Shown here: positions 1 to 64,000 of the stretch, one piece after another
How positions within the stretch are numbered: position 1 is the stretch's first letter
How the letters are laid out: every line of letters begins with the position of its first letter
Source: Epithemia pelagica
Lineage: Eukaryota > Protista > Bacillariophyta
Length of the DNA: 64,000 bases
Assembly (NCBI GenBank): GCA_946965045.2
Contig: OX337229.1
Location: 248,001 to 312,000, forward strand
Direction of reading: 5' to 3'
The notes under the pieces: model-generated
What the model saw: only the letters and a program-made list of their open reading frames with translations
The model's database searches: none
What the model was told of the DNA's origin: nothing
Program-made: the position numbers and the translations under genes

Positions 1-70
1 CCAGAAAAAGCAAAAAAATCCAAAAAAACCAGAAAAAGCAAAAAAATCCAAAAAAAAACCAGAAAAATAA
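1..70. repeat. A-rich ~28-bp tandem repeat (ccagaaaaagcaaaaaaatccaaaaaaa x2 plus partial)
   Basis: Read directly; second copy at ~7293-7381, where it forms the Lys-rich 3' end of ORF 6481-7434. Confidence 0.85.
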
Positions 71-264
71 CTTGTCGGTTGTCGGTTGCCAGTGGTACGT
101 GCGCACAGTCCTGTCGGATGTGAATCTTTCCTACTCAACCTACTCACTCTACCCCTTCTTCTGTTTCTACCGATTGCTAAATTCTGCTCCTACTCCTACA
201 TCAGCTGAGTCTAGCTAGAGTCCTTGTCGGAGATGTCCTTGTCGGTGTGACGGTTGTCGGTGTT

Positions 265-479
265 ATTGGGGAAGAGTGCCATAGTTGCCCCTGGAGAATC
301 CGTTGATTCATCCGCTTCCCTTATTCTAGTGTCGGTTGTCGGTGTTATCACAAAATCCTGGTGGCACGAGGACTTTGTCCTTGTGTCATCAGGTATGGCA
401 TGGAGACTTCGGTCTCTGTGCCATTGGGGAAGAGTGCCATAGTTGCCCCTGGAGAATCCATTGATTCCTCCGCTTCCCT
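265..479. repeat. 57-bp direct repeat pair (265-321 and 423-479) within a TGTCGG-rich non-coding tract
   Basis: attggggaagagtgccatagttgcccctggagaatcc[g/a]ttgattc[a/c]tccgcttccct: 2 mismatches, spacing 158 bp. Eight TGTCGG hexamers between 73 and 342. Confidence 0.9.
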
Positions 480-981
480 ACCCGCTGTACCTGTGGCCGC
501 GTTGACGACGCCAGCGGGCTTGCGGGAGAGATGCCATCTCTTCTTACCAAGAGCCACACAAAAGAACTTGCGCCGACACACTATACTCCTACGCATTGAA
601 AAAGACTAAAAGTTGGAGCATACTTTCAGCAGGACGCGTTCGACAATGAATAATGTTATGGAGGACTACAGCATCTACATATCTTCTTCTTCTTCTTTTT
701 CTTCCACCGGATGCAGTCTGTCGGATCGGGGTGACTCCCCCCAACACACACACACAAGAAAGGAATCTACCTCGTTTGGTCTCCCATGGTCATGCGCTCG
801 TGACCATGGAATCGGCCGTACCATTTCTCTTGGCGTACGATTGTGGCGGGGGGATGTTGCGGTTGTTGTTGTGTTTTGCATGGTACTTCACTCAACGACG
901 ACAACACGGTCCATGGCAGGACTCTCGGCTGCTCCAGGCTTGGCATGCAGCCAACCGAAACTCGATTCTTCTTGTATGAAT

Positions 982-2539
982 TCATGTCTTCATTCTTGTC
1001 TGTCGTCGTCGTGTTAGATTTGATATTCCAATTCTCCCGATTTGAGTTCCATCCATTCTGAATCCGCCCGTCGCAATCGTTTCAATTCTTGCGTCTTGGT
1101 GTGAATCGTGGCTTGCAATTGCTGCAATTGCTGTTTGGTAACCAGACCAATTCTTGTTCCAAGACGTAGCCTTGTCGTTCGCCGGGAACGTGTCCCCCGT
1201 GGCCCCGGCTAATTGATAATTCACCAGACTGCCGGCCACACTGGGAGCGTGTTTGGCATACCACGAAGTGCGGGGCAAACTGTTGGTACCGGCTTCCTGG
1301 ACGCGGACCGTTCCATTCCACAGTCCGTCGCGACGCAATGCATTGAGAACGTGCAAATTTTCGGCGGCCAAGGGATTGGCGGTGAAATTTTCGCGTTCCA
1401 ACAAGTGACGATTCAAAATGATCCAAACGTGTTGGACCGGTGGTTCGGGAAGAGCCTGGTACAAAAGCCTTGCTCATGTTGGCCAACCGGGTTTCCTTTT
1501 GACTTTTGCAGGGACGATCATGTTGCATGTCCGGTTGAATCCGGGCATGCAAACACATGTAGCCAGTTGGAGGCGGCGAACCAGCCGCCAATGGTGGTGT
1601 TTCAAGCATGCGAGTCTGGGTGGATTGAATCATTTGTGCCAGGTCCGGGTGCGGTCGAAAGGCGCCGTGCATCAGGGCCAAATCGGCCTTGTGTCGGCCA
1701 TGCTCTTGAGGTTGATTGAAAAGGCCCTTGGTATACTGCTTGTAGGCGACAAAGAGTTTGGTTTGTTTCCCGTAGCCATAGGGCAAGGTGGGATTGTCCG
1801 AATTCATCGGCCACTGACTGTTGGATCGCATGTGAATGGGGGAGGGATGATGAACCACCAACCGAGGCAGAGGTGGTTTGTTGTTTGTAGTGTTGTTGGT
1901 TATACTGTTGGATATCATCGCCGTGGTGCTCGTATATTGTTATTCCAATGCACAACGTCAAACAATCCTGCTGCGGCGCCGTCTGTTGCCACCACAAGGA
2001 AAGAACGCTGAGTTTGGTGCTGCACGTCAAATTCCACGTATCCTCCGACAATGTGTGTGGCCGCACCATGTTGACCGATACAGGTGGATGAGCCCAAGAC
2101 GGTGTGCCGTGGAGTCAGAGCTAGATTACACTGTTGTGGATTGGGTTGTGGTTGTTGTTGTTGTTGTGGATTGAGTTGTGGTGGTTGTGCTTGGAATTGT
2201 GGTTGCACTGGTGGTGATGGTGGTTGTGGGACCGTCGCAAAGCGATGCAAAATATCTTGGGCGGCATTTCGAATGGTGGGGGCCCTGGGAGAGCCACAGG
2301 GAATGGGAATGCTCAAGACCGAATCCAAGACATAGTGGGCAATCGGAACACGATAGTCGAAACATACTCTCCAGTGTCGTTGTTCGGGTATAGGAGTACA
2401 CAGCGCCACCACACAAGGGGAGGTTCCTTGTCCTGCGTATTGTTGTTGGAAGGTTGCAAAAAAGGATGATGATAAAGGACAGGAGCGAGGGCGAAACCAC
2501 TGCATCTCTTTCCTCTCGACCGCTTTCATTGAATTTCAA
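982..2539 (-). pseudogene. Frameshifted O-fucosyltransferase-like (GT-B, POFUT-type) gene, copy A
   Basis: Motifs spread over three frames: LFDVVHWN (ORF 1915..2529), LPRLVVHH...YMCLHARIQPDMQ (HxRxExD-like; ORF 1082..1918) and LNRHLLERE...AAENLHVLN...GLWNGTVRVQEAG...GSLVNY (ORF 982..1464). Family assignment from recalled motif similarity only. Confidence 0.5.
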
Positions 2540-2587
2540 AGAGGCGATCTATCTATCCATCGGACGATCCGAATTTGCCACCTCGTT

Positions 2588-4111
2588 TTACTTGTCAAGA
2601 CTTTTCCCTTCTTTCTCAAGACTTTTCCCTTCTTTCTCCACGAACACCCCTTCATAGTACTGAACAGCCTCTTTGCTCCATTGATAATTGTGTCCCAGAG
2701 GATCCTGGGTATTGTGCTTGTCAAAGTTGAAAAAGACAATCTTGTCCTTGATTTGGTCACAAATCCGACATTGTCGATCGCCGTTGAGACCCAAGGGCAC
2801 CGGATGATTCGATTTACCGCGATAGAATAATCTCCTGTACCAAAGCGCAATTTCTTGGGCCTCGGTCCAGTTAAAACTACGATCGTCCTTTACGAAACCG
2901 TCCTGACGAATCCGATTGGGTCGATCCTTGTCGGCACCCAAGGTCGTGTTGGAGGGAACCGTTTTGGAACGGATAAATCCCCATGGTTACGAACCGACCA
3001 ACGCACCAAATGAGGCATGCGAAAAAACAAGTTGCGATACAGCACCGGCATGAAATTGTGCCGATACAGGTATGTTCGATAGGTCAAAGCAATGTCTGTG
3101 TTGCTATACAAGACATGGACTTTGGATCGCGCCAGAGCGGCAATGTCCCTGCCCGCGTTGGTCATGAAATCAAAGTGTGGTCCCACAGCAGAACTATTCG
3201 TAGGATCGGCCGCAAGTCTAGACTCCGCCTGGATCGAAAGGCCCGTTTGAAACGATGTTGGACGAGGAATCAACGTTCTTTGTGAGGAGTTGTTGGAATC
3301 GTTGAGAGCCGTATCGAAAATGTCTTGACGCACGTCGTCCGCTGCGACCATGAAAATGTGATCAAAGACTGGAGCGCAATCATCATTATTGTTGTCTCGA
3401 TGCGATTGATCCAGGCCTTGCAACACATAATTGCCCATGCTATGACACATGAGACACTTGTTGGTTGGACCAAACTGTGCCAGCAACTTCGAGAGTCCGC
3501 CAAAGGAATGCGCCAAGCGCTGTCCGGCGAGCGGTGCCAAGGTTTCGCGATCCTCATAATAGTCCAGGGCCGATTGCGTCGTATCCCAAATGACAGGAAT
3601 GACATTGTGTATGCTCGATTCGGTCGGGCATTGTATTCCGCAGCCTTGTTCAGGGTCGCTTCCGGAGGGACTGTAAAGCCATGAATGTACAACAAGATTG
3701 GACGATTGTTTGTGCTGTCCTCATCATTTAGGCGACGGATAATTTCCGTCGCATTTCCATCATTGTCGCCAGAAAACAAGACCTGGCCTTGAAATTCAGG
3801 AACAGGCGAGCGAGGAGAGTCCTTGTTTTCTTTCTTCGTGGGTTCTGGGAATTCCAAGATACAGGGATAGTCCAAACTTTTGGAATTGCTAGAAAAGGTG
3901 ACGATATTGGAGGCATGCCGTTCTCCCACACCCACCACGACATAAGGCAAATACCAGTTTGCCGGATCGGTTGTATCTCCATGAGTATCGGCGCTCTGGA
4001 TCCTATTAGTATGGAATGCATTGTCCCCAGTACCACTCACACCATCATCAGGGCAACGACGGCAGAAAATGGGAACAAACCAATCCAGAGCAAAATCTGT
4101 TTCGCATCCAT
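2588..4111 (-). pseudogene. Secreted DUF900-type alpha/beta hydrolase, frameshifted, copy A
   Basis: N-terminal hydrophobic signal (MDAKQILLWIGLFPFSAVVAL), ILLYIHGF, VIPVIW, CHSMGNYVL nucleophile elbow, IFMVAAD, VHVLYSNTDIAL. One-base loss at ~3605 (acaa[t]tgtc) and a further frameshift near 2965. Confidence 0.8.
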
Positions 4112-4414
4112 TATGGTTTCTGTGTCGCTGCTACTTCTTATGACTTCTTTGACCGCTTCTGTCGTTGTGCTTTCGACAACTCCTGGTCACGATCGTTTCT
4201 TCATACGGCATCGATATCCCATCTGGAATATGGATTCTTGGTATGTTGAAGATTTTGGGATCTTTTTGTTGCCGGGACAGCGTTTTTCTCAGTCGTGTGT
4301 GGTCAGTGCTTTTGGATGCCCTCGATAGATATGCTATCTACCCCAACCAAAACGACCATGCTGAGTATCTGAGCGGCATCGGCTGAACAAAAAAGGCCAC
4401 CTTCTATATCCACA

Positions 4415-4416
<2 letters not shown>

Positions 4417-4450
<34 letters not shown>
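4417..4450. repeat. (TC)17 microsatellite
   Basis: Counted; identical length in copy B (11688-11721). Confidence 0.95.
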
Positions 4451-4453
<3 letters not shown>

Positions 4454-4693
4454 CGAACACATGGGCAAAAGAGAGTCCCAGCAGTCCTGCTCGTACTCGA
4501 TATAATGATTTGGATGGGAACCAAAGATCCTATTGCTGTTCAAATAGTTGTTGTTGAAATAGTATACGGCACACGATGAGAGTCTCCTAGAGAAGTACGT
4601 GTGCCTCTTGCGGACATGAGAAACCGAGTCGTGTACCATGAATAGACTTAAACCGGCTCGTTTCGATCGTTCTATATATGGACTGTGAAAATC

Positions 4694-6109
4694 TCAACAG
4701 TAGACATAGGTATGATGTCCCTTGGCTCGTCTACTTGATCGTTGTCGTCGTTGTCCAGATCCTTGTGATGGCGGTGATGATCTTGGACTTGTGGCGGTGC
4801 TGTTGTTGGTGGTGTGATTCTGGGAATGAATGGTAGATCCATATCCTCGTCGTCGTTGCCACACGAGAAATGGCCTGGAAGAAGAAGAAGAAGAAGAGGG
4901 CCCACCAAATGAGTTCCAAGACGAGGAAGTAGATGCCGTGGCAGTGGTGGTGACAGTCGCTACGGATCCATTGCCAGACGAAGAAGTGGTTCCAACGGCC
5001 GATGGACGTGTCCTGGATCGAGGAATGACACGATTGTCTTGTTCTTGTTGTGGTTGCTGTTGATGTTGATGATGATGTACGGTCAAAACATTGGGTTGGC
5101 CATGACTGGACTGACAAGAGGATGGACTGGAGCCATGAGGGCGAACCCACGGGCCACCCATGCGACTGGGGCTTGGGTTTTTGGTGGTGGTCGAGGCGGC
5201 AGCGGTGGCATCCGCAACCGAGGTTGCTTTGGATGTGACCCAAGTACGACACCAATGAGAAGAACCAGCATTAGGTCGACTTGCACAGGAATGCCCCGCA
5301 ACGGTCCTGTTGCGCCTACGAGACGACCCTTGTGAAGGACTAGAAAAAGAAGAAGGTGGACCCCCAGGGCACTGTCGTGGGGAACCATGGCAGCGTCCCA
5401 TTCGTCGTCGTCCTGGATGTTGTTGTTGCTTTGCTGGAGGAAACGATGAAACCTGATGTGGCACGGTTGGACTGGGTGATGATGTTGTGGTGGTTGTGGT
5501 CGTCATGGTCGTTTCCAAGGTGGATTCTGTGCTGGTGATTGTGGAATGATCATTTTCATCATCTTCTTCTTGTGGATCGCTTTCGCTTTCTTTGTCTTCT
5601 TCCGGTACACTCGGGGGAAGAATGGAAAATGGTGGGAGGACAACAATCTCCGGTTCTTCTTGTGCTTCTGGTGAGTCATTATCAACAACAGGAGCCACGT
5701 AAATCTCGGGTTCTTCCAAAGAGGCCTTGTGGGTTGCTTTTTCTTGTTGTTGTTTTCCAGCAGTGCGAGGAGTCGTCGTCGTCGTTGTTCTTTCTCGTTT
5801 CAAATGGAATCGAGCCGGAATCACCACCACTGTTGTTCCCCAGGAACCATTCACGTCGACGACGACGATGATGATGATCCTGATCCGCATGAGACACTGT
5901 TGTTGGTGTCGTCGAATCATCCAAAGGTATCCTGTGACTTTCAAAGGTGGACAACACACTATTCGGGGGAACAAAGAGAATTGGATACAACCAAGTTTGT
6001 AGCGTAGGTTGATGGATGAGTCGAGTCGGTGCGCTCCTTCGCCATGGTGGATTGTTGTTGTTTTGGCTTTTGATACTTTTCTGTTGTCCGCAGGAAGAAA
6101 CATGGCCAT
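4694..6109 (-). CDS. Low-complexity Ser/Thr/Glu/Gln-rich hypothetical protein, copy A (true frame and start uncertain)
   Basis: 471-aa ORF conserved in frame with 12166..13539 despite many in-frame indels (EPEIYVAP...EPEIVVLPPFSILPPSVPEE); no recognisable domain. Confidence 0.4.
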   Translation of the reverse strand: MAMFLPADNRKVSKAKTTTIHHGEGAHRLDSSINLRYKLGCIQFSLFPRIVCCPPLKVTGYLWMIRRHQQQCLMRIRIIIIVVVDVNGSWGTTVVVIPARFHLKRERTTTTTTPRTAGKQQQEKATHKASLEEPEIYVAPVVDNDSPEAQEEPEIVVLPPFSILPPSVPEEDKESESDPQEEDDENDHSTITSTESTLETTMTTTTTTTSSPSPTVPHQVSSFPPAKQQQHPGRRRMGRCHGSPRQCPGGPPSSFSSPSQGSSRRRNRTVAGHSCASRPNAGSSHWCRTWVTSKATSVADATAAASTTTKNPSPSRMGGPWVRPHGSSPSSCQSSHGQPNVLTVHHHQHQQQPQQEQDNRVIPRSRTRPSAVGTTSSSGNGSVATVTTTATASTSSSWNSFGGPSSSSSSSRPFLVWQRRRGYGSTIHSQNHTTNNSTATSPRSSPPSQGSGQRRQRSSRRAKGHHTYVYC

Positions 6110-6480
6110 TTTTCAGGGATTGATGCCTTGCTCGTATAGGTAGGAAGTTTGTAGTTTGGCTCCAGCATGTGATTGCCTTTTATGTAGGAGTAGGAAGGAT
6201 CCATGCCGTCGGAACGTTCCTGTTGTGCCCTTTTGCGGCCATGTGGTGCGGACCCTCGTCTTGGAACTCCGTTGCCCCCGACGGTTGATTGTTGTGTAGT
6301 TGCTGCCATCGGCCCTCGAGGTGCGTTCAACAAACATTGCCCCGACGCGTTCGTATAAACCGACCCCGCTGCCTCGCAATCTCCATGGTCCGATCGCCAA
6401 ACAACACGAAACGCCAACAACAACAACACGCAACAATCCAACACGCACAAAAACAAAATACGAACGAAATACGATTGACC

Positions 6481-7434
6481 ATGATGATGTGTGATTGTGA
6501 TTACTGTTACGAAAAGATGATCAGCTCCGAATGGGCTCTGTTAGTTGCTCCTTTTGTGACTCTCATACTGTGTTACGGTGTCGCTGATGTCCTCGATGAG
6601 GCGAAACTTATCGTCCAACACCTGTTTCGGGTCATTTTCAACAAGAAAAGTCGTACTACAAGTAGCGAGCACGCGGAGCTTCGACACGAACATGCGGAGC
6701 TTCGACAGCTTCGACATGACAAAGCTCAGCTTCAACAACAGCTGGCCATTGCCGAAGCAGAGCTTGCTGCGAAGAACTGCAAGAATGGTCGGCAGGAAGA
6801 TGGAGAGATCGAGATTCGCGATCGCGAGGAGGAGGAGGTCGACGTCGACACTGTTGCTGTTCTGCCTTGCGAGTTCGACGCTGACTTGGACTTCCCTCCT
6901 CTCGCACTCGCACTCGCAGAGGATCTCGAGGACGACGAGGAGACCCCTCCAGTCGACCGTCATGAGCCTGAGCCCGAGCCCTTGCTCATCCCTGACAACG
7001 ACGACGACGAGATCACTTTGGGGCACGACTCACCCCCTCGAAACTCCACCCCTTCTTTCATGGTCGCCAACCCTCCTTCCCCCACCCCCACCCCCACCCA
7101 AAAAGATACCTCGCCCTCGCCTCACATTGACGAGAATGCCCCCCAAAGCGTGATCGAGAGTTCCTCCGGCCCCGAGAACTCCCCGCGTTTGGGTAGGATC
7201 CTTACTGTTGCCTACTCCAACAGGGCACGCCGAATGGTGCACGTTCGACGATCCGCTCGTCTTTTGTCCGCGGGTACGGGTAGTGGTGGAGTTGAAAAAA
7301 ATCCAAAAAACCCAGAAAAAGCAAAAAAATCCAAAAAAACCAGAAAAAGCAAAAAAATCCAAAAAAAAACCAGAAAAATAACTTGTCGGTTGTCGGTTGC
7401 CAGTGGTACGTGCGCACAGTCCTGTCGGATGTGA
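6481..7434 (+). CDS. Orphan protein: N-terminal hydrophobic helix, short coiled coil, acidic/Pro-rich linker, RRSARL motif, Lys-rich tail
   Basis: Intronless ORF (ATG 6481): WALLVAPFVTLILCYGVA; HAELRHEHAELRQLRHDKAQLQQQLAIAEAELAAK; LGRILTVAYSNRARRMVHVRRSARLL. Lies in the 1.4-kb spacer between the duplicated copies. Confidence 0.55.
   Translation: MMMCDCDYCYEKMISSEWALLVAPFVTLILCYGVADVLDEAKLIVQHLFRVIFNKKSRTTSSEHAELRHEHAELRQLRHDKAQLQQQLAIAEAELAAKNCKNGRQEDGEIEIRDREEEEVDVDTVAVLPCEFDADLDFPPLALALAEDLEDDEETPPVDRHEPEPEPLLIPDNDDDEITLGHDSPPRNSTPSFMVANPPSPTPTPTQKDTSPSPHIDENAPQSVIESSSGPENSPRLGRILTVAYSNRARRMVHVRRSARLLSAGTGSGGVEKNPKNPEKAKKSKKTRKSKKIQKKTRKITCRLSVASGTCAQSCRM
7293..7381. repeat. A-rich ~28-bp tandem repeat, second copy
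   Basis: gaaaaaaatccaaaaaacccagaaaaagcaaaaaaatccaaaaaaaccagaaaaagcaaaaaaatccaaaaaaaaaccagaaaaataa. Confidence 0.85.
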
Positions 7435-7575
7435 ATCTTTCCTACTCAACCTACTCACTCTACCCCTTCTTCTGTTTCTACCGATTGCTAAATTCTGCTC
7501 CTACTCCTACATCAGCTGAGTCTAGCTAGAGTCCTTGTCGGAGATGTCCTTGTCGGTGTGACGGTTGTCGGTGTT

Positions 7576-7790
7576 ATTGGGGAAGAGTGCCATAGTTGCC
7601 CCTGGAGAATCCGTTGATTCATCCGCTTCCCTTATTCTAGTGTCGGTTGTCGGTGTTATCACAAAATCCTGGTGGCACGAGGACTTTGTCCTTGTGTCAT
7701 CAGGTATGGCATGGAGACTTCGGTCTCTGTGCCATTGGGGAAGAGTGCCATAGTTGCCCCTGGAGAATCCATTGATTCCTCCGCTTCCCT
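7576..7790. repeat. 57-bp direct repeat pair, copy B (7576-7632 and 7734-7790)
   Basis: Same sequence as 265-479 at offset 7311. Confidence 0.9.
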
Positions 7791-8292
7791 ACCCGCTGTA
7801 CTTGTGGCCGCGTTGACGACGCCAGCGGGCTTGCGGGAGAGATGCCATCTCTTCTTACCAAGAGCCACACATAAGAAATTGCGCCGACACACTATACTCC
7901 TACGCATTGAAAAAGACTAAAAGTTGGAGCATACTTTCAGCAGGACGCGTTCGACAATGAATAATGTTATGGAGGACTACAGCATCTACATATCTTCTTC
8001 TTCTTCTTTTTCTTCCACCGGATGCAGTCTGTCGGATCGGGGTGACTCCCCCCAACACACACACACAAGAAAGGAATCTACCTCGTTTGGTCTCCCATGG
8101 TCATGCGCTCGTGACCATGGAATCGGCCGTACCATTTCTCTTGGCGTACGATTGTGGCGGGGGGATGTTGCGGTTGTTGTTGTGTTTTGCATGGTACTTC
8201 ACTCAACGACGACAACACGGTCCATGGCAGGACTCTCGGCTGCTCCAGGCTTGGCATGCAGCCAACCGAAACTCGATTCTTCTTGTATGAAT

Positions 8293-9852
8293 TCATGTCT
8301 TCATTCTTGTCTGTCGTCGTCGTGTTAGATTTGATATTCCAATTCTCCCGATTTGAGTTCCATCCATTCTGAATCCGCCCGTCGCAATCGTTTCAATTCT
8401 TGCGTCTTGGTGTGAATCGTGGCTTGCAATTGCTGCAATTGCTGTTTGGTAACCAGACCAATTCTTGTTCCAAGACGTAGCCTTGTCGTTCGCCGGGAAC
8501 GTGTCCCCCGTGGCCCCGGCTAATTGATAATTCACCAGACTGCCGGCCACACTGGGAGCGTGTTTGGCATACCACGAAGTGCGGAGCAAACTGTTGGTAC
8601 CGGCTTCCTGGACGCGGACCGTTCCATTCCACAGTCTGTCGCGACGCAATGCATTGAGAACGTGCAAATTTTCGGCGGCCAAGGGATTGGCGGTGAAATT
8701 TTCGCGTTCCAACAAGTGACGATTCAAAATGATCCAAACGTGTTAGACCGGTGGTTCGGGAAGAGCCTGGTACAAAAGCCTTGCTCATGTTGGCCAACCG
8801 GGTTTCCTTTTGACTTTTGCAGGGACGATCATGTTGCATGTCCGGTTGAATCCGGGCATGCAAACACATGTAGCCAGTTGGAGGCGGCGAACCAGCCGCC
8901 AATGGTGGTGTTTCAAGCATGCGAGTCTGGGTGGATTGAATCATTTGTGCCAGGTCCGGATGCGGTCGAAAGGCGCCTTGCATCAGGGCCAAATCGGCCT
9001 TGTGTCGGCCATGCTCTTGAGGTTGATTGAAAAGGCCCTTGATATACTGCTTGTAGGCGACAAAGAGTTTGGTTTGTTTCCCGTAGCCATAGGGCAAGGT
9101 GGGATTGTCCGAATTCATCGGCCACTGACTGTTGGATCGCATGTGAATCAAGGAGGGATGATGAACCACCAAGCGAGGCAGAGGTGGTTTGTTGTTTGTA
9201 GTGTTGTTGGTTGTACTGTTGGATATCATCGCCGTGGTGCTCGTATATTGTTATTCCAATGCACAACGTCAAACAAGCCTGCTGCGGCGCCGTCTGTTGC
9301 CACCACAAGGAAGGAGGATCAGAATGCTGAGTTTGGTGCTGCACGTCAAATTTCATGTACCCTCCGACAATGTGTGTGGCCGCACCATGTTGACCGATAC
9401 AGGTGGATGAGCCCAAGACGGTGTGCCGCGGAGTCAGAGCTAGATTAGACTGTTGTGGATTGGGTTGTGGTTGTTGTTGTGGATTGAGTTGTGGTGATTG
9501 TGCTTGGAATTGTGGTTGCACCGGTGGTGATGGTGGTTGTGGGACCGTCGCAATGCGATGCAAAATATCTTGGGCGGCATTTCGAATGGTGAGGGCCCTG
9601 GGAGAGCCACAGGGAATGGGAATGCTCAAGACCGAATCCAAGACATAGTGGGCAATCGGAACACGATAGTCGAAACATACTCTCCAGTGTCGTTGTTCGG
9701 GTATAGGAGTACACAGCGCCACCACACAAGGGGAGGTTCCTTGTCCTGCGTATTGTTGTTGGAAGGTTGCAAAAAAGGATGATGATAAAGGACAGGAGCG
9801 AGGGCGAAACCACTGCATCTCTTTCCTCTCGACCGCTTTCATTGAATTTCAA
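8293..9852 (-). pseudogene. Frameshifted O-fucosyltransferase-like gene, copy B
   Basis: Near-identical fragments (8393..9229, 8293..8727); also split over frames. Confidence 0.5.
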
Positions 9853-9899
9853 ATAGGCGATCTATCTATCCATCGGACGATCGAATTTGCCAACTCGTT

Positions 9900-11382
9900 T
9901 TACTTGTCAAGACTTTTCCCTTCATTCTCCACGAACACGCCTTCATAGTACTGAACAGCCTCTTTGCTCCATTGATAATTGTGTCCCAGAGGATCCTGGG
10001 TATTGTGCTTGTCAAAGTTGAAAAAGACAATCTTGTCCTTGATTTGGTCACAAATCTGACCTTGTCGATCCCCGTTGAGACCCAAGGGCGCCGGATGATT
10101 CGATCTACTGCCATAGACGATTCTACGGTACCAAACCGCAGTTACCTCCGCATCAGTCCTGTCGATACTACTATCATCTTTTACGAAACCGTCCTGAAGA
10201 ATCCGATTTGGTCGATCCTCGTTGGCCCCCAAGGTAGTGTTGGTGGGAACAATTTTCGAAAGAACAAGCCCCCATAGTTTGCCACCCGACCAACGCACCA
10301 CATGAGGGATGCGAAGAAACAAGTTGCGATACAGGACCGGCATGAAATTGGTCCGATACAGGCAGGTTCGATAGGTTAGAGCAAGGTCCGTGGTGCTATA
10401 CAAGACATGAACCTTGGATCGCGCCAGAGCGGCAATGTCTCGACCTGCATTGGTGAAGAAATCAAAGTGTGGTCCCACAGCAGATCTATTCGTAGGATCG
10501 GACGCACGTCTCGAATCCGCCTGTCTCGAAAGGCCCGTTTGAAAAGACTTTGGAGGAGGAATCCATTGTCGTTGTGAGGAGGAAGAGGAGGTGTAATCGT
10601 TGAAAGCCGTATCAAAAATGTCTTGACGCACGTCCGCTGCGACCATGAATATGTGATCAAAGACTGGAGCACAATCATGATTAGTATTTTCTCGATGCGA
10701 TTGAGCAAGGGCTTGCAACACATAATTGCCCATGCTATGACACATGAGACACTTGTTGGTTGGACCAGCACCAAACTGTGCCAGCAACTTCAAGAGTCGT
10801 CCAAAGGATTGCGCCAAGCGTTGTCCGGCGAGGGGTGCCAAGGTTTCGCGATCCTCATAATAGGCCGCGGCCGATTGCGTAAGTTCGATTCGGTCGCGCA
10901 TTGTATTCCGCAGCCTTGTTCAGAGTCGTTTCCGGGGGGACCGTAAAGCCATGAATGTACAACAAGATCGGACGTTTGTTTGTGTTGCCCTCATTCAGGC
11001 GACGGATTATTTCCGTCGCGTTTCCATCATTGTCGCCACAAAATAAGACCCGGCCTTGAAATTCAGGAACAGGCGAGCGAGGAGAATCCTTGTTTTCTTT
11101 CGTGGGTTCTGGGAATTCCAAGATACAAGGGTAGTCCAAACTTCTGGAGTTGCGAGAAAAGGTGACGACATTGTTGGAGCTGGAGGCATGTCGTTCTCCC
11201 ACACCCACCACGACATACGGCAAATACCAGTTTGCCGAATCGCTTGAATCTCCAGGAGTATCGGCGCTCTGGATCCTATTCGTATGGAATGCATTGTCTC
11301 CAGTACCACTCACCATCGCCAGGGCAACGACAGCAGAAAATGGGAACAAACCGATCCAGAGCAAAATCTGTTTCGCATTCAT
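9900..11382 (-). pseudogene. Secreted DUF900-type alpha/beta hydrolase, frameshifted, copy B
   Basis: ORFs 10855..11382 (signal, ILLYIHGF) and 9900..10901 (CHSMGNYVL, IFMVAADV). A ~30-nt out-of-frame deletion near 10890 removes VIPVIW. Confidence 0.8.
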
Positions 11383-11685
11383 TATTGTTTCTCTGTCGCT
11401 GCTACTTCTTATGACTTCTTTGACCGCTTCTGTCGTTGTGCTTTCGACAACTCCTGGTCACGATCGTTTCTTCATACGGCATCGATATCCCATCTGGAAT
11501 ATGGATTCTTGGTATGTTGAAGATTTTGGGATCTTTTTGTTGCCGGGACAGCGTTTTTCTCAGTCGTGTGTGGTCAGTGCTTTTGGATGCCCTCGATAGA
11601 TATGCTATCTACCCCAACCAAAACGACCATGCTGAGTATCTGAGCGGCATCGGCTGAACAAAAAAGGCCACCTTCTATATCCACA

Positions 11686-11687
<2 letters not shown>

Positions 11688-11721
<34 letters not shown>
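11688..11721. repeat. (TC)17 microsatellite
   Basis: Counted; identical to 4417-4450. Confidence 0.95.
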
Positions 11722-11724
<3 letters not shown>

Positions 11725-12165
11725 CGAACACATGGGCAAAAGAGAGTCCCAGCAGTCCTGCTCGTACTCGATATAATGATTTGGATGGGAACCAAAGATC
11801 CTATTGCTGTTCAAATAGTTGTTGTTGAAATAGTATACGGCACACGATGAGAGTCTCCTAGAGAAGTACGTGTGCCTCTTGCGGACATGAGAAACCGAGT
11901 CGTGTACCATGAATAGACTTAAACCGGCTCGTTTCGATCGTTCTATATATGGTATTTGTTGGATTCCAAAGGAACAGAATACTAGGAGTAGCTAGCATAG
12001 TATACATGTCTACTCTAGGGAGCTCAAGAGGGCCACAATGCAGTGCGGCAGCAGGCGTTGTGATGTGTGGTCCCCCCATGGATGATTGAGTGAAGAATGA
12101 TACTCGTCTATTGTGGTGTATGGACAACCAGACACATTATGCTGTATATACAGACTGTGAAAATC

Positions 12166-13215
12166 TCAACAGTAGACATAGGTATGATGTCCCTTGGCTC
12201 GTCTACTTGATCGTTGTCGTCGTTGTCCAGATCCTTGTGATGGCGGTGATGATCTTGGACCTGTGGCGGTGCTGTTGTTGGTGGTGTGATTCTGGGTATG
12301 AATGGTAGATCCATAGCCTCGTCGTCGTTGCCACACGAGAAATGGCCTGGAAGAAGAAGAAGAAGAAGAGGGCCCACCAAATGAGTTCCAAGACGAGGAA
12401 GTAGATGCCGTAGCAGTGGTGGTGACAGTCGCTACGGATCCATTGCCAGACGAAGAAGCGGTTTCGACGGCCGATGGACGTGTCCTCGATCGGGGAATGA
12501 CACGATTGTCTTGTTGTCGTGGTTGTTGTTGCTGTTGATGATGATGTTGATGTACGGTCGAAATATTGGGGTGGCCATGACTGGAAAGACAAGAGGATGG
12601 ACTGGAGCCATGAGGGCGAAGCCACGGGTCACCCATGCGACTGGGGCTTGAGTGTTTGGTGGTTGTCGAGGCGGCAGCGGTGGCAGCCGCAACCGAGGGT
12701 GTTTTGGATGTGACCCAGGTACGACACCAATGAGAAGAACCAGCATTCGGTCGACTTGCACAGGAATGCCCCGCAATGGTCCTGTTGTGCCTACGAGACG
12801 ACCCTTGTGAAGGACAAGAAAAAGATGGACCGCCAGGGCACTGTCGTGGGGAACCATGGCAGCGTCCCATTCGTCGTCGTCCTTGTTGTGGGTGTTGTTG
12901 TGCTGGCAGATATGATGAACTCTGATGTGGAGCGGTTGGACTGGGTGATGATGTTGTGGTGGTTGTGGTCGTCATGGTCGTTTCCAAGGTGGATTCCGTG
13001 CTGGTGATTGTGGAATGATCATCCTCATCTTCTTCTTCTTGTGGATCGCTTCCGCTTTCTTCGTCTTCTTCATCTTCTTCTTCCGGTACACTCGGGGGAA
13101 GAATGGAAAATGGTGGGAGAACGACAATCTCCGGTTCTTGTGCTTCTGGTGAGTCGTCCACAGCAGGAGCCACGTAAATCTCGGGTTCCCCCAAAGAGGC
13201 CTTTGGGGTTGCTTC

Positions 13216-13257
<42 letters not shown>

Positions 13258-13539
13258 TCCAGCAGTGCGAGGAGTCGTCGTCGTTGTTGTTTCTCGTTTC
13301 AAATGGACTCGAGCCGGAATCACCGCCACTGTTGTTTCCCAGGTACCATTCGCGTCGGATTGACCATGACGACGACGACGATGATGGTCCTGATCCGCAT
13401 GAGACACTGTTGTGGGTGTCGTCGAATCCAAAGAAGAGTTGCGCGTCGTCGTCATGAGGAGTGTTGGTGGTTGCCGTTTGTCTTGGACTATAGTCTGGTT
13501 GTTCTGGTGTTTTGTGGTAGAGTTTGGTTTTGTTTTCAA
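12166..13539 (-). CDS. Low-complexity hypothetical protein, copy B, with poly-Gln expansion
   Basis: 457-aa paralogue of 4694..6109; (CAA)13 tract at 13216-13256 versus a short Gln run in copy A. Confidence 0.4.
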
Positions 13540-14462
13540 TGTTGTTTGTGGTTCTCTTCGTTTGTTTTTTTATGCGTTCACCCATCGAGGAGACGTCATG
13601 ATGATGGCTTGCTTGCTGTTTTGCTCAAAAGTACGAACCAGAAATCGAATGGTGACCCCCCAGAAAAACAATGACACGAACTAAAGAATTACAGTGCTTG
13701 TTCCGAACGAGCCGGATGTGCGGCTCGACGAGAACAAGAAGGATGATCCAATCCGTATTATTCGCGTCAGAGTTTCATGCTTGCAAACACGAATCATGAT
13801 TCGGTTCTCCACATGGCACGAAGCAGCAGCAGCAGCAAATGTCCTGGATTCACTCTCGTTTCTTCATCTCGACGCTTTTCAGTCCACAACATGCAACTTC
13901 CTATGGCATTTCTGGTCCTCTTCCTCCTCTTGTTTTGCTCATGGTCCTCGATCCAAAAGGCCACCGACACAAGAGAATGAGCTCACAAAAGCTGCGCAGC
14001 GAACGCCAGAAGAACATTCCATTCGGAAGGGGAGGGCAATTCCAAAAGTTCCAAGAACGATGCGAACCCCATTATTTTTCCAGTCACGAATGAGATGATC
14101 CATTTCCGGGTTTCTCTAGCTGCTTTATGGGGCCCATGGCGACATACAAGTCGATAGTCTATATACTCTCTTCGACCATACGCTATCCTTTTGTGGGAGA
14201 GAAACAATCCAATATCCAATCGTTTCAATGCGCTCGTAAAAACAAACAAGGCTCTCTATGAGACCTTCGCAGTGATCATATCATGGCGGCTAGAATCTTT
14301 GTGTCACATGCACTATACGAAGCATACTTTGCAGAACTATCAGTTCTATCTTGTTGAGGCGATTGCTAGCCGTTCGAAAAGTGACCCAACTTTGGTCCGA
14401 CCTATCATTTTGTATTGACCTATAGACTCTTCCCTGGTTAATTCCTCTACCTAGAACCTTTT

Positions 14463-17400
14463 TTATTTGTCAACGACACATTCACCATCATCATTCTCCT
14501 CCTCCTCCTCTTCTTCTGCTTCGGAAAGCTCGTCTCCCATGGAGGTCCAACACAGCAGTTGGTGTGTCAAGTCATGCCATTCTTTTTGCGTAGCCACATC
14601 GAGGGCCGAAAGTTCCGTCACGGGATCGATGCGATTCGGGTCCGCGCCCTGTCGCAACAAGAGATTCATGAGAGTGGGTCGTTGTCGCCAAGTGGCTTCA
14701 TGGAGGGGACTCCAGCAGCAGCGGCTGTCCGATGATTCCACCAACCGGTCCAACTCTTCTTCTTCTTCTTCTTCTTCTGCCAGGTCGGCCATGCCTCCAT
14801 GAACGTCGGCACCGTACTCCAACAACAATTGGGCCGTATCACAATTGTCGCGGGCAATCGCCTCGTGCAAGACGGACCACCCCTTGTGGTCCGTCGCATT
14901 GGGATTGGCACCCTTGTCCATCAAGTACTCCATGAGCCAATAGCGATCGTGCCCACAGGCTTGATGCAAGGCCGATTGACCCTGTCCGTCTCGGGTATTC
15001 ACGTCGGCTCCATGGGCTTCCACCAAGTACGGGATCATGGCCACGGGAGCGGCGTGACAGGCCAAAAACAAGGGCGTGCAACCAGCCTGTCTTGTTTTGG
15101 CATGGACATTGGCACCTCGGGTGAGCAAGTCACTGACCAATTCCAACCGACCCGTCAGGACCGCGATATGCAAGGGTGCCCAACCATGGTCGCCATCGTT
15201 ATCGGACACGTTGGGATCGGCTCCATGGTTCAAAAACTGTCGCACCAAGAACGAGTTTTGACAGTGACTGGCCAAATGCAAGACGGATTTGCCGGTTCCA
15301 TCCACCTGATGGACATTGGCGCCCCGTTCCAATAGCAGCAAGATAATGGCAGTGGCATTGTTCCAGGTTGCCGTGTGCAATGGCGTGATTCCATGAGCAT
15401 CGGGTTGATTGACATGAGCGCCGTGCTCCAAGAGTAAGGCAATGGTCGAAACCACGGCCTTGTCCTGTACTGGATCACCCGTGCAGCGCACTGCTACTGC
15501 TTCATGGAGAGGTGTCAAGCCATGGGGACGATAGGGCTGATTGATGAGACGGGAGAGGGCGACGGAATCAGTTTCATTCTTGTGACAGGTACTCGGATCG
15601 GAATGTGTGGTTTGCGCAGTCTTGTCGTCCTTTGGAGGAGACTCCGCTTTTCCATCCTTCCTAGAAGAAGCAGTGCTCTTGGCAGCATTTGTAATCAAGT
15701 AATGAATCATGCGCCAAGCCACATTTCCATGGATGGAACGTGAGGAAAGAGAGGAAACGGCAACATGAAGACACGTTCGTCCATCCTTGTTGGACACGGT
15801 CCAATCCGCTCCCTGGTCAACCAGATAGTGAACAATATCCATGTGCCCCCGTGCCAATGCTTCGTGCAAGGCGGTGTTGCCCGTCAAGGGATCCGAACCG
15901 TTTAGGTTGGCTTGGCCCTCCTCAACCAAACATTGGACCACGGATAAATCGCCCGCAGAGCCGGCGGCTTGTAACAAGGGAGGTTTCATGGAACAAGTTG
16001 CTGAAGACACGTCATTGTATTCCTGTCTCACGTCGTTACTTTTCTTTTCCCGTGCACGAGAGGTGTCTTGCTCCTCTTCCTCGTCATTGGTTCCTCGAGC
16101 ATCATTGTTGTTGGTGTTGTTGTCGTCGTCCTCGTCGTTGTGGATCACATGATTGGGATCCGCTCCAAGTTGGAGTAATCGTGACACTCTGCGGTGGCGT
16201 CCTCGCCGTTGTGTAGCTCCGTGCAAGGCCAAAGCGAGTGCGTCCGCCCGTTGTTGGAGTGTCGATGGAATTGGTTCCACAACGAAGGAAGAAGGAGTTT
16301 TCCGGGAGGATGACTGGTTTCCAGATTCAGAATCCTCCTCACCGGGGGACAAAAAGATTCGGAGGAGCAACCATTCCACTGCATCATCGTTGGGAGCATC
16401 TCGTGCCGCTAGAAACAAGGGCATATTCCACACCACACTCATATTGGGTGGAGGAGGAGGTGGATCGAGTCGCACACCAGCGGACGAAAGGGTAGCATAA
16501 GAAGCATCTGGTGCAAACGAATAGTTGCTGGCTATTGCTGTTGAATCACGCTGGCTCGCATCGCTATCTTGATGATCGTTTCTTGGAGAGAATACTTGGT
16601 GGATGGGTTCCGATTCCCCCGAGTCGTTTTGTGTGGATGAACTCTGTTGGACAGAGTTCAAGGTGGCCTGTACAAGACGTTTCATACAATCCACATGTCC
16701 TCCCGCACACGCCAAATCCAAAGCGGTCCATCCAAAAAAGGTCATGGCATGGAGACATGCTCCATGTTCTAGCAATAGATCCACAAGTTGCCCATGGCCT
16801 TGCTCGGCAGCCAATTGCAATGGTGTGCGGTCGTACACGCTCTTGGCATTGACCAGACAATACATTAGAGAAGGACCGGAGGGAGATGGGTCATGCTTCT
16901 TCTTCCCTTCCACCACTGGTACCCACGAGGAGTCGGACGATGAGGATAACCAGACCATGGATGATGAATCGTTTGCTCTTGTTGACGGCGTTGCTTGGAA
17001 TGTGGGCGAACTCCGTGTGGGCGTTGTACTACTTTCAGCTGTCGTCACGGTAGCCGAAGAATCAAACGACAAGGTCCCTGTCGTCATTATGGTATCACTG
17101 GTGGTGTCGACGGTCTTTTCCATATCCATAGCATCCTCATGGATATCCTTGCCATCTTTCCAAGATTCTCTGTCTGTATCGTACCTGTTGTTCGACTCTT
17201 TGAAATGACTTGCTCGTTTCCAGATTCGTTGAGGGGTTTCCATAGATGCACTATGATTGTCCGTCTCTACCGTCGATTGACTGTGGTCACTCGGAGACGG
17301 TGGCGGCAGCACAATCTTATTAGTCTCCATGGATGCATTGGTGGTTGTGGGTGTTGTGGATCGTGAATCCGAATCTCGCACAGCTGGATCGTTTCTAAAG

Positions 17401-18449
17401 AGCCGTCTTCGGGACGAAACAGACTGCGGGTGGACTGGTTCTTGCTGTTGTACGATTGTGTTGAACAGCATCTGGGCAATTTCCAAGTGTCCATGATAAG
17501 CGGCCATGTGCAAGGCCGTCACAGTCGACCCCGAAGTCATGGAAGCGCCAGAAAGAGAAGGTTCTTCTTGTGGCCTTGACCGGCTGCGGCCCGTGTCTCG
17601 TAAGACGCCGGTGTGTACCATTTTCTTGACACACCAAAGATTGGCGCCATGTTGCAACAATTCTTGTACAATGGACAAATGCCCTCCTTCGACGGCTTCT
17701 CCAAGAGGGGACAGCACAATCATTCGGTCTTGGTGGTTGTGATGATGGTTTACCATCTCCTCCGAGCTCCTCCCACCACCACCAGCATCATGTTTGTCAT
17801 TTACATTGGCTCCCACTTGATCCACCAAGAAACGTACCAGATCCAAATGACCATACCGACAAGCCAAATGCAACGCGGTTTGTCCGTTGCTATTCCGTAC
17901 CGAATGAACCAAGTGTTGCTTTCGAGTCGTCATCAAGGACGTTGGATCCGTCTCATTTGTCGAAGTAGCTGTGTCGGTTCGAGACTGACAGTAAGGGCAG
18001 GGTGATACAACGCCTTCTCCATGGCGAGACAAAGAAGAAGGACGGATTGGACCAGCAGTGGGTGGTGTGCATGGAACCACATGAGACGGATGGCTTGCCT
18101 TCGCATGATTTGTAGAATCAGCGGATGATATTACAGATGGCCGTAATCTATTGGATAATGGCGTCGATATCAGCCGCATGGATTCTTGGTGCAACCACTC
18201 TTGCACTATGGTCACAGTTCCTCGCTGTGCGGCCTCGAAAAAGACTTGGGTGCGGTCGGCAGAAATGTTGGGGGAAGCCATTGTTCCGGATGATACCGAT
18301 GGACTCAACTGTGACGATGCAATGGATAATGACTGCCCTTCCTCGCTCGGTGGACCAAGCGTATTGGTAGTAATACTGTCGTTATCTGACATGGTGTTGT
18401 TTGGTTGCAACGATCGCCAGTTTTGTCTCTCGCTGAATGCGATTACCAA
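14463..18449 (-). CDS. Large multi-ankyrin-repeat protein (~1310-1328 aa, intronless; likely start MSDNDS at ~18392)
   Basis: Many ANK consensus units: GQTALHLACRYGHLDLVRFLV, RTPLQLAAEQGHGQLVDLLLEHGA, GNTALHEALARGHMDIVHYLVDQGAD, GWAPLHIAVLTGRLELVSDLLTRGANV, separated by Ser/Thr-rich linkers. Confidence 0.95.
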   Translation of the reverse strand: MVIAFSERQNWRSLQPNNTMSDNDSITTNTLGPPSEEGQSLSIASSQLSPSVSSGTMASPNISADRTQVFFEAAQRGTVTIVQEWLHQESMRLISTPLSNRLRPSVISSADSTNHAKASHPSHVVPCTPPTAGPIRPSSLSRHGEGVVSPCPYCQSRTDTATSTNETDPTSLMTTRKQHLVHSVRNSNGQTALHLACRYGHLDLVRFLVDQVGANVNDKHDAGGGGRSSEEMVNHHHNHQDRMIVLSPLGEAVEGGHLSIVQELLQHGANLWCVKKMVHTGVLRDTGRSRSRPQEEPSLSGASMTSGSTVTALHMAAYHGHLEIAQMLFNTIVQQQEPVHPQSVSSRRRLFRNDPAVRDSDSRSTTPTTTNASMETNKIVLPPPSPSDHSQSTVETDNHSASMETPQRIWKRASHFKESNNRYDTDRESWKDGKDIHEDAMDMEKTVDTTSDTIMTTGTLSFDSSATVTTAESSTTPTRSSPTFQATPSTRANDSSSMVWLSSSSDSSWVPVVEGKKKHDPSPSGPSLMYCLVNAKSVYDRTPLQLAAEQGHGQLVDLLLEHGACLHAMTFFGWTALDLACAGGHVDCMKRLVQATLNSVQQSSSTQNDSGESEPIHQVFSPRNDHQDSDASQRDSTAIASNYSFAPDASYATLSSAGVRLDPPPPPPNMSVVWNMPLFLAARDAPNDDAVEWLLLRIFLSPGEEDSESGNQSSSRKTPSSFVVEPIPSTLQQRADALALALHGATQRRGRHRRVSRLLQLGADPNHVIHNDEDDDNNTNNNDARGTNDEEEEQDTSRAREKKSNDVRQEYNDVSSATCSMKPPLLQAAGSAGDLSVVQCLVEEGQANLNGSDPLTGNTALHEALARGHMDIVHYLVDQGADWTVSNKDGRTCLHVAVSSLSSRSIHGNVAWRMIHYLITNAAKSTASSRKDGKAESPPKDDKTAQTTHSDPSTCHKNETDSVALSRLINQPYRPHGLTPLHEAVAVRCTGDPVQDKAVVSTIALLLEHGAHVNQPDAHGITPLHTATWNNATAIILLLLERGANVHQVDGTGKSVLHLASHCQNSFLVRQFLNHGADPNVSDNDGDHGWAPLHIAVLTGRLELVSDLLTRGANVHAKTRQAGCTPLFLACHAAPVAMIPYLVEAHGADVNTRDGQGQSALHQACGHDRYWLMEYLMDKGANPNATDHKGWSVLHEAIARDNCDTAQLLLEYGADVHGGMADLAEEEEEEEELDRLVESSDSRCCWSPLHEATWRQRPTLMNLLLRQGADPNRIDPVTELSALDVATQKEWHDLTHQLLCWTSMGDELSEAEEEEEEENDDGECVVDK

Positions 18450-19235
18450 AACCGAGAGATCAAAAGGTAATGTACTTCCACGTTGTAATCGTATCTAGAA
18501 TCAGCAGAGTGGGGCGTTGTCAACAAATGTGTACAATCACGGACTCTGAAGGAAACAAAAGGTTACTTAGAAGGCAGTCGGATTGTGCTGCGGATCTGAT
18601 TGTGACACAACGATACAACAGTTGCTCTATCAAAACCTACAACCGATGATGAGTAAACACTCTCACCTTCACAACTTGAGAGGCGAATAGCAGCAAACGG
18701 GGGCCTCTCTGATATGCGGTCACTGATCCCACGCATTTCATTCTTTTCGACGACTCTAGAGGAACGACCAAGGGCCACACTCATAGGAGCGTACAGACCC
18801 ACTGGGTTGATGTCAAGTCTTGTTTCCGTAGGCATGGCGTTTGTGGGAGTGGCCTGGCTGAGGGAGTCTGACATTTGGAAAAAGCATAAAGTGCTTCTCG
18901 CTTGGTTCTTTCTTGGAGGGAGAACGAGATGCCAATTGCCAATCTGCAGCACACAAACAACACTGCCAACTGGAGGTCCAAAATCCGGGATTCGAAAAGA
19001 GGCGAGAACAACGATCCACTCCGTCTATCATGCCCGCCCGGCGCCGGTCTTGATTCGTGCCTATGTATCCTTCTTCAATGTCACACCCATGTCTGACAGC
19101 CTTTGGGTCGCATTTGGATCGCTTCTTCAACAAAAGGGGCCATATACATACCATCCTATTGGGCAATACCAGCTTGGTCATGTTTTTGGAACATCACCAT
19201 GTGCAGTGCCCCTTCTGATCAGTGTGACCGGAGTC

Positions 19236-19690
19236 TAATTATACCCCCACTTTTAGACCCGGTCTAAAAGGGTATAAGTATTTTAGACAGAGGTCGAGTC
19301 TATAATAAAGTTTCTAGACTCTTAACCTTAACCCTTCAGTAGCGCCGCAACCACTGCGTGAGTAGCCTCATTCATCTCAATGCCATCGCATTGAACAAAG
19401 TAAGGTCTCAGCTATCCTCTCTCGCTTAGAGAGTGCAAGAACAATGTTATCCATAGGAGTACCATCCAATAAAACTTAGATGATGAAGCTATAAGGTCCT
19501 CTGGATGTGTTGTCATAGACAATGCTCGCTCCTAGTAGCTGGCTGTCTAGGGCTAGGGTTATTGCTTCGCCGTACAAAACCACGGAGAGTTTTTAGACCC
19601 TGTTTTAGACATTTTATACAGTCTAGTAGAAGTACTTCTAGATTTATTTTAGACCCGAAATATTCTAGACTGTCTAAGCGGTCACCCTGT
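19236..19690. mobile_element. Putative non-autonomous element or degenerate MITE rich in palindromes and TTTTAGAC motifs
   Basis: AT-rich island. TTTTAGAC at 19251, 19281, 19591, 19603, 19647; hairpin cttttagacc-c-ggtctaaaag (19250-19270); inverted taaccttaaccct (19323-19335) / agggctagggtta (19549-19561); palindrome tagaagtacttcta (19627-19640). No clean TIR or TSD found. Confidence 0.35.
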
Positions 19691-20329
19691 TCTGATTGGA
19701 CTGTTCGGTCATTCGAAGTCAGCAAGAATGGCAGGGGCTATACTCATTTGGTCTTGATACTCCACATCGCGCCGGATAGTGCCCATTTCGGTGCGACTCC
19801 CCCACGCACGCACGTCGAGGTGCGCTGTCGTGTTGGACCAAAGAACCGATCACAACTAATTGGCCAAAATTGTCAGTGTGGAACGAAAATGATGGGCGTA
19901 TGCGCCAGGGTTGACGGCCAATCTCCAAAAGCGACGCATCCACTGCAACAGTTCGTCTCCTTGCCACAACCAGCCAATATGGAAAGGGGTTTCTTACAAA
20001 CGGCATTGCAACAAAAAGGCTCTCGTCAAGCAACGAATGGAAAAGGCAAAAGGGCAACGACGCCATGATCTACGAAACCTGTCCGTATTGTCGGTATGCC
20101 TAGTTTCCCTTTCAAAAGAAACGCATGGAACAAACATGGTCCTCATTCGTCTTTTATGATTATTCTTTTGAAAATTCATGTAGACTGAATCGTTATATTA
20201 TTATATTCCATTTCTGAAAATTTTGTGGGACACTCAGGGTCCTCCACGTGAATCGCTTGTCAACCAACAGAGTTGGTGAGCAAGCCATGATTACGGACCT
20301 GCCGCCAAATCGCAATTCGCGTGGTTCTC

Positions 20330-22083
20330 TTATCGTGCCTCGAGGGAAATCTTGAATTCGGGAGCCGTCTTCATGGTAACACCACCCAAGATAAAGGTAA
20401 ACTTGGTGTCGCGCTGCGATGGAGCGCATTTGATGCGAAATGTTCGGAGAATGGAGGCTAGAATGAGTTTGCCCTCCATGTTGGCAAATTGCTGTCCAAT
20501 GCCTATCATTCGGGAAGAAAAGAGAGGTCAAAAGTGAGGGCTACATCCAGAATCAAGTCTTGGAGACTCTGCAACACACAAACTCTCTACACAAACAACA
20601 ACTTACAGCTTCGTCCTCCTGCCGAGTAGGCCAAAAAGGCAAACTGCCGTCTTTCCGATTCTTCCTTGGTGACATTGAGCCACCGTTCGGGCAAAAAGGT
20701 TTCTGGATCATCCCAATATTTTGGATGCCGATGCAGAATGTGAGGTGGCAAAATGAGACGAGTTCCAGCCGGTATTGTTACACCCTTGAAAGTTTCCGTT
20801 TGGGTGTTGATGCGAACATAGAATCCAACGGGCGGATACATGCGCAAGACTTCTTGTAAAAAGGCACCCATGTAGTCCATTTGTTCGATTTGATCCAAGG
20901 TTATTCGGTCATCCTCGCCAGACGAAGCGGAAGGAGGAGCAACCCTGAGAATGTCGGCATGGACACGTTCTTGCACTTCGGGAAACATGACCAAGGCATA
21001 TAGTGCCCAATGCAACCATGTGGATGTAGTCTCATGGCCGGCAATCATGAATGTTTTTACTTCATCTCGAATGTCCTTGGCGTTGAGGATATCATCGTGG
21101 CGTCTTCTTGGATTGGTACTGCTGGCACTTTTACCCAGTTGAGCCTCCATTTCCCCGTCGGATGGATCTTCGGGTCCTGAGGTAGCTTGGAGCATGAGGT
21201 GCAATACGGACGATGCCTTGAGAGTCTCTTTCCGAGCCTTGGCCACAATCTTTTCCACTTCAATGTCCAGAAACTTTTGGGTCCGACGTACTTCACGATT
21301 GATATACCAGTTGAGCTTCTCCAAGCCCAACAACAGGCAGACAATGGTCAAGAGATTGATCTTCATGGACTTGGTAAAGTAGTTTAGGAGTTCATCGCCA
21401 ACTTCGGACAGTTCCAACGGTTCACTGTGTTCCTTGTCAGTGTGATCTTGGTTGGCCCACGACTCCAAGGCATTCAACGCATTAAAGTTGTGCGAAAAGG
21501 CCACATCCCCGATAATGTCCAATGTGAGGGCAGACATGTGCGAAGCAACATCAATCTCAAAGCCCTTGTGGGCGGCAGTCATCCAGCACTTGAGGAAACG
21601 ATCGATGCGCCAAGGAATGGCGCCCGTCAAGGTCGCCCTGAGAAAGCGAGTCTTGAAGGCGGGCTGGAGAATCCGCCTGTGTTTGGCCCAGTGAGTTCCA
21701 CTGGCGGTAAGCAAACCATCGCCCACAATGTCACGGAGGAACAAGATAAGCTTTTCAAAACGAGGGTTTTCTTTATTGGCTGGGGCGGTCAATATCGTCT
21801 TGACAATGTCCTTGTCCAGGACCAAGACTGCTTGCCTCCAACATATCATATTGTAATGTATCATGGACTCATTGACACCCGCCTCTTTCCACCATCGTTT
21901 GAAAGGTTCCATGTATGGCTCGCTCCGCAAGGACATAAAGTTGCTGAAAGGGTACATTCGCTCTTTGGGACCAGGCAAGTTTCGTAGCGGTGAACAGAAC
22001 CAGGATAGCCACCGATAGAAAAGCGTCAAAGCCATGACGGCTGATACAAAGATGTAGGCGAACCAAAGACTTTCAAGTATCAT
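20330..22083 (-). CDS. Cytochrome P450 (2 exons; intron 20503-20606)
   Basis: N-terminal membrane anchor; I-helix AGHETTS; EVLR (ExxR); FLPERW; heme motif AYSAGGRS-C-IG completed across a GTAAGT...AG intron that splits the Cys codon (T|GC). Exon 2 ends ...FKISLEAR-TAA. Confidence 0.95.
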
Positions 22084-23792
22084 GTTGTTGTGTGCTTCCG
22101 TGTCGGTTCGTTTGATGTTTACAAGAAGAAATGTTGGGGAGAATCGAATTGTGACATGGCGTTGGCTCTTGGTAGTTCACTTAATGTTGTTTTTCGTTGT
22201 CTTGTTTTCATCAATTTGCTTGAGCGGATCAAAAGTAGCCTTTTGAATCAACGAGAGGAGGATGTCAGTGTTAGATGGTTCTGAATGGAATCCATCGATC
22301 GGCAAGAGTTGGTGTCATGTTGATGTCGATTGGTTCCTAGTTGGGCATGTGGCAGATGGCAGCACACGACACGAAATGCTATTGATGAGCGTGCACTAGT
22401 TACGAATTGCGCCCATCTGATGGAATGTTACAGCCTTGGTGAAAGGCTGTTGAAGGACTTTATCAGGCCTATCAAGGAATTTTATCTTTCGCTCTCATTT
22501 TTCGGCATGGGACTTAAGAGTTCAACACCTCACGGTTTACGGCTTAGGCAGCATTCTAATAATTGATGGGGGATACACAATCTTGGAAGTTGGAGCGTAC
22601 CTCTAGTAGTTTTAGCATACAGTTCGAAGGGGCTCATTATTTCTGGTTTCGCATAAGGCGAACAAACCAAAAACAACACTAGGACACCTACCTTGTCAGT
22701 CCCAAATTATAAATCGTTCATCTTGTGCTTCTAGACCTCTTTTTTGTTCTAAACCTTTCCTCCACCAAGACACCTTTACCTACACCGTACATAAATCCCG
22801 CAGCCGCCGGCATCTGTGCTTTTCACCCATGCATCAAGCGACTGGAAGCTATGCTACTAGGAGCAGTTCTGATCCAACAAGGAGCCTCTAGCCACAAAAA
22901 ATCTGGTGAGAGCTCTGGATCTCTTCCATAGCTCTGATCCCACCATAAAACCCTCCGGTGAACAACATACCCAAGGACCTTCATTACAAGTAGACCAATT
23001 CCAAGGTGAGTGCTTCAGGTTTAGGTTCGCCCTTCGCCCCATTCCCACTCTAGACGTAGGAGTAGGTTGGCACCATCATCTTGAGGAAACTATGAGGGTT
23101 ACCTCCACCCCTACCATCCACTTGACCTCGGCATTCTTGATATTCGTTTTTTTTACAGGGCAATAAAAAGGCAATAGTATAATTTCCAGATGGAATCGGA
23201 GTATTCTATGGCGTGAAACCCCCCAACCAGTTCGTAGTATTTCTCTAGGTTCCGGAAGCAAGACGTAGCTATCCGTTGTTTTTTGGCAGTCATCGGACCT
23301 GTTAACTGTATAGTGTAATAACTACTCCATGAGATCTACCTGTCGATTTTACCGGCTAGATTCTTGGAACTCATTTCTTCCATCATGATGAGATGATGAT
23401 ATAGAAACCAGAACGCGAGTTGGGTACATTGCCAATGCTGCAAGTCGAGAAGCTAAAACGGGCCATCCAGACAACAATCAGCAGCACTGTTCATGCCTTG
23501 GATGGGAACTGCAGCGAATCCACACGGGATTTCTTTGGGAGCCAGAGACCCGAGCTTTAGTGTTGTTTTTTGTCGTCCAATCCAAGAAGAAGAAAAACTT
23601 CGACACACCTTTCCACGTGAATCCCACGTAGTTTCGGCGCAGTCGGTATTGTGAATAGTATTCTTATGGAGCGAGAATTCGATTCCGCCCTCTCCCGTCA
23701 CACGTCCAAGTTCGAGTTACCAGCTTCTCACCAGAACCGTACAAAACGACCGTAGACACCAGAGACAGATGCTGTCCGATGTAGATGCACAC

Positions 23793-24192
23793 GAATCCCC
23801 GAGTCTGTTCCTGGACACGTGCCGTGTGCATGTATGCTAAGACCTCTTGGAACCTGGAGCATGATCGTCAAGATTCGATCCATGTGACGTTTGGAATTTG
23901 GATGCCGCACGTCAAGTCATGGGTTTTCTCTTCAAGAGCATACATCATCCGGTGATGATGGTGCACTCCCTGCAAAAGAACGATACGACAGGTTTTTGTC
24001 TTGAGTTTTTGTTTCCTCCCAACAAACACACACACATACAAACGAAGACCCCAGTGTCGGAATCTATGCCACGAGATACGCAAGAATCCTAGAGTCTGTT
24101 CCTTGACACGTGACGTATGTGTACTGGGACCTCTTGGAACCTTGGGCATGGACGCCAAGATTCGATCCCTGGATTTGGGATGCCGCACGTCA
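23793..24192. repeat. Degenerate ~110-120 bp direct repeat (23793-23914 vs 24084-24192)
   Basis: Shared blocks gagtctgttcc(t/-)ggacacgtg, gacctcttggaacct, caagattcgatcc, ggatgccgcacgtca. Confidence 0.75.
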
Positions 24193-25053
24193 TTCTTCTG
24201 GTGGGTGACAATACCTAGTTCTTGTTGCCTGTCACTGTTTGTGTATCATGCCATGGCAAGAAGAGTGCGCGAGTCATGGAATACAGACATCAGTCGTCTT
24301 TTGCTTAATGTAGACGTACTTGGTTCGTGTGTGTCACCTTCTACTGCGCGCAGGAGAGACAAAGAAGACGAGAAACGTGTCTCATTCTCGTTGCGTGTTG
24401 GATTCCATGATCCCATCATCCATGCCCCATTTCATCTCCATACAGTATGCATCGTAAATCTTGTTGGGACATGCCATTCCAACGGTCATTCGCCCGTTTG
24501 TCGTCCAAAACCAACCATCCAACAGACAGACCAACCAAGCAATGTCATCTCTTGTTCTTGACTCATTCCACCGAAGAAGGATGAAACACGAGCCTCGTAT
24601 TCGCACATGCAGCCGTAGTGACGTGAAACTCTGGTCGTTCTTCTTTGTTGGTTGCCACTTGCCGTCTCCAGAGAACATGGAGATCATCTTGTTTGTGTTT
24701 CGTCAGTTTGAGACACCAATGGTTGGCGCAGCGGACGCGTGGATCCATGCGCTGAATCGTTGGGTCCGTTCAACGCCGATGGGCAGTAGTACAATCAAGT
24801 ACCGGATCGTATGTAAGCGAGCCGTTGAACGCAACTAAAAAATAGCCTTTTGCGCGCGGGGGGAGATCCACTGGGGAAATCCTCTCTCAATTTTCGGAAC
24901 CGTCGATCCTCGCCCTCTCTTCATTGTTCACTCGTCTCGCAATCACCACCAACTCTGCTGGAAATCCAACAATTGTGGTTGTGGATCCTCAGTCCCCTCC
25001 TCTCGTTCTCTAACCTTGACTCTACTACACACACAAGACAAGACGACGACACC

Positions 25054-25131
25054 ATGAAGTATTATGAATCCTTTTTTGGACGGGGAACCAAAAAATCCAC
25101 CAAGTCAACCACCGTCGCCGTCAAGACTCCG

Positions 25132-25163
<32 letters not shown>

Positions 25164-26175
25164 ACAGCCAACGGTTCCACCCTCCATCACTACTACGAAC
25201 GCCACGAGCGTGACACCGACCCAGACCGAACCAACACAGAACAAGAGTCAAGAGAAATACGAATACGAATACGAAGAACAACAAGTTTCAATTCGGGAAC
25301 CGGAAGATAATGTTCTTGACACTATTAACGAAACCGAAGAGGAGGAGGATGGCAAGGACCTGTTGTTGGATCCCGAAGAACGTGATCCAAGTCCCGAGGA
25401 ATCCACCGTCTCCACCACCTCGTTCTCGCAGGTCGTTCAGGCCGTGACGGATACCATTGTGCGTCCATCCAAAGAGGAGGACGACGACGAGGTGGCAACG
25501 GAAACATTGAACAACAAGACGGTGCATCGTCGTGCCCCCAGTTCCAGCAATTGGCAAGACTATTCGCTGGAGCTCATGGCTCGTCGTCAGGCCTTGCAAG
25601 AAGGCATGCTTCACGATCGAGAGGAACTCAAGCGATTGAAAGAGTGTCAGGTACACTACAAACGGCAACTCTTTGCCCATGCCAAGGCCTTGCAAACGGT
25701 CCGTCAGTCGTTGCAAAAATTGGACCAACAAGAATTTCATCTCGTGCAACAACGCACGGCCCTCTTGAGACAACTCCTCGTGGAAAAACATCAAACGGAA
25801 AACCAAGCACAGCAACAAACACCACCAACAACCACAAATGCAAGGACCATGATGGGGACTCTCTTGACGGGTCTGGGACAACGCAACACTCTCCCTCCTT
25901 CTCCTCCTAGTACTGCTCCCATTGTCACATTGAATGAAACGTCCCGTTCGACGACGAGTCGTCGTCGTTCGCAGTCGAAATGGACTCGCATTGACATTCC
26001 AACCATTGATGAATCGGTACTCGTTGAATTGCAAGAAGAACAACAATCCTCGTCCTCGTCCTCTTCTCCTTCTTCCATGTGGCCCTCCCAATTCTTGGCC
26101 TCCTCGTGCGATCCCCTCATGATGACTGACTCCCTCCATCTTTGTGGAAACAGCACGGACGTTTCGACACCTTAG
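25054..26175 (+). CDS. Hypothetical protein with poly-Gln tract and central coiled coil
   Basis: ATG at 25054 (MKYYESFFGRG) within ORF 24850..26175; heptad-like ELMARRQALQEGMLHDREELKRLKE...LQTVRQSLQKLDQQEFHLVQQRTALLRQLL. Confidence 0.7.
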
Positions 26176-26450
26176 AGAAAAGTAGGAACGATGGACGATA
26201 CACACACAGGTCTGGCCTAGTTCAAGGTTACTCACAAAAGGATTTGGAAACGGCGGTCTCGGAACCACACAGCAAACCACAAAAAGGCACATGGAACTTA
26301 CAAATGCAGTAGATATTTCATGTATATAATTAGTAGTTATGCTTCTCTACTCCAACAGCTAGAGAATGTTGCAGTGTCCGTTCGTCCTTGTCTTCCTTTT
26401 GTGACGTGAATTTGTGTGGGAGTTTGCTGTTTTGACGGTTCCTGGCCTTG

Positions 26451-29400
26451 TTACGATTCGTCTTGCTGTCCTTCTTGTTCTTGTTTGGCCGACGCCACGA
26501 CCAATCCTCGAAACATGCCCTTGGGTCGTTTCATGAGCGCCGTGGGGGAATCAAATTCTGCCGCTCGTCCATCGTCCATGACGAGTACCAAATCGGAATC
26601 CATAATGGTATTGATTCGATGGGCCACTGTAATACACGTGGCATGGACAAATTCCGTCCGAATCACCTTTTGAATGGCCGCGTCCGTGGCGGCATCCACC
26701 GCCTGTGTGTGTGCCGAAAAAAAAGAAGCAAATCACAGGTGAGATCGATATACTTGCCACTCATTCCATACAAATATACAAACGATCTCTCTTTCTCTTT
26801 CTTGATTGCAGTTACGTACCGCCGTTGCTTCGTCCATAATGACAATCTTGGAACCCTGCAACAAGGCTCGACCAATCACCAACAATTGTCGTTGACCGAC
26901 CGAAAAGTTGAGTCCACCTTCGGCCACGACATCCTCCAACGTTTGAATACAAGCAATGCCATGATCCATGGACTGTGATGCTTCTTGTTGCTCTGTTCCC
27001 GTCGTGGAGGAGGAGGGTGGTGGAGCATACAATCCCACATGTTCCAACGTCTCATAGAGTTCCGAATCCTGATATTCCTCAAAGGGATCCAAATTGGTTC
27101 GAATACTTCCACTAAACAAGATTGGATCTTGAGGAATGACGGCCATGTTCCGTCGAAGCATGGCCAAACCAATTTGAGAAATGTCTCGACCGTCAATGTC
27201 AATCCGACCCTCGGCCAACTCCACAATGCGCATCAGTGCCACCATGAGGGTCGACTTGCCCGCTCCTAAACAGGTACACAAGAAGACAAAATAACCCCGA
27301 TTGTGGTTCAAGAACACACAGCATTAGCAAATACAGGACATTGAGAATAAAGGCTGGCAAGATTGGTTACACAAGAATAAACGTACCCGTTCTTCCTACA
27401 ACTCCCACTTTACTTCCCCCTGGAATGGACAAGTCCAACCCTTTGAGCACCAATGGCAATCCCGGTCGGTACCGCAATTTCGCACCCCGAAAGACAATGC
27501 TCCCTTGCGAGGGCCACTTCCCCTCCAACTCGTCGTCCAAGGGCGTCCGTCGAGCCGCTTCATTTTCCAAGCGAGAGTACTCATCAATGCGTTCCACCGA
27601 CACCATATTGGCATCCATATCACTGGCCATGCGCGCCGACCAATTCAAGGACTGCGTCACTTGCAAACTATAACTAATGGCCAACCCCGCCAAACCGGCA
27701 AAGGAAACATCGGCCCCGTACCGCCAGTGTTGCACAATGGCACTCAAACAGGCAAAGGTAATAATCAAGGTTCCAATCATTTCCAATCGGACGGCCAACC
27801 ACGACTGGGCTGCGCAAGTCAGGTAATACGCATGTTGTTGAGTATCGAGGAGCTTGGTGAGGCGACGGAGGAGGGTGTTTTCGGCCTGATAGGCTCGAAT
27901 CGTCGTCACTCCATCGACACTTTCGCCCAACAAGGCATGAATCGGACTCCGAAATACAGAATCCATTCTCTTGAGCTCACGGTATGTGATCTGACGCAAA
28001 CCGAAAAATCATTCCAGACAGTGTGGTGAGAACAACAAGAATCAGGATGCAATGACTGGAACACAAGGAGCCTATACCCTCGTGAGGACGTACCATGAAG
28101 AAGCTTTGTTCACGAAGATAGTACAAAATCATGGGAACCAGACAAAGAGCAAATACGGGTGTGACACCCGATATCACCACCACTGTACTCAGCGCATCAA
28201 ACAATGTCGCAATGTAGCTCATCAATGTGGGCATGAGGCCTTCGTCTGCACACCCGTGTAGATAAATGGAACAACAAAGAGCACTGTGAGAGATTCTATC
28301 GCAGTATACCGATTCTCACGTGGTGTAAACTCAGCAATATTCCCTCTCCGGATCGAATCCAATCTACGATATACAGCGGCACGTACCGGTCGTGTTGATA
28401 TCTTTGGAAAATCGATTGACCAATCGTCCCACGGGCGTGGTATCGTAAAAGGACATGGGCGCATGGACGACAACAGTCAACATGCGTTGAAAGAGATGTC
28501 GGGTGGCCCGTAAGAAAATGACAGCCATTAACAACATGCGAGCGCCGCCAATGACAATGGCGGCCGCATTAATGTAGGCATAAATGAGCAAGAATTGCGT
28601 TTGCGACGTCTCCGAGGCATGTCCGGACCAATAGGTCAACCACCAACCGGACGCCACCGTCGCACTTTGCGATAGGGTAAATCCAATCAAAATCAAAATG
28701 GGGGCCCACATACCACCGGCCGCATCAATCCAGGTCTTGTAGACACTCCAGCTGACCATACCGACCGCACGTTTTTCTTCCGTCATGAGTTTCGCATTCG
28801 CGGATTCTTGTTCCTGGTTGCTTCGATGACTACTGCTATTTCGTTTGGATGCGGTCGATCGTTCCGACGCACGATAGGATGCCGACGCCCAACTGACGCG
28901 TGGTGCGTCCGCAGTGGGTATGGTTGATGATTCGGTGGCATTGGCCTGTGGATCGCCGCCCATGTCGGCTTCGTCGTCCTCCAATTGTTCCAATTGATAA
29001 ATTTCCAGGAGTGCCTTGCGATTGCAACTGCATCGTCGTTGTTCGGCTTCAATCAAGGCATCGGCCGAACTCACGGTACGACGCGATGTGGAACTCATGC
29101 GTTGCATTTCGAGCGCTTCCCGACGCAGACTGTCCGCACTACTACTATGCGTACCAGTACTCGTAGCCCGCGACGACGAGGTCGTCGACGGTCGAGGAAA
29201 GGCACACGATTCCGCATTGTCGGGGGTCGTCGCATCCGGTTGTTGTTGCTCCTCCACGATTGTTTGGACACTGGTTTCCTGAATGACTTGAAGAAATTGG
29301 GCCAAGACGGACTGGGGATTGCTGGCCAATTCCTGGTAGGTCCCTTGTTCGACCAAGTGTCCCTGTCGCAACACGACAATGCGGGTCACGGCCGGATGAC

Positions 29401-31537
29401 TCAAGTGTTGCAAGGCATTGGTCACCAAGACGACACTTCTCTTTTTGTTCGAGTTGGACGACGAGGAGGAATCCAGTAATGCTCCACAAATGGCCTGTTG
29501 AAACAAGTGGTGGGCGACATGGGCATCGACGGCCGACAAGGGATCGTCCAAGACTGTCACATCGGCTTGATGATAGACGGCACGGGCCAAGGCAATGCGT
29601 GCCTTTTGTCCGCCCGACAAGTTGAGACCCTTTTCGCCAATTTCGGTTTGGTCGCCCTGGGGAAACAATTCCAAATCATGCCGCAACGCGCAGGCGGTCA
29701 AGGCCCGTTGATACAAGGCCTCGTCCTGGTCCGTGTCATCGACATGTTGAAACAAGATATTGTCTTGAACCGTGGCATTGAGCAAAAAGGGTGTTTGGGC
29801 AAAATAGGCCAAGGTCGTATTGGACAATCGACTCGCGTGACCTTGAACGAACGTGGGGACATTGCCCAACAAGGTTTGCACCACACTCGATTTGCCACAA
29901 CCCACCCCTCCCACGACAGCAATCAATTCGCCACGATTCACCGACAAGGAAACGTCGTGCAAACACACTTCGACGGATGAGTTCCGGGCTTCGTCGGGTT
30001 CCGTCGTGTTTCCAGACGACGACGACAACAAGGCTTGTTGTTCTTCTTCTGGTTCTTTTGTATCGGCAGGAGCCGTGGTAGCAGTCTCCTTGTCGCTGTG
30101 ATAATAACTGGCCGTGACATGATCCAATTGGAGGACTGTGGTGGTCGTGTCGTTGTCCTTGTCGTCATTGTCATGGTCCACCAATGTGCCGGCTCCCAAT
30201 GGGACATGTTGCGGGGCTTGCAAAAAGGCTTGAATGCGTTTCACGGCCACGAGAGATTCGACGGCATTGTTAATGACACGGGGAAAGACGAGCAGGGGAA
30301 AGCGCAAAATGGCAAAGAGTGAGAGGGAGGTCAAGGCCGAGGCCACATCCAATTCATGACCAGAAAAGACATAGGCCGTAAAAGTCGCCAAGGCCACGAG
30401 AAGGGGGGTAAAATTCCAAATGAGTATGGTTCCGGTATATCCGACCAGGTAGTTCCACAAGTGTTGCAATTCGACTTTTCGCAAGTGTTGAATCCGGTCG
30501 ACAAAGCGTTCTTCCCAGGCTTGAAATTTCAAAATTTTCATATTCGTCAAGACTTCCGTATTGGCCGTGACACGCGCATCCTTGGCCGTCATGACGGCTT
30601 GTTGCCGTCGTCCCATGGCTTGGGCGACTGATTTGGTCAAGGGAATGGTAAGTACAATGACGGCGACGCCCCCCAGCGACGGTGCACCCAATTGTTGCCA
30701 CAAGAATATCAAGGCCAAGCCAATTTGCAAGGGACTGTACCACAGGGCATGCAAAAAATTGGGCAAGTCTTGCAAACGTTGCGCATCGACGGATACCAAA
30801 TTGGTAATTTCGCCCAAAGTTTGCGGACGACGACGACGAGTGTTGTTGTTGTTGTTGGTAGTGGTAGTGTCATTGTCATTGGTGGTAGTCGTACTGGATT
30901 CGGACGGTGCCGTGGACAAGTGCAAGGCTTGGTGGGTGACGGCTTGGACCAGGGCCGTCCGAACGCGCAATCCCGTGCGATAACAGAGAAAAAAGTAATG
31001 CCGCAAACACAATGACATGGTCAATTGCGAAACCGTCACGGCCGCCGTCCACGCCAACCCCTGCCACCAGGGAGCATTCGGCGTGCGCAAATAGACAATC
31101 AAGGCATGCAAGACTTGCGGTCCGACAAAGACACAGAGGTCGTGCACCAATTTCAATCCACCGGCCACCATGTACTCGCGACCGTAGGCCTGCCACAGCG
31201 CGGCAATCAACCGGTGGCCATTGTTGTCGTCCGTGTCATTGGTCGTATTGGCATTCCAGTGTCGGACAAAGGCTTTGGACACGGCCGTGGTTTGACAATC
31301 TTCGGGCAAGGGCAAGAGATGCAAATCGTCGGGATCCAATGTTTGTTTCACATAGCCTTCTTCCAACAAGGGCGTAAACCACGTAAATAACAATTGGTCC
31401 CAAAAGGAAGACGACGAATGATGATTGGAAGGAGGAGGAGGATTCGTCGTACTTGTCGTTGCTGTCGTTGTAGCACTTTTGCGGTTGTTCCCATCCAACG
31501 ACAACAAGGGCGTTGTTTCGGATCGTGTCGACGACAT
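26451..31537 (-). CDS. ABC transporter, subfamily C (MRP-like), 5 exons
   Basis: TMD1; NBD1 GGVGCGKS, LSGGQKARIALARA, VLDDPLSAVDAHV; TMD2; NBD2 VGRTG|AGKS, FSVGQRQLL, IMDEATA|AVD. Introns 28246-28386, 27991-28093, 27266-27386 and 26703-26819 all restore the frame. Confidence 0.96.
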
Positions 31538-33597
31538 GGTGCCTTACGAACTGTGTAGTCTCGTCTCCCTCTCACTCTTGTCGTTGTGATTTTGCTTCTT
31601 TCGGCAACAAATAAACAATAGACGACTCTCTCTCTCAATAACGAGCCAGAGTTATGGGATGACACAACACCTCTCGCGTGATGTTGTCGATTCTCGCGAC
31701 AGACGACAGCAAAAAGATCCAAACCACACAGACACCACAAAGATTCGTGCACAGATCAAAGTCTGCAGTCTGCAGTTCGAAAGTGTCGCACGAAGATCCA
31801 CGAACATCCAGGATGTACAATACGTCCGGACGACCGGAAGCTATGCCGGCGTTGGAAGCACATGAGCCGCACAAAGGACAGTATGACAGACAGGTGGGTA
31901 GAATGTGACGAGACAACCAAAGTCTAAAGTCCCTAATACGACCTCTCATTCTGCAACGATGATAGGAGTGCCTCGCGATCCTCGACACTGTGTGTATCGG
32001 GAGGAGAAGCAACATGCGAGGGACGACGAATGCCAATCATGCTGTCCTCCCGAGACTCTACTAGTTACTCTATTTACGTTCTGGAGGCCTACCTACAACA
32101 GTTGGACTCGATATCATCCCCCAAAGAAGAAACCACACACCAGTACCGAATGAAAAAGCGACTTGTCGTCGACATGTACCGAACGCGCAGGGATGGCGAA
32201 TCCTCAAACAAGACACACACACACACACACATGGGTACGACAACTGTTGGGTCCCAACAGTAGGGTCGGATGAAATCATGATACACACCGGACTCATTGT
32301 CGAGACGCCACCAAGTCTCAGGAGGATGACCTTTGTTTTAATGGAGTCTGGGAATGAACCATGGCACGAACAAGCAACCCGGCGGCACTCATCATGGAGG
32401 AGGAATGCAAATGATTCTGGTGTGGAACGGGTGGGTTCCGTGTTCTTCTCTTTGTGGAAAAAGAGAGAGAAATGGGTCCGGTTTGGCCTCGAACGGAGAG
32501 AAACGGATACTCTAGAAAAACGTTCCACGATCGCAAACTATGCAACAGGAGGAGTATAATATAATGCTCCTCTCTTCTCTCTGGTTGATTGTGTTTGGAG
32601 TCTCCCTCTCACAATTTTTTTGTCATGGCGGGAAAGAGCGCCTTTCGTGTGGGGGATTTCGTGTTTTCTGGGGAAGAACCGATTGGCTGGCGTTCTTCTA
32701 TCGCAGTGGATCATGACGTTATCCAAAAGTTAGGTTCCCACGCCTGCCGGACTTTGTCTATCTAACTATAACAGAACAATTGCTCTAAGTGACCCTGGAG
32801 AGTCATTTAGAATTATAGACTCACAGATGCATAACTACAAAAAAAGTCCAACGGATGTGTGGAGGGCGCGGAACAAGTCGACCAAAGGACCCAGAGTGGA
32901 ACTCGGAAGGTTCGGCAAGCCCACCGGGCCACAACAAAAATTGGGGAGGCTTCGTCGTGTCGTAACTCTCTCTCTTTTTTGGACCGGTACACCCATCGAT
33001 CTTTTTGTGACAACGAGAGCTTCTTCTCTCTTTGCCATTTTGTCCCTACAAGAAGTGTACCCAAAGGCGAGGATCCATGTGTAACCAAGACCACCACAGG
33101 ATCCTGTAGTAGTACCAAGATTAGAGAGAGAAGCAAACGCAAACACGGATTCCAAACCGTCGCCCACAGAAACCATTCCATTCGTCCCACCACTGCGTGT
33201 GTGTGTCGTCTCTTTTTGTGTTTCCTTGCACACACACACACACACAGTTCTATACGAGCCGTATAGTTGTTGCCTGCACAATCCACACAGCTCTGCGTCC
33301 CACGAGTTCGAGACACGAGCCAAGTGTACGGCCATTCGAACCAAACCCAAATCGAATCTACCTCGATCCGCAGTGGTTGGAGAGAGAGAGACTTTCGTGG
33401 GTGGTGCAAAGATCTCTTGTTGTTGTTGTTGTGGCGAACAATCTCGCAACAACTCTCAAGGAATCCAATTTACAAACAAAAGACCACTTTCAAGTTGTTT
33501 GTTGTTCTAGCTATTGCAAGAGGCTACCCAAGTACCCCTTTGATTGATTCTACCCAAACACAAAGAAGAAGAAGAAGTATCACAGAGTTGGAACAAG

Positions 33598-35555
33598 ATG
33601 CCCTTTTTTCGAGCCTCGACCGAAGCCACCGAGGCATCCCTCCAACCAAGCAACAACATCCACAATACGACGAATTTGGGCACGGCTGCCAGTCCAAACA
33701 CTAGGAGTCCAGCTACGGTTCGACGACGGGCCCGATCGCGCGATGCGGCGGCTCGAGAAACCTATCGGTTAAAAGTGGTGGAAGTCTCGGCCGTGTCCCG
33801 ACACCATTCTCATCGTCATGAGACCACCGAATCGTCTCCTGTTTTTGTCTCGCCGCCCATTGAATTGGGATTGCAACGCTTATCGTCCATAGACGGCAAA
33901 AAGCCACGTCGGCGCTTGTTTGGACGGGCCCTCCACAATCCACAACCAGAACAACAAGTCCAGGATCAAATTGTCATTCATCACAACAGTGTACGAGAAA
34001 TTCCCACTACTACAACAATCGCCGAACCAACGACCAAACCAAGCACCCGGTTTCAACGCAGTCGATCGAGCAGTGGCAAAGAAAATCATCATCATCATCT
34101 TCCGGATCTCACTGAGGGGAGCAGCAGTAGCAACACTGCTACTAGTAGTATTCATCCCCCTGTGGTGGGGGAGGATCTCCAAGAACCGGCGGCACCACAC
34201 CACTCCCGATGGCGATTTCCTCGTGTCTTGCGTCGATCCACGATCGAACAGTCTCGGAATCATCCCGACCAACCACAAGAACAAGACGATGACGACGACG
34301 AGGAGGAGGAACGACCCTTGCCCCCCGACAGCCCCCCAAACCAACCAGTCTCCGATCCTGACCCAACTCGTCGTCGCAGTTGTTCGCACAGTCAAAAGGC
34401 TCGTCGACGATCCCGATCCACTGCACCGCCCTCCGCCTCGATACAGACTCCACGAACCATTTCCTCTCCACCCACTTCTACTTCTACGTCGTTGCTATGG
34501 AAGAAATCCCGTTCTACCACCAACAACGTGTCATCCTCCTCCCGGGATCCACCGGGCAACAACGAACGACGGTCGTTGGGTGGTACTCTCCGAGCCGCTG
34601 CTGCATGTGGCAATGGCGAGGAAATGGAGGAATTGCGTCAAATGTGGTCGCAACAATACCGAGAACACCAACAACAAGGAACCGGAGGTCCGCTCCCATC
34701 GACCGACCTTGGGAAAGAGGGACGGACCGGCAGTGATTCCTCTCGTCGGCTGCGGTCCAAGAACCCAAACGCAGCGGCCGCCGAAGAGGATTCGCTCTTT
34801 GATACCCTCGAACCCAAATCCGATGTGGATTCCTTGAAGAATCCATCTCCTGCTTCTCAACAGGTACCAGCACGTCGTGGACGTTCCAAACGATCTCCCT
34901 TTCCCGAATTGGAAGGGGAACCAGCCTACGAAGAAGAAGAATCATCACGCTTGCATCAACCAGAAGAAGAACGACGATTGGAACAACAACGAAATGGTGT
35001 CCGCTTTCGTTCCGATGCCATTGCCAACAAGGTCAACAAACGGTTTTCCACGACGCAACAACAACAACAACACTCATCCCTCACGGATCCACCCAAACCA
35101 CTCTATCCCCAATCCAAAACCCGGTCCAGTCCTTCCAAGGTACGTATGTTGCTCAGTATAGAAAACCACTGGGTGTCGATTTGTCTCACATATAAATGTG
35201 CATGGTTCATGTCCAATCACAGTATACTGTTCCCGACGATGATAGTACGGCTACCGAAGAGGATGCCCGTCGGTTGACCGTCTTTCAAGAAATTAGTGAC
35301 ATGTGCATGGAATTGACCGCCTGTCCCTTTGCCGCTCCGGCGTCGTCGGTGTTGTTGTTGAACGACGAACCCGTACGACGAAAGGAGGACGAAATGGTGG
35401 ATCTCGATTTACGACTTCGAGAAGAACGAGAATGCCGTGGACTCGTCCTTTGTGGGGAAGATGACGAAGAGGAAGAGTACACGGATGACGACGAAGTTTC
35501 GGGAATTGTATCCATGGACGACGAATATTCCAGCTCGGAACCGATCCGGCAATGA
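33598..35555 (+). CDS. Disordered Ser/Arg/Pro-rich hypothetical protein, 2 exons (intron 35140-35222)
   Basis: ATG 33598 (MPFFRAS). GTACGT...CAG intron joins SK|YTVP in frame to the last exon ending SMDDEYSSSEPIRQ-TGA (35553-35555). Confidence 0.75.
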
Positions 35556-35771
35556 CAATAGTGTCATTTACTGCTAGGAGTACGTGTTTGGGCTTGGGAT
35601 GACCCTTCAAACGCATCTTATCATTTCTAGAAGAGCAAGAAACCGTGGCTATTGGAACTATTGGAACAACTACGATTCCGTACTCCTAGGTTTCCCTTTT
35701 CATGCGGATAGGCGTAGCACAGCCAGCAAAACTTCGAATTGGATAGAGGAGTCGTAGTCACGAATTCGGTC
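35510..35771. repeat. Left direct repeat (last codons of the host gene plus 3' UTR-like sequence)
   Basis: First 48 bp (atccatggacgacgaatattccagctcggaaccgatccggcaatgaca) identical to 37941-37988; remainder clearly similar but diverged. Confidence 0.95.
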
Positions 35772-35925
35772 TGGACGTCCTCCGTTCTCTAAGCAAAACC
35801 TTCACAAAGGCATTACAAGCAAGAGGTAGCTATTCCCTTTTGGTATTGAGTTTTGTTGCAAGCAAGTACTCCTATAAATCGAAGATCAAAAGATGGAAGA
35901 GCAAGAATAAGCAAGATCCCACTGC

Positions 35926-37920
35926 ATGATGGCTGACAACTTTTTCACCATCCAAAATATTACAAAAGACAATCAAAGACCCAAGGGCTTCAGTGAAAGA
36001 GTGGAGCGATGTGTATACCGGAAGAAACAGATTGACGCCATCGTGGAGTTGCTGTTTGAAGCGGAAACCAAACGTCACATTCCTGGAGTTTACATGTCTG
36101 GTCCTGCAGGGGTGGGAAAGAGTGTTCTGGCTTACATGATTGCGCAGATCTTCAAGTTTGAGAAGGGATGGTTGACGATTTACGTTTCGGACTGTCGGTA
36201 TTGGAGTCCACTAGAAACTGTGGAAGCCAAGGCTTTCTTTTTGGATCGTGTTCGAGAGGCGCTCGACGGCTACAAGCAAAACCCTTCAGTCTTTGATAGA
36301 ATTCGAGGAGAAATTTGCGAGAACAATAATGACACAAGTTCTGAACCGGACTACTGGAAAAAGGCTGCGGCAATCGGAGGCATGAAAGAAAAAATCACGG
36401 TTCTCTATAGAAAAACCATCAGTCTCCTTGCTAACCAGGATCAAGAAAGTGTACTGTTCGTGTGCGATGAAGTCAACGTTCTGTGGAACAAAGAAAATCA
36501 GTTCCAGAAGGCTCCATGGAACTTAACAAATTTCCAGCCAACAAGGATACGAAGAGGTGCCCTACTTCTGACGGGAACAACAGACGAGTTTGTTTCGTCT
36601 ATTCCAAACGGCCTCGAGCGTCATGTTGCTCTGGTTGCGAAGTGGGAGAACGAGGAGATTGAGTTGATGAAACTTTTACCCGAAAGCAAGATTTTAAATG
36701 ATATTGCGCAACTAGACACGGACTCCTGGGATGCGCTTGTCGACGCCGCCGGAAACATACCCCGTGAGCTGCGGCACTACGTCGCGGACAACAAATCCAC
36801 CTCACTATCCAAACGGGTCAGAGACTGTGTGGAAGACGCTGAAGAGCATGTAGACAAGAAAACGAGAATGGAAATCCTCTCGGAAATCGAGAAGAGCATT
36901 TCGGTGTGGCGACAGAACAACATAGTTCGTCACACTCGCATGCTCGAGAAGGTCCTAACTAGTGATCAGAATGTCAATCTGTTCCAAGACCGTCTTTTTG
37001 AAACTTGCAAGTTTATCTTTTTGGAAGGGCGTGCTGCTCTGTCGAGTTTTTCTGTCCTACGAGTACCAAACTTTGTCATAACGGAAGAAAATTGTATCTA
37101 CCCAACAACCATCGATGCACAAATTGTGTACTTCAAGTGGTTCCGTGGTGAGGAAGAAAAGCGGACTGCGAACAATCGAATTTCTTGTGTGGCGACTTTG
37201 CTTGACCACTTCCTCTTCAAGGCCATCTCAGGCGGTGAGAGGGGAAACTCCTTTGAAAAGTATTTGGCCGCTAAGTTGGCTATGCAGGGGAAGGGCGCCT
37301 TCAATTTTGCGTATACTCAGCTTGCTACTGAGCAGCAAGTCAGAATGACACTACGGGTCGACCATCTACTATACGCAAGGGCTGACAGCCCTCCAAAAAT
37401 CTTTCAGCTCTACCCCGATTTTTCACTGCTTACCCATCCTGGCATTGAAGGGGGAGAGGCTCGAATCGATTTGATTCACTACACAAAAAACCGTGTGACT
37501 TTCATTGAAGCAACAGATGGTAACTATAGGGCTTCAAAGATCCCGCAGCTGGACGACAACCAGCAGAGAGGAACACTCATTTTGAATACAATACGTAAGT
37601 GGCTCGGTTGGGATGTTTTTGAAGTGAACATTGTGTCCACACCAGCGGCGGGGCAGCACCAGAATTCAGGGCAGAAGCAACTCGTTGTTACGTATCGGGC
37701 CGAGAGGTCGAATCGTACGCGGCCTAATCCACCAAGTGTGCAATACATTATTGTCACCACCTGTCCGAAGACCGTAAAACTCCAGGGAGACCGGGCATGC
37801 AAATACAATTGGATTGACGTTTGCTACCTTGACGATCTTATTGATTCTGGTATCTTCGAAGAGAATCACAGAAAGGAGATTCTTGCAAAGCAAGAGGTTG
37901 ATGCTGGGTACATATCATAA
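35926..37920 (+). CDS. Crinkler/RHS-type (CR) P-loop NTPase + PD-(D/E)xK restriction-endonuclease-fold protein, 664 aa, intronless
   Basis: Walker A GPAGVGKS, Walker B LFVCDE, AAGNIPREL helical motif, RGNSFEKYL helix, RIDLIHY...VTFIEAT nuclease core. No N-terminal header domain (in-frame stop at 35908). Family call from motif recall. Confidence 0.7.
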   Translation: MMADNFFTIQNITKDNQRPKGFSERVERCVYRKKQIDAIVELLFEAETKRHIPGVYMSGPAGVGKSVLAYMIAQIFKFEKGWLTIYVSDCRYWSPLETVEAKAFFLDRVREALDGYKQNPSVFDRIRGEICENNNDTSSEPDYWKKAAAIGGMKEKITVLYRKTISLLANQDQESVLFVCDEVNVLWNKENQFQKAPWNLTNFQPTRIRRGALLLTGTTDEFVSSIPNGLERHVALVAKWENEEIELMKLLPESKILNDIAQLDTDSWDALVDAAGNIPRELRHYVADNKSTSLSKRVRDCVEDAEEHVDKKTRMEILSEIEKSISVWRQNNIVRHTRMLEKVLTSDQNVNLFQDRLFETCKFIFLEGRAALSSFSVLRVPNFVITEENCIYPTTIDAQIVYFKWFRGEEEKRTANNRISCVATLLDHFLFKAISGGERGNSFEKYLAAKLAMQGKGAFNFAYTQLATEQQVRMTLRVDHLLYARADSPPKIFQLYPDFSLLTHPGIEGGEARIDLIHYTKNRVTFIEATDGNYRASKIPQLDDNQQRGTLILNTIRKWLGWDVFEVNIVSTPAAGQHQNSGQKQLVVTYRAERSNRTRPNPPSVQYIIVTTCPKTVKLQGDRACKYNWIDVCYLDDLIDSGIFEENHRKEILAKQEVDAGYIS

Positions 37921-37940
37921 TTTCCTAGATTGGCCGAGAG

Positions 37941-38233
37941 ATCCATGGACGACGAATATTCCAGCTCGGAACCGATCCGGCAATGACAGTATAGTGTCTT
38001 TGACTGCTAGAATGCTTGTTTGGGTTTGGGGTGATCCATGCGCATCTTATCGTTTCTAGAAGAGCAAGAAACCGTGGCTATTGGAATACTACGATTCCGT
38101 TATTCTCCGAAGGTTATTCTCCTACTCCTAGGAGTAGGAGTACTCCTTTACGGTTACTATTGCCTACGGGTAGGCGTAGAATAGCTAGCAAAACTCCGAA
38201 TAGGATAGAGGAGTCGTGGTCACGGATTCGATC
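37941..38233. repeat. Right direct repeat
   Basis: Copy of 35510-35771 (offset 2431 at the start), with ~30 extra bp that include a perfect 22-bp palindrome at 38119-38140. Confidence 0.95.
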
Positions 38234-39258
38234 ACGCACAAGCAGTTTTGTGTGGTGTGAGATTTTGCATCTCTCGCATTCCTGCTCCGACATGATGAAG
38301 GTTGACGAACCATGAACCTGTTCCGGCGACCCCAACATTTCCTGTGCAACACAATTAGGACGATGCCGCCCGCATTCTGTTTTGATGGGTCGCCATAAAA
38401 ACAAAAACAGCACAACAGTAACAGCAGTACCACACAACGAGATATCGAATCCGTCTCCATACACACCGCAAACGACGAGAATCCACCCTTGTTCCAAGAG
38501 ACCGCTCATTCCTGCCACTTCCTTCGATCCAAAAGAACAAAGAAGACCTCATATACATTGATTCCATCATGAAAGATCAATTTGAAGGACTCTTGAACCT
38601 CTATTCAGCAGCATCTTCAACCAAATCCATGGTTCACTCCAAACAACAAGACGACGACCACGGATTGTCTCCACCATCCGTCGCGCTGCGTTCCCACCAG
38701 CATGTCATGCTCCAGCACAACACTACGTCTCGCAACTATCATCTCCAAACGGCAAACATTTTTGAAAACCAGATACAATCCGACACGGATACGCTCAACC
38801 ACGTTTACTGCCAAACCATGATCCCCAAACCCGAGTTTTGTCAGCAACAATGACTTGTTGTTGTAAATCGAGAGGTGTGGGGAGTGTAATAGAGGGGAAG
38901 TTTGCACGTTCCATTCTTACAAATCTAGTTTATACAGCTCGGTAGATGTGCAACATGAATCAATCGAAAGTGTTTGCTTGCTTCCGTATCATAGGACTTG
39001 TTACCTTTTTTATCGAGCCTTGAATCGTTCTGGAACAAACACTTGCGGTCCCAATGGAATAAGAGCTTCTCGATTCGTCAAGGGTTGTCTCAAGGCAGGA
39101 CTAGGTTCCGAAAGACTCTTCTCGGAGAATATAATGTCTTTATGTGAAAGCGCTGTGTCGACATTCTTAAAAAGTGAGCAACTGCTGTTGTCGAGATGCA
39201 TGCTTGACCAGAAGTGTCACACACTGGATGAAAGCATCTCTTATCCGTGCACTCCTTT

Positions 39259-40809
39259 TTACCATGACTCGTGAATGGTATCGTCCAGTAGTTTGGCCGA
39301 TGGGGTACTTATTGTTTGTTGGCCGACAACGGCCCGTTCCAAGAGGGCCCGTTCCTCCTCGTTCAAGGAGGCAAAATCACCCGGTCCCTCCAACCCCGAC
39401 AAGTCAATGCCCAAAAAGTGGGTCCGATGCAATTCCACGACACGATATCCCAAGGTTTGCATCATGACCCGAATTTGACGATTCCGACCTTCTCGTAAGG
39501 TCATTTCGACCCAGTGTTGTTGATGTGGATCCGAACAATAAGGAATACGTCGCACCCGACAGGGCAAGGTGGGTGCCGTCCGTGGTACATGTTTGCCTTG
39601 ACGGACGGTATCCGTCGTAATGACAATGCCCTGACGCAAGCGTTGCAAATCGGCGTTGGAAATGGGACGATGGACTCGGACCTGATAGACTTTGGGATGC
39701 TTGCCCTGTTTGCGGAGGACCGCATTGGGAATGCGACCATCCGAGGTCAAGAGTAACAAGCCCGAGGAATCCTTATCCAAACGACCCACGGAAAATATAC
39801 GATGCTGCCAACCGGTATCGTGCTGGTTGGAAGAGTGTTTTACTCGTTGTCGTTTCTTTTTCTTGTCGACCTGTTCTTCCAGGGCTTGCAACAAATTGTT
39901 GGCCACAAGGCGATCAGTGGTGCTGACAACGCCTACAGGTTTCCAAAATTTGAGATAATCCTCTTGTGTTGGTTGTAGTAATGGCGAGGATGATGAAGAA
40001 GACGACGACGACGAAATGGACTCGTCCGGCGGCTGGTCCTTGTAGTAGTTGTTGTTGTTGTTGTGTTTGGATAGCAGGTGATTGGGTTGCGAGTCCTGCT
40101 CGGAGTAATATTGTCGAGCTTCCCAATTGGAGTAGACGGTTCCATCCAAGGATACGATATCGCAATAGGGTACAACACGACGGCCCATGTCGTGTACCGT
40201 CGTCCCATTAATGGCAACTCGACCTTCGGCAATCAATTGATCTGCTTGACGACGACTGTGCGTGGCACGAAACACCTTGTTGAGTCGAATGCCATTGGTT
40301 GCAGCAGCAGTAGCAGCAGCATCCGAGGATAAGGATCTGACTGGCGGGAAAGATGGAGGGGAGGCAGGGATTGTGGTTTGTGTCCGAACAGACTCTTCGA
40401 GTTGAACTGTGGGTTGGCTGACAGTTGGTCGCTTTCTCAAGGCACTTGGTCCTTTCGCTCGGTTCGTCCTGTTCGTAGTGTTGCTGTTTCGAGCTTTTCC
40501 AGTGCTTCTTGGTCGTGTGGACCACAAGGAGGATTGTTGTTGGTGATGCGTGATGAGTACGGTTGGGTTGGGTCGCTGCAAGGTAGTTGTAGTATGGATT
40601 GCTTCGACTCGTATCCTTTGGTCCATGAGAGAGCAGGGTGTAAATGCCCATACAGCGGCTCTACTACCATCCTGGAAAGGAATGAATGTTCCAAATCCTC
40701 CAACCAAAAATACGAGGGTGACCCTCCACCAGAAGGACGAGATCAACCACCGCAATAACCGCAACGATGACACGATCTTTCGGCCATGATGAATGGTATT
40801 CATTCTCAT
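39259..40809 (-). CDS. RsuA/RluE/RluF-family 23S/16S rRNA pseudouridine synthase, probably plastid-targeted
   Basis: S4 domain (IRLNKVFRATHSRRQADQLIAEGRVAING), KFWKPVGVVST, catalytic VGRLDKDSSGLLLLT, HPKVYQVRV, LREGRNRQIRVM. Hydrophobic signal followed by VWA-FTP, resembling the ASAFAP motif. Confidence 0.93.
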   Translation of the reverse strand: MRMNTIHHGRKIVSSLRLLRWLISSFWWRVTLVFLVGGFGTFIPFQDGSRAAVWAFTPCSLMDQRIRVEAIHTTTTLQRPNPTVLITHHQQQSSLWSTRPRSTGKARNSNTTNRTNRAKGPSALRKRPTVSQPTVQLEESVRTQTTIPASPPSFPPVRSLSSDAAATAAATNGIRLNKVFRATHSRRQADQLIAEGRVAINGTTVHDMGRRVVPYCDIVSLDGTVYSNWEARQYYSEQDSQPNHLLSKHNNNNNYYKDQPPDESISSSSSSSSSSPLLQPTQEDYLKFWKPVGVVSTTDRLVANNLLQALEEQVDKKKKRQRVKHSSNQHDTGWQHRIFSVGRLDKDSSGLLLLTSDGRIPNAVLRKQGKHPKVYQVRVHRPISNADLQRLRQGIVITTDTVRQGKHVPRTAPTLPCRVRRIPYCSDPHQQHWVEMTLREGRNRQIRVMMQTLGYRVVELHRTHFLGIDLSGLEGPGDFASLNEEERALLERAVVGQQTISTPSAKLLDDTIHESW

Positions 40810-41302
40810 TTTGTGGCGATGGTTTCTCGGTTTTTCCGTTCTTTTGCTGTTGCTTGCTCGAAGTGGGGTGATATTGGAAGGGTGTACGGAAGTATTCTGG
40901 TTCTTGGAGGATGGGATGCCGTCTTTGTCGTTCTAAAGAAACAAGCAGCTTCATTGCGATGATGGGGTCGGATGGATGGAGGGGGAGAAAACGCTGATTT
41001 ATTAGCTTTTCGGTCGCTTGCCGATCGCTCTATTGCGGAAGCAAGTTTTCTCGATTTTCTTTGACCACATTCATGACGACGGACGATGGACAATGACGAA
41101 AGATGGGAATGGTGCCGAAGGATGACACAAACGTATAATATCCACACAACCTACAAGCTTTCTGGCTTTGGTGATGGATCAGCAGTGCTTCGGAGACAAA
41201 ACCCATTCTCTATATTATATATAGGTCTGATCATATGGAGTCGTATCCTTCTTTCACTCTGTCGCCTTCGAATCATCGTTATTAATATCATCATCCTCCT
41301 CT

Positions 41303-44191
41303 TTATCCATTCATGTGTTGGGCCAACTTCTTGTTGTTTTCCTTCTTGGTATGCATCTTAAAGTCCATGATATCCCCCTCGTATCGTTTCACAGTTTTGT
41401 GATTGCAAATGTAAATTTGATCGGCGCATTGCGAAATGAGTCGCATATCGTGCGAAATCATCAACACACCACCCTGAAAGGCCTTGATGCATCGAGCCAA
41501 GGCATCAATCGAGGGAATATCCAAGGGATTGGTCGGTTCATCCAACATGAGTAAGTGGGGACGTTCGTAGGCAATCATGGCAAAGACAATACGAGCCTTT
41601 TGACCGGCCGACAATTGACCCATGACTTGATTTTGTTGCATGCCCGTACAACCATAACGACCGAGTAAGGGACGAATCTTTTCGACTGGTTCTTGTGGCA
41701 TGAGCTTTTGTTTGAAATAGTCCAACGGGGTCATGGTCAAGTCCAACTTTTCTTCAAAGTGTTGCGTAAATCGACTAATCCGTAAATGCTGGTTCCGTTT
41801 AATCTGACCCTTGGTTGGAATCAAAGCGCCCGTCATGAGTTTAATCAAGGTGGTCTTACTGTCATCGCCATGGTCATGGTTGCACACACGACCACCAAGC
41901 AAACCGAGAATACCAAATCATGCCAACAAACACACCACACAGAGAGAGAGAGAGCAACGACCAGGAGAACAGCATGACAAACGAGAAATGACAAGAGTTA
42001 GAGATGCGTACTCTTTTTCTCACGTGTCGTCATGTGTATTCGTTGCCATGGCTTTGGCCTCACGTACCCAGCTCCATTGGGACCCACGAGGGCTACTCGC
42101 GTTTGCAAGTCGACTCCAAAATCCACGGCACTGTACAATTCGGGGCCACCGGGATACTGAAACGAGACGTTTTCCACTGCCAATACGGGAACGGGAAGTT
42201 GACCCGCATCGGGAAAGGACCTTTGGGAATACAATAAGGCATACACAAACGCAACACAAGTGGAACGGCACGACAGTGCGACAGAGCGTCCAATTCAACA
42301 CGAACCACAGGAGAAGAATATACGATGAGTCATTGTACAATTAGATAGGCGCGCAGCGACAAAACGCCATTGTCGTCACAGTTCGTTTGGACGTACCAAT
42401 CCCATTCGGGGTCCACGTCAGGTTTGTTGGTCAAGCCTGCTTCCAATTTCTTTTGCAACAACTTTTCTCGGGCTTGCGATTGTCGCACCATTTTCACCGT
42501 ACCATGTCCAAAGCGGGCAATAAAGTCCTTGATTTCGGCAATGTCTCGTTGTTCGGCTTCGTATTGTCGCATCTGGACCATGTCCTTGTCGCGGCGCAAT
42601 TGCACGTACATGTCGTAATTGCCGGTATAGTAATGCAATTTCCGGTACGTCATGTCCAAGCGGACAATGTGGGTACACACATTGTTCATAAAGTCCTGCG
42701 AATGACACACAAAGAACAAAATCTTGTTCCAACCAGACAAGAAATCTTCCAACCACAAGACGGCATCCATATCCAAATGATTGGTGGGTTCGTCCAGTCT
42801 TTGTTAGTTGCACCAGGAGAGAGATTGCATGTCGAAAGAGCGGCAAAAGTTCAAACAGAAAAGCGAGCCACAAAGCAGGTTCTGATGAGAGATGCCACGT
42901 TTCGAACCAGATCCAAACAAACGAAACAGCAATAACAACACACAAGCACACGTACAATAAAAACTCGGGTTGAATAAAGAGTGCGCGTGCCAAGGCGACG
43001 CGCATTCGCCATCCTCCCGAAAACTCTTGGGTGGTCATTTTTTGCATGGTGGGGGTGAATCCCAATCCAAACAAAATGGACGTGGCTCGTGATTCGGCCG
43101 TGGCGGCATCCAATTGATCCAATCGACTGTAAATGCCTTCGAGGGCGGTTTGAATGTCGGCCTGGGCCTGTTCGTCATTGTCGGCATTGGCCATGGCCTG
43201 ATTCAAGGCTTCGGCCTTGGCTTCCAATTGCGCCACCTCGTCGTTGGATTCCATAACGGCCTCCAAGGCGGTAATGTCCGACCGGGCCGGGTATTCGGAA
43301 TCCAAAAAGTAAATGTCCAAGGACTCGGGAATGGGAATGGCCCGAGCCGCAATGGCTTTCATAATCGTACTCTTGCCACTGCAAAACAGACATACATATA
43401 GGGACACGAGTGAAACAAGGGTTTGGTGACCAAAAATGGTTTGATACAATCGCAACGAAAAAGAAAAACGAGAGTGAGACACCATCGAGAGGGTGACGGC
43501 CGATCGATGGACAAATCGTTCCACGAGCCGTACGTTGACCATATCCCTTCTTCGATCGTTGCGTCGGTTGGTCCAGACGCTTTTCTGCCTTTTCCCCCGT
43601 CTATATCCAGCAGTAGACAAACGTCTCTAATACGTACCTGCCATTGGGGCCAATAAATCCATAGCGATTGCCATAGTTAATGACCAAATCCGTTTCTTCA
43701 ATCAAGGGTTTGCCATGAAAGGTGACGGTGACGCCACTGACATTGATATCGCGGGTATTGGCATGCAATTTGCCCTTTTTGGATTCGTACGTGACACCAA
43801 TATTCATGTCGGACAATTGTTGCAACAAGGCATCGTGTGCATTGTCCTGGTCCGAGTCTCCAGTGGACGACGGAGGATGATCCTTGCCATGACCATTGGT
43901 CGTTGCACCATTGCTGCTGCCATTCGTGGCGGCAGCAGCTGCGTCGTCCCCTCCCTTGGCCGACGCCTTGGCCTTTTTCTTGGCTTCCCGAGCCGCCTTG
44001 GCGGCCGCCTTTTTTTCTTCCTTGGTCATTTTTCGTTCAAACAATTCTTCTTCGCCCTTCCCCATGGCGGCCGCTCGAACGTCCAAGGCAGCATTGGCAC
44101 CCAAATCTTCCTTCCCATAGCCTTCGTCCAATTCCTTGTTGATGGCAAATTCCGCCGCCTTGGCCCGCTTCTCATTGAATCGTTTCGCCAT
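41303..44191 (-). CDS. ABCF2: ABC-F family ATPase (ABCF2/ARB1-like), 5 exons
   Basis: GPNG|[37 protein letters not shown]-like VCHSQDF, second NBD GPNGAG|[24 protein letters not shown]. Introns 43379-43637, 42799-42955, 42211-42396 and 41859-42067 restore the frame. Symbol is the best-matching subfamily by recall. Confidence 0.93.
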
Positions 44192-44728
44192 GATGATGAT
44201 TGCGTGTGTGTGTGTGTGCTTCAATTCTTGTAACAAATAGACGGATGGAAGACTCGAGAGTGGACGGAGAATCGGGTCGTAAGTTGGGTGTGTGATCTTC
44301 TGGATGGCTCTACAAGCAATCCGCTGTGCAATGTCTGCTACAATTGAAGCAAGAGACCCTTGTCGTGTGGTTGTAATAGGTGCTTGGTCCACTCAATAGA
44401 AACGGACAGAAGGACAATGTGATGATGATGATGACGATGCAACGTACCGAGTACAATGCCGTCCAAGTGTGTTGTTGGTGGTAGGAATCTCTCGACTCTC
44501 GGGTCGAGATGTCTCTTTTGGTTTTACGTGGATGTGCCGACGTGAGAAATGGATGGAGGCGAAAAAATGACGTGTGGGATGGCCAGTCGCACCACGGACC
44601 AAAGCGAGACCCCACTGCGACTGGAAAATCCCGCTATGTGAGTAGATAGACACCAACCTTCTTCTCCGCAGCAGCAAACGTTGGAGGTTGAGCCTTGCGA
44701 TCCGACTGGCACAAGAACAACTGCCATT

Positions 44729-46205
44729 ATGAGCGAAGCAAGTAGGGCAAAACGCAAGCGAGAAGAAGATAACCCATGCGACGGCGAGGTGGAGGAGATG
44801 GCAAAGAAACAGAAACTCTATCAAGAGCTTTGGAGCGAGGCACAGACACGGGGCTAGTGATCAAGTTTCTGTTTCTTTGCCATCTCCTCCACCCCGCCGT
44901 CGCCTGGGGGGTTGCTCACTAGTGAGATTCGTGGTGTCCTTGACGATATAAAAGATCTACATTGCAAAATATATACATTGCGCGAGAAAATAGAAATGGA
45001 TCGAATAAAAGCCGCATATGCAGTAAAAGATGAGGAACTGAAAGCAAAAAACGATGCAGCCCGAGACCTTCATCGAACATCCATCGAGCAAACATACCTT
45101 GATCCGAAGAAAAACTTTTGCCTTCCTCCTCTGATCTTAAACAATGCCGTAAAACCCAGTGTCTCGGGAAACAAATTCCAAAGGCCAAGATTGAGGTCCG
45201 TACAGAGCACTATGTGCATCCATCTCACGTTCGCATTCCCGTCCAAGCTAATAATGCACTGATTCCAAGTGTCTTGGGAGCCGAACGCTATTTCGAAACT
45301 CTTGGTTTCGAATACGCTAACGAATTCGGGTTGTGCGTGAGTATGATCAAAGATGCTTGCAGATGTTTAAAGCTACGTCAAGCTCGTGTGGCAACGGAGA
45401 TTTCAATTTTCTTAATGAAATCAGACATTGTCGTTGTCCTTCGAATCAAGGGAAAGATCATATTTGCCGTTGAAGTGAAGAGTCCGGATGCGCGATATGG
45501 AAACCACAACGATCAGGTCTTTACATCGGAGAACACCAGCGGCCAGATCTGGTCCTACTTGCTGGCAATGAGAAGCACAGGCATCCAGCAACCCCTTGGA
45601 GCGGTCATGACGTACAACAAGATTGCTCTCGCGTCATTGGAAAGCTTCGACAATGACGCTGCACATGCGAAAATTGTGAAAGATGTAGAGGAAACACTTT
45701 CTTCCAACGAAGCGCCGCCGGACAGAGTGCAACAAGTTGCTGAAAAGTGCGAAGACCAGATCACTAGCCCAATTCGCGAGAGCGTTACTGTCTCACACCT
45801 CTTGCAAGACGCCAATGACACTAAGAGGAAGGCTTCCGCAGAAGAAGATGTGGACCGAGTTGTTTACTACTCACAAGTTTTTGAGAATGACATGTCTTTC
45901 CTTTTCTTCTTCAAGCCATTGAAATGGCTTACCAAAAAGTTGAGTCCAATGTTGCTACTCAAATCCCAGACATTAGCCATGGTGAGTGTCTGGGAAATAG
46001 GGCTGTGTTCAAGATTGGCAAGGACTTCTACACTTGGGTCAATACACGTTCGTACACTATGATCAAGAAAGAGAAGATAGCGTTCACTGCCAATCTCCAG
46101 GATTTTCCGGATCCTTCGTCGCAGACATTCTACCTTTTGGGTGAACTGGGAGTTGGGAGCCATGCATCGGTGATTCTTGCCTGCAATTCCAGTTGTCGCG
46201 TTTGC
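44729..46205 (+). pseudogene. Decayed restriction-endonuclease-fold + truncated protein-kinase gene
   Basis: MSEASRAKRKRE start (44729), tandem stops at 44855-44860, single-base frameshifts near 45165 and 45890. Nuclease-like MKSDIVVVL...IFAVEVKSP...GQIWSYLLAM, then kinase Gly-loop LGELGVGSHASVILAC...RVC ending just before the beta-3 Lys. Confidence 0.65.
44773..44908. repeat. 51-bp inverted repeat with 34-nt loop (fold-back hairpin)
   Basis: The reverse complement of 44773-44823 matches 44858-44908 with 4 mismatches (29-bp perfect run gtttctgtttctttgccatctcctccacc). Confidence 0.95.
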
Positions 46206-47155
46206 CGACCACGACTCCTTCGCATGCACCGACATTTCCTCCTACCATGCTTCCCAGTCAAACGCCCAGTACCTCCCCCTCGTGGCAACCCACCACCAGT
46301 CCCAGTACTGTCCCTTCGTACGTACCTTCCTGGCACCCCTCCAACCAACCAAGTGTTGGACCCAGCATGATTCCATCCACTCCATCCACTCACAGTTCTC
46401 GTCCGAACACGACTCCCTCGCACACGCCCACTCGAACACAACCTACAATGGTTCCCAGCCATTCACCATCCACAATTCCCAGCACGGGACCTTCGTTTAC
46501 GTCCCGGTTGGTGGACGACCCAGAACCACCACCCACAAAATCTCCCACCACCGATTCTCCTTCCATGCTGCCCAGTATGGCTCCTTCGTTGCCAATGACT
46601 CCCACAACATCTCCTACAACCACACCAACCCTTTCACCGACCACCTCCTCTCCATCCTCATCCCTTCCCACTCCTGTCGATTCGACCACGACCAACGCGG
46701 CAGCCTCGACACGGACGGTACCGGACGAACCATCCTTTTTGCGTCGAGACAGTACCACCCTGGGAGGAGCGGCCGCCATTGCCGGAGGCGTGATGGTGGC
46801 CGTCCTCCTCATACCTCTTGTGTTGGTACTCTATCGACGACGACAAGAACAACAACGACAAGCAGCTGCCGCCGCCTCCAAAGCACGGGACGCTGCTGCC
46901 TTGCGTCCCGAACAACCCCAACAACATACAATTGAATTTGCCAGCGACGACCCCGACGAGGATGATGGAACCGTCAAGAACATTAGCACCATGGCGTGGG
47001 GGACCATTCCACTGGAGGACACGAATGACGACATGAACAATACGGAACAGCATCCACAAAACGAAGAAAACGAAGGAGAACTCATGGTGGACGATGCAAC
47101 CTGGGCCATGTTTGGCGGTGGTGCCGCGGTACCCGAACCAGAATCACTCCTCTAA
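46206..47155 (+). CDS. 5'-truncated mucin-stalk (Pro/Thr/Ser) type I membrane protein
   Basis: PTS repeats, TM LGGAAAIAGGVMVAVLLIPLVLVLY followed by RRRQ, acidic tail. No signal peptide or ATG; begins at the junction with the kinase fragment. Confidence 0.7.
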
Positions 47156-47947
47156 CACAATGCGACGGTAGTTTGCTGGTTGGTTACGGCCGTGAAACAA
47201 ACGACACACCATTTCCACCACAGAATCCTTTCACCAACTTTTTTTCCGTGGATGGATACGGATGCCAACCAACACAAGACAAAAAAAAACAACCAACACG
47301 CAATCCGGGACCATCGACCCTTGGCTATATTATTGATGATTTAGGATGCATTCCTTGACTCGCATAAAGACAAAAGGTCACGGCACGCCAAAGGGAAGGC
47401 ATCTTGTCGTCGTCTCGGACGTGGTCGCTATCTCTATTCTACTGCACTATTTTATAGCTTGTGTGCAGCGAAACAACGTGACCGCATACACAGAGAGACT
47501 CTTTATAGACAGAGCTAAACTAGAAGCACTCTTCACTATATAATAAATCGGGAATGCTTCTTGTACCGATCACAACAACAACATCCACACGGATTTTGGA
47601 ATGACCTTGAAACGTTCCGCATGGTATGATAGTGAGTCGGAACGAGGAGCAATTCATACAAACATGGGCCTGTAACGTTAGTCCATCTGTTTGAGTTCGA
47701 CACTGTTGTTTTGCGTACGAAACCTCTTCTCTGAGAGAACCTTGGCACACTTACCGAAAGCCCTCACCTGTTATACCGCACCAGGAACCAATGGTTGGGA
47801 AAATGTGCTGACAGCTGATTGATGTACGAGTAGGTGGTCGCCTCGTGCGCATTCCGAACAGGAAGCCAACTCCAGGTTTGGGGTTTGGTCCGGCGCCATT
47901 TCCTGTCATTCCCACATCCTTGTATTGCCTTTCGCGCGGCTCGCGCT

Positions 47948-47969
47948 CGCGGGGGACAGAGCCCCCGCG
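47948..47969. other. GC-rich perfect stem-loop cgcggggg-acagag-cccccgcg
   Basis: 8-bp perfect stem with 6-nt loop in the intergenic region between two membrane-protein genes. Confidence 0.6.
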
Positions 47970-48409
47970 CCCAACGAAAATCCCACTCCAGTTCCACGAG
48001 GACCAACCAGACACGTGTGTCCCACAAAAAATCCTTTAAGCGAGAAGCCAACCGGGATTTCGAGTTTTGGATCGTATAGTATTCCTTCTATTCCTCGTAA
48101 GCAGGATCGGCGGTGGTTCTCCTGGTTGCTGCTGGACTGTGAAGAAAGAGAGAGAGAGAGAGTTATCTTTTATTGGGCATCTTTCCGATTGTTGGGTTTG
48201 AGAAAGAGCAATCTACGTGTCATCCTTTGGGCACCGGCTCATTTTCACACGTGGTGTCCAACAAACGGCTTGGTGGAAAAAAAGACTTGGCGACGGCGAC
48301 AGTCTGTGATACTTTGAGTTGTCCTCAAGCAATCGTGTCAAGGCACAAATCTGCTTGACGTCGTTGCAGTCCAGAGTGACACACTTGTTGTGGAGAGTGG
48401 CGTCTCTCA

Positions 48410-49867
48410 TTGTTGGAACCTTCCGTACGATTGGCCATGGCGACCGTCCCACCCTTGTACGGGGTTTATATTGACTACATCTCGTTGGAACTGATTCAAT
48501 ACATTGATATTCCCTGCAACGTCAACTATGCTCAAACCGTTCGCAATGAAGCCGAAAATGTCTTGGAAGGCTTTGCCATGTTTGACTGCAATTTGGGTGT
48601 CACAGTCTACAATGTCACATTGAATCGACAAGGCTGTGATCCCCTGGACGACACGACGGTGCACATTTTTGGTGGCACGCTCTTTGTGCAAGAAAAGAAC
48701 AACAAGGAACCGCACTTGGAACCGTGGGAGTTTCACGATTGCATCAATTTGGCCATGAATTCCAACGAGTTGGTTCGCGAAGTGGCCTTTGAGTTTCCCT
48801 TTGTCGTGAATATTACCTATACACCCCTGCAAACACCGTCGGACAGTCCTTCGCAATCCAGAGGACCAAGCGTGGCGCCATCCACATTGCCGACCCTTTC
48901 CAGTGTACCCAGTACTCGTCCCTCCTCCTGGCCTTCGCCGTCTCCCTCGCTCATTCAAAACATTGGTGGTGGCACCGATTCCCCCACCCCGACACCGACC
49001 CTGCATCCAACCTCTCCCGTGCCATTTGAGTTTCCCTTTGTCGTGAATATTACCTATACACCCCTGCAAACACCGTCGGACAGTCCTTCGCAATCCAGAG
49101 GACCAAGCGTGGCGCCATCCACATTGCCGACCCTTTACAGTGTACCCAGTACTCGTCCCTCCTCCGGGCCTTCGCCGTCTCCCTCGCTCATTCAAAACAT
49201 TGGTGGTGGCACCGATTCCCCCACCCCGACACCGACCCTGCGTCCAACCACTGCCATGCCATTCTCCGTGGCACCAACCGTTGCACCGACAGGGGGTATG
49301 CCCACCATCACGAGGTCTCCTTCGCTTTCACCCACACGACTCGACGAACGACCCGATTTTTCGCAAATTGTCGACGATCGAAATCGTGGCAATGACGACG
49401 ACAATGATGGCCTTCCCCGCTATGGCCTGGTCCTGATCGTGTTGGGACTCCTCATATTCCTGTGGATGCTCTGCTGTTTGTGGTGGAACCGTCGAGCGCT
49501 CTTTCTTCGGCACGACGAACGTGACCAAGGAGACATTTTGGATTACGATCAAGAACGTCGTCGTGGTTTGCCGGAACAGGCACCTGCGGAATATGCCTCG
49601 AAAGAATCCACCTCCCAATCGTCCATGCAAATCTTGGACATTGCCACTTCTGATGACGACGACGACGAAGAACACGAGCCCTATTCGTATTACAATGACC
49701 CATCCTATTATGATCCAGATCCACAAGAATATCATCATGAACATCATCATCATCATATGGATGCGCATTCGTTGGTCACGGGTCGCTGGTTTGACGATGT
49801 GTCTCAATTGGAGGACCCATCGATTCCTTCCGTCCCATCCGGACTGTCCTCGGGTGTATCGTCGTGA
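48410..49867 (+). CDS. Type I membrane protein: Cys-containing ectodomain, duplicated PTS stalk, TM, acidic/His tail (5' end uncertain)
   Basis: IDIPCNVNYAQTVRNEAE domain; 79-aa stalk present twice; TM YGLVLIVLGLLIFLWMLCCLWW then NRR; tail ending FDDVSQLEDPSI. In-frame stop at 48377, so the leader is missing or frameshifted. Confidence 0.8.
   Translation: MLEPSVRLAMATVPPLYGVYIDYISLELIQYIDIPCNVNYAQTVRNEAENVLEGFAMFDCNLGVTVYNVTLNRQGCDPLDDTTVHIFGGTLFVQEKNNKEPHLEPWEFHDCINLAMNSNELVREVAFEFPFVVNITYTPLQTPSDSPSQSRGPSVAPSTLPTLSSVPSTRPSSWPSPSPSLIQNIGGGTDSPTPTPTLHPTSPVPFEFPFVVNITYTPLQTPSDSPSQSRGPSVAPSTLPTLYSVPSTRPSSGPSPSPSLIQNIGGGTDSPTPTPTLRPTTAMPFSVAPTVAPTGGMPTITRSPSLSPTRLDERPDFSQIVDDRNRGNDDDNDGLPRYGLVLIVLGLLIFLWMLCCLWWNRRALFLRHDERDQGDILDYDQERRRGLPEQAPAEYASKESTSQSSMQILDIATSDDDDDEEHEPYSYYNDPSYYDPDPQEYHHEHHHHHMDAHSLVTGRWFDDVSQLEDPSIPSVPSGLSSGVSS
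48788..49249. repeat. In-frame 237-bp tandem duplication (79 aa)
   Basis: 48788-49012 vs 49025-49249; only 3 substitutions seen (tcc/tac, tgg/ggg, cat/cgt). Confidence 0.95.
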
Positions 49868-51243
49868 TAATTATTGTTATATGTCCAAGTATTCAAAACA
49901 CGACAAGAAGGCATTGTGCCTCAGCCTTTGGTTTATGAAACCCATCAACAGAACGAATGGAATGGATTATACCTTGGCGTCGTCTCTCCTGGAACATTCC
50001 TTGTTCCGTAACAACAACAAGAGCAAGGATGAATCCGACCATGAAATCGATGTGGAGAAGACAAACTGGACGGGAAGAAGAGAATCATCACTCAAAGCAG
50101 TAGGTATTTCTTTGGAGACGATACCAGAATAAAAGTCATCCGGTCCATTGTGTCCGCTGCATGCATAGTTGACTTGTGTGTGTCGTCTGCCATTCGACAA
50201 ACGCCACTGTTCACGTGTCAAGCATGTCCATAATGACTGGATCACAAAACACTGGAGACTTGTCACACGTTATGATCCTCCGAGAGGATGAGAGTGTTTT
50301 GGAGGCCCGTCCTTGGCATCTTGGGGTACCTCACGGCACGTGTCAAACCTAACGGTGTGGTACCTATTATCAATGGAAAAGTCCTATGGAGACTGCGACT
50401 CTGGATAGTACAACTGGCCGCGTTTGCCGAACTGTAAAGAAATACCAAACTGCAACAAAACGCTGCTTCCACTTTCTAGTTCTATATTATCTAGTTTCGT
50501 ATGCACGTAGTAGGTTCGGTCCAAATGAACACTTCTTCTTGGCAGTTTCTAGAAATTTGCGCGTTCCAAATCACGACGACAAAGATGACGGTAGGATCTG
50601 GGGAACCCGCAGCATTCTCTTGGACGCCATACTAAAAATATGGGGACCATCATCATCTGATGGCCAAAGATTCTCTCGTCCGTCGTCGATCCTCGACGGG
50701 CGTGTGGGCGTGGGAGCATTGCGAAAGTTCCGTACGATCGCGCGCGGGACCCGTGTCCCAACAACAGACACATTATACTAGCAAGTACTACATGCGACGG
50801 GACCACGACTTGCGAGGAGGAAGTGTCTTTGCATTTAACACTACCACGAGTGGCCATAAATCGGGGCACGCGCAGCCGAAAAAATGAGTGGCGCCGCGCG
50901 CCGCACCAAAATCGAGTGGGCAAGTCCCACAAAGCAACCCCAAGTTTTCCAAATCACACACGACTATTTGCAGGACGAGCAGACCACAACGAATTGCAGT
51001 CTCCACCATCCTCTCTCTGGACGGGTCAACAACCACAACAACAACGAGAAGAGGAAGGACACGACACCGAGCCAATCGACAGTTCTACAAACTCGAGCAT
51101 CCTCTCTCGATCTCTCTCTCTTGCTCTGTTACTTGTTACATACAACGCAGTACCTACCTCTACTTGACTGAAACGAGCAATGAATGTATGATAGAATAAA
51201 CATCTCATCCCAAACAAAACAACCAAAACATTCCACACATAAA

Positions 51244-54024
51244 ATGTCCATCTTTAGCAATCCACAGTCCTGCCAACAAAGACGAAGAAGACTCCAGCAG
51301 CGATCCCTGCCGCACCTCCTTCAGAAGGACGAGGCCATCACTACGGAGGTGCGATCCAGGACGTGCCACACAGTACGAACCACTCCCACCACTGGTCGTT
51401 ACCATGCGACGAGGAGGATCGTTTGGCAGCGGCTCCTGCTGTTATTAGTGGTGGGCCTCTCCGTGTCTCCCAGTTGGGCCCATTCCAGAACCGTCACCTC
51501 CTCCTCTTCCGCACAGCGGCAAGAACAAGACGAACAACACCTGGAAGGAGAACCAGGCACCCCCTTCTTGTCCAACAACGTACTTGTACACCGTGCAACG
51601 AACGAAGTGCAAAGCACGACGACCACCTTGCCCAGTGTCTGGATTGACGTGGTGCAAGGCATTGATTTGCAGTGCGTTCCCAATTATGCCCGCACCATTG
51701 GCAATGCCGCCGAGCCGGTGATTCAAAAGTATTTTACCAACCCCAATTACTGTGCGTCCTCCATTGCGGGATGGGACACGACAAGTGTCAGTATTGCAAG
51801 TGTCACGACCGCCTCCGCCGCCACGTGTGTCGATGCTCCTTTGACCGACAATACCGTGCGCATTCAATATCAAGTCTCCACCCTTTCGTATACGACAACC
51901 ACCAGCAGCTCGACTTTGACTGAAGTATTCTCCTCGGTTCAGATGCAAGAGTGTTTGCGACAAGCGTGGGAATCGACCGACTTGTTGACCCAAATTAAAC
52001 AATCCTACTTGTGGATTACCCAATTTCAAGTGGTACAATTTGTCGACGTTCCCACCGCCGCGCCGTCCACCTCGCCATCCATGGTACCGACTCGGTCCTT
52101 GGCGCCATCGGTACCACCCACCCTGTCGGGGCAGCCTTCGAGCACTCCCACCACCACGACGGTTCCCAGTTCCAGACCGTCCATGAGTCCTTCGTTGCGA
52201 CCTTCCTCGGGGCCGACACTGGCTCCCGTGGATCGCAGTACAGTGATTGAATCGTCCACACGGTCCACTCCCAGTACAGCGGTTGGTGCAACGGGTGATT
52301 CGTCTTCCAATTCCGGTATGCTGGCCTGGATGGCCATTGTGGGAGGAACACTCGTGGTCGTGGGTCTGGTCGTGATTGTCTTTGTGGCACGACAACGACG
52401 ACAAAACCAAACCTTGGACGACCACCCAAACGATACCACCAAACGCCAAAAAAAGAATTCTCCCCAATGGTGGTTGGCCTTGGACGAAACCGGAGTGGAG
52501 CACGACTTGGATCCAGACTTGGTCGACGATGCCGCACTACGGCGACGAGGGTTGCGATGCGGTCCCAACCATGGTAAGAAACAACGCAATAAGGGTCCGA
52601 CCATTATTCAAGACGTTGATCGAGACTCGGACGACGACGATGGGTTTGATGTCAAGGATAGTACCACGACTCCTCCTCACACTCGAAACCACCCAGTCAT
52701 GAAACGACGCCACCACAAGAATGCCTATGCCGATTTGGAACATCTAACGGAGGAGGATGACGACGACGAAGAAGGACGCCGGACGCCCTTGGGCATCTTG
52801 CCACCTTCCTGTTTGTCCTCGTCGTCGTCGTCTCCGTTTGCCGTGGACAAGAAGAAAACGACAAAACAAGCATCCTCCCCATCGCCACCGCCACCAGCCA
52901 CCACATCTCCAACCACCACCACCATGAGTGCCTGGGCAGCCTCGACGGGAATTTTGGATCAAACGGGGGAAACCGCACCCGGATTTGATGAAGATGATGA
53001 GGATGACAGTACAAATGACAGTCATGAGGACGAGGATACAAATAATTCCAAGAATGACAATGTCGTGGTGATTCTACCCGTCTCCAAGTCCTATCATTCC
53101 TCTCAGGAAGGGGGAGGAGGAGGAGGAGGAGAATCCTCCACCATTGTCTTTACCACAACGACTTCCAATGCCTCCCGAGACAAGGACGACGACAATGATG
53201 ATGACGATGATGATGACGATGATTCGGATATCCTGGACACTACAGCTTCTCGACACAGCAATCCCTATTATAACACCAATAGAAGTCATGGCCCTACTAC
53301 CAACGAAAACAGCCACAACAAGGAGAGCAATCCTCATACCAGTTTCTTGTCCAATTTTCTCTTTTGGAATCCTCCTCCACCCCCTCCACCGCCTCCGACG
53401 CTCTTGACGGGCATGGAAATTCAAATACAACCACCGCCAATGGATCATGATCCGCAAGGAATGGGCGTGGAAGCACGACCGGCCGTCATTTCCCCACTCT
53501 TGGTACCCGAAATTCCCTCGCTCTTGCCTTCCACCATTGCCGAAGAAGACGAAAAGGAGGAAGAGGATGAGGACGAAGAAGTGGCGTCCTCGGCCAATCC
53601 GAGTCGAACTGCAACAACAGGGACACCCACCACGGGAGGAGGGAGTCGGACCAATCCGCGTCGTGTGCGCCAGGAGTTGCCGCACACGACGACGACGACA
53701 ACGAGCACTACTCCTAGTACTTCCACACACACACCATTTCGTAGGTCCACAACCGTGGATGCCATTTTGGCCGACTTGGAGGAAGAACAAAGTTCGAGTA
53801 CGACATCCAGTCGTCGCCGTGGTTGTGTCCCTACACACGACAAATCACACCAGCACCATTCTGCGAATTCTACAACTACAACTACGACCAGCCGAATGCG
53901 CAACTCGAGTACCACCCAACAACGGCCACCAGCGACACGGAATGAAGAATCCTCGACTCTTTCCGTCCAGGCAGCCATTTCCAAATTCAACAACTTTGCC
54001 TTTCCAACGTCATCCTCCTCGTGA
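51244..54024 (+). CDS. Type I membrane protein: signal-like leader, same Cys ectodomain, PTS stalk, TM, ~520-aa acidic disordered cytoplasmic tail
   Basis: RLLLLLVVGLSVSPSWA|HS; IDLQCVPNYARTIGNAAE; TM MLAWMAIVGGTLVVVGLVVIVFVA then RQRRQ. ATG 51244 within ORF 51184..54024. Confidence 0.85.
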   Translation: MSIFSNPQSCQQRRRRLQQRSLPHLLQKDEAITTEVRSRTCHTVRTTPTTGRYHATRRIVWQRLLLLLVVGLSVSPSWAHSRTVTSSSSAQRQEQDEQHLEGEPGTPFLSNNVLVHRATNEVQSTTTTLPSVWIDVVQGIDLQCVPNYARTIGNAAEPVIQKYFTNPNYCASSIAGWDTTSVSIASVTTASAATCVDAPLTDNTVRIQYQVSTLSYTTTTSSSTLTEVFSSVQMQECLRQAWESTDLLTQIKQSYLWITQFQVVQFVDVPTAAPSTSPSMVPTRSLAPSVPPTLSGQPSSTPTTTTVPSSRPSMSPSLRPSSGPTLAPVDRSTVIESSTRSTPSTAVGATGDSSSNSGMLAWMAIVGGTLVVVGLVVIVFVARQRRQNQTLDDHPNDTTKRQKKNSPQWWLALDETGVEHDLDPDLVDDAALRRRGLRCGPNHGKKQRNKGPTIIQDVDRDSDDDDGFDVKDSTTTPPHTRNHPVMKRRHHKNAYADLEHLTEEDDDDEEGRRTPLGILPPSCLSSSSSSPFAVDKKKTTKQASSPSPPPPATTSPTTTTMSAWAASTGILDQTGETAPGFDEDDEDDSTNDSHEDEDTNNSKNDNVVVILPVSKSYHSSQEGGGGGGGESSTIVFTTTTSNASRDKDDDNDDDDDDDDDSDILDTTASRHSNPYYNTNRSHGPTTNENSHNKESNPHTSFLSNFLFWNPPPPPPPPPTLLTGMEIQIQPPPMDHDPQGMGVEARPAVISPLLVPEIPSLLPSTIAEEDEKEEEDEDEEVASSANPSRTATTGTPTTGGGSRTNPRRVRQELPHTTTTTTSTTPSTSTHTPFRRSTTVDAILADLEEEQSSSTTSSRRRGCVPTHDKSHQHHSANSTTTTTTSRMRNSSTTQQRPPATRNEESSTLSVQAAISKFNNFAFPTSSSS

Positions 54025-55676
54025 TTGGAATGAATGAATGGGATCGCAAGAATTAACAAATGTTTCAAACTTTACTAACTGTACACTTTGTGGATTTCCC
54101 CTTGTTGATAACGTGGTAGCATCTGTGATTGTTGTTTGTGGGTCTCAGTTTTTTGTCCAGGATACCACAATATCCCGTAGTGCTCTGGTTTCCTGAGAAA
54201 CTCTGGACCGTCCCTCTCTGTATTAGGTTTCTAGAGTAGCATTACTGTAGCGTTATTACGATAGTATGCCAAAACCTCTCATCATCCATCCAATAGAGAA
54301 CGACAGACCAACGCATCTCCAAACTACGATGCCCTCCATTCAATGTCTACTACAATAGGCATCATGGTCTGTAATGTCTCTTAGTAGTGGTGGGAGAGTC
54401 CGACAACAGCAATCGGTTCGACGAGGAGCCGTGCCTCGTTCTGTGTGTGTGCCACGAACATGAAGAATGTGTGGATCCATCCATTGTTTTTCTATTAGTT
54501 TCGTTCCTCTGCCATGCAGAACGTTTCTCGTCCCCAAAGCCTTGTTTCTTCTTCTCCATTCGCTTGCAATGGATGGACGCGGTGGCGGAACCAAACCCGT
54601 CGATTTGGTTCCCACAACAACACGACACCAATACGACCGGCAACGGAGAAAGATGCGCGCGCAAAGGAGAGAAGAGGGACAGCGGACCGAATGAATGGAT
54701 GACAAGAGTCGGCCCCCGATTGATCGTGAAGAAGAGTGTTTCCTCTCTCTACTACGGCAATATAGAATATAGACTCTAGTAGATATGTAGTTAGTGCACA
54801 GAGTAAGAAAGAGAGCGCGGCATGGGTTCCGCAACAGACCTCTGTTGTTGGGAGAGAGTGTTTCGATTCCATCTGGAATCTCTGGTATCCAATGACACCA
54901 TCCACAAACGGATGAGAAGGAATGACCACGATCCATCTGTATCGCTCGCCACTCATATTGTTAGGTCAATTGTATCTTTCGTTGGAGCCATCTTGTGACT
55001 TTGGAGGTGGTGGAAGCTTGAAGTTGGATGATCACCCACTCTATCTACGAGTAGATGCCGCATGAAGGAACCATTCAGCGAGTTGAGGAGAGGAAAGAAA
55101 ACCAGAAAACAATCTTGAGTGGGCGTGATAATCACCGGATTGATCCATCTGCTTTTTTGGATGTGGTGGTACATCCTTTTTTGCATCACCAAAGGTTTCC
55201 TTGTTTCTCTCTCTCTCCCCATGATGCACCCAGCAAGAGATCTTGTGGCGTGTGAGCAAATGGCAAAATGTGAGCGAGAAAGAAAAACAATGCCCTCCAT
55301 TCTGGGTGTCTGTGTCTCATTCTCACATCCCGTTTGGGAATGGGGGACATCTGTCTTCGTGCGTGTGTCTTCTTGGAGTGGTCTTGTCATTGTTGTCGTG
55401 GGGGAGTCTAACGGGACACGTGCGCCGCTGGTACAAATCCGAACCATTGTGGTTTCTTTCTTTCTTTGTTGACTGGATTCCTTCCGGTGTTCCGGACAAT
55501 TGATTAGGTACTCCCGATTAACCACACCCAGTTTTTTGGCACCAGTGGTCTGCCTGTCACCTCTTTCATGGTCCGTCCTTAATCGGGAGTTAGGTGTACA
55601 ATACGACGACGACACGAACACGAAACACTTTCGGTACTCTGCCGATAAGTCTGGAAAACATCCAACGCATGGTTCG

Positions 55677-56624
55677 TAGAGGTGGCTCCAGCGGTAAGCG
55701 GACGCGCAGATCCAGCGCTGGTGCTCCAGCGCTGGAGAAACTCCAGCAGAGATTTTCTGTTGCGAGAAAAGAGCGCTACATTGGTCGCCGTTCGCTGTGA
55801 CTGTTGCCGGTTGCATGTCATTCATTTGCTCCGCTCTGGTCATTGCTGACCCTGTGTCATTCATTTGCTCCACACTGCCTTCCACAATGTCTGATTACAA
55901 TGATGATGATGACTCATCAAAGGTGGAAGAGCTTGATATGGATGGCACTTCGAAGGCCACGCAGAAAAAGAAGGTTCTCTCGGATGGATACAACAGGCCA
56001 CCCATCATTGTATCATACGGAGGAGAGGATATTGATGTAACCCAAAAGTATAAAAAGCTGAGACTGAAATTGAAGTTAGTGACACACTAGGAAATATCCT
56101 GGAAAATGAAGACAGTGACGGAGAAGAAATGACGAGCTATGCGGGTCATGTTCCATTTCAAACCATCTGCCATCTTGAAATGGATAGGTTTCGTAGATCC
56201 AAGGGACTCAAGTTGTCATATAAAGTCAATGATACAACAAGATTCACGGATCCTTTGGCGTCATGGTGGAAGATGAAAGTAAGTGAATTTCCCAACATTT
56301 GGCGCCTAGCAAGAAAATTTGCGTTGCCTGCGACTGCTGCCTCTTCTGAACGGGCATTCAGTATTGCAGGACTGATCATACCTGCGAAACAAGCATCACT
56401 GGACCCTTCCACCGTTACAGATTTACATTTTTTACGTGAGAATTGGGAACATGTGTTCTCACCATAAGATAGATACACTAGGAGTAGCTTCTAGCTAAGC
56501 ATTTTCATTCTGGTAGCATGGGTAGTCTATTCTCCAGCTGGAGGCGCTCACCTAGCTCCAGCAGAGACGTCTCCAGCGCTTACCTAGCTCCAGCAGAGAT
56601 GAGCTGTTGCTGGAGCCACCTCTA
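55677..56624 (+). mobile_element. Non-autonomous (internally deleted) hAT DNA transposon, 948 bp
   Basis: Perfect 16-bp TIRs tagaggtggctccagc (55677-55692) / gctggagccacctcta (56609-56624); perfect 8-bp TSD ATGGTTCG (55669-55676, 56625-56632); many subterminal CTCCAGC repeats. Confidence 0.97.
55887..56467 (+). pseudogene. hAT transposase remnant (N-terminal stub fused to the C-terminal dimerisation domain)
   Basis: DPLASWWKMKVSEFPNIWRLARKFALPATAASSERAFSIAGLII...LDPSTVTDLHFLREN matches the hAT dimerisation-domain consensus; catalytic DDE core absent. Confidence 0.92.
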
Positions 56625-57215
56625 ATGGTTCGGATTTGTGCACCAAAAGAAAGAACGCTCTTACCATGACGTCATAAGGACCAGGGGGTGTCCGTGTCGG
56701 AGGACCGTCGCACGAGGTGCGAACCGAGACTCGGAAGCAATTTTGGCTTTTGGATGACGCATGCTTGTCTCAAATCAAGTGCCAGAGTTCTCATTTCGAC
56801 CATTAGAAGAGCGGGAGAAGTGCGTCTCCTGCTGCCACTACGGCTGCCACCAACCACCTGACACCACCAATAATAGCAAAAATTGATTGAGATCATCGCA
56901 ACGCCAATGGTGTGTGACCTTTCCTGAACCCACTCAAAGAACACACCCCATCATCGTATCTCTCCACAAACACACCATTTGTGTTTCTATTTTCGTTATT
57001 TTTTTCTCTCCTTATTGTCTCCTCTCTTCGCCTCACTACATCGTCTTCTTCCTCATTCATTGAAGCAACAACCACAGCAAGCTACACAAGTTTAGATTGA
57101 TTGTTCACTCTTATTGATCGTGAACGCTTCATTTCAGTTGGCTTCGTTTCTTGATTGTAGATCATCTCAAAAGTCTTCCACCTACCAAACGCAACGACCC
57201 TCATACACTACCACC

Positions 57216-59843
57216 ATGTCCTCCTCCTCGTCTCCGGCTCGCAAAAAGGCTCGTACTCCAGTCTCGACCGCCGGCCGTTCGGTGGTGGATTTTGTGGACG
57301 ATTCCGAATTGCGCGAGGCCTTGCAAACGGTGACACCGCAAGGCATTGCCACCAACGATTGGATCTTGCCCGTGCCCGATCCCGAAGCCGAAGAGCAATC
57401 CGTCGAGGGCGAATTGGCCCGATTGCGGACCTTGCAATCCTACTTTTTGTTGGATGCCGAACCGGATCCCGCCTTTGATGCCTTGACGCAAGAAGCGAGC
57501 CGCATTTTTGGCGTGCCCACCTCGTTGATTTCTCTCGTGGATTTGGGCCGCCAATACTTGTTTAGCAATACCGGGGCCAATGGCGTGCGGGAAACGGCGC
57601 GCGATGTCGCCTTTTGTTCCCATACCATTTTGAATCAAAGTGACAATGGTGTCTTGGTGGTGCCCGACACAACGCTCGATGCCCGCTTTCAAGACAATCC
57701 CTTGGTGACGGACGCGCCGAATTTGCGCTTTTATGCCGGTGCCTCCCTCATTTCGCCCGAAGGCCATCGATTGGGCACCTTTTGTGTCGAAGGTCCGGAA
57801 CCGCGTCCCTTTTCGGACAGCGACACGCACAAACTCAAGGACTATGCCGCCACGGCCATGGAACTCATGGTCCAACGCCGCAAGGAATTGCGCGATCGGT
57901 TGGGTGGGGGCAATGCCAATAGTAATAACAACAATCATTGGCTCCGTCATGCCAGTGTGACCACCAATTTGGGCGATGCCATGTTTTCGCACGGCGATTC
58001 CATTACCGCCATGCAACTCTTTCAAGAATCGGTTCAAACCATTTTGCGCCATGCGCCGCCGGCTGGAACCGAACCTCAAGATCAGGACAAGGACACGAAG
58101 AAGAAGGAGGATGGCGACGACAAGCCGACGCCGCAAGACGAAGAACGTCACACCAAAATGGTCGACTTGCTCCGGGATTTGTTGCACACCACCAAGAGCG
58201 ATGAGGCATCTTCCTCCTCCAAGACGGACCAGAAGAAGCAAGTCATGGCGCTCGTCAAGGACTTGTTTGCGGAAAGTTCCAAGACTTCTTCGTCTTCTTC
58301 CTCGGACGCACCCGTGTCCAGTGGCGCGAGTCATGTGAGTACGAGCAGCAGTACCACTGGCTACACGGGCTTGCATCCCCACAGTGGCATTCCCGGCTTG
58401 TTCAATACCGTGACCAAACTCAAGGGAGTGAGTGCGCCGCGGCCCTTGCCGCCCCTCGTCTTTGACGAAGCCTTTACGATTGACATGACGGGCACCCAAG
58501 AAGAAGCCGCCTGTTGTGCCGGACCCGTCCCCTTTCCCGTGGACGAACGACCCTGGACCGTGTCCATGGGCGAATGTTCCAAGGCGACTCTCTTCAATAT
58601 GGGTCTGATTCATTATCATTGGTGTCGACCCGATACGGCCCTCCAATTCTTTCACTTGGCGGCCTCGGTGTCGCACAAGTTTTCGCCCCTCAATTTTGAC
58701 CCGGTCGATTTGTGTTCGGTCAACAACATGGCCCAAATTCATTTGTTGTTGCGCAAACCCGAAGAAGCCCTGTCCATGCTCCAAGAAACCCTCAAACGCG
58801 GCAATGCCACACTGGCCGCTCTCTACAAGTCGATTGAACAAAAACAACAACAGCAACAGCAATCGACTGCGGCGACAACATCCACAACAACAGAACCAGC
58901 GTCTCAAGCCAGTGCGGATGCGACCAACAAGAATGGCCTCAAGACAACTGATACAACGGAGGAAGCCAAGGAAGAAGAAGATCCCGAAGCCTTGGCACAA
59001 TTAATGGTGGAAGAAGACAATGACGAGGCGGCGCGCAAGACACGGCGATTGCGCCGCAAGTTGGCCCGTACCTTGCTCGATATTGGTCATGTGCACTTTT
59101 TCAACAATGATTTGGACAAGGCCTTGTCGAGTTGTCGCGAAGCCATTACCTTGGTGGACGATCACATGCCCGGCATTACGCTGGCCGCCGCCTGGTACAA
59201 TTTGAGTCTGGTCTTGCATCATCAAGGCCACAATAGCGAAGCCTTGTCCTGTTTGGAAAATTTTGGTCACGTCGCCCGGACCAATCAATTGATTGACAAG
59301 GATCATGTCCAATTTGGCGATGCCAGTCAACTCAAGGGCGCCATGTTGTTTGATATGGGACACTATCAAGAATGTGTCGAGGCCTTGAATGAAGCCCTGA
59401 GAATTCGAAGACTTCAATTTGGTTCCTCCAGTGGCATTTTGGTGGAAACCTTGGGATTGCTCGGCAAGGCCTACTTGGCCCAGGACGACCACGTTGATTT
59501 GGCCATTCAAGCCTTGACGGAATGCATTGAGATTGAAAACAAAACCAACAGTAGTACGACAACAACCGTGAATGCCAATGGCAAACGCTCCGCTGCGGCC
59601 GAAGCGCACACGAGTTTGTCCTTGGAAGCGGCCCAAACCATGTTGGATTTGGGACGAGCCTATCAAATCAAGGGCGATTTGTCCGCGTCGCAAGCTCAGT
59701 ACGAACAAGTGCACGATTGGGCCAAGGCCTTTTTTGGAACCCAACATGCCTTTCCCACACGCATTGGCACGTTGCTGGAAAAATTGCGGTCCGAAGCGCC
59801 CGCATCAGCCGCAGGAGCCGGAGCTCCCTTGGTGGCTCATTAA
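57216..59843 (+). CDS. GAF-domain + TPR-repeat protein (intronless)
   Basis: E..RL.TLQSYFLLD...FDALT..ASRIFGVP.SLISLVD..RQ, AFCSHTI, DARFQDNPLV, RFYAGASLISPEGHRLGTFCV (GAF). C-terminal TPR-like repeats (LARTLLDIGHVHF...ALSSCREAI, AAAWYNLSLVLHHQG, ALNEALRIRRLQFG). Confidence 0.9.
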   Translation: MSSSSSPARKKARTPVSTAGRSVVDFVDDSELREALQTVTPQGIATNDWILPVPDPEAEEQSVEGELARLRTLQSYFLLDAEPDPAFDALTQEASRIFGVPTSLISLVDLGRQYLFSNTGANGVRETARDVAFCSHTILNQSDNGVLVVPDTTLDARFQDNPLVTDAPNLRFYAGASLISPEGHRLGTFCVEGPEPRPFSDSDTHKLKDYAATAMELMVQRRKELRDRLGGGNANSNNNNHWLRHASVTTNLGDAMFSHGDSITAMQLFQESVQTILRHAPPAGTEPQDQDKDTKKKEDGDDKPTPQDEERHTKMVDLLRDLLHTTKSDEASSSSKTDQKKQVMALVKDLFAESSKTSSSSSSDAPVSSGASHVSTSSSTTGYTGLHPHSGIPGLFNTVTKLKGVSAPRPLPPLVFDEAFTIDMTGTQEEAACCAGPVPFPVDERPWTVSMGECSKATLFNMGLIHYHWCRPDTALQFFHLAASVSHKFSPLNFDPVDLCSVNNMAQIHLLLRKPEEALSMLQETLKRGNATLAALYKSIEQKQQQQQQSTAATTSTTTEPASQASADATNKNGLKTTDTTEEAKEEEDPEALAQLMVEEDNDEAARKTRRLRRKLARTLLDIGHVHFFNNDLDKALSSCREAITLVDDHMPGITLAAAWYNLSLVLHHQGHNSEALSCLENFGHVARTNQLIDKDHVQFGDASQLKGAMLFDMGHYQECVEALNEALRIRRLQFGSSSGILVETLGLLGKAYLAQDDHVDLAIQALTECIEIENKTNSSTTTTVNANGKRSAAAEAHTSLSLEAAQTMLDLGRAYQIKGDLSASQAQYEQVHDWAKAFFGTQHAFPTRIGTLLEKLRSEAPASAAGAGAPLVAH

Positions 59844-60253
59844 CCAGCACACAAACAAGGATTGGGGTGTAGTATTGTATTGTTGTATCAACCAAAAACG
59901 TCGTAGTAGTCGCATAGAAGAACAAACCCATGCACAAAGGTGTGCTATTCATTTTTTTAGAATCTTGTTTATGCTACTCTTGTTGTCGTTTTGGTTTGCT
60001 AGAGAATTGCAATGATCTACAGGCGCGCAAGTTTTGACCGAGACTTGGGATTGTGTATCGGTCGAGAGTGTTCTATTTTCTACATACCTCGGGGCGACTA
60101 CCTACAACAGGAACCTTGGTGATTGGTGCAGTAACAGCGACACAACAGACACCAAACTCATTTTGGTTGCCATGGGGGATGGTTCCAGTCGTCTCGCCGG
60201 TCCATGTTTCTAGGTAGGTAGTTTGGTTCTCGCACCGAATCTCATTTCTCAGT

Positions 60254-60285
<32 letters not shown>

Positions 60286-60526
60286 AGTTTGATCGATTGG
60301 ATCGTGGTCGCTTGTCAGCAAACGAGATTGACAGCAGGCCAACGAGCGAGAAATTCTGCAAGGATTGCCCTTCTTGTCGTGCTCGTGGCCCAAGTCATGT
60401 GCATTCTATTTATGTGGGGGTGCCAAGGACATGAAACTGAGCAGTGGAACGCTTCCTTCCCTCTCTTGGGGATGATTCTGCCATGGACGCGGATCGCTGT
60501 TCAAACGGAGAATGGTCCACCATCAT

Positions 60527-61291
60527 TCACGACGTCGATTCTTTGCATGGTTTTTCCTTCTCCTTCTCTTCTTGCGGCGCCGGCAGGTATTGATAGAGGC
60601 TGGGCAATTCTCGACCCAATCCATTGTAATCGAGACCGTATCCCACGACAAAGTAATTGGGAATGCAAAAGCCAATGACATGCAGGGGTGGTGCGGGATG
60701 GAGCGTCATGCTGGGTTTGTGCAAGAGGGTACAGACCGTGAGGGACCGTGGTCCGTGTCCTTCCAAGAGCGGTACCACGGCATGCATGGTGTGACCCGTA
60801 TCGACAATATCTTCCACCACCACGACATGGGCTGCCTTCAATTCCGACGGTTCGGGTTGCAACAAGACTTGAACCTTTTGCGTCGATTCCATGCCTTGAT
60901 ACGATTGCGTGCGCAACACACTGATTCGGCATTCGGGCGGTGGCGGTTGGTGGGTTGTAGTAGTATCCATGTCGTGGCATCGTATCGCGTTGGAATAGGC
61001 TCGAATCAAATCCATGGCAAACATCATGGCGCCCTTGAGTAAAATCACAAACACCACCGATGAAGGGGCACCGACGGTTTCTTGTTGTTCTTCTTGATGA
61101 TGATCAGGTTGGTTGCCATTGGTGGTGGGAGCATGACCATTGGTGTGCGGCTGCTGCTGTTGTTGGTGGGGGTAAAAGCGTGTGGCCAATTCGTGACCCA
61201 TGGCCGTCACCCGATCTTGAATTTCTTGCTCCGACAAGTAGGGAACAAAGATCTTGTCGCCCAATTGGACCTGGGAAGGAGGAGCCTTCAT
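60527..61291 (-). CDS. HPRT: Hypoxanthine(-guanine) phosphoribosyltransferase
   Basis: ILLKGAMMFAMDL, RTQSYQG, PRPP motif VVVVEDIVDTGHTM, TLLHKP, YFVVGYGLDYNGLGRELP. Confidence 0.95.
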   Translation of the reverse strand: MKAPPSQVQLGDKIFVPYLSEQEIQDRVTAMGHELATRFYPHQQQQQPHTNGHAPTTNGNQPDHHQEEQQETVGAPSSVVFVILLKGAMMFAMDLIRAYSNAIRCHDMDTTTTHQPPPPECRISVLRTQSYQGMESTQKVQVLLQPEPSELKAAHVVVVEDIVDTGHTMHAVVPLLEGHGPRSLTVCTLLHKPSMTLHPAPPLHVIGFCIPNYFVVGYGLDYNGLGRELPSLYQYLPAPQEEKEKEKPCKESTS

Positions 61292-61935
61292 GCTTGTAGT
61301 ATCAAGAGAATTGGTGACCTACTACTTGTGCTTGTCGTTTGGCGTCGATTCTGTAAAGAAAAATGAGACCGCGGATGGAGGAGAGAGGATGTTTTGTAGG
61401 TCTGACAGACAGACTCCCTATCTTCAGTCGCAGAAACGATTCGGTCGTTCTGCGTCAGCGTCGGGCAGCTGCTACCGGGCTTCGTGGAGAGAATGTCCGG
61501 TCCGCTCCTTCCTTCCGAGTGGGGCATGTGGTCTCTTAGTACACTTGAGCTCGCAGTCATCTTGGTGGGATTCATTCGGAAGCTCAAAGATCCAACGAAC
61601 GGATCTTGGATCCGAAGGAAAGATCCGTTGACTACAATACAATCAAAGCTACTCTTTATTATTATACAGAGCGATAGAGCCGTTAGAGGACGTTTGGAGT
61701 ACTTCCGACTTTCTCGTTGCTTCTCTCACCTTTTTGTGTGTGTCGTCGACCCAAGATTTGCACAGAAGAGCGAGAAAAAGATCCGAATCCAGTGCAGTTT
61801 TCCAAAACCGATCTTGGACAACAACGACTCAACAGATCTCCAAGGCGGTGTCTCCTCTTCTCTTGTAGAAGCTCACAAAACAAACAGCAAACCGCAAAAA
61901 GCCAATTAAAACAAACAAAGAAACTAAGAAACAAG

Positions 61936-63044
61936 ATGAGTGTCCCCTTGTACCCCGCCATTGTCATGGAAGGTGATTTGTCACCCGATGCCGTTGGATC
62001 CGACGTGGACGACGTTTGTCAAGAAATTCACGATGCCTGCAAAGGCTTTGGGACCGACGAAGAGTACGTTCTTTAAGGACCAGATGCTGCTGCAAGTTCT
62101 TCTTCAAAGTTGCTCACAATGTTCATATTTATTTGTGTCTATTCTAATTCGTATTCTTGTTTGTCTACAGTCGTTTGCTCACGGCCATGGGTGGCATGAC
62201 GCCGGACATGCGAACCAAGGTGCCGTTGCGGTACAAGGAATTGTATGGCGATACCAAGGAATTGAAAAAGATTATGAAATCGGAATGTGGGAGTCGCGAT
62301 TTTGGTACGGCCTTGCAATTGTTGGCCGTGCCCCCGCATGTGGCGGAATGTGACATGATTGCCTTGGCCTGCAAGGGCCTGGGGACGAATGAAAAACTGC
62401 TGAGTTCGATTTTACTTGGACGGACCAATGCCGAATTGGAATTGTTGAAAAAGACATACTTTGACTTGCATACCAGTGATTTGGGACGCGATTTGGACAA
62501 GGAATTGGGCGGCCATTACGAACAATTGATCGTCAATGTCCTGCAAGCCAGTGAAAAAGACTACGATCCCGAATACCATACGGAAGACAAGGCCAAGGAA
62601 GATGCCGAATCCTTGTACCAAATGGGACAAGGCAAATGGGGGACCAATGAAAAGGGATTGTTCAAACTCTTGTGTAGCATGCCACCGGAATACTTTGCCA
62701 CGGTCAATCAAGTCTATGCCACAGAATATGGCTATACCCTTCCCAAGGTGATGGAAAAGGAATTTGGTGGCGACGTCCAATGGGCCGCCCTCTTTTTGGT
62801 TCAATTCAAATTGAAACCGCACGAGACAGTGGCCAACTTGATTCACGAAGCCTGCAAAGGCTTTGGTACCAACGAATTGCTCTTGACCGTCACCTTGATT
62901 CGATACCAAGCCATTTTGAAGGATGTCCAGACGGCCTATGTCGAAAAATATGGCAAAACCTTGCCAGAGGTTATTACCAGTGAAACCGGGGGCGATTATC
63001 GAAAGATTTTACTGCAAATTGTCGCCACGGCCGAGGAACTCTAG
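61936..63044 (+). CDS. Annexin (4 repeats), 2 exons (intron 62064-62170)
   Basis: ACKGFGTDE, ACKGLGTNEKLLSSILLGRT, KWGTNE, ACKGFGTNELLLTVTL, SETGGDYRKILL. GTACGT...CAG intron joins in frame. Confidence 0.96.
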
Positions 63045-63394
63045 AAATCAACAAAAGGACTACCTAGTGTCGTCCATCGTACGGCAGAACCGACAAGACG
63101 TTGTGTATGTGTAATGATTCACAGGGGTCTACCAAGAAGAAGCATGTGTGTGTGTATTGGATGGACTGGTCTTTTTCTCGTTTCTTTCGGCATGACATTG
63201 TGAACTAGAAACCACAACGTATCGATAAAAGTATATAGAAACAAGCGGTATTTTATCAGCGTATCAATACAAACTGTATGCCCGAGTACAACTAGCCGAC
63301 TCAGCTAGTAGTCTGTGACGTTCCCTTCCCTTTGAATCACATTTTGCTCTAATACGACAAGGTCAATCCTTTGCCATCTACCGTATTTACGGTA

Positions 63395-64000
63395 TTACAC
63401 CTTCTTTTTCTTGGTTGACGGAGTGTTTGCATTGGCAGTCTCTTCCAGGAGCCATTGTCGAACCGTTTCATGGATATAGGTTCGGGCCGCTACAATGGGA
63501 GGACGGTCCGTCGGTAGGGACGCATGAGTCCAAAAATGATGACTGGCACCCGGAATCATAATGGAGGGAAGCGACTCCTTCGTTCTCGTTTCTGTTGAAC
63601 GACGACGACGACGAGACCGACGATGACTGTCTGATGGTTCCTCCCATTTCGTCGTACCATCCAGCAACATGTCATGCGTCGTGACGGTTGTGTTGTTAGG
63701 AAAAAGTGCCAATTCACTCCAGGGATCCACTTGTCCATTCAGGGACAGGATCCGCGTCGAATCCGTCCCAAACTCCCGTCCCCCATAATAGTCCCTGGTT
63801 TCTTGCACGGCCGCCTGAACTTGAAAGGCCGTCAGACCAAAGGCCACCTGGCACAGTTGCAAATCTTGCGTCACCACATGCCATCCTCGGGCAAAGGGAC
63901 AGGCCTTATTATGGTTGAGGGGACAGGTTTGATAAAAGCCAAATTCCGTGCATGTTTGCCACAACCACGATCGAAAGCCATTGGTTTTGTGCGTCAAGGC
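63395..64000 (-). CDS. Serine peptidase family S28 (prolylcarboxypeptidase / thymus-specific serine protease-like), 3' part; gene continues beyond the window
   Basis: RSWLWQTCTEFGFYQTC, TRILSLNGQVDPWSEL (catalytic Asp region), IPGASHHFWT (catalytic His region). Confidence 0.9.
   Translation of the reverse strand, partial: ALTHKTNGFRSWLWQTCTEFGFYQTCPLNHNKACPFARGWHVVTQDLQLCQVAFGLTAFQVQAAVQETRDYYGGREFGTDSTRILSLNGQVDPWSELALFPNNTTVTTHDMLLDGTTKWEEPSDSHRRSRRRRRSTETRTKESLPSIMIPGASHHFWTHASLPTDRPPIVAARTYIHETVRQWLLEETANANTPSTKKKKV

Follow-up and report, generated by a model that had tools for sequence, protein, structure and literature searches.

A header-less Crinkler-type NTPase-nuclease gene between two old, diverged copies of its neighbour's 3' end in the diatom Epithemia pelagica

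How does a complete gene come to lie between two long copies of the 3' end of its neighbour, with the neighbour itself left intact? A locus of Epithemia pelagica raises this question. It lies in the window analysed here, a stretch of 64,000 nucleotides (contig OX337229.1, positions 248,001 to 312,000), and all coordinates below are positions in that window. A preliminary description, made from the letters alone, had read the arrangement as an integrative nuclease element that restores the gene into which it inserts. The locus comprises the following features:

33598..35139, + strand: exon 1 of the upstream host gene, an ORF of 514 codons for a low-complexity protein
35140..35222, + strand: intron of the host gene, 83 nt, GT..AG, from the sequence and a spliced contig
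35223..35555, + strand: last exon of the host gene including the stop codon, its end inside the left repeat
35510..35771, + strand: left repeat copy, 262 nt, with the end of the host coding sequence, its stop codon, the host 3' UTR and intergenic DNA
35510..35557, + strand: core of 48 nt, identical in four copies (two haplotypes by two sides)
35580..35611, unstranded: gene-conversion tract marked by clustered sites, within which haplotype L007 shows left-copy states in its right repeat
35612..35657, + strand: second conserved repeat block, counterpart of 38041-38086
35772..35925, + strand: unique 5' flank of the nuclease gene, 154 nt, transcribed in run X2
35926..37920, + strand: intronless ORF of 664 aa for a predicted header-less Crinkler-type NTPase with helical linker and REase-fold nuclease
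36745..36747, + strand: 1-nt deletion (frameshift) in haplotype L007 and in runs X3 and X4; intact in the window and in X2
37921..37940, + strand: spacer of 20 nt from the nuclease stop codon to the right repeat
37941..38233, + strand: right repeat copy, 293 nt, faster-evolving and indel-rich
38430..38938, unstranded: next downstream transcribed feature, a cDNA-like contig of 509 nt with the highest depth in X2

Two methods recovered both direct repeats that had been placed around the nuclease ORF. The two copies are the only ones in the 60.5-Mb genome and show 84% identity over aligned bases (216 matches, 41 mismatches and 42 gap columns). As the preliminary description held, the left boundary is sharp and falls within the upstream gene's last exon, where the repeat covers the last 15 codons and the stop codon (48 nt); the sequences just left of the two copies are unrelated, and the right boundary, at 35771/38233, is sharp too. 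The claim that the opening 48 nt are identical and the rest diverged stood for the core and had to be amended beyond it: divergence there is patchy, with a 46-nt block (35612-35657 and 38041-38086) identical at 45/46 positions and another block of 85 nt about 80% identical between the copies.

The host gene was modelled as 33598-35139 joined to 35223-35555, and its intron was confirmed by a spliced contig of run X2 with the joint at 35137->35221 (cut +2). Its exon 1 protein gave no Pfam domain match, an 88%-identical allele or orthologue (P0154) and a colinear distant homologue (P0155) were found, and the last exon shows a dN/dS of 0.19 against L007, an independent ENA assembly. The host ORF is indeed intact, as had been proposed, the left repeat copy supplying its 3' end. 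No nuclease gene adjoins L008, the host gene's only distant homologue, which has no synteny with the locus and lacks the C-terminal tail.

Beyond the general risk that attends any repeat, nothing suggests that a misjoin created the second repeat copy or misplaced the gene, and the possibility of an assembly artefact raised at the outset is contradicted by two sources. Assembly L007 has the same architecture at the same spacing and is about 98% identical across the element, and Logan contigs from four runs break exactly as a two-copy core of 48 nt predicts and bridge the unique-repeat junctions. The structure is real, and we consider the probability of a misassembly to be negligible.

The nature of the encoded protein was examined through the following features of the ORF:

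36007..36645, + strand: P-loop NTPase domain, about residues 28-240 (Pfam AAA_16, E 2.6e-07)
36100-36123, + strand: Walker A motif GPAGVGKS (K65)
36466-36471, + strand: Walker B motif, D181-E182
37072..37845, + strand: predicted REase-fold (PD-(D/E)xK) domain, from the structure model and the VIA matches
37255-37257, 37468-37470, 37507-37509 and 37537-37539, + strand: candidate catalytic residues E444, D515, E528 and K538, respectively

The NTPase domain also gave DAP3/nSTAND Pfam matches, weaker than AAA_16, and its Walker residues are invariant in the family alignment A2. The C-terminal domain was modelled with a pLDDT of 87.4; among the best 50 VIA-align matches of this model almost all are PD-(D/E)xK nucleases, the top Z score being a modest 6.5, and a Foldseek search with it gave no match at E <= 0.001. 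The four candidate catalytic residues are conserved, D515 being invariant in 29 sequences, and this family-wide retention of the Walker and E-D-E-K motifs shows a working protein family. No reverse transcriptase, integrase, transposase or methyltransferase domain was found in the ORF, whose GC3 of 0.51 is inside the range of the neighbouring genes.

The Crinkler header PF20147 was absent from the ORF at E <= 1, and with an NTPase domain beginning near residue 28, no room is left for an N-terminal ubiquitin-like header. Yet the family profile matches P0114 at E 5.2e-08, a protein in which PF20147 (E 4.6e-22) precedes the same NTPase and PREL motif, and an Atlas Crinkler cluster scores 0.92. The Crinkler-type NTPase and REase-fold assignment of the preliminary description thus holds, through the homology of the P-loop NTPase with that of the header-bearing P0114 and through a modelled nuclease fold. 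The results support a header-less Crinkler-type P-loop NTPase with a C-terminal predicted PD-(D/E)xK nuclease, which the NTPase presumably controls; with the header absent, no delivery module is evident in the sequence. A P-loop NTPase, a helical linker and an REase fold with conserved acidic and lysine residues are shared with the Crinkler (CR/CRN) proteins, among which NTPase plus REase is the commonest CR C-terminus reported (Zhang et al. 2016, as summarised in PMC5289972). In contrast to Crinkler effectors, the present protein has no ubiquitin-like header; it belongs to a diatom that is photosynthetic and free-living, its subfamily is represented by a single copy, and a frameshift allele is segregating in the population.

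That allele bears on the present state of the gene, of which one of the two haplotypes is frameshifted; the gene is therefore dispensable. Its dN/dS between haplotypes is 0.59, a value of weak constraint, with one of the two already frameshifted. The gene is expressed: run X2 contains, together with the spliced host-gene contig, contigs over the whole nuclease ORF, one of which (35510-36230) runs continuously through the left repeat, the 5' flank and the ORF start. By these contig-based transcript ends, X2 coverage extends into the 37864-38047 bin and falls to zero over 38048-38415, the cDNA-like coverage of the right copy stopping at about the second conserved block. The first 100 nt or so of the right repeat would accordingly be the 3' UTR of the nuclease gene. 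We conclude that the gene is fixed, expressed and dispensable, with an intact copy in one haplotype and a frameshifted copy in another.

Signs of mobility were sought at the locus and elsewhere in the genome. The preliminary description had noted no LTR, TIR, poly(A), recombinase or RT, and searches of the locus and of the ORF domains agree: there are no LTRs or terminal inverted repeats, the sole inverted pair (31 nt, 71% complementary) lying inside the repeats, and the insert ends 20 nt past the stop codon with neither poly(A) nor an A-run. The locus lacks the marks of a retrocopy, an LTR element or a TIR transposon. The 60.5-Mb genome has no closely similar second copy of the nuclease gene, but it holds distant relatives at no fewer than 30 loci (>= 30). 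It also holds, on chromosome piece C18, a 94-nt relic of the gene's 5' end, to which the last 30 nt of the 154-nt 5' flank are common, so that the gene, or part of it, was copied at least once more. The homologues share the same C-terminal end position, which means that the insert brings just 20 nt of 3' flank of its own. None of the foreign homologues (L004, L005 and L006) is syntenic with the locus. The expectation that paralogues would carry flanking repeats was not borne out: the distant NTPase paralogue units inspected, of 2.3 and 3.5 kb with sharp ends, have no target-derived flanking repeats, and neither has L004, the sole foreign homologue with usable flanks.

An empty site did not come to light either. 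All sampled haplotypes carry the nuclease gene, L007 included, and no single-repeat allele was seen in it or in the four runs. No joint skipping 2431 nt occurs in those runs, a result to be read with the fact that an empty allele adds no new 31-mer, the core being longer than 31, so that 31-mer contigs are blind to one. In X1 and X4 the contigs are as deep over the gene as over its flanks, which gives no sign of hemizygosity. As no genome or orthologous locus free of the insert was found, insertion is deduced from topology alone. With no recombinase, no close second copy and no empty site seen, the reading of the locus as a gene-restoring integrative element is not supported.

The repeats themselves are old. 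Outside the core the copies differ at 19.6% of aligned sites and are thus about 80% identical, against differences of 2-7% between haplotypes, and 29 repeat sites separate left from right in both haplotypes. Since L007 has the same structure, the event predates the split of the sampled haplotypes. Between haplotypes the left copy is 97.7% identical, as expected of the more constrained copy, and the right copy 93.1%. The core shows no mismatch where 9.4 would be expected (P about 8e-5), and its identity is not neutral. Gene conversion between the copies was also observed: at 35580-35611, two sites shared within a genome and seven unique to the right copy of the window form a cluster of nine that is explained by one left-to-right conversion tract in L007. 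Coding constraint on the left copy together with conversion can produce the identity of the 48-nt core, an explanation that serves equally well in place of the crossover point that the core had been taken for.

The history that we favour, with a probability of about one half, is a single ancient insertion in which a target of about 262 bp was duplicated by ordinary break repair or by template switching during replication; no dedicated integrative element would have been involved. The nuclease gene would have arrived once, long ago, downstream of the low-complexity host gene, and the repair would have duplicated the end of the host coding sequence, its stop codon, the 3' UTR and intergenic DNA. 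Because the target was duplicated, the left copy would have preserved the neighbour's C-terminus and 3' end, and the newcomer, from 20 nt past its own stop codon, may have taken the right copy as its 3' UTR. The copies would then have diverged to about 80% identity, patches being kept alike by coding or 3'-end constraint and by occasional conversion. In eukaryotic double-strand-break capture and in tandem duplication at staggered nicks, an insert comes to lie between copies of the interval between the offset nicks; no element-encoded enzyme is needed and the event happens once. Against insertion by break repair, a stagger of 262 nt would be unusual for a eukaryotic break, and a duplication this long around a complete, functional gene is unusual for break capture. 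The relic on C18 and the weak constraint between haplotypes also count against this history, as does the failure of the search to find an empty site or a gene-free orthologous locus.

Two other histories were weighed. The nuclease gene may have been resident already when template switching or ectopic repair placed a copy of about 262 bp of the host 3' end behind its ORF and gave it a new 3' UTR. This agrees with a right copy that begins 20 nt past the stop codon and would serve as 3' UTR, whose rate of change is about three times higher, as befits a derived copy under less constraint, and that has physically interacted with the left one, as gene conversion indicates. However, a 262-bp copy made 2.2 kb away with two precise ends is rarer than a target duplication at insertion, and the near-absence of the gene's own 3' flank is left unexplained, so that we regard this order of events as unlikely. 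More improbable still is a reversible form of what the preliminary description proposed: a 2431-bp circle, of the gene plus one repeat, that integrates and excises at the host 3' end by homologous recombination in the core, with no recombinase of its own. Prophages and ICEs whose target is a gene's 3' end restore that gene and leave its 3' end on both sides. The present locus resembles them in that the target gene's 3' end lies on both sides, the gene is intact and an identical core stands at the junctions; it differs in the lack of an integrase, in repeats of 262-293 nt that are diverged and no short exact att core, and in a single-gene cargo present in one copy with no excised form or empty site seen. 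The repeat-gene-repeat topology is compatible with a circle, the 48-nt core is perfect on either side of the gene in both haplotypes, the copies do recombine, at least as gene conversion, and a core longer than the 31-mers leaves room for an empty allele; none of this is positive evidence for a circle. On the other side, every sampled haplotype contains the gene, at the depth of the flanks in X1 and X4, exchange between copies of this age, with only about 80% identity beyond the core, would be inefficient, there is no second insertion or closely similar copy, and the circle must already carry host sequence and therefore presupposes the structure that it explains.

The encoded protein might itself have taken part. 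Bacterial restriction-modification (R-M) genes, unaccompanied by any other mobility gene, insert with target duplications of 46-423 bp, some of which overlap an adjacent gene's 3' end (PMC2853133). Like those insertions (Furuta et al. 2010, PMC2853133), the diatom locus has a nuclease gene, no transposase or integrase, and genome-unique direct repeats of >30 bp that extend over the neighbour's 3' end. In contrast, the host is a eukaryote, the single ORF has no methyltransferase partner, the repeats are old and diverged whereas those of R-M genes are near-identical, and the target duplication is deduced from topology, no insert-free genome having been found. That the NTPase-nuclease, or a relative, cut the chromosome and promoted its own gene's insertion with a lengthy duplication of the target has this bacterial precedent, the REase fold, the 30 or more loci of distant relatives and the relic at a second locus in its favour. 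Nothing ties the activity of the protein to the rearrangement, though, and the inspected paralogue units lack flanking target repeats; we hold it to be very improbable. [quoted passage not shown] If true, such duplications would keep the 3' end of the neighbour and give the newcomer expression signals, and the locus described here would be an old and decayed instance.

Thus, a header-less ATPase-nuclease of Crinkler type has been retained, and is expressed, in a free-living diatom whose genome holds dozens of its distant relatives. The long duplication of the neighbour's 3' end would have let the gene settle harmlessly, and its two copies still exchange sequence. Were bracketing by repeats to prove recurrent in the family, which the present data do not show, it would be relevant to the proposal that Crinkler effectors descend from selfish elements, and it would point to a recombinase-free form of eukaryotic gene mobility of a kind so far described solely for bacterial restriction systems.

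Repeat search and pairwise alignment confirmed that one ORF lies between two direct repeats in the window. The locus is organized as follows:

33598-35139 and 35223-35555, the two exons of the host gene, the upstream neighbour encoding a low-complexity protein
35510-35771, left copy of the repeat, covering the 3' end of the host gene
35926-37920, nuclease ORF of 664 codons, intronless and open
37941-38233, right copy of the repeat
35558-35611, repeat segment with ~80% identity between copies
46-nt repeat segment, 45/46 positions identical
indel-rich repeat segment, between the 46-nt and 85-nt blocks
85-nt repeat segment, ~80% identity

The repeat starts 48 nt before the end of the host gene (stop codon counted), both of its edges are sharp, and the ORF is separated from the left copy by 154 nt and from the right copy by 20 nt. 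The preliminary description of the locus had noted a 48-nt identical start followed by divergence and the lack of LTRs, terminal inverted repeats, poly(A), recombinase and reverse transcriptase. These points stand: the first 48 nt are identical between the copies, a 2-nt indel comes next and the remainder is a mosaic of conserved and diverged stretches, and none of the listed hallmarks was found in the element. In the 60.5-Mb genome, a DNA search located the repeat in two copies only, both at this locus. It gave no Rfam match to a structured or known RNA family, and RNA fold z-scores within it ranged from -0.2 to -1.2. Past the TAA of the nuclease ORF, the frame is open across the 20-nt spacer into the right copy (37921-37985), and would continue through six codons into the final 15 codons and stop of the host gene. 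This segment is identical in L007, the second haplotype from an independent ENA assembly, and the chance of such an in-frame arrangement is one in three. An assembly error was ruled out, as L007 has the same layout and contigs from four public runs (X1 to X4) bridge the unique junctions and break as a two-copy 48-nt core predicts.

The nuclease protein is a header-less member of the Crinkler-type NTPase plus REase proteins, as had been proposed. Pfam placed a P-loop NTPase at residues 28-190 (AAA_16, E 2.6e-07, with weaker DAP3, nSTAND and NACHT matches), in which the Walker A motif GPAGVGKS (K65) and the Walker B residues D181-E182 are invariant among close homologues. An exhaustive profile search matched 218 representatives, mostly metagenome and transcriptome fragments. 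In P0114, one of these representatives, a Crinkler header (PF20147, E 4.6e-22) precedes the NTPase, the PREL motif and the beginning of the C-terminal region that it shares with the nuclease protein. The clusters reached by a protein-language-model search were DAP3-like ones from Mucoromycota, one with a Crinkler header (0.92) and bacterial ones of ATPase plus Mrr/Hjc. The whole-protein fold, predicted from four sequences, was too poor for use (pLDDT 59). The C-terminal domain was refolded with a 29-sequence alignment, which gave a confident model of the last 295 residues (pLDDT 87.4). Foldseek returned no match to this model at E <= 0.001. Nearly all of the top 50 matches in an exhaustive VIA-align comparison were PD-(D/E)xK nucleases, among them N.BspD6I (Z 6.5), Card1, AF1548, Shedu, NucC, McrC, FokI and EcoRII; the Z values are modest and the match list is very uniform. 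Consistent with this fold are the conserved residues E444 in the first helix, D515 (invariant in 29/29 sequences), E528-x-T and K538. The NTPase, HTH and REase combination is reported as the commonest Crinkler C-terminal architecture (PMC5289972). Long-term conservation of the family motifs across species at 33-45% identity shows a working protein.

Concerning expression, scans for bacterial promoters and terminators were disregarded as irrelevant to a eukaryote, and transcript ends were read at the contig level from run X2. This run behaves as cDNA because it contains a spliced contig, which confirms the 83-nt GT..AG intron of the host gene. Its contigs cover the host gene and the entire nuclease ORF, a single one being continuous over 35510-36230. 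Coverage enters the first ~100 nt of the right copy, stops at the highly conserved 46-nt block of the repeat and is zero at 38048-38415; the next transcribed feature begins at 38430. This is the deepest cDNA-like X2 contig of the region (38430-38938, 509 nt, depth 239) and overlaps short ORFs of 94 aa on the plus strand and 96 aa on the minus strand. Close homologues of the nuclease all share the same C-terminal end position, so the gene has merely 20 nt of 3' flank of its own. We infer that the gene draws on the right copy for its 3' UTR and end-formation signals.

The history of the repeat was followed by aligning all four sequences, the left and right copy of each haplotype. Left copies are set apart from right copies at 29 sites in both haplotypes, and the duplication is therefore older than the haplotype split. 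Outside the core, left and right copies mismatch at 19.6% of aligned sites. Over the whole repeat, the two haplotypes differ by 2.3% in the left copy and 6.9% in the right copy, which thus evolves about three times faster; the right copy also carries most of the indels and shows indel polymorphism among the runs. Nine sites cluster at 35580-35611. At seven of them the L007 right copy has the left-copy state and that of the window differs, and at the other two both L007 copies are alike and unlike both window copies. A single left-to-right gene-conversion tract in the L007 lineage explains all nine. In the 48-nt core no mismatches were found against 9.4 expected (P ~8e-5), an identity far from neutral. 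The core had been taken for a crossover point, which is not required: coding constraint on the left copy together with conversion into the right copy, a process demonstrated at 35580-35611, accounts for it.

L007 is syntenic with the window over 14 kb, with ~98% identity across the element and the same repeats and 48-nt core, and it belongs to the same population since L007-type variants are present in the runs. For the neighbouring pseudouridine synthase, the best orthologues with a name come from the raphid pennate diatoms Epithemia, Seminavis, Cylindrotheca and Mayamaea. In L007 the nuclease frame is split by a 1-nt deletion at window 36745-36747, within the conserved DAAGNIPREL region. The deletion is the sole form seen in X3 and X4, and X2 has the intact form. 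The window and L007 alleles differ by 12 synonymous and 25 non-synonymous changes (dN/dS 0.59). Given this ratio and the frameshift allele in L007, X3 and X4, the nuclease gene is dispensable in at least some strains.

We looked for other insertions and for an empty site. The genome (G000) was searched by six-frame protein, by REase profile and by DNA; beyond the locus itself and a relic, no close paralogue was found. The relic and the distant paralogues inspected are:

C18:230738-230832 (L029:4739-4832), minus strand, 94-nt relic of the 5' end of the nuclease gene
C5:2558536-2561001 and C5:3232245-3252310 (L021-L023), four copies of a 2.27-kb unit with a distant NTPase paralogue of 573-575 aa
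C10:1296293-1299770, C10:1316644-1320121 and C7:2703472-2706904 (L024-L026), 3.45-kb unit with a distant paralogue of 594 aa

The relic, which explains a loose end at 35926 in run X3, comprises 30 nt of 5' flank and the first 17 codons, with 78% identity over its whole length and 93% across 55 nt. It is intergenic, between two low-complexity genes, and the rest of the nuclease gene is absent nearby; it shows that at least a fragment of the gene was once copied elsewhere. Distant relatives were detected with a broad NTPase profile and with the protein of one paralogue. They occupy no fewer than 30 loci spread over many chromosome pieces and encode proteins of 520-620 aa with a distant relationship to a third NTPase subfamily (613-618 aa); the Crinkler-like superfamily is large in the Epithemia pelagica genome. 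C18 holds a head-to-head pair of these relatives and C11 has copies with internal stops.

Close paralogues, which were to be checked for flanking repeats of their own targets, were not there, and in the 10-kb context of the seven distant copies inspected target-derived flanking repeats, TSDs and TIRs were absent from all seven. These copies belong to tandem or segmental duplications or to sharp-ended single-gene units of 2.3 kb and 3.45 kb, found in different chromosomal contexts. Identity among the 2.27-kb units is 94%; three of them form a tandem or segmentally duplicated array, from which the fourth is 0.67 Mb distant. The paralogue gene of L022, one of the C5 loci, is bracketed by direct repeats of 1214 bp (99.75% identical, 6.7 kb apart) resembling parts of the array unit. 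The 3.45-kb unit has the same sharp ends in two chromosomal contexts (97% identity, no TSD or TIR); its two C10 copies lie within a segmental duplication of >8 kb with 100% identity and adjoin a 681-aa ORF with a weak TraG-D_C match. None of the three foreign loci with nuclease-gene homologues (L004, L005 and L006) is syntenic with the window locus, and L004, the only one with usable flanks, has no flanking repeats. L005 and L006 are too short in this respect, and for the homologues P0004 and P0006 the contigs were too short or lacked DNA. The one locus that a metagenome scan for homologues yielded was weak and short.

Across the contigs of the runs, no joint skips the element; this is a weak test, since an empty allele, with its 48-nt core, would give no new 31-mer. 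The gene and its flanks have equal contig depth in X1 (103-116 vs 99-119) and X4 (129-145 vs 127-140), and so give no sign of hemizygosity. Searching with the host gene gave only L007 and one distant, non-syntenic homologue, L008, and no synteny was seen for the Epithemia orthologue of the pseudouridine synthase downstream. L008 (L008:10001-11800) is colinear with the host protein over ~500 residues and has the intron at the same place, with no nuclease gene alongside. It ends ~70 residues earlier, which makes the acidic C-terminal tail, including the duplicated codons, lineage-specific; lacking both this tail and synteny, it is unusable as an empty site. The GC3 of the nuclease ORF (0.51) is within the range of its neighbours. 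The proposal of an integrative mobile element is unsupported, as there is no close second copy or second insertion, no recombinase and no empty site seen.

Elsewhere in the window, 1-5918 and 7312-13428 are the copies of a large segmental duplication in direct orientation (94% identity over 4.7 kb and 89% over 1.3 kb), 7.3-7.5 kb apart. Tandem duplications occur at 48782-49263 (245 nt, 96.7% identity, period 237) and 23783-24192 (~130 nt, 76.5% identity, period 291). A 136-nt fold-back at 44773-44908, 78% self-complementary and upstream of an ORF at 45118-46062, is unrelated in sequence to the nuclease element.

The topology is repeat, gene, repeat, the repeat being native host sequence, and it is most simply read as an insertion that duplicated its target. 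Break fill-in or template switching, crossover with a circle and later copying of the repeat could each lead to it, and nothing discriminates decisively among them. We favour a one-off host-repair event, with a probability of about 0.5, in which a widely staggered break would have been filled in, or a template switch would have occurred, with capture of a DNA fragment. It is favoured because the event is old, single and fixed, because neither an element-encoded function nor a second insertion was found, and because the supposed crossover core has a simpler, demonstrated cause. We consider it improbable that a circle already bearing host sequence entered by a single crossover, and slightly more so than a secondary duplication in which the repeat was copied later to behind a resident nuclease gene, itself unlikely.

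An insertion driven by the nuclease is about as improbable as the circle. Bacteria offer a real precedent, in that target duplications of 46-423 bp accompany the insertion of restriction-modification genes and may overlap the 3' end of a neighbour (PMC2853133). At this locus, though, there is neither a methylase nor a genome without the insert nor a verified recurrence. The nuclease is a new diatom representative, without header, of a known kind of protein, in a genomic setting that is unusual and probably accidental. Unless the same arrangement turns up again, its significance is moderate to low.
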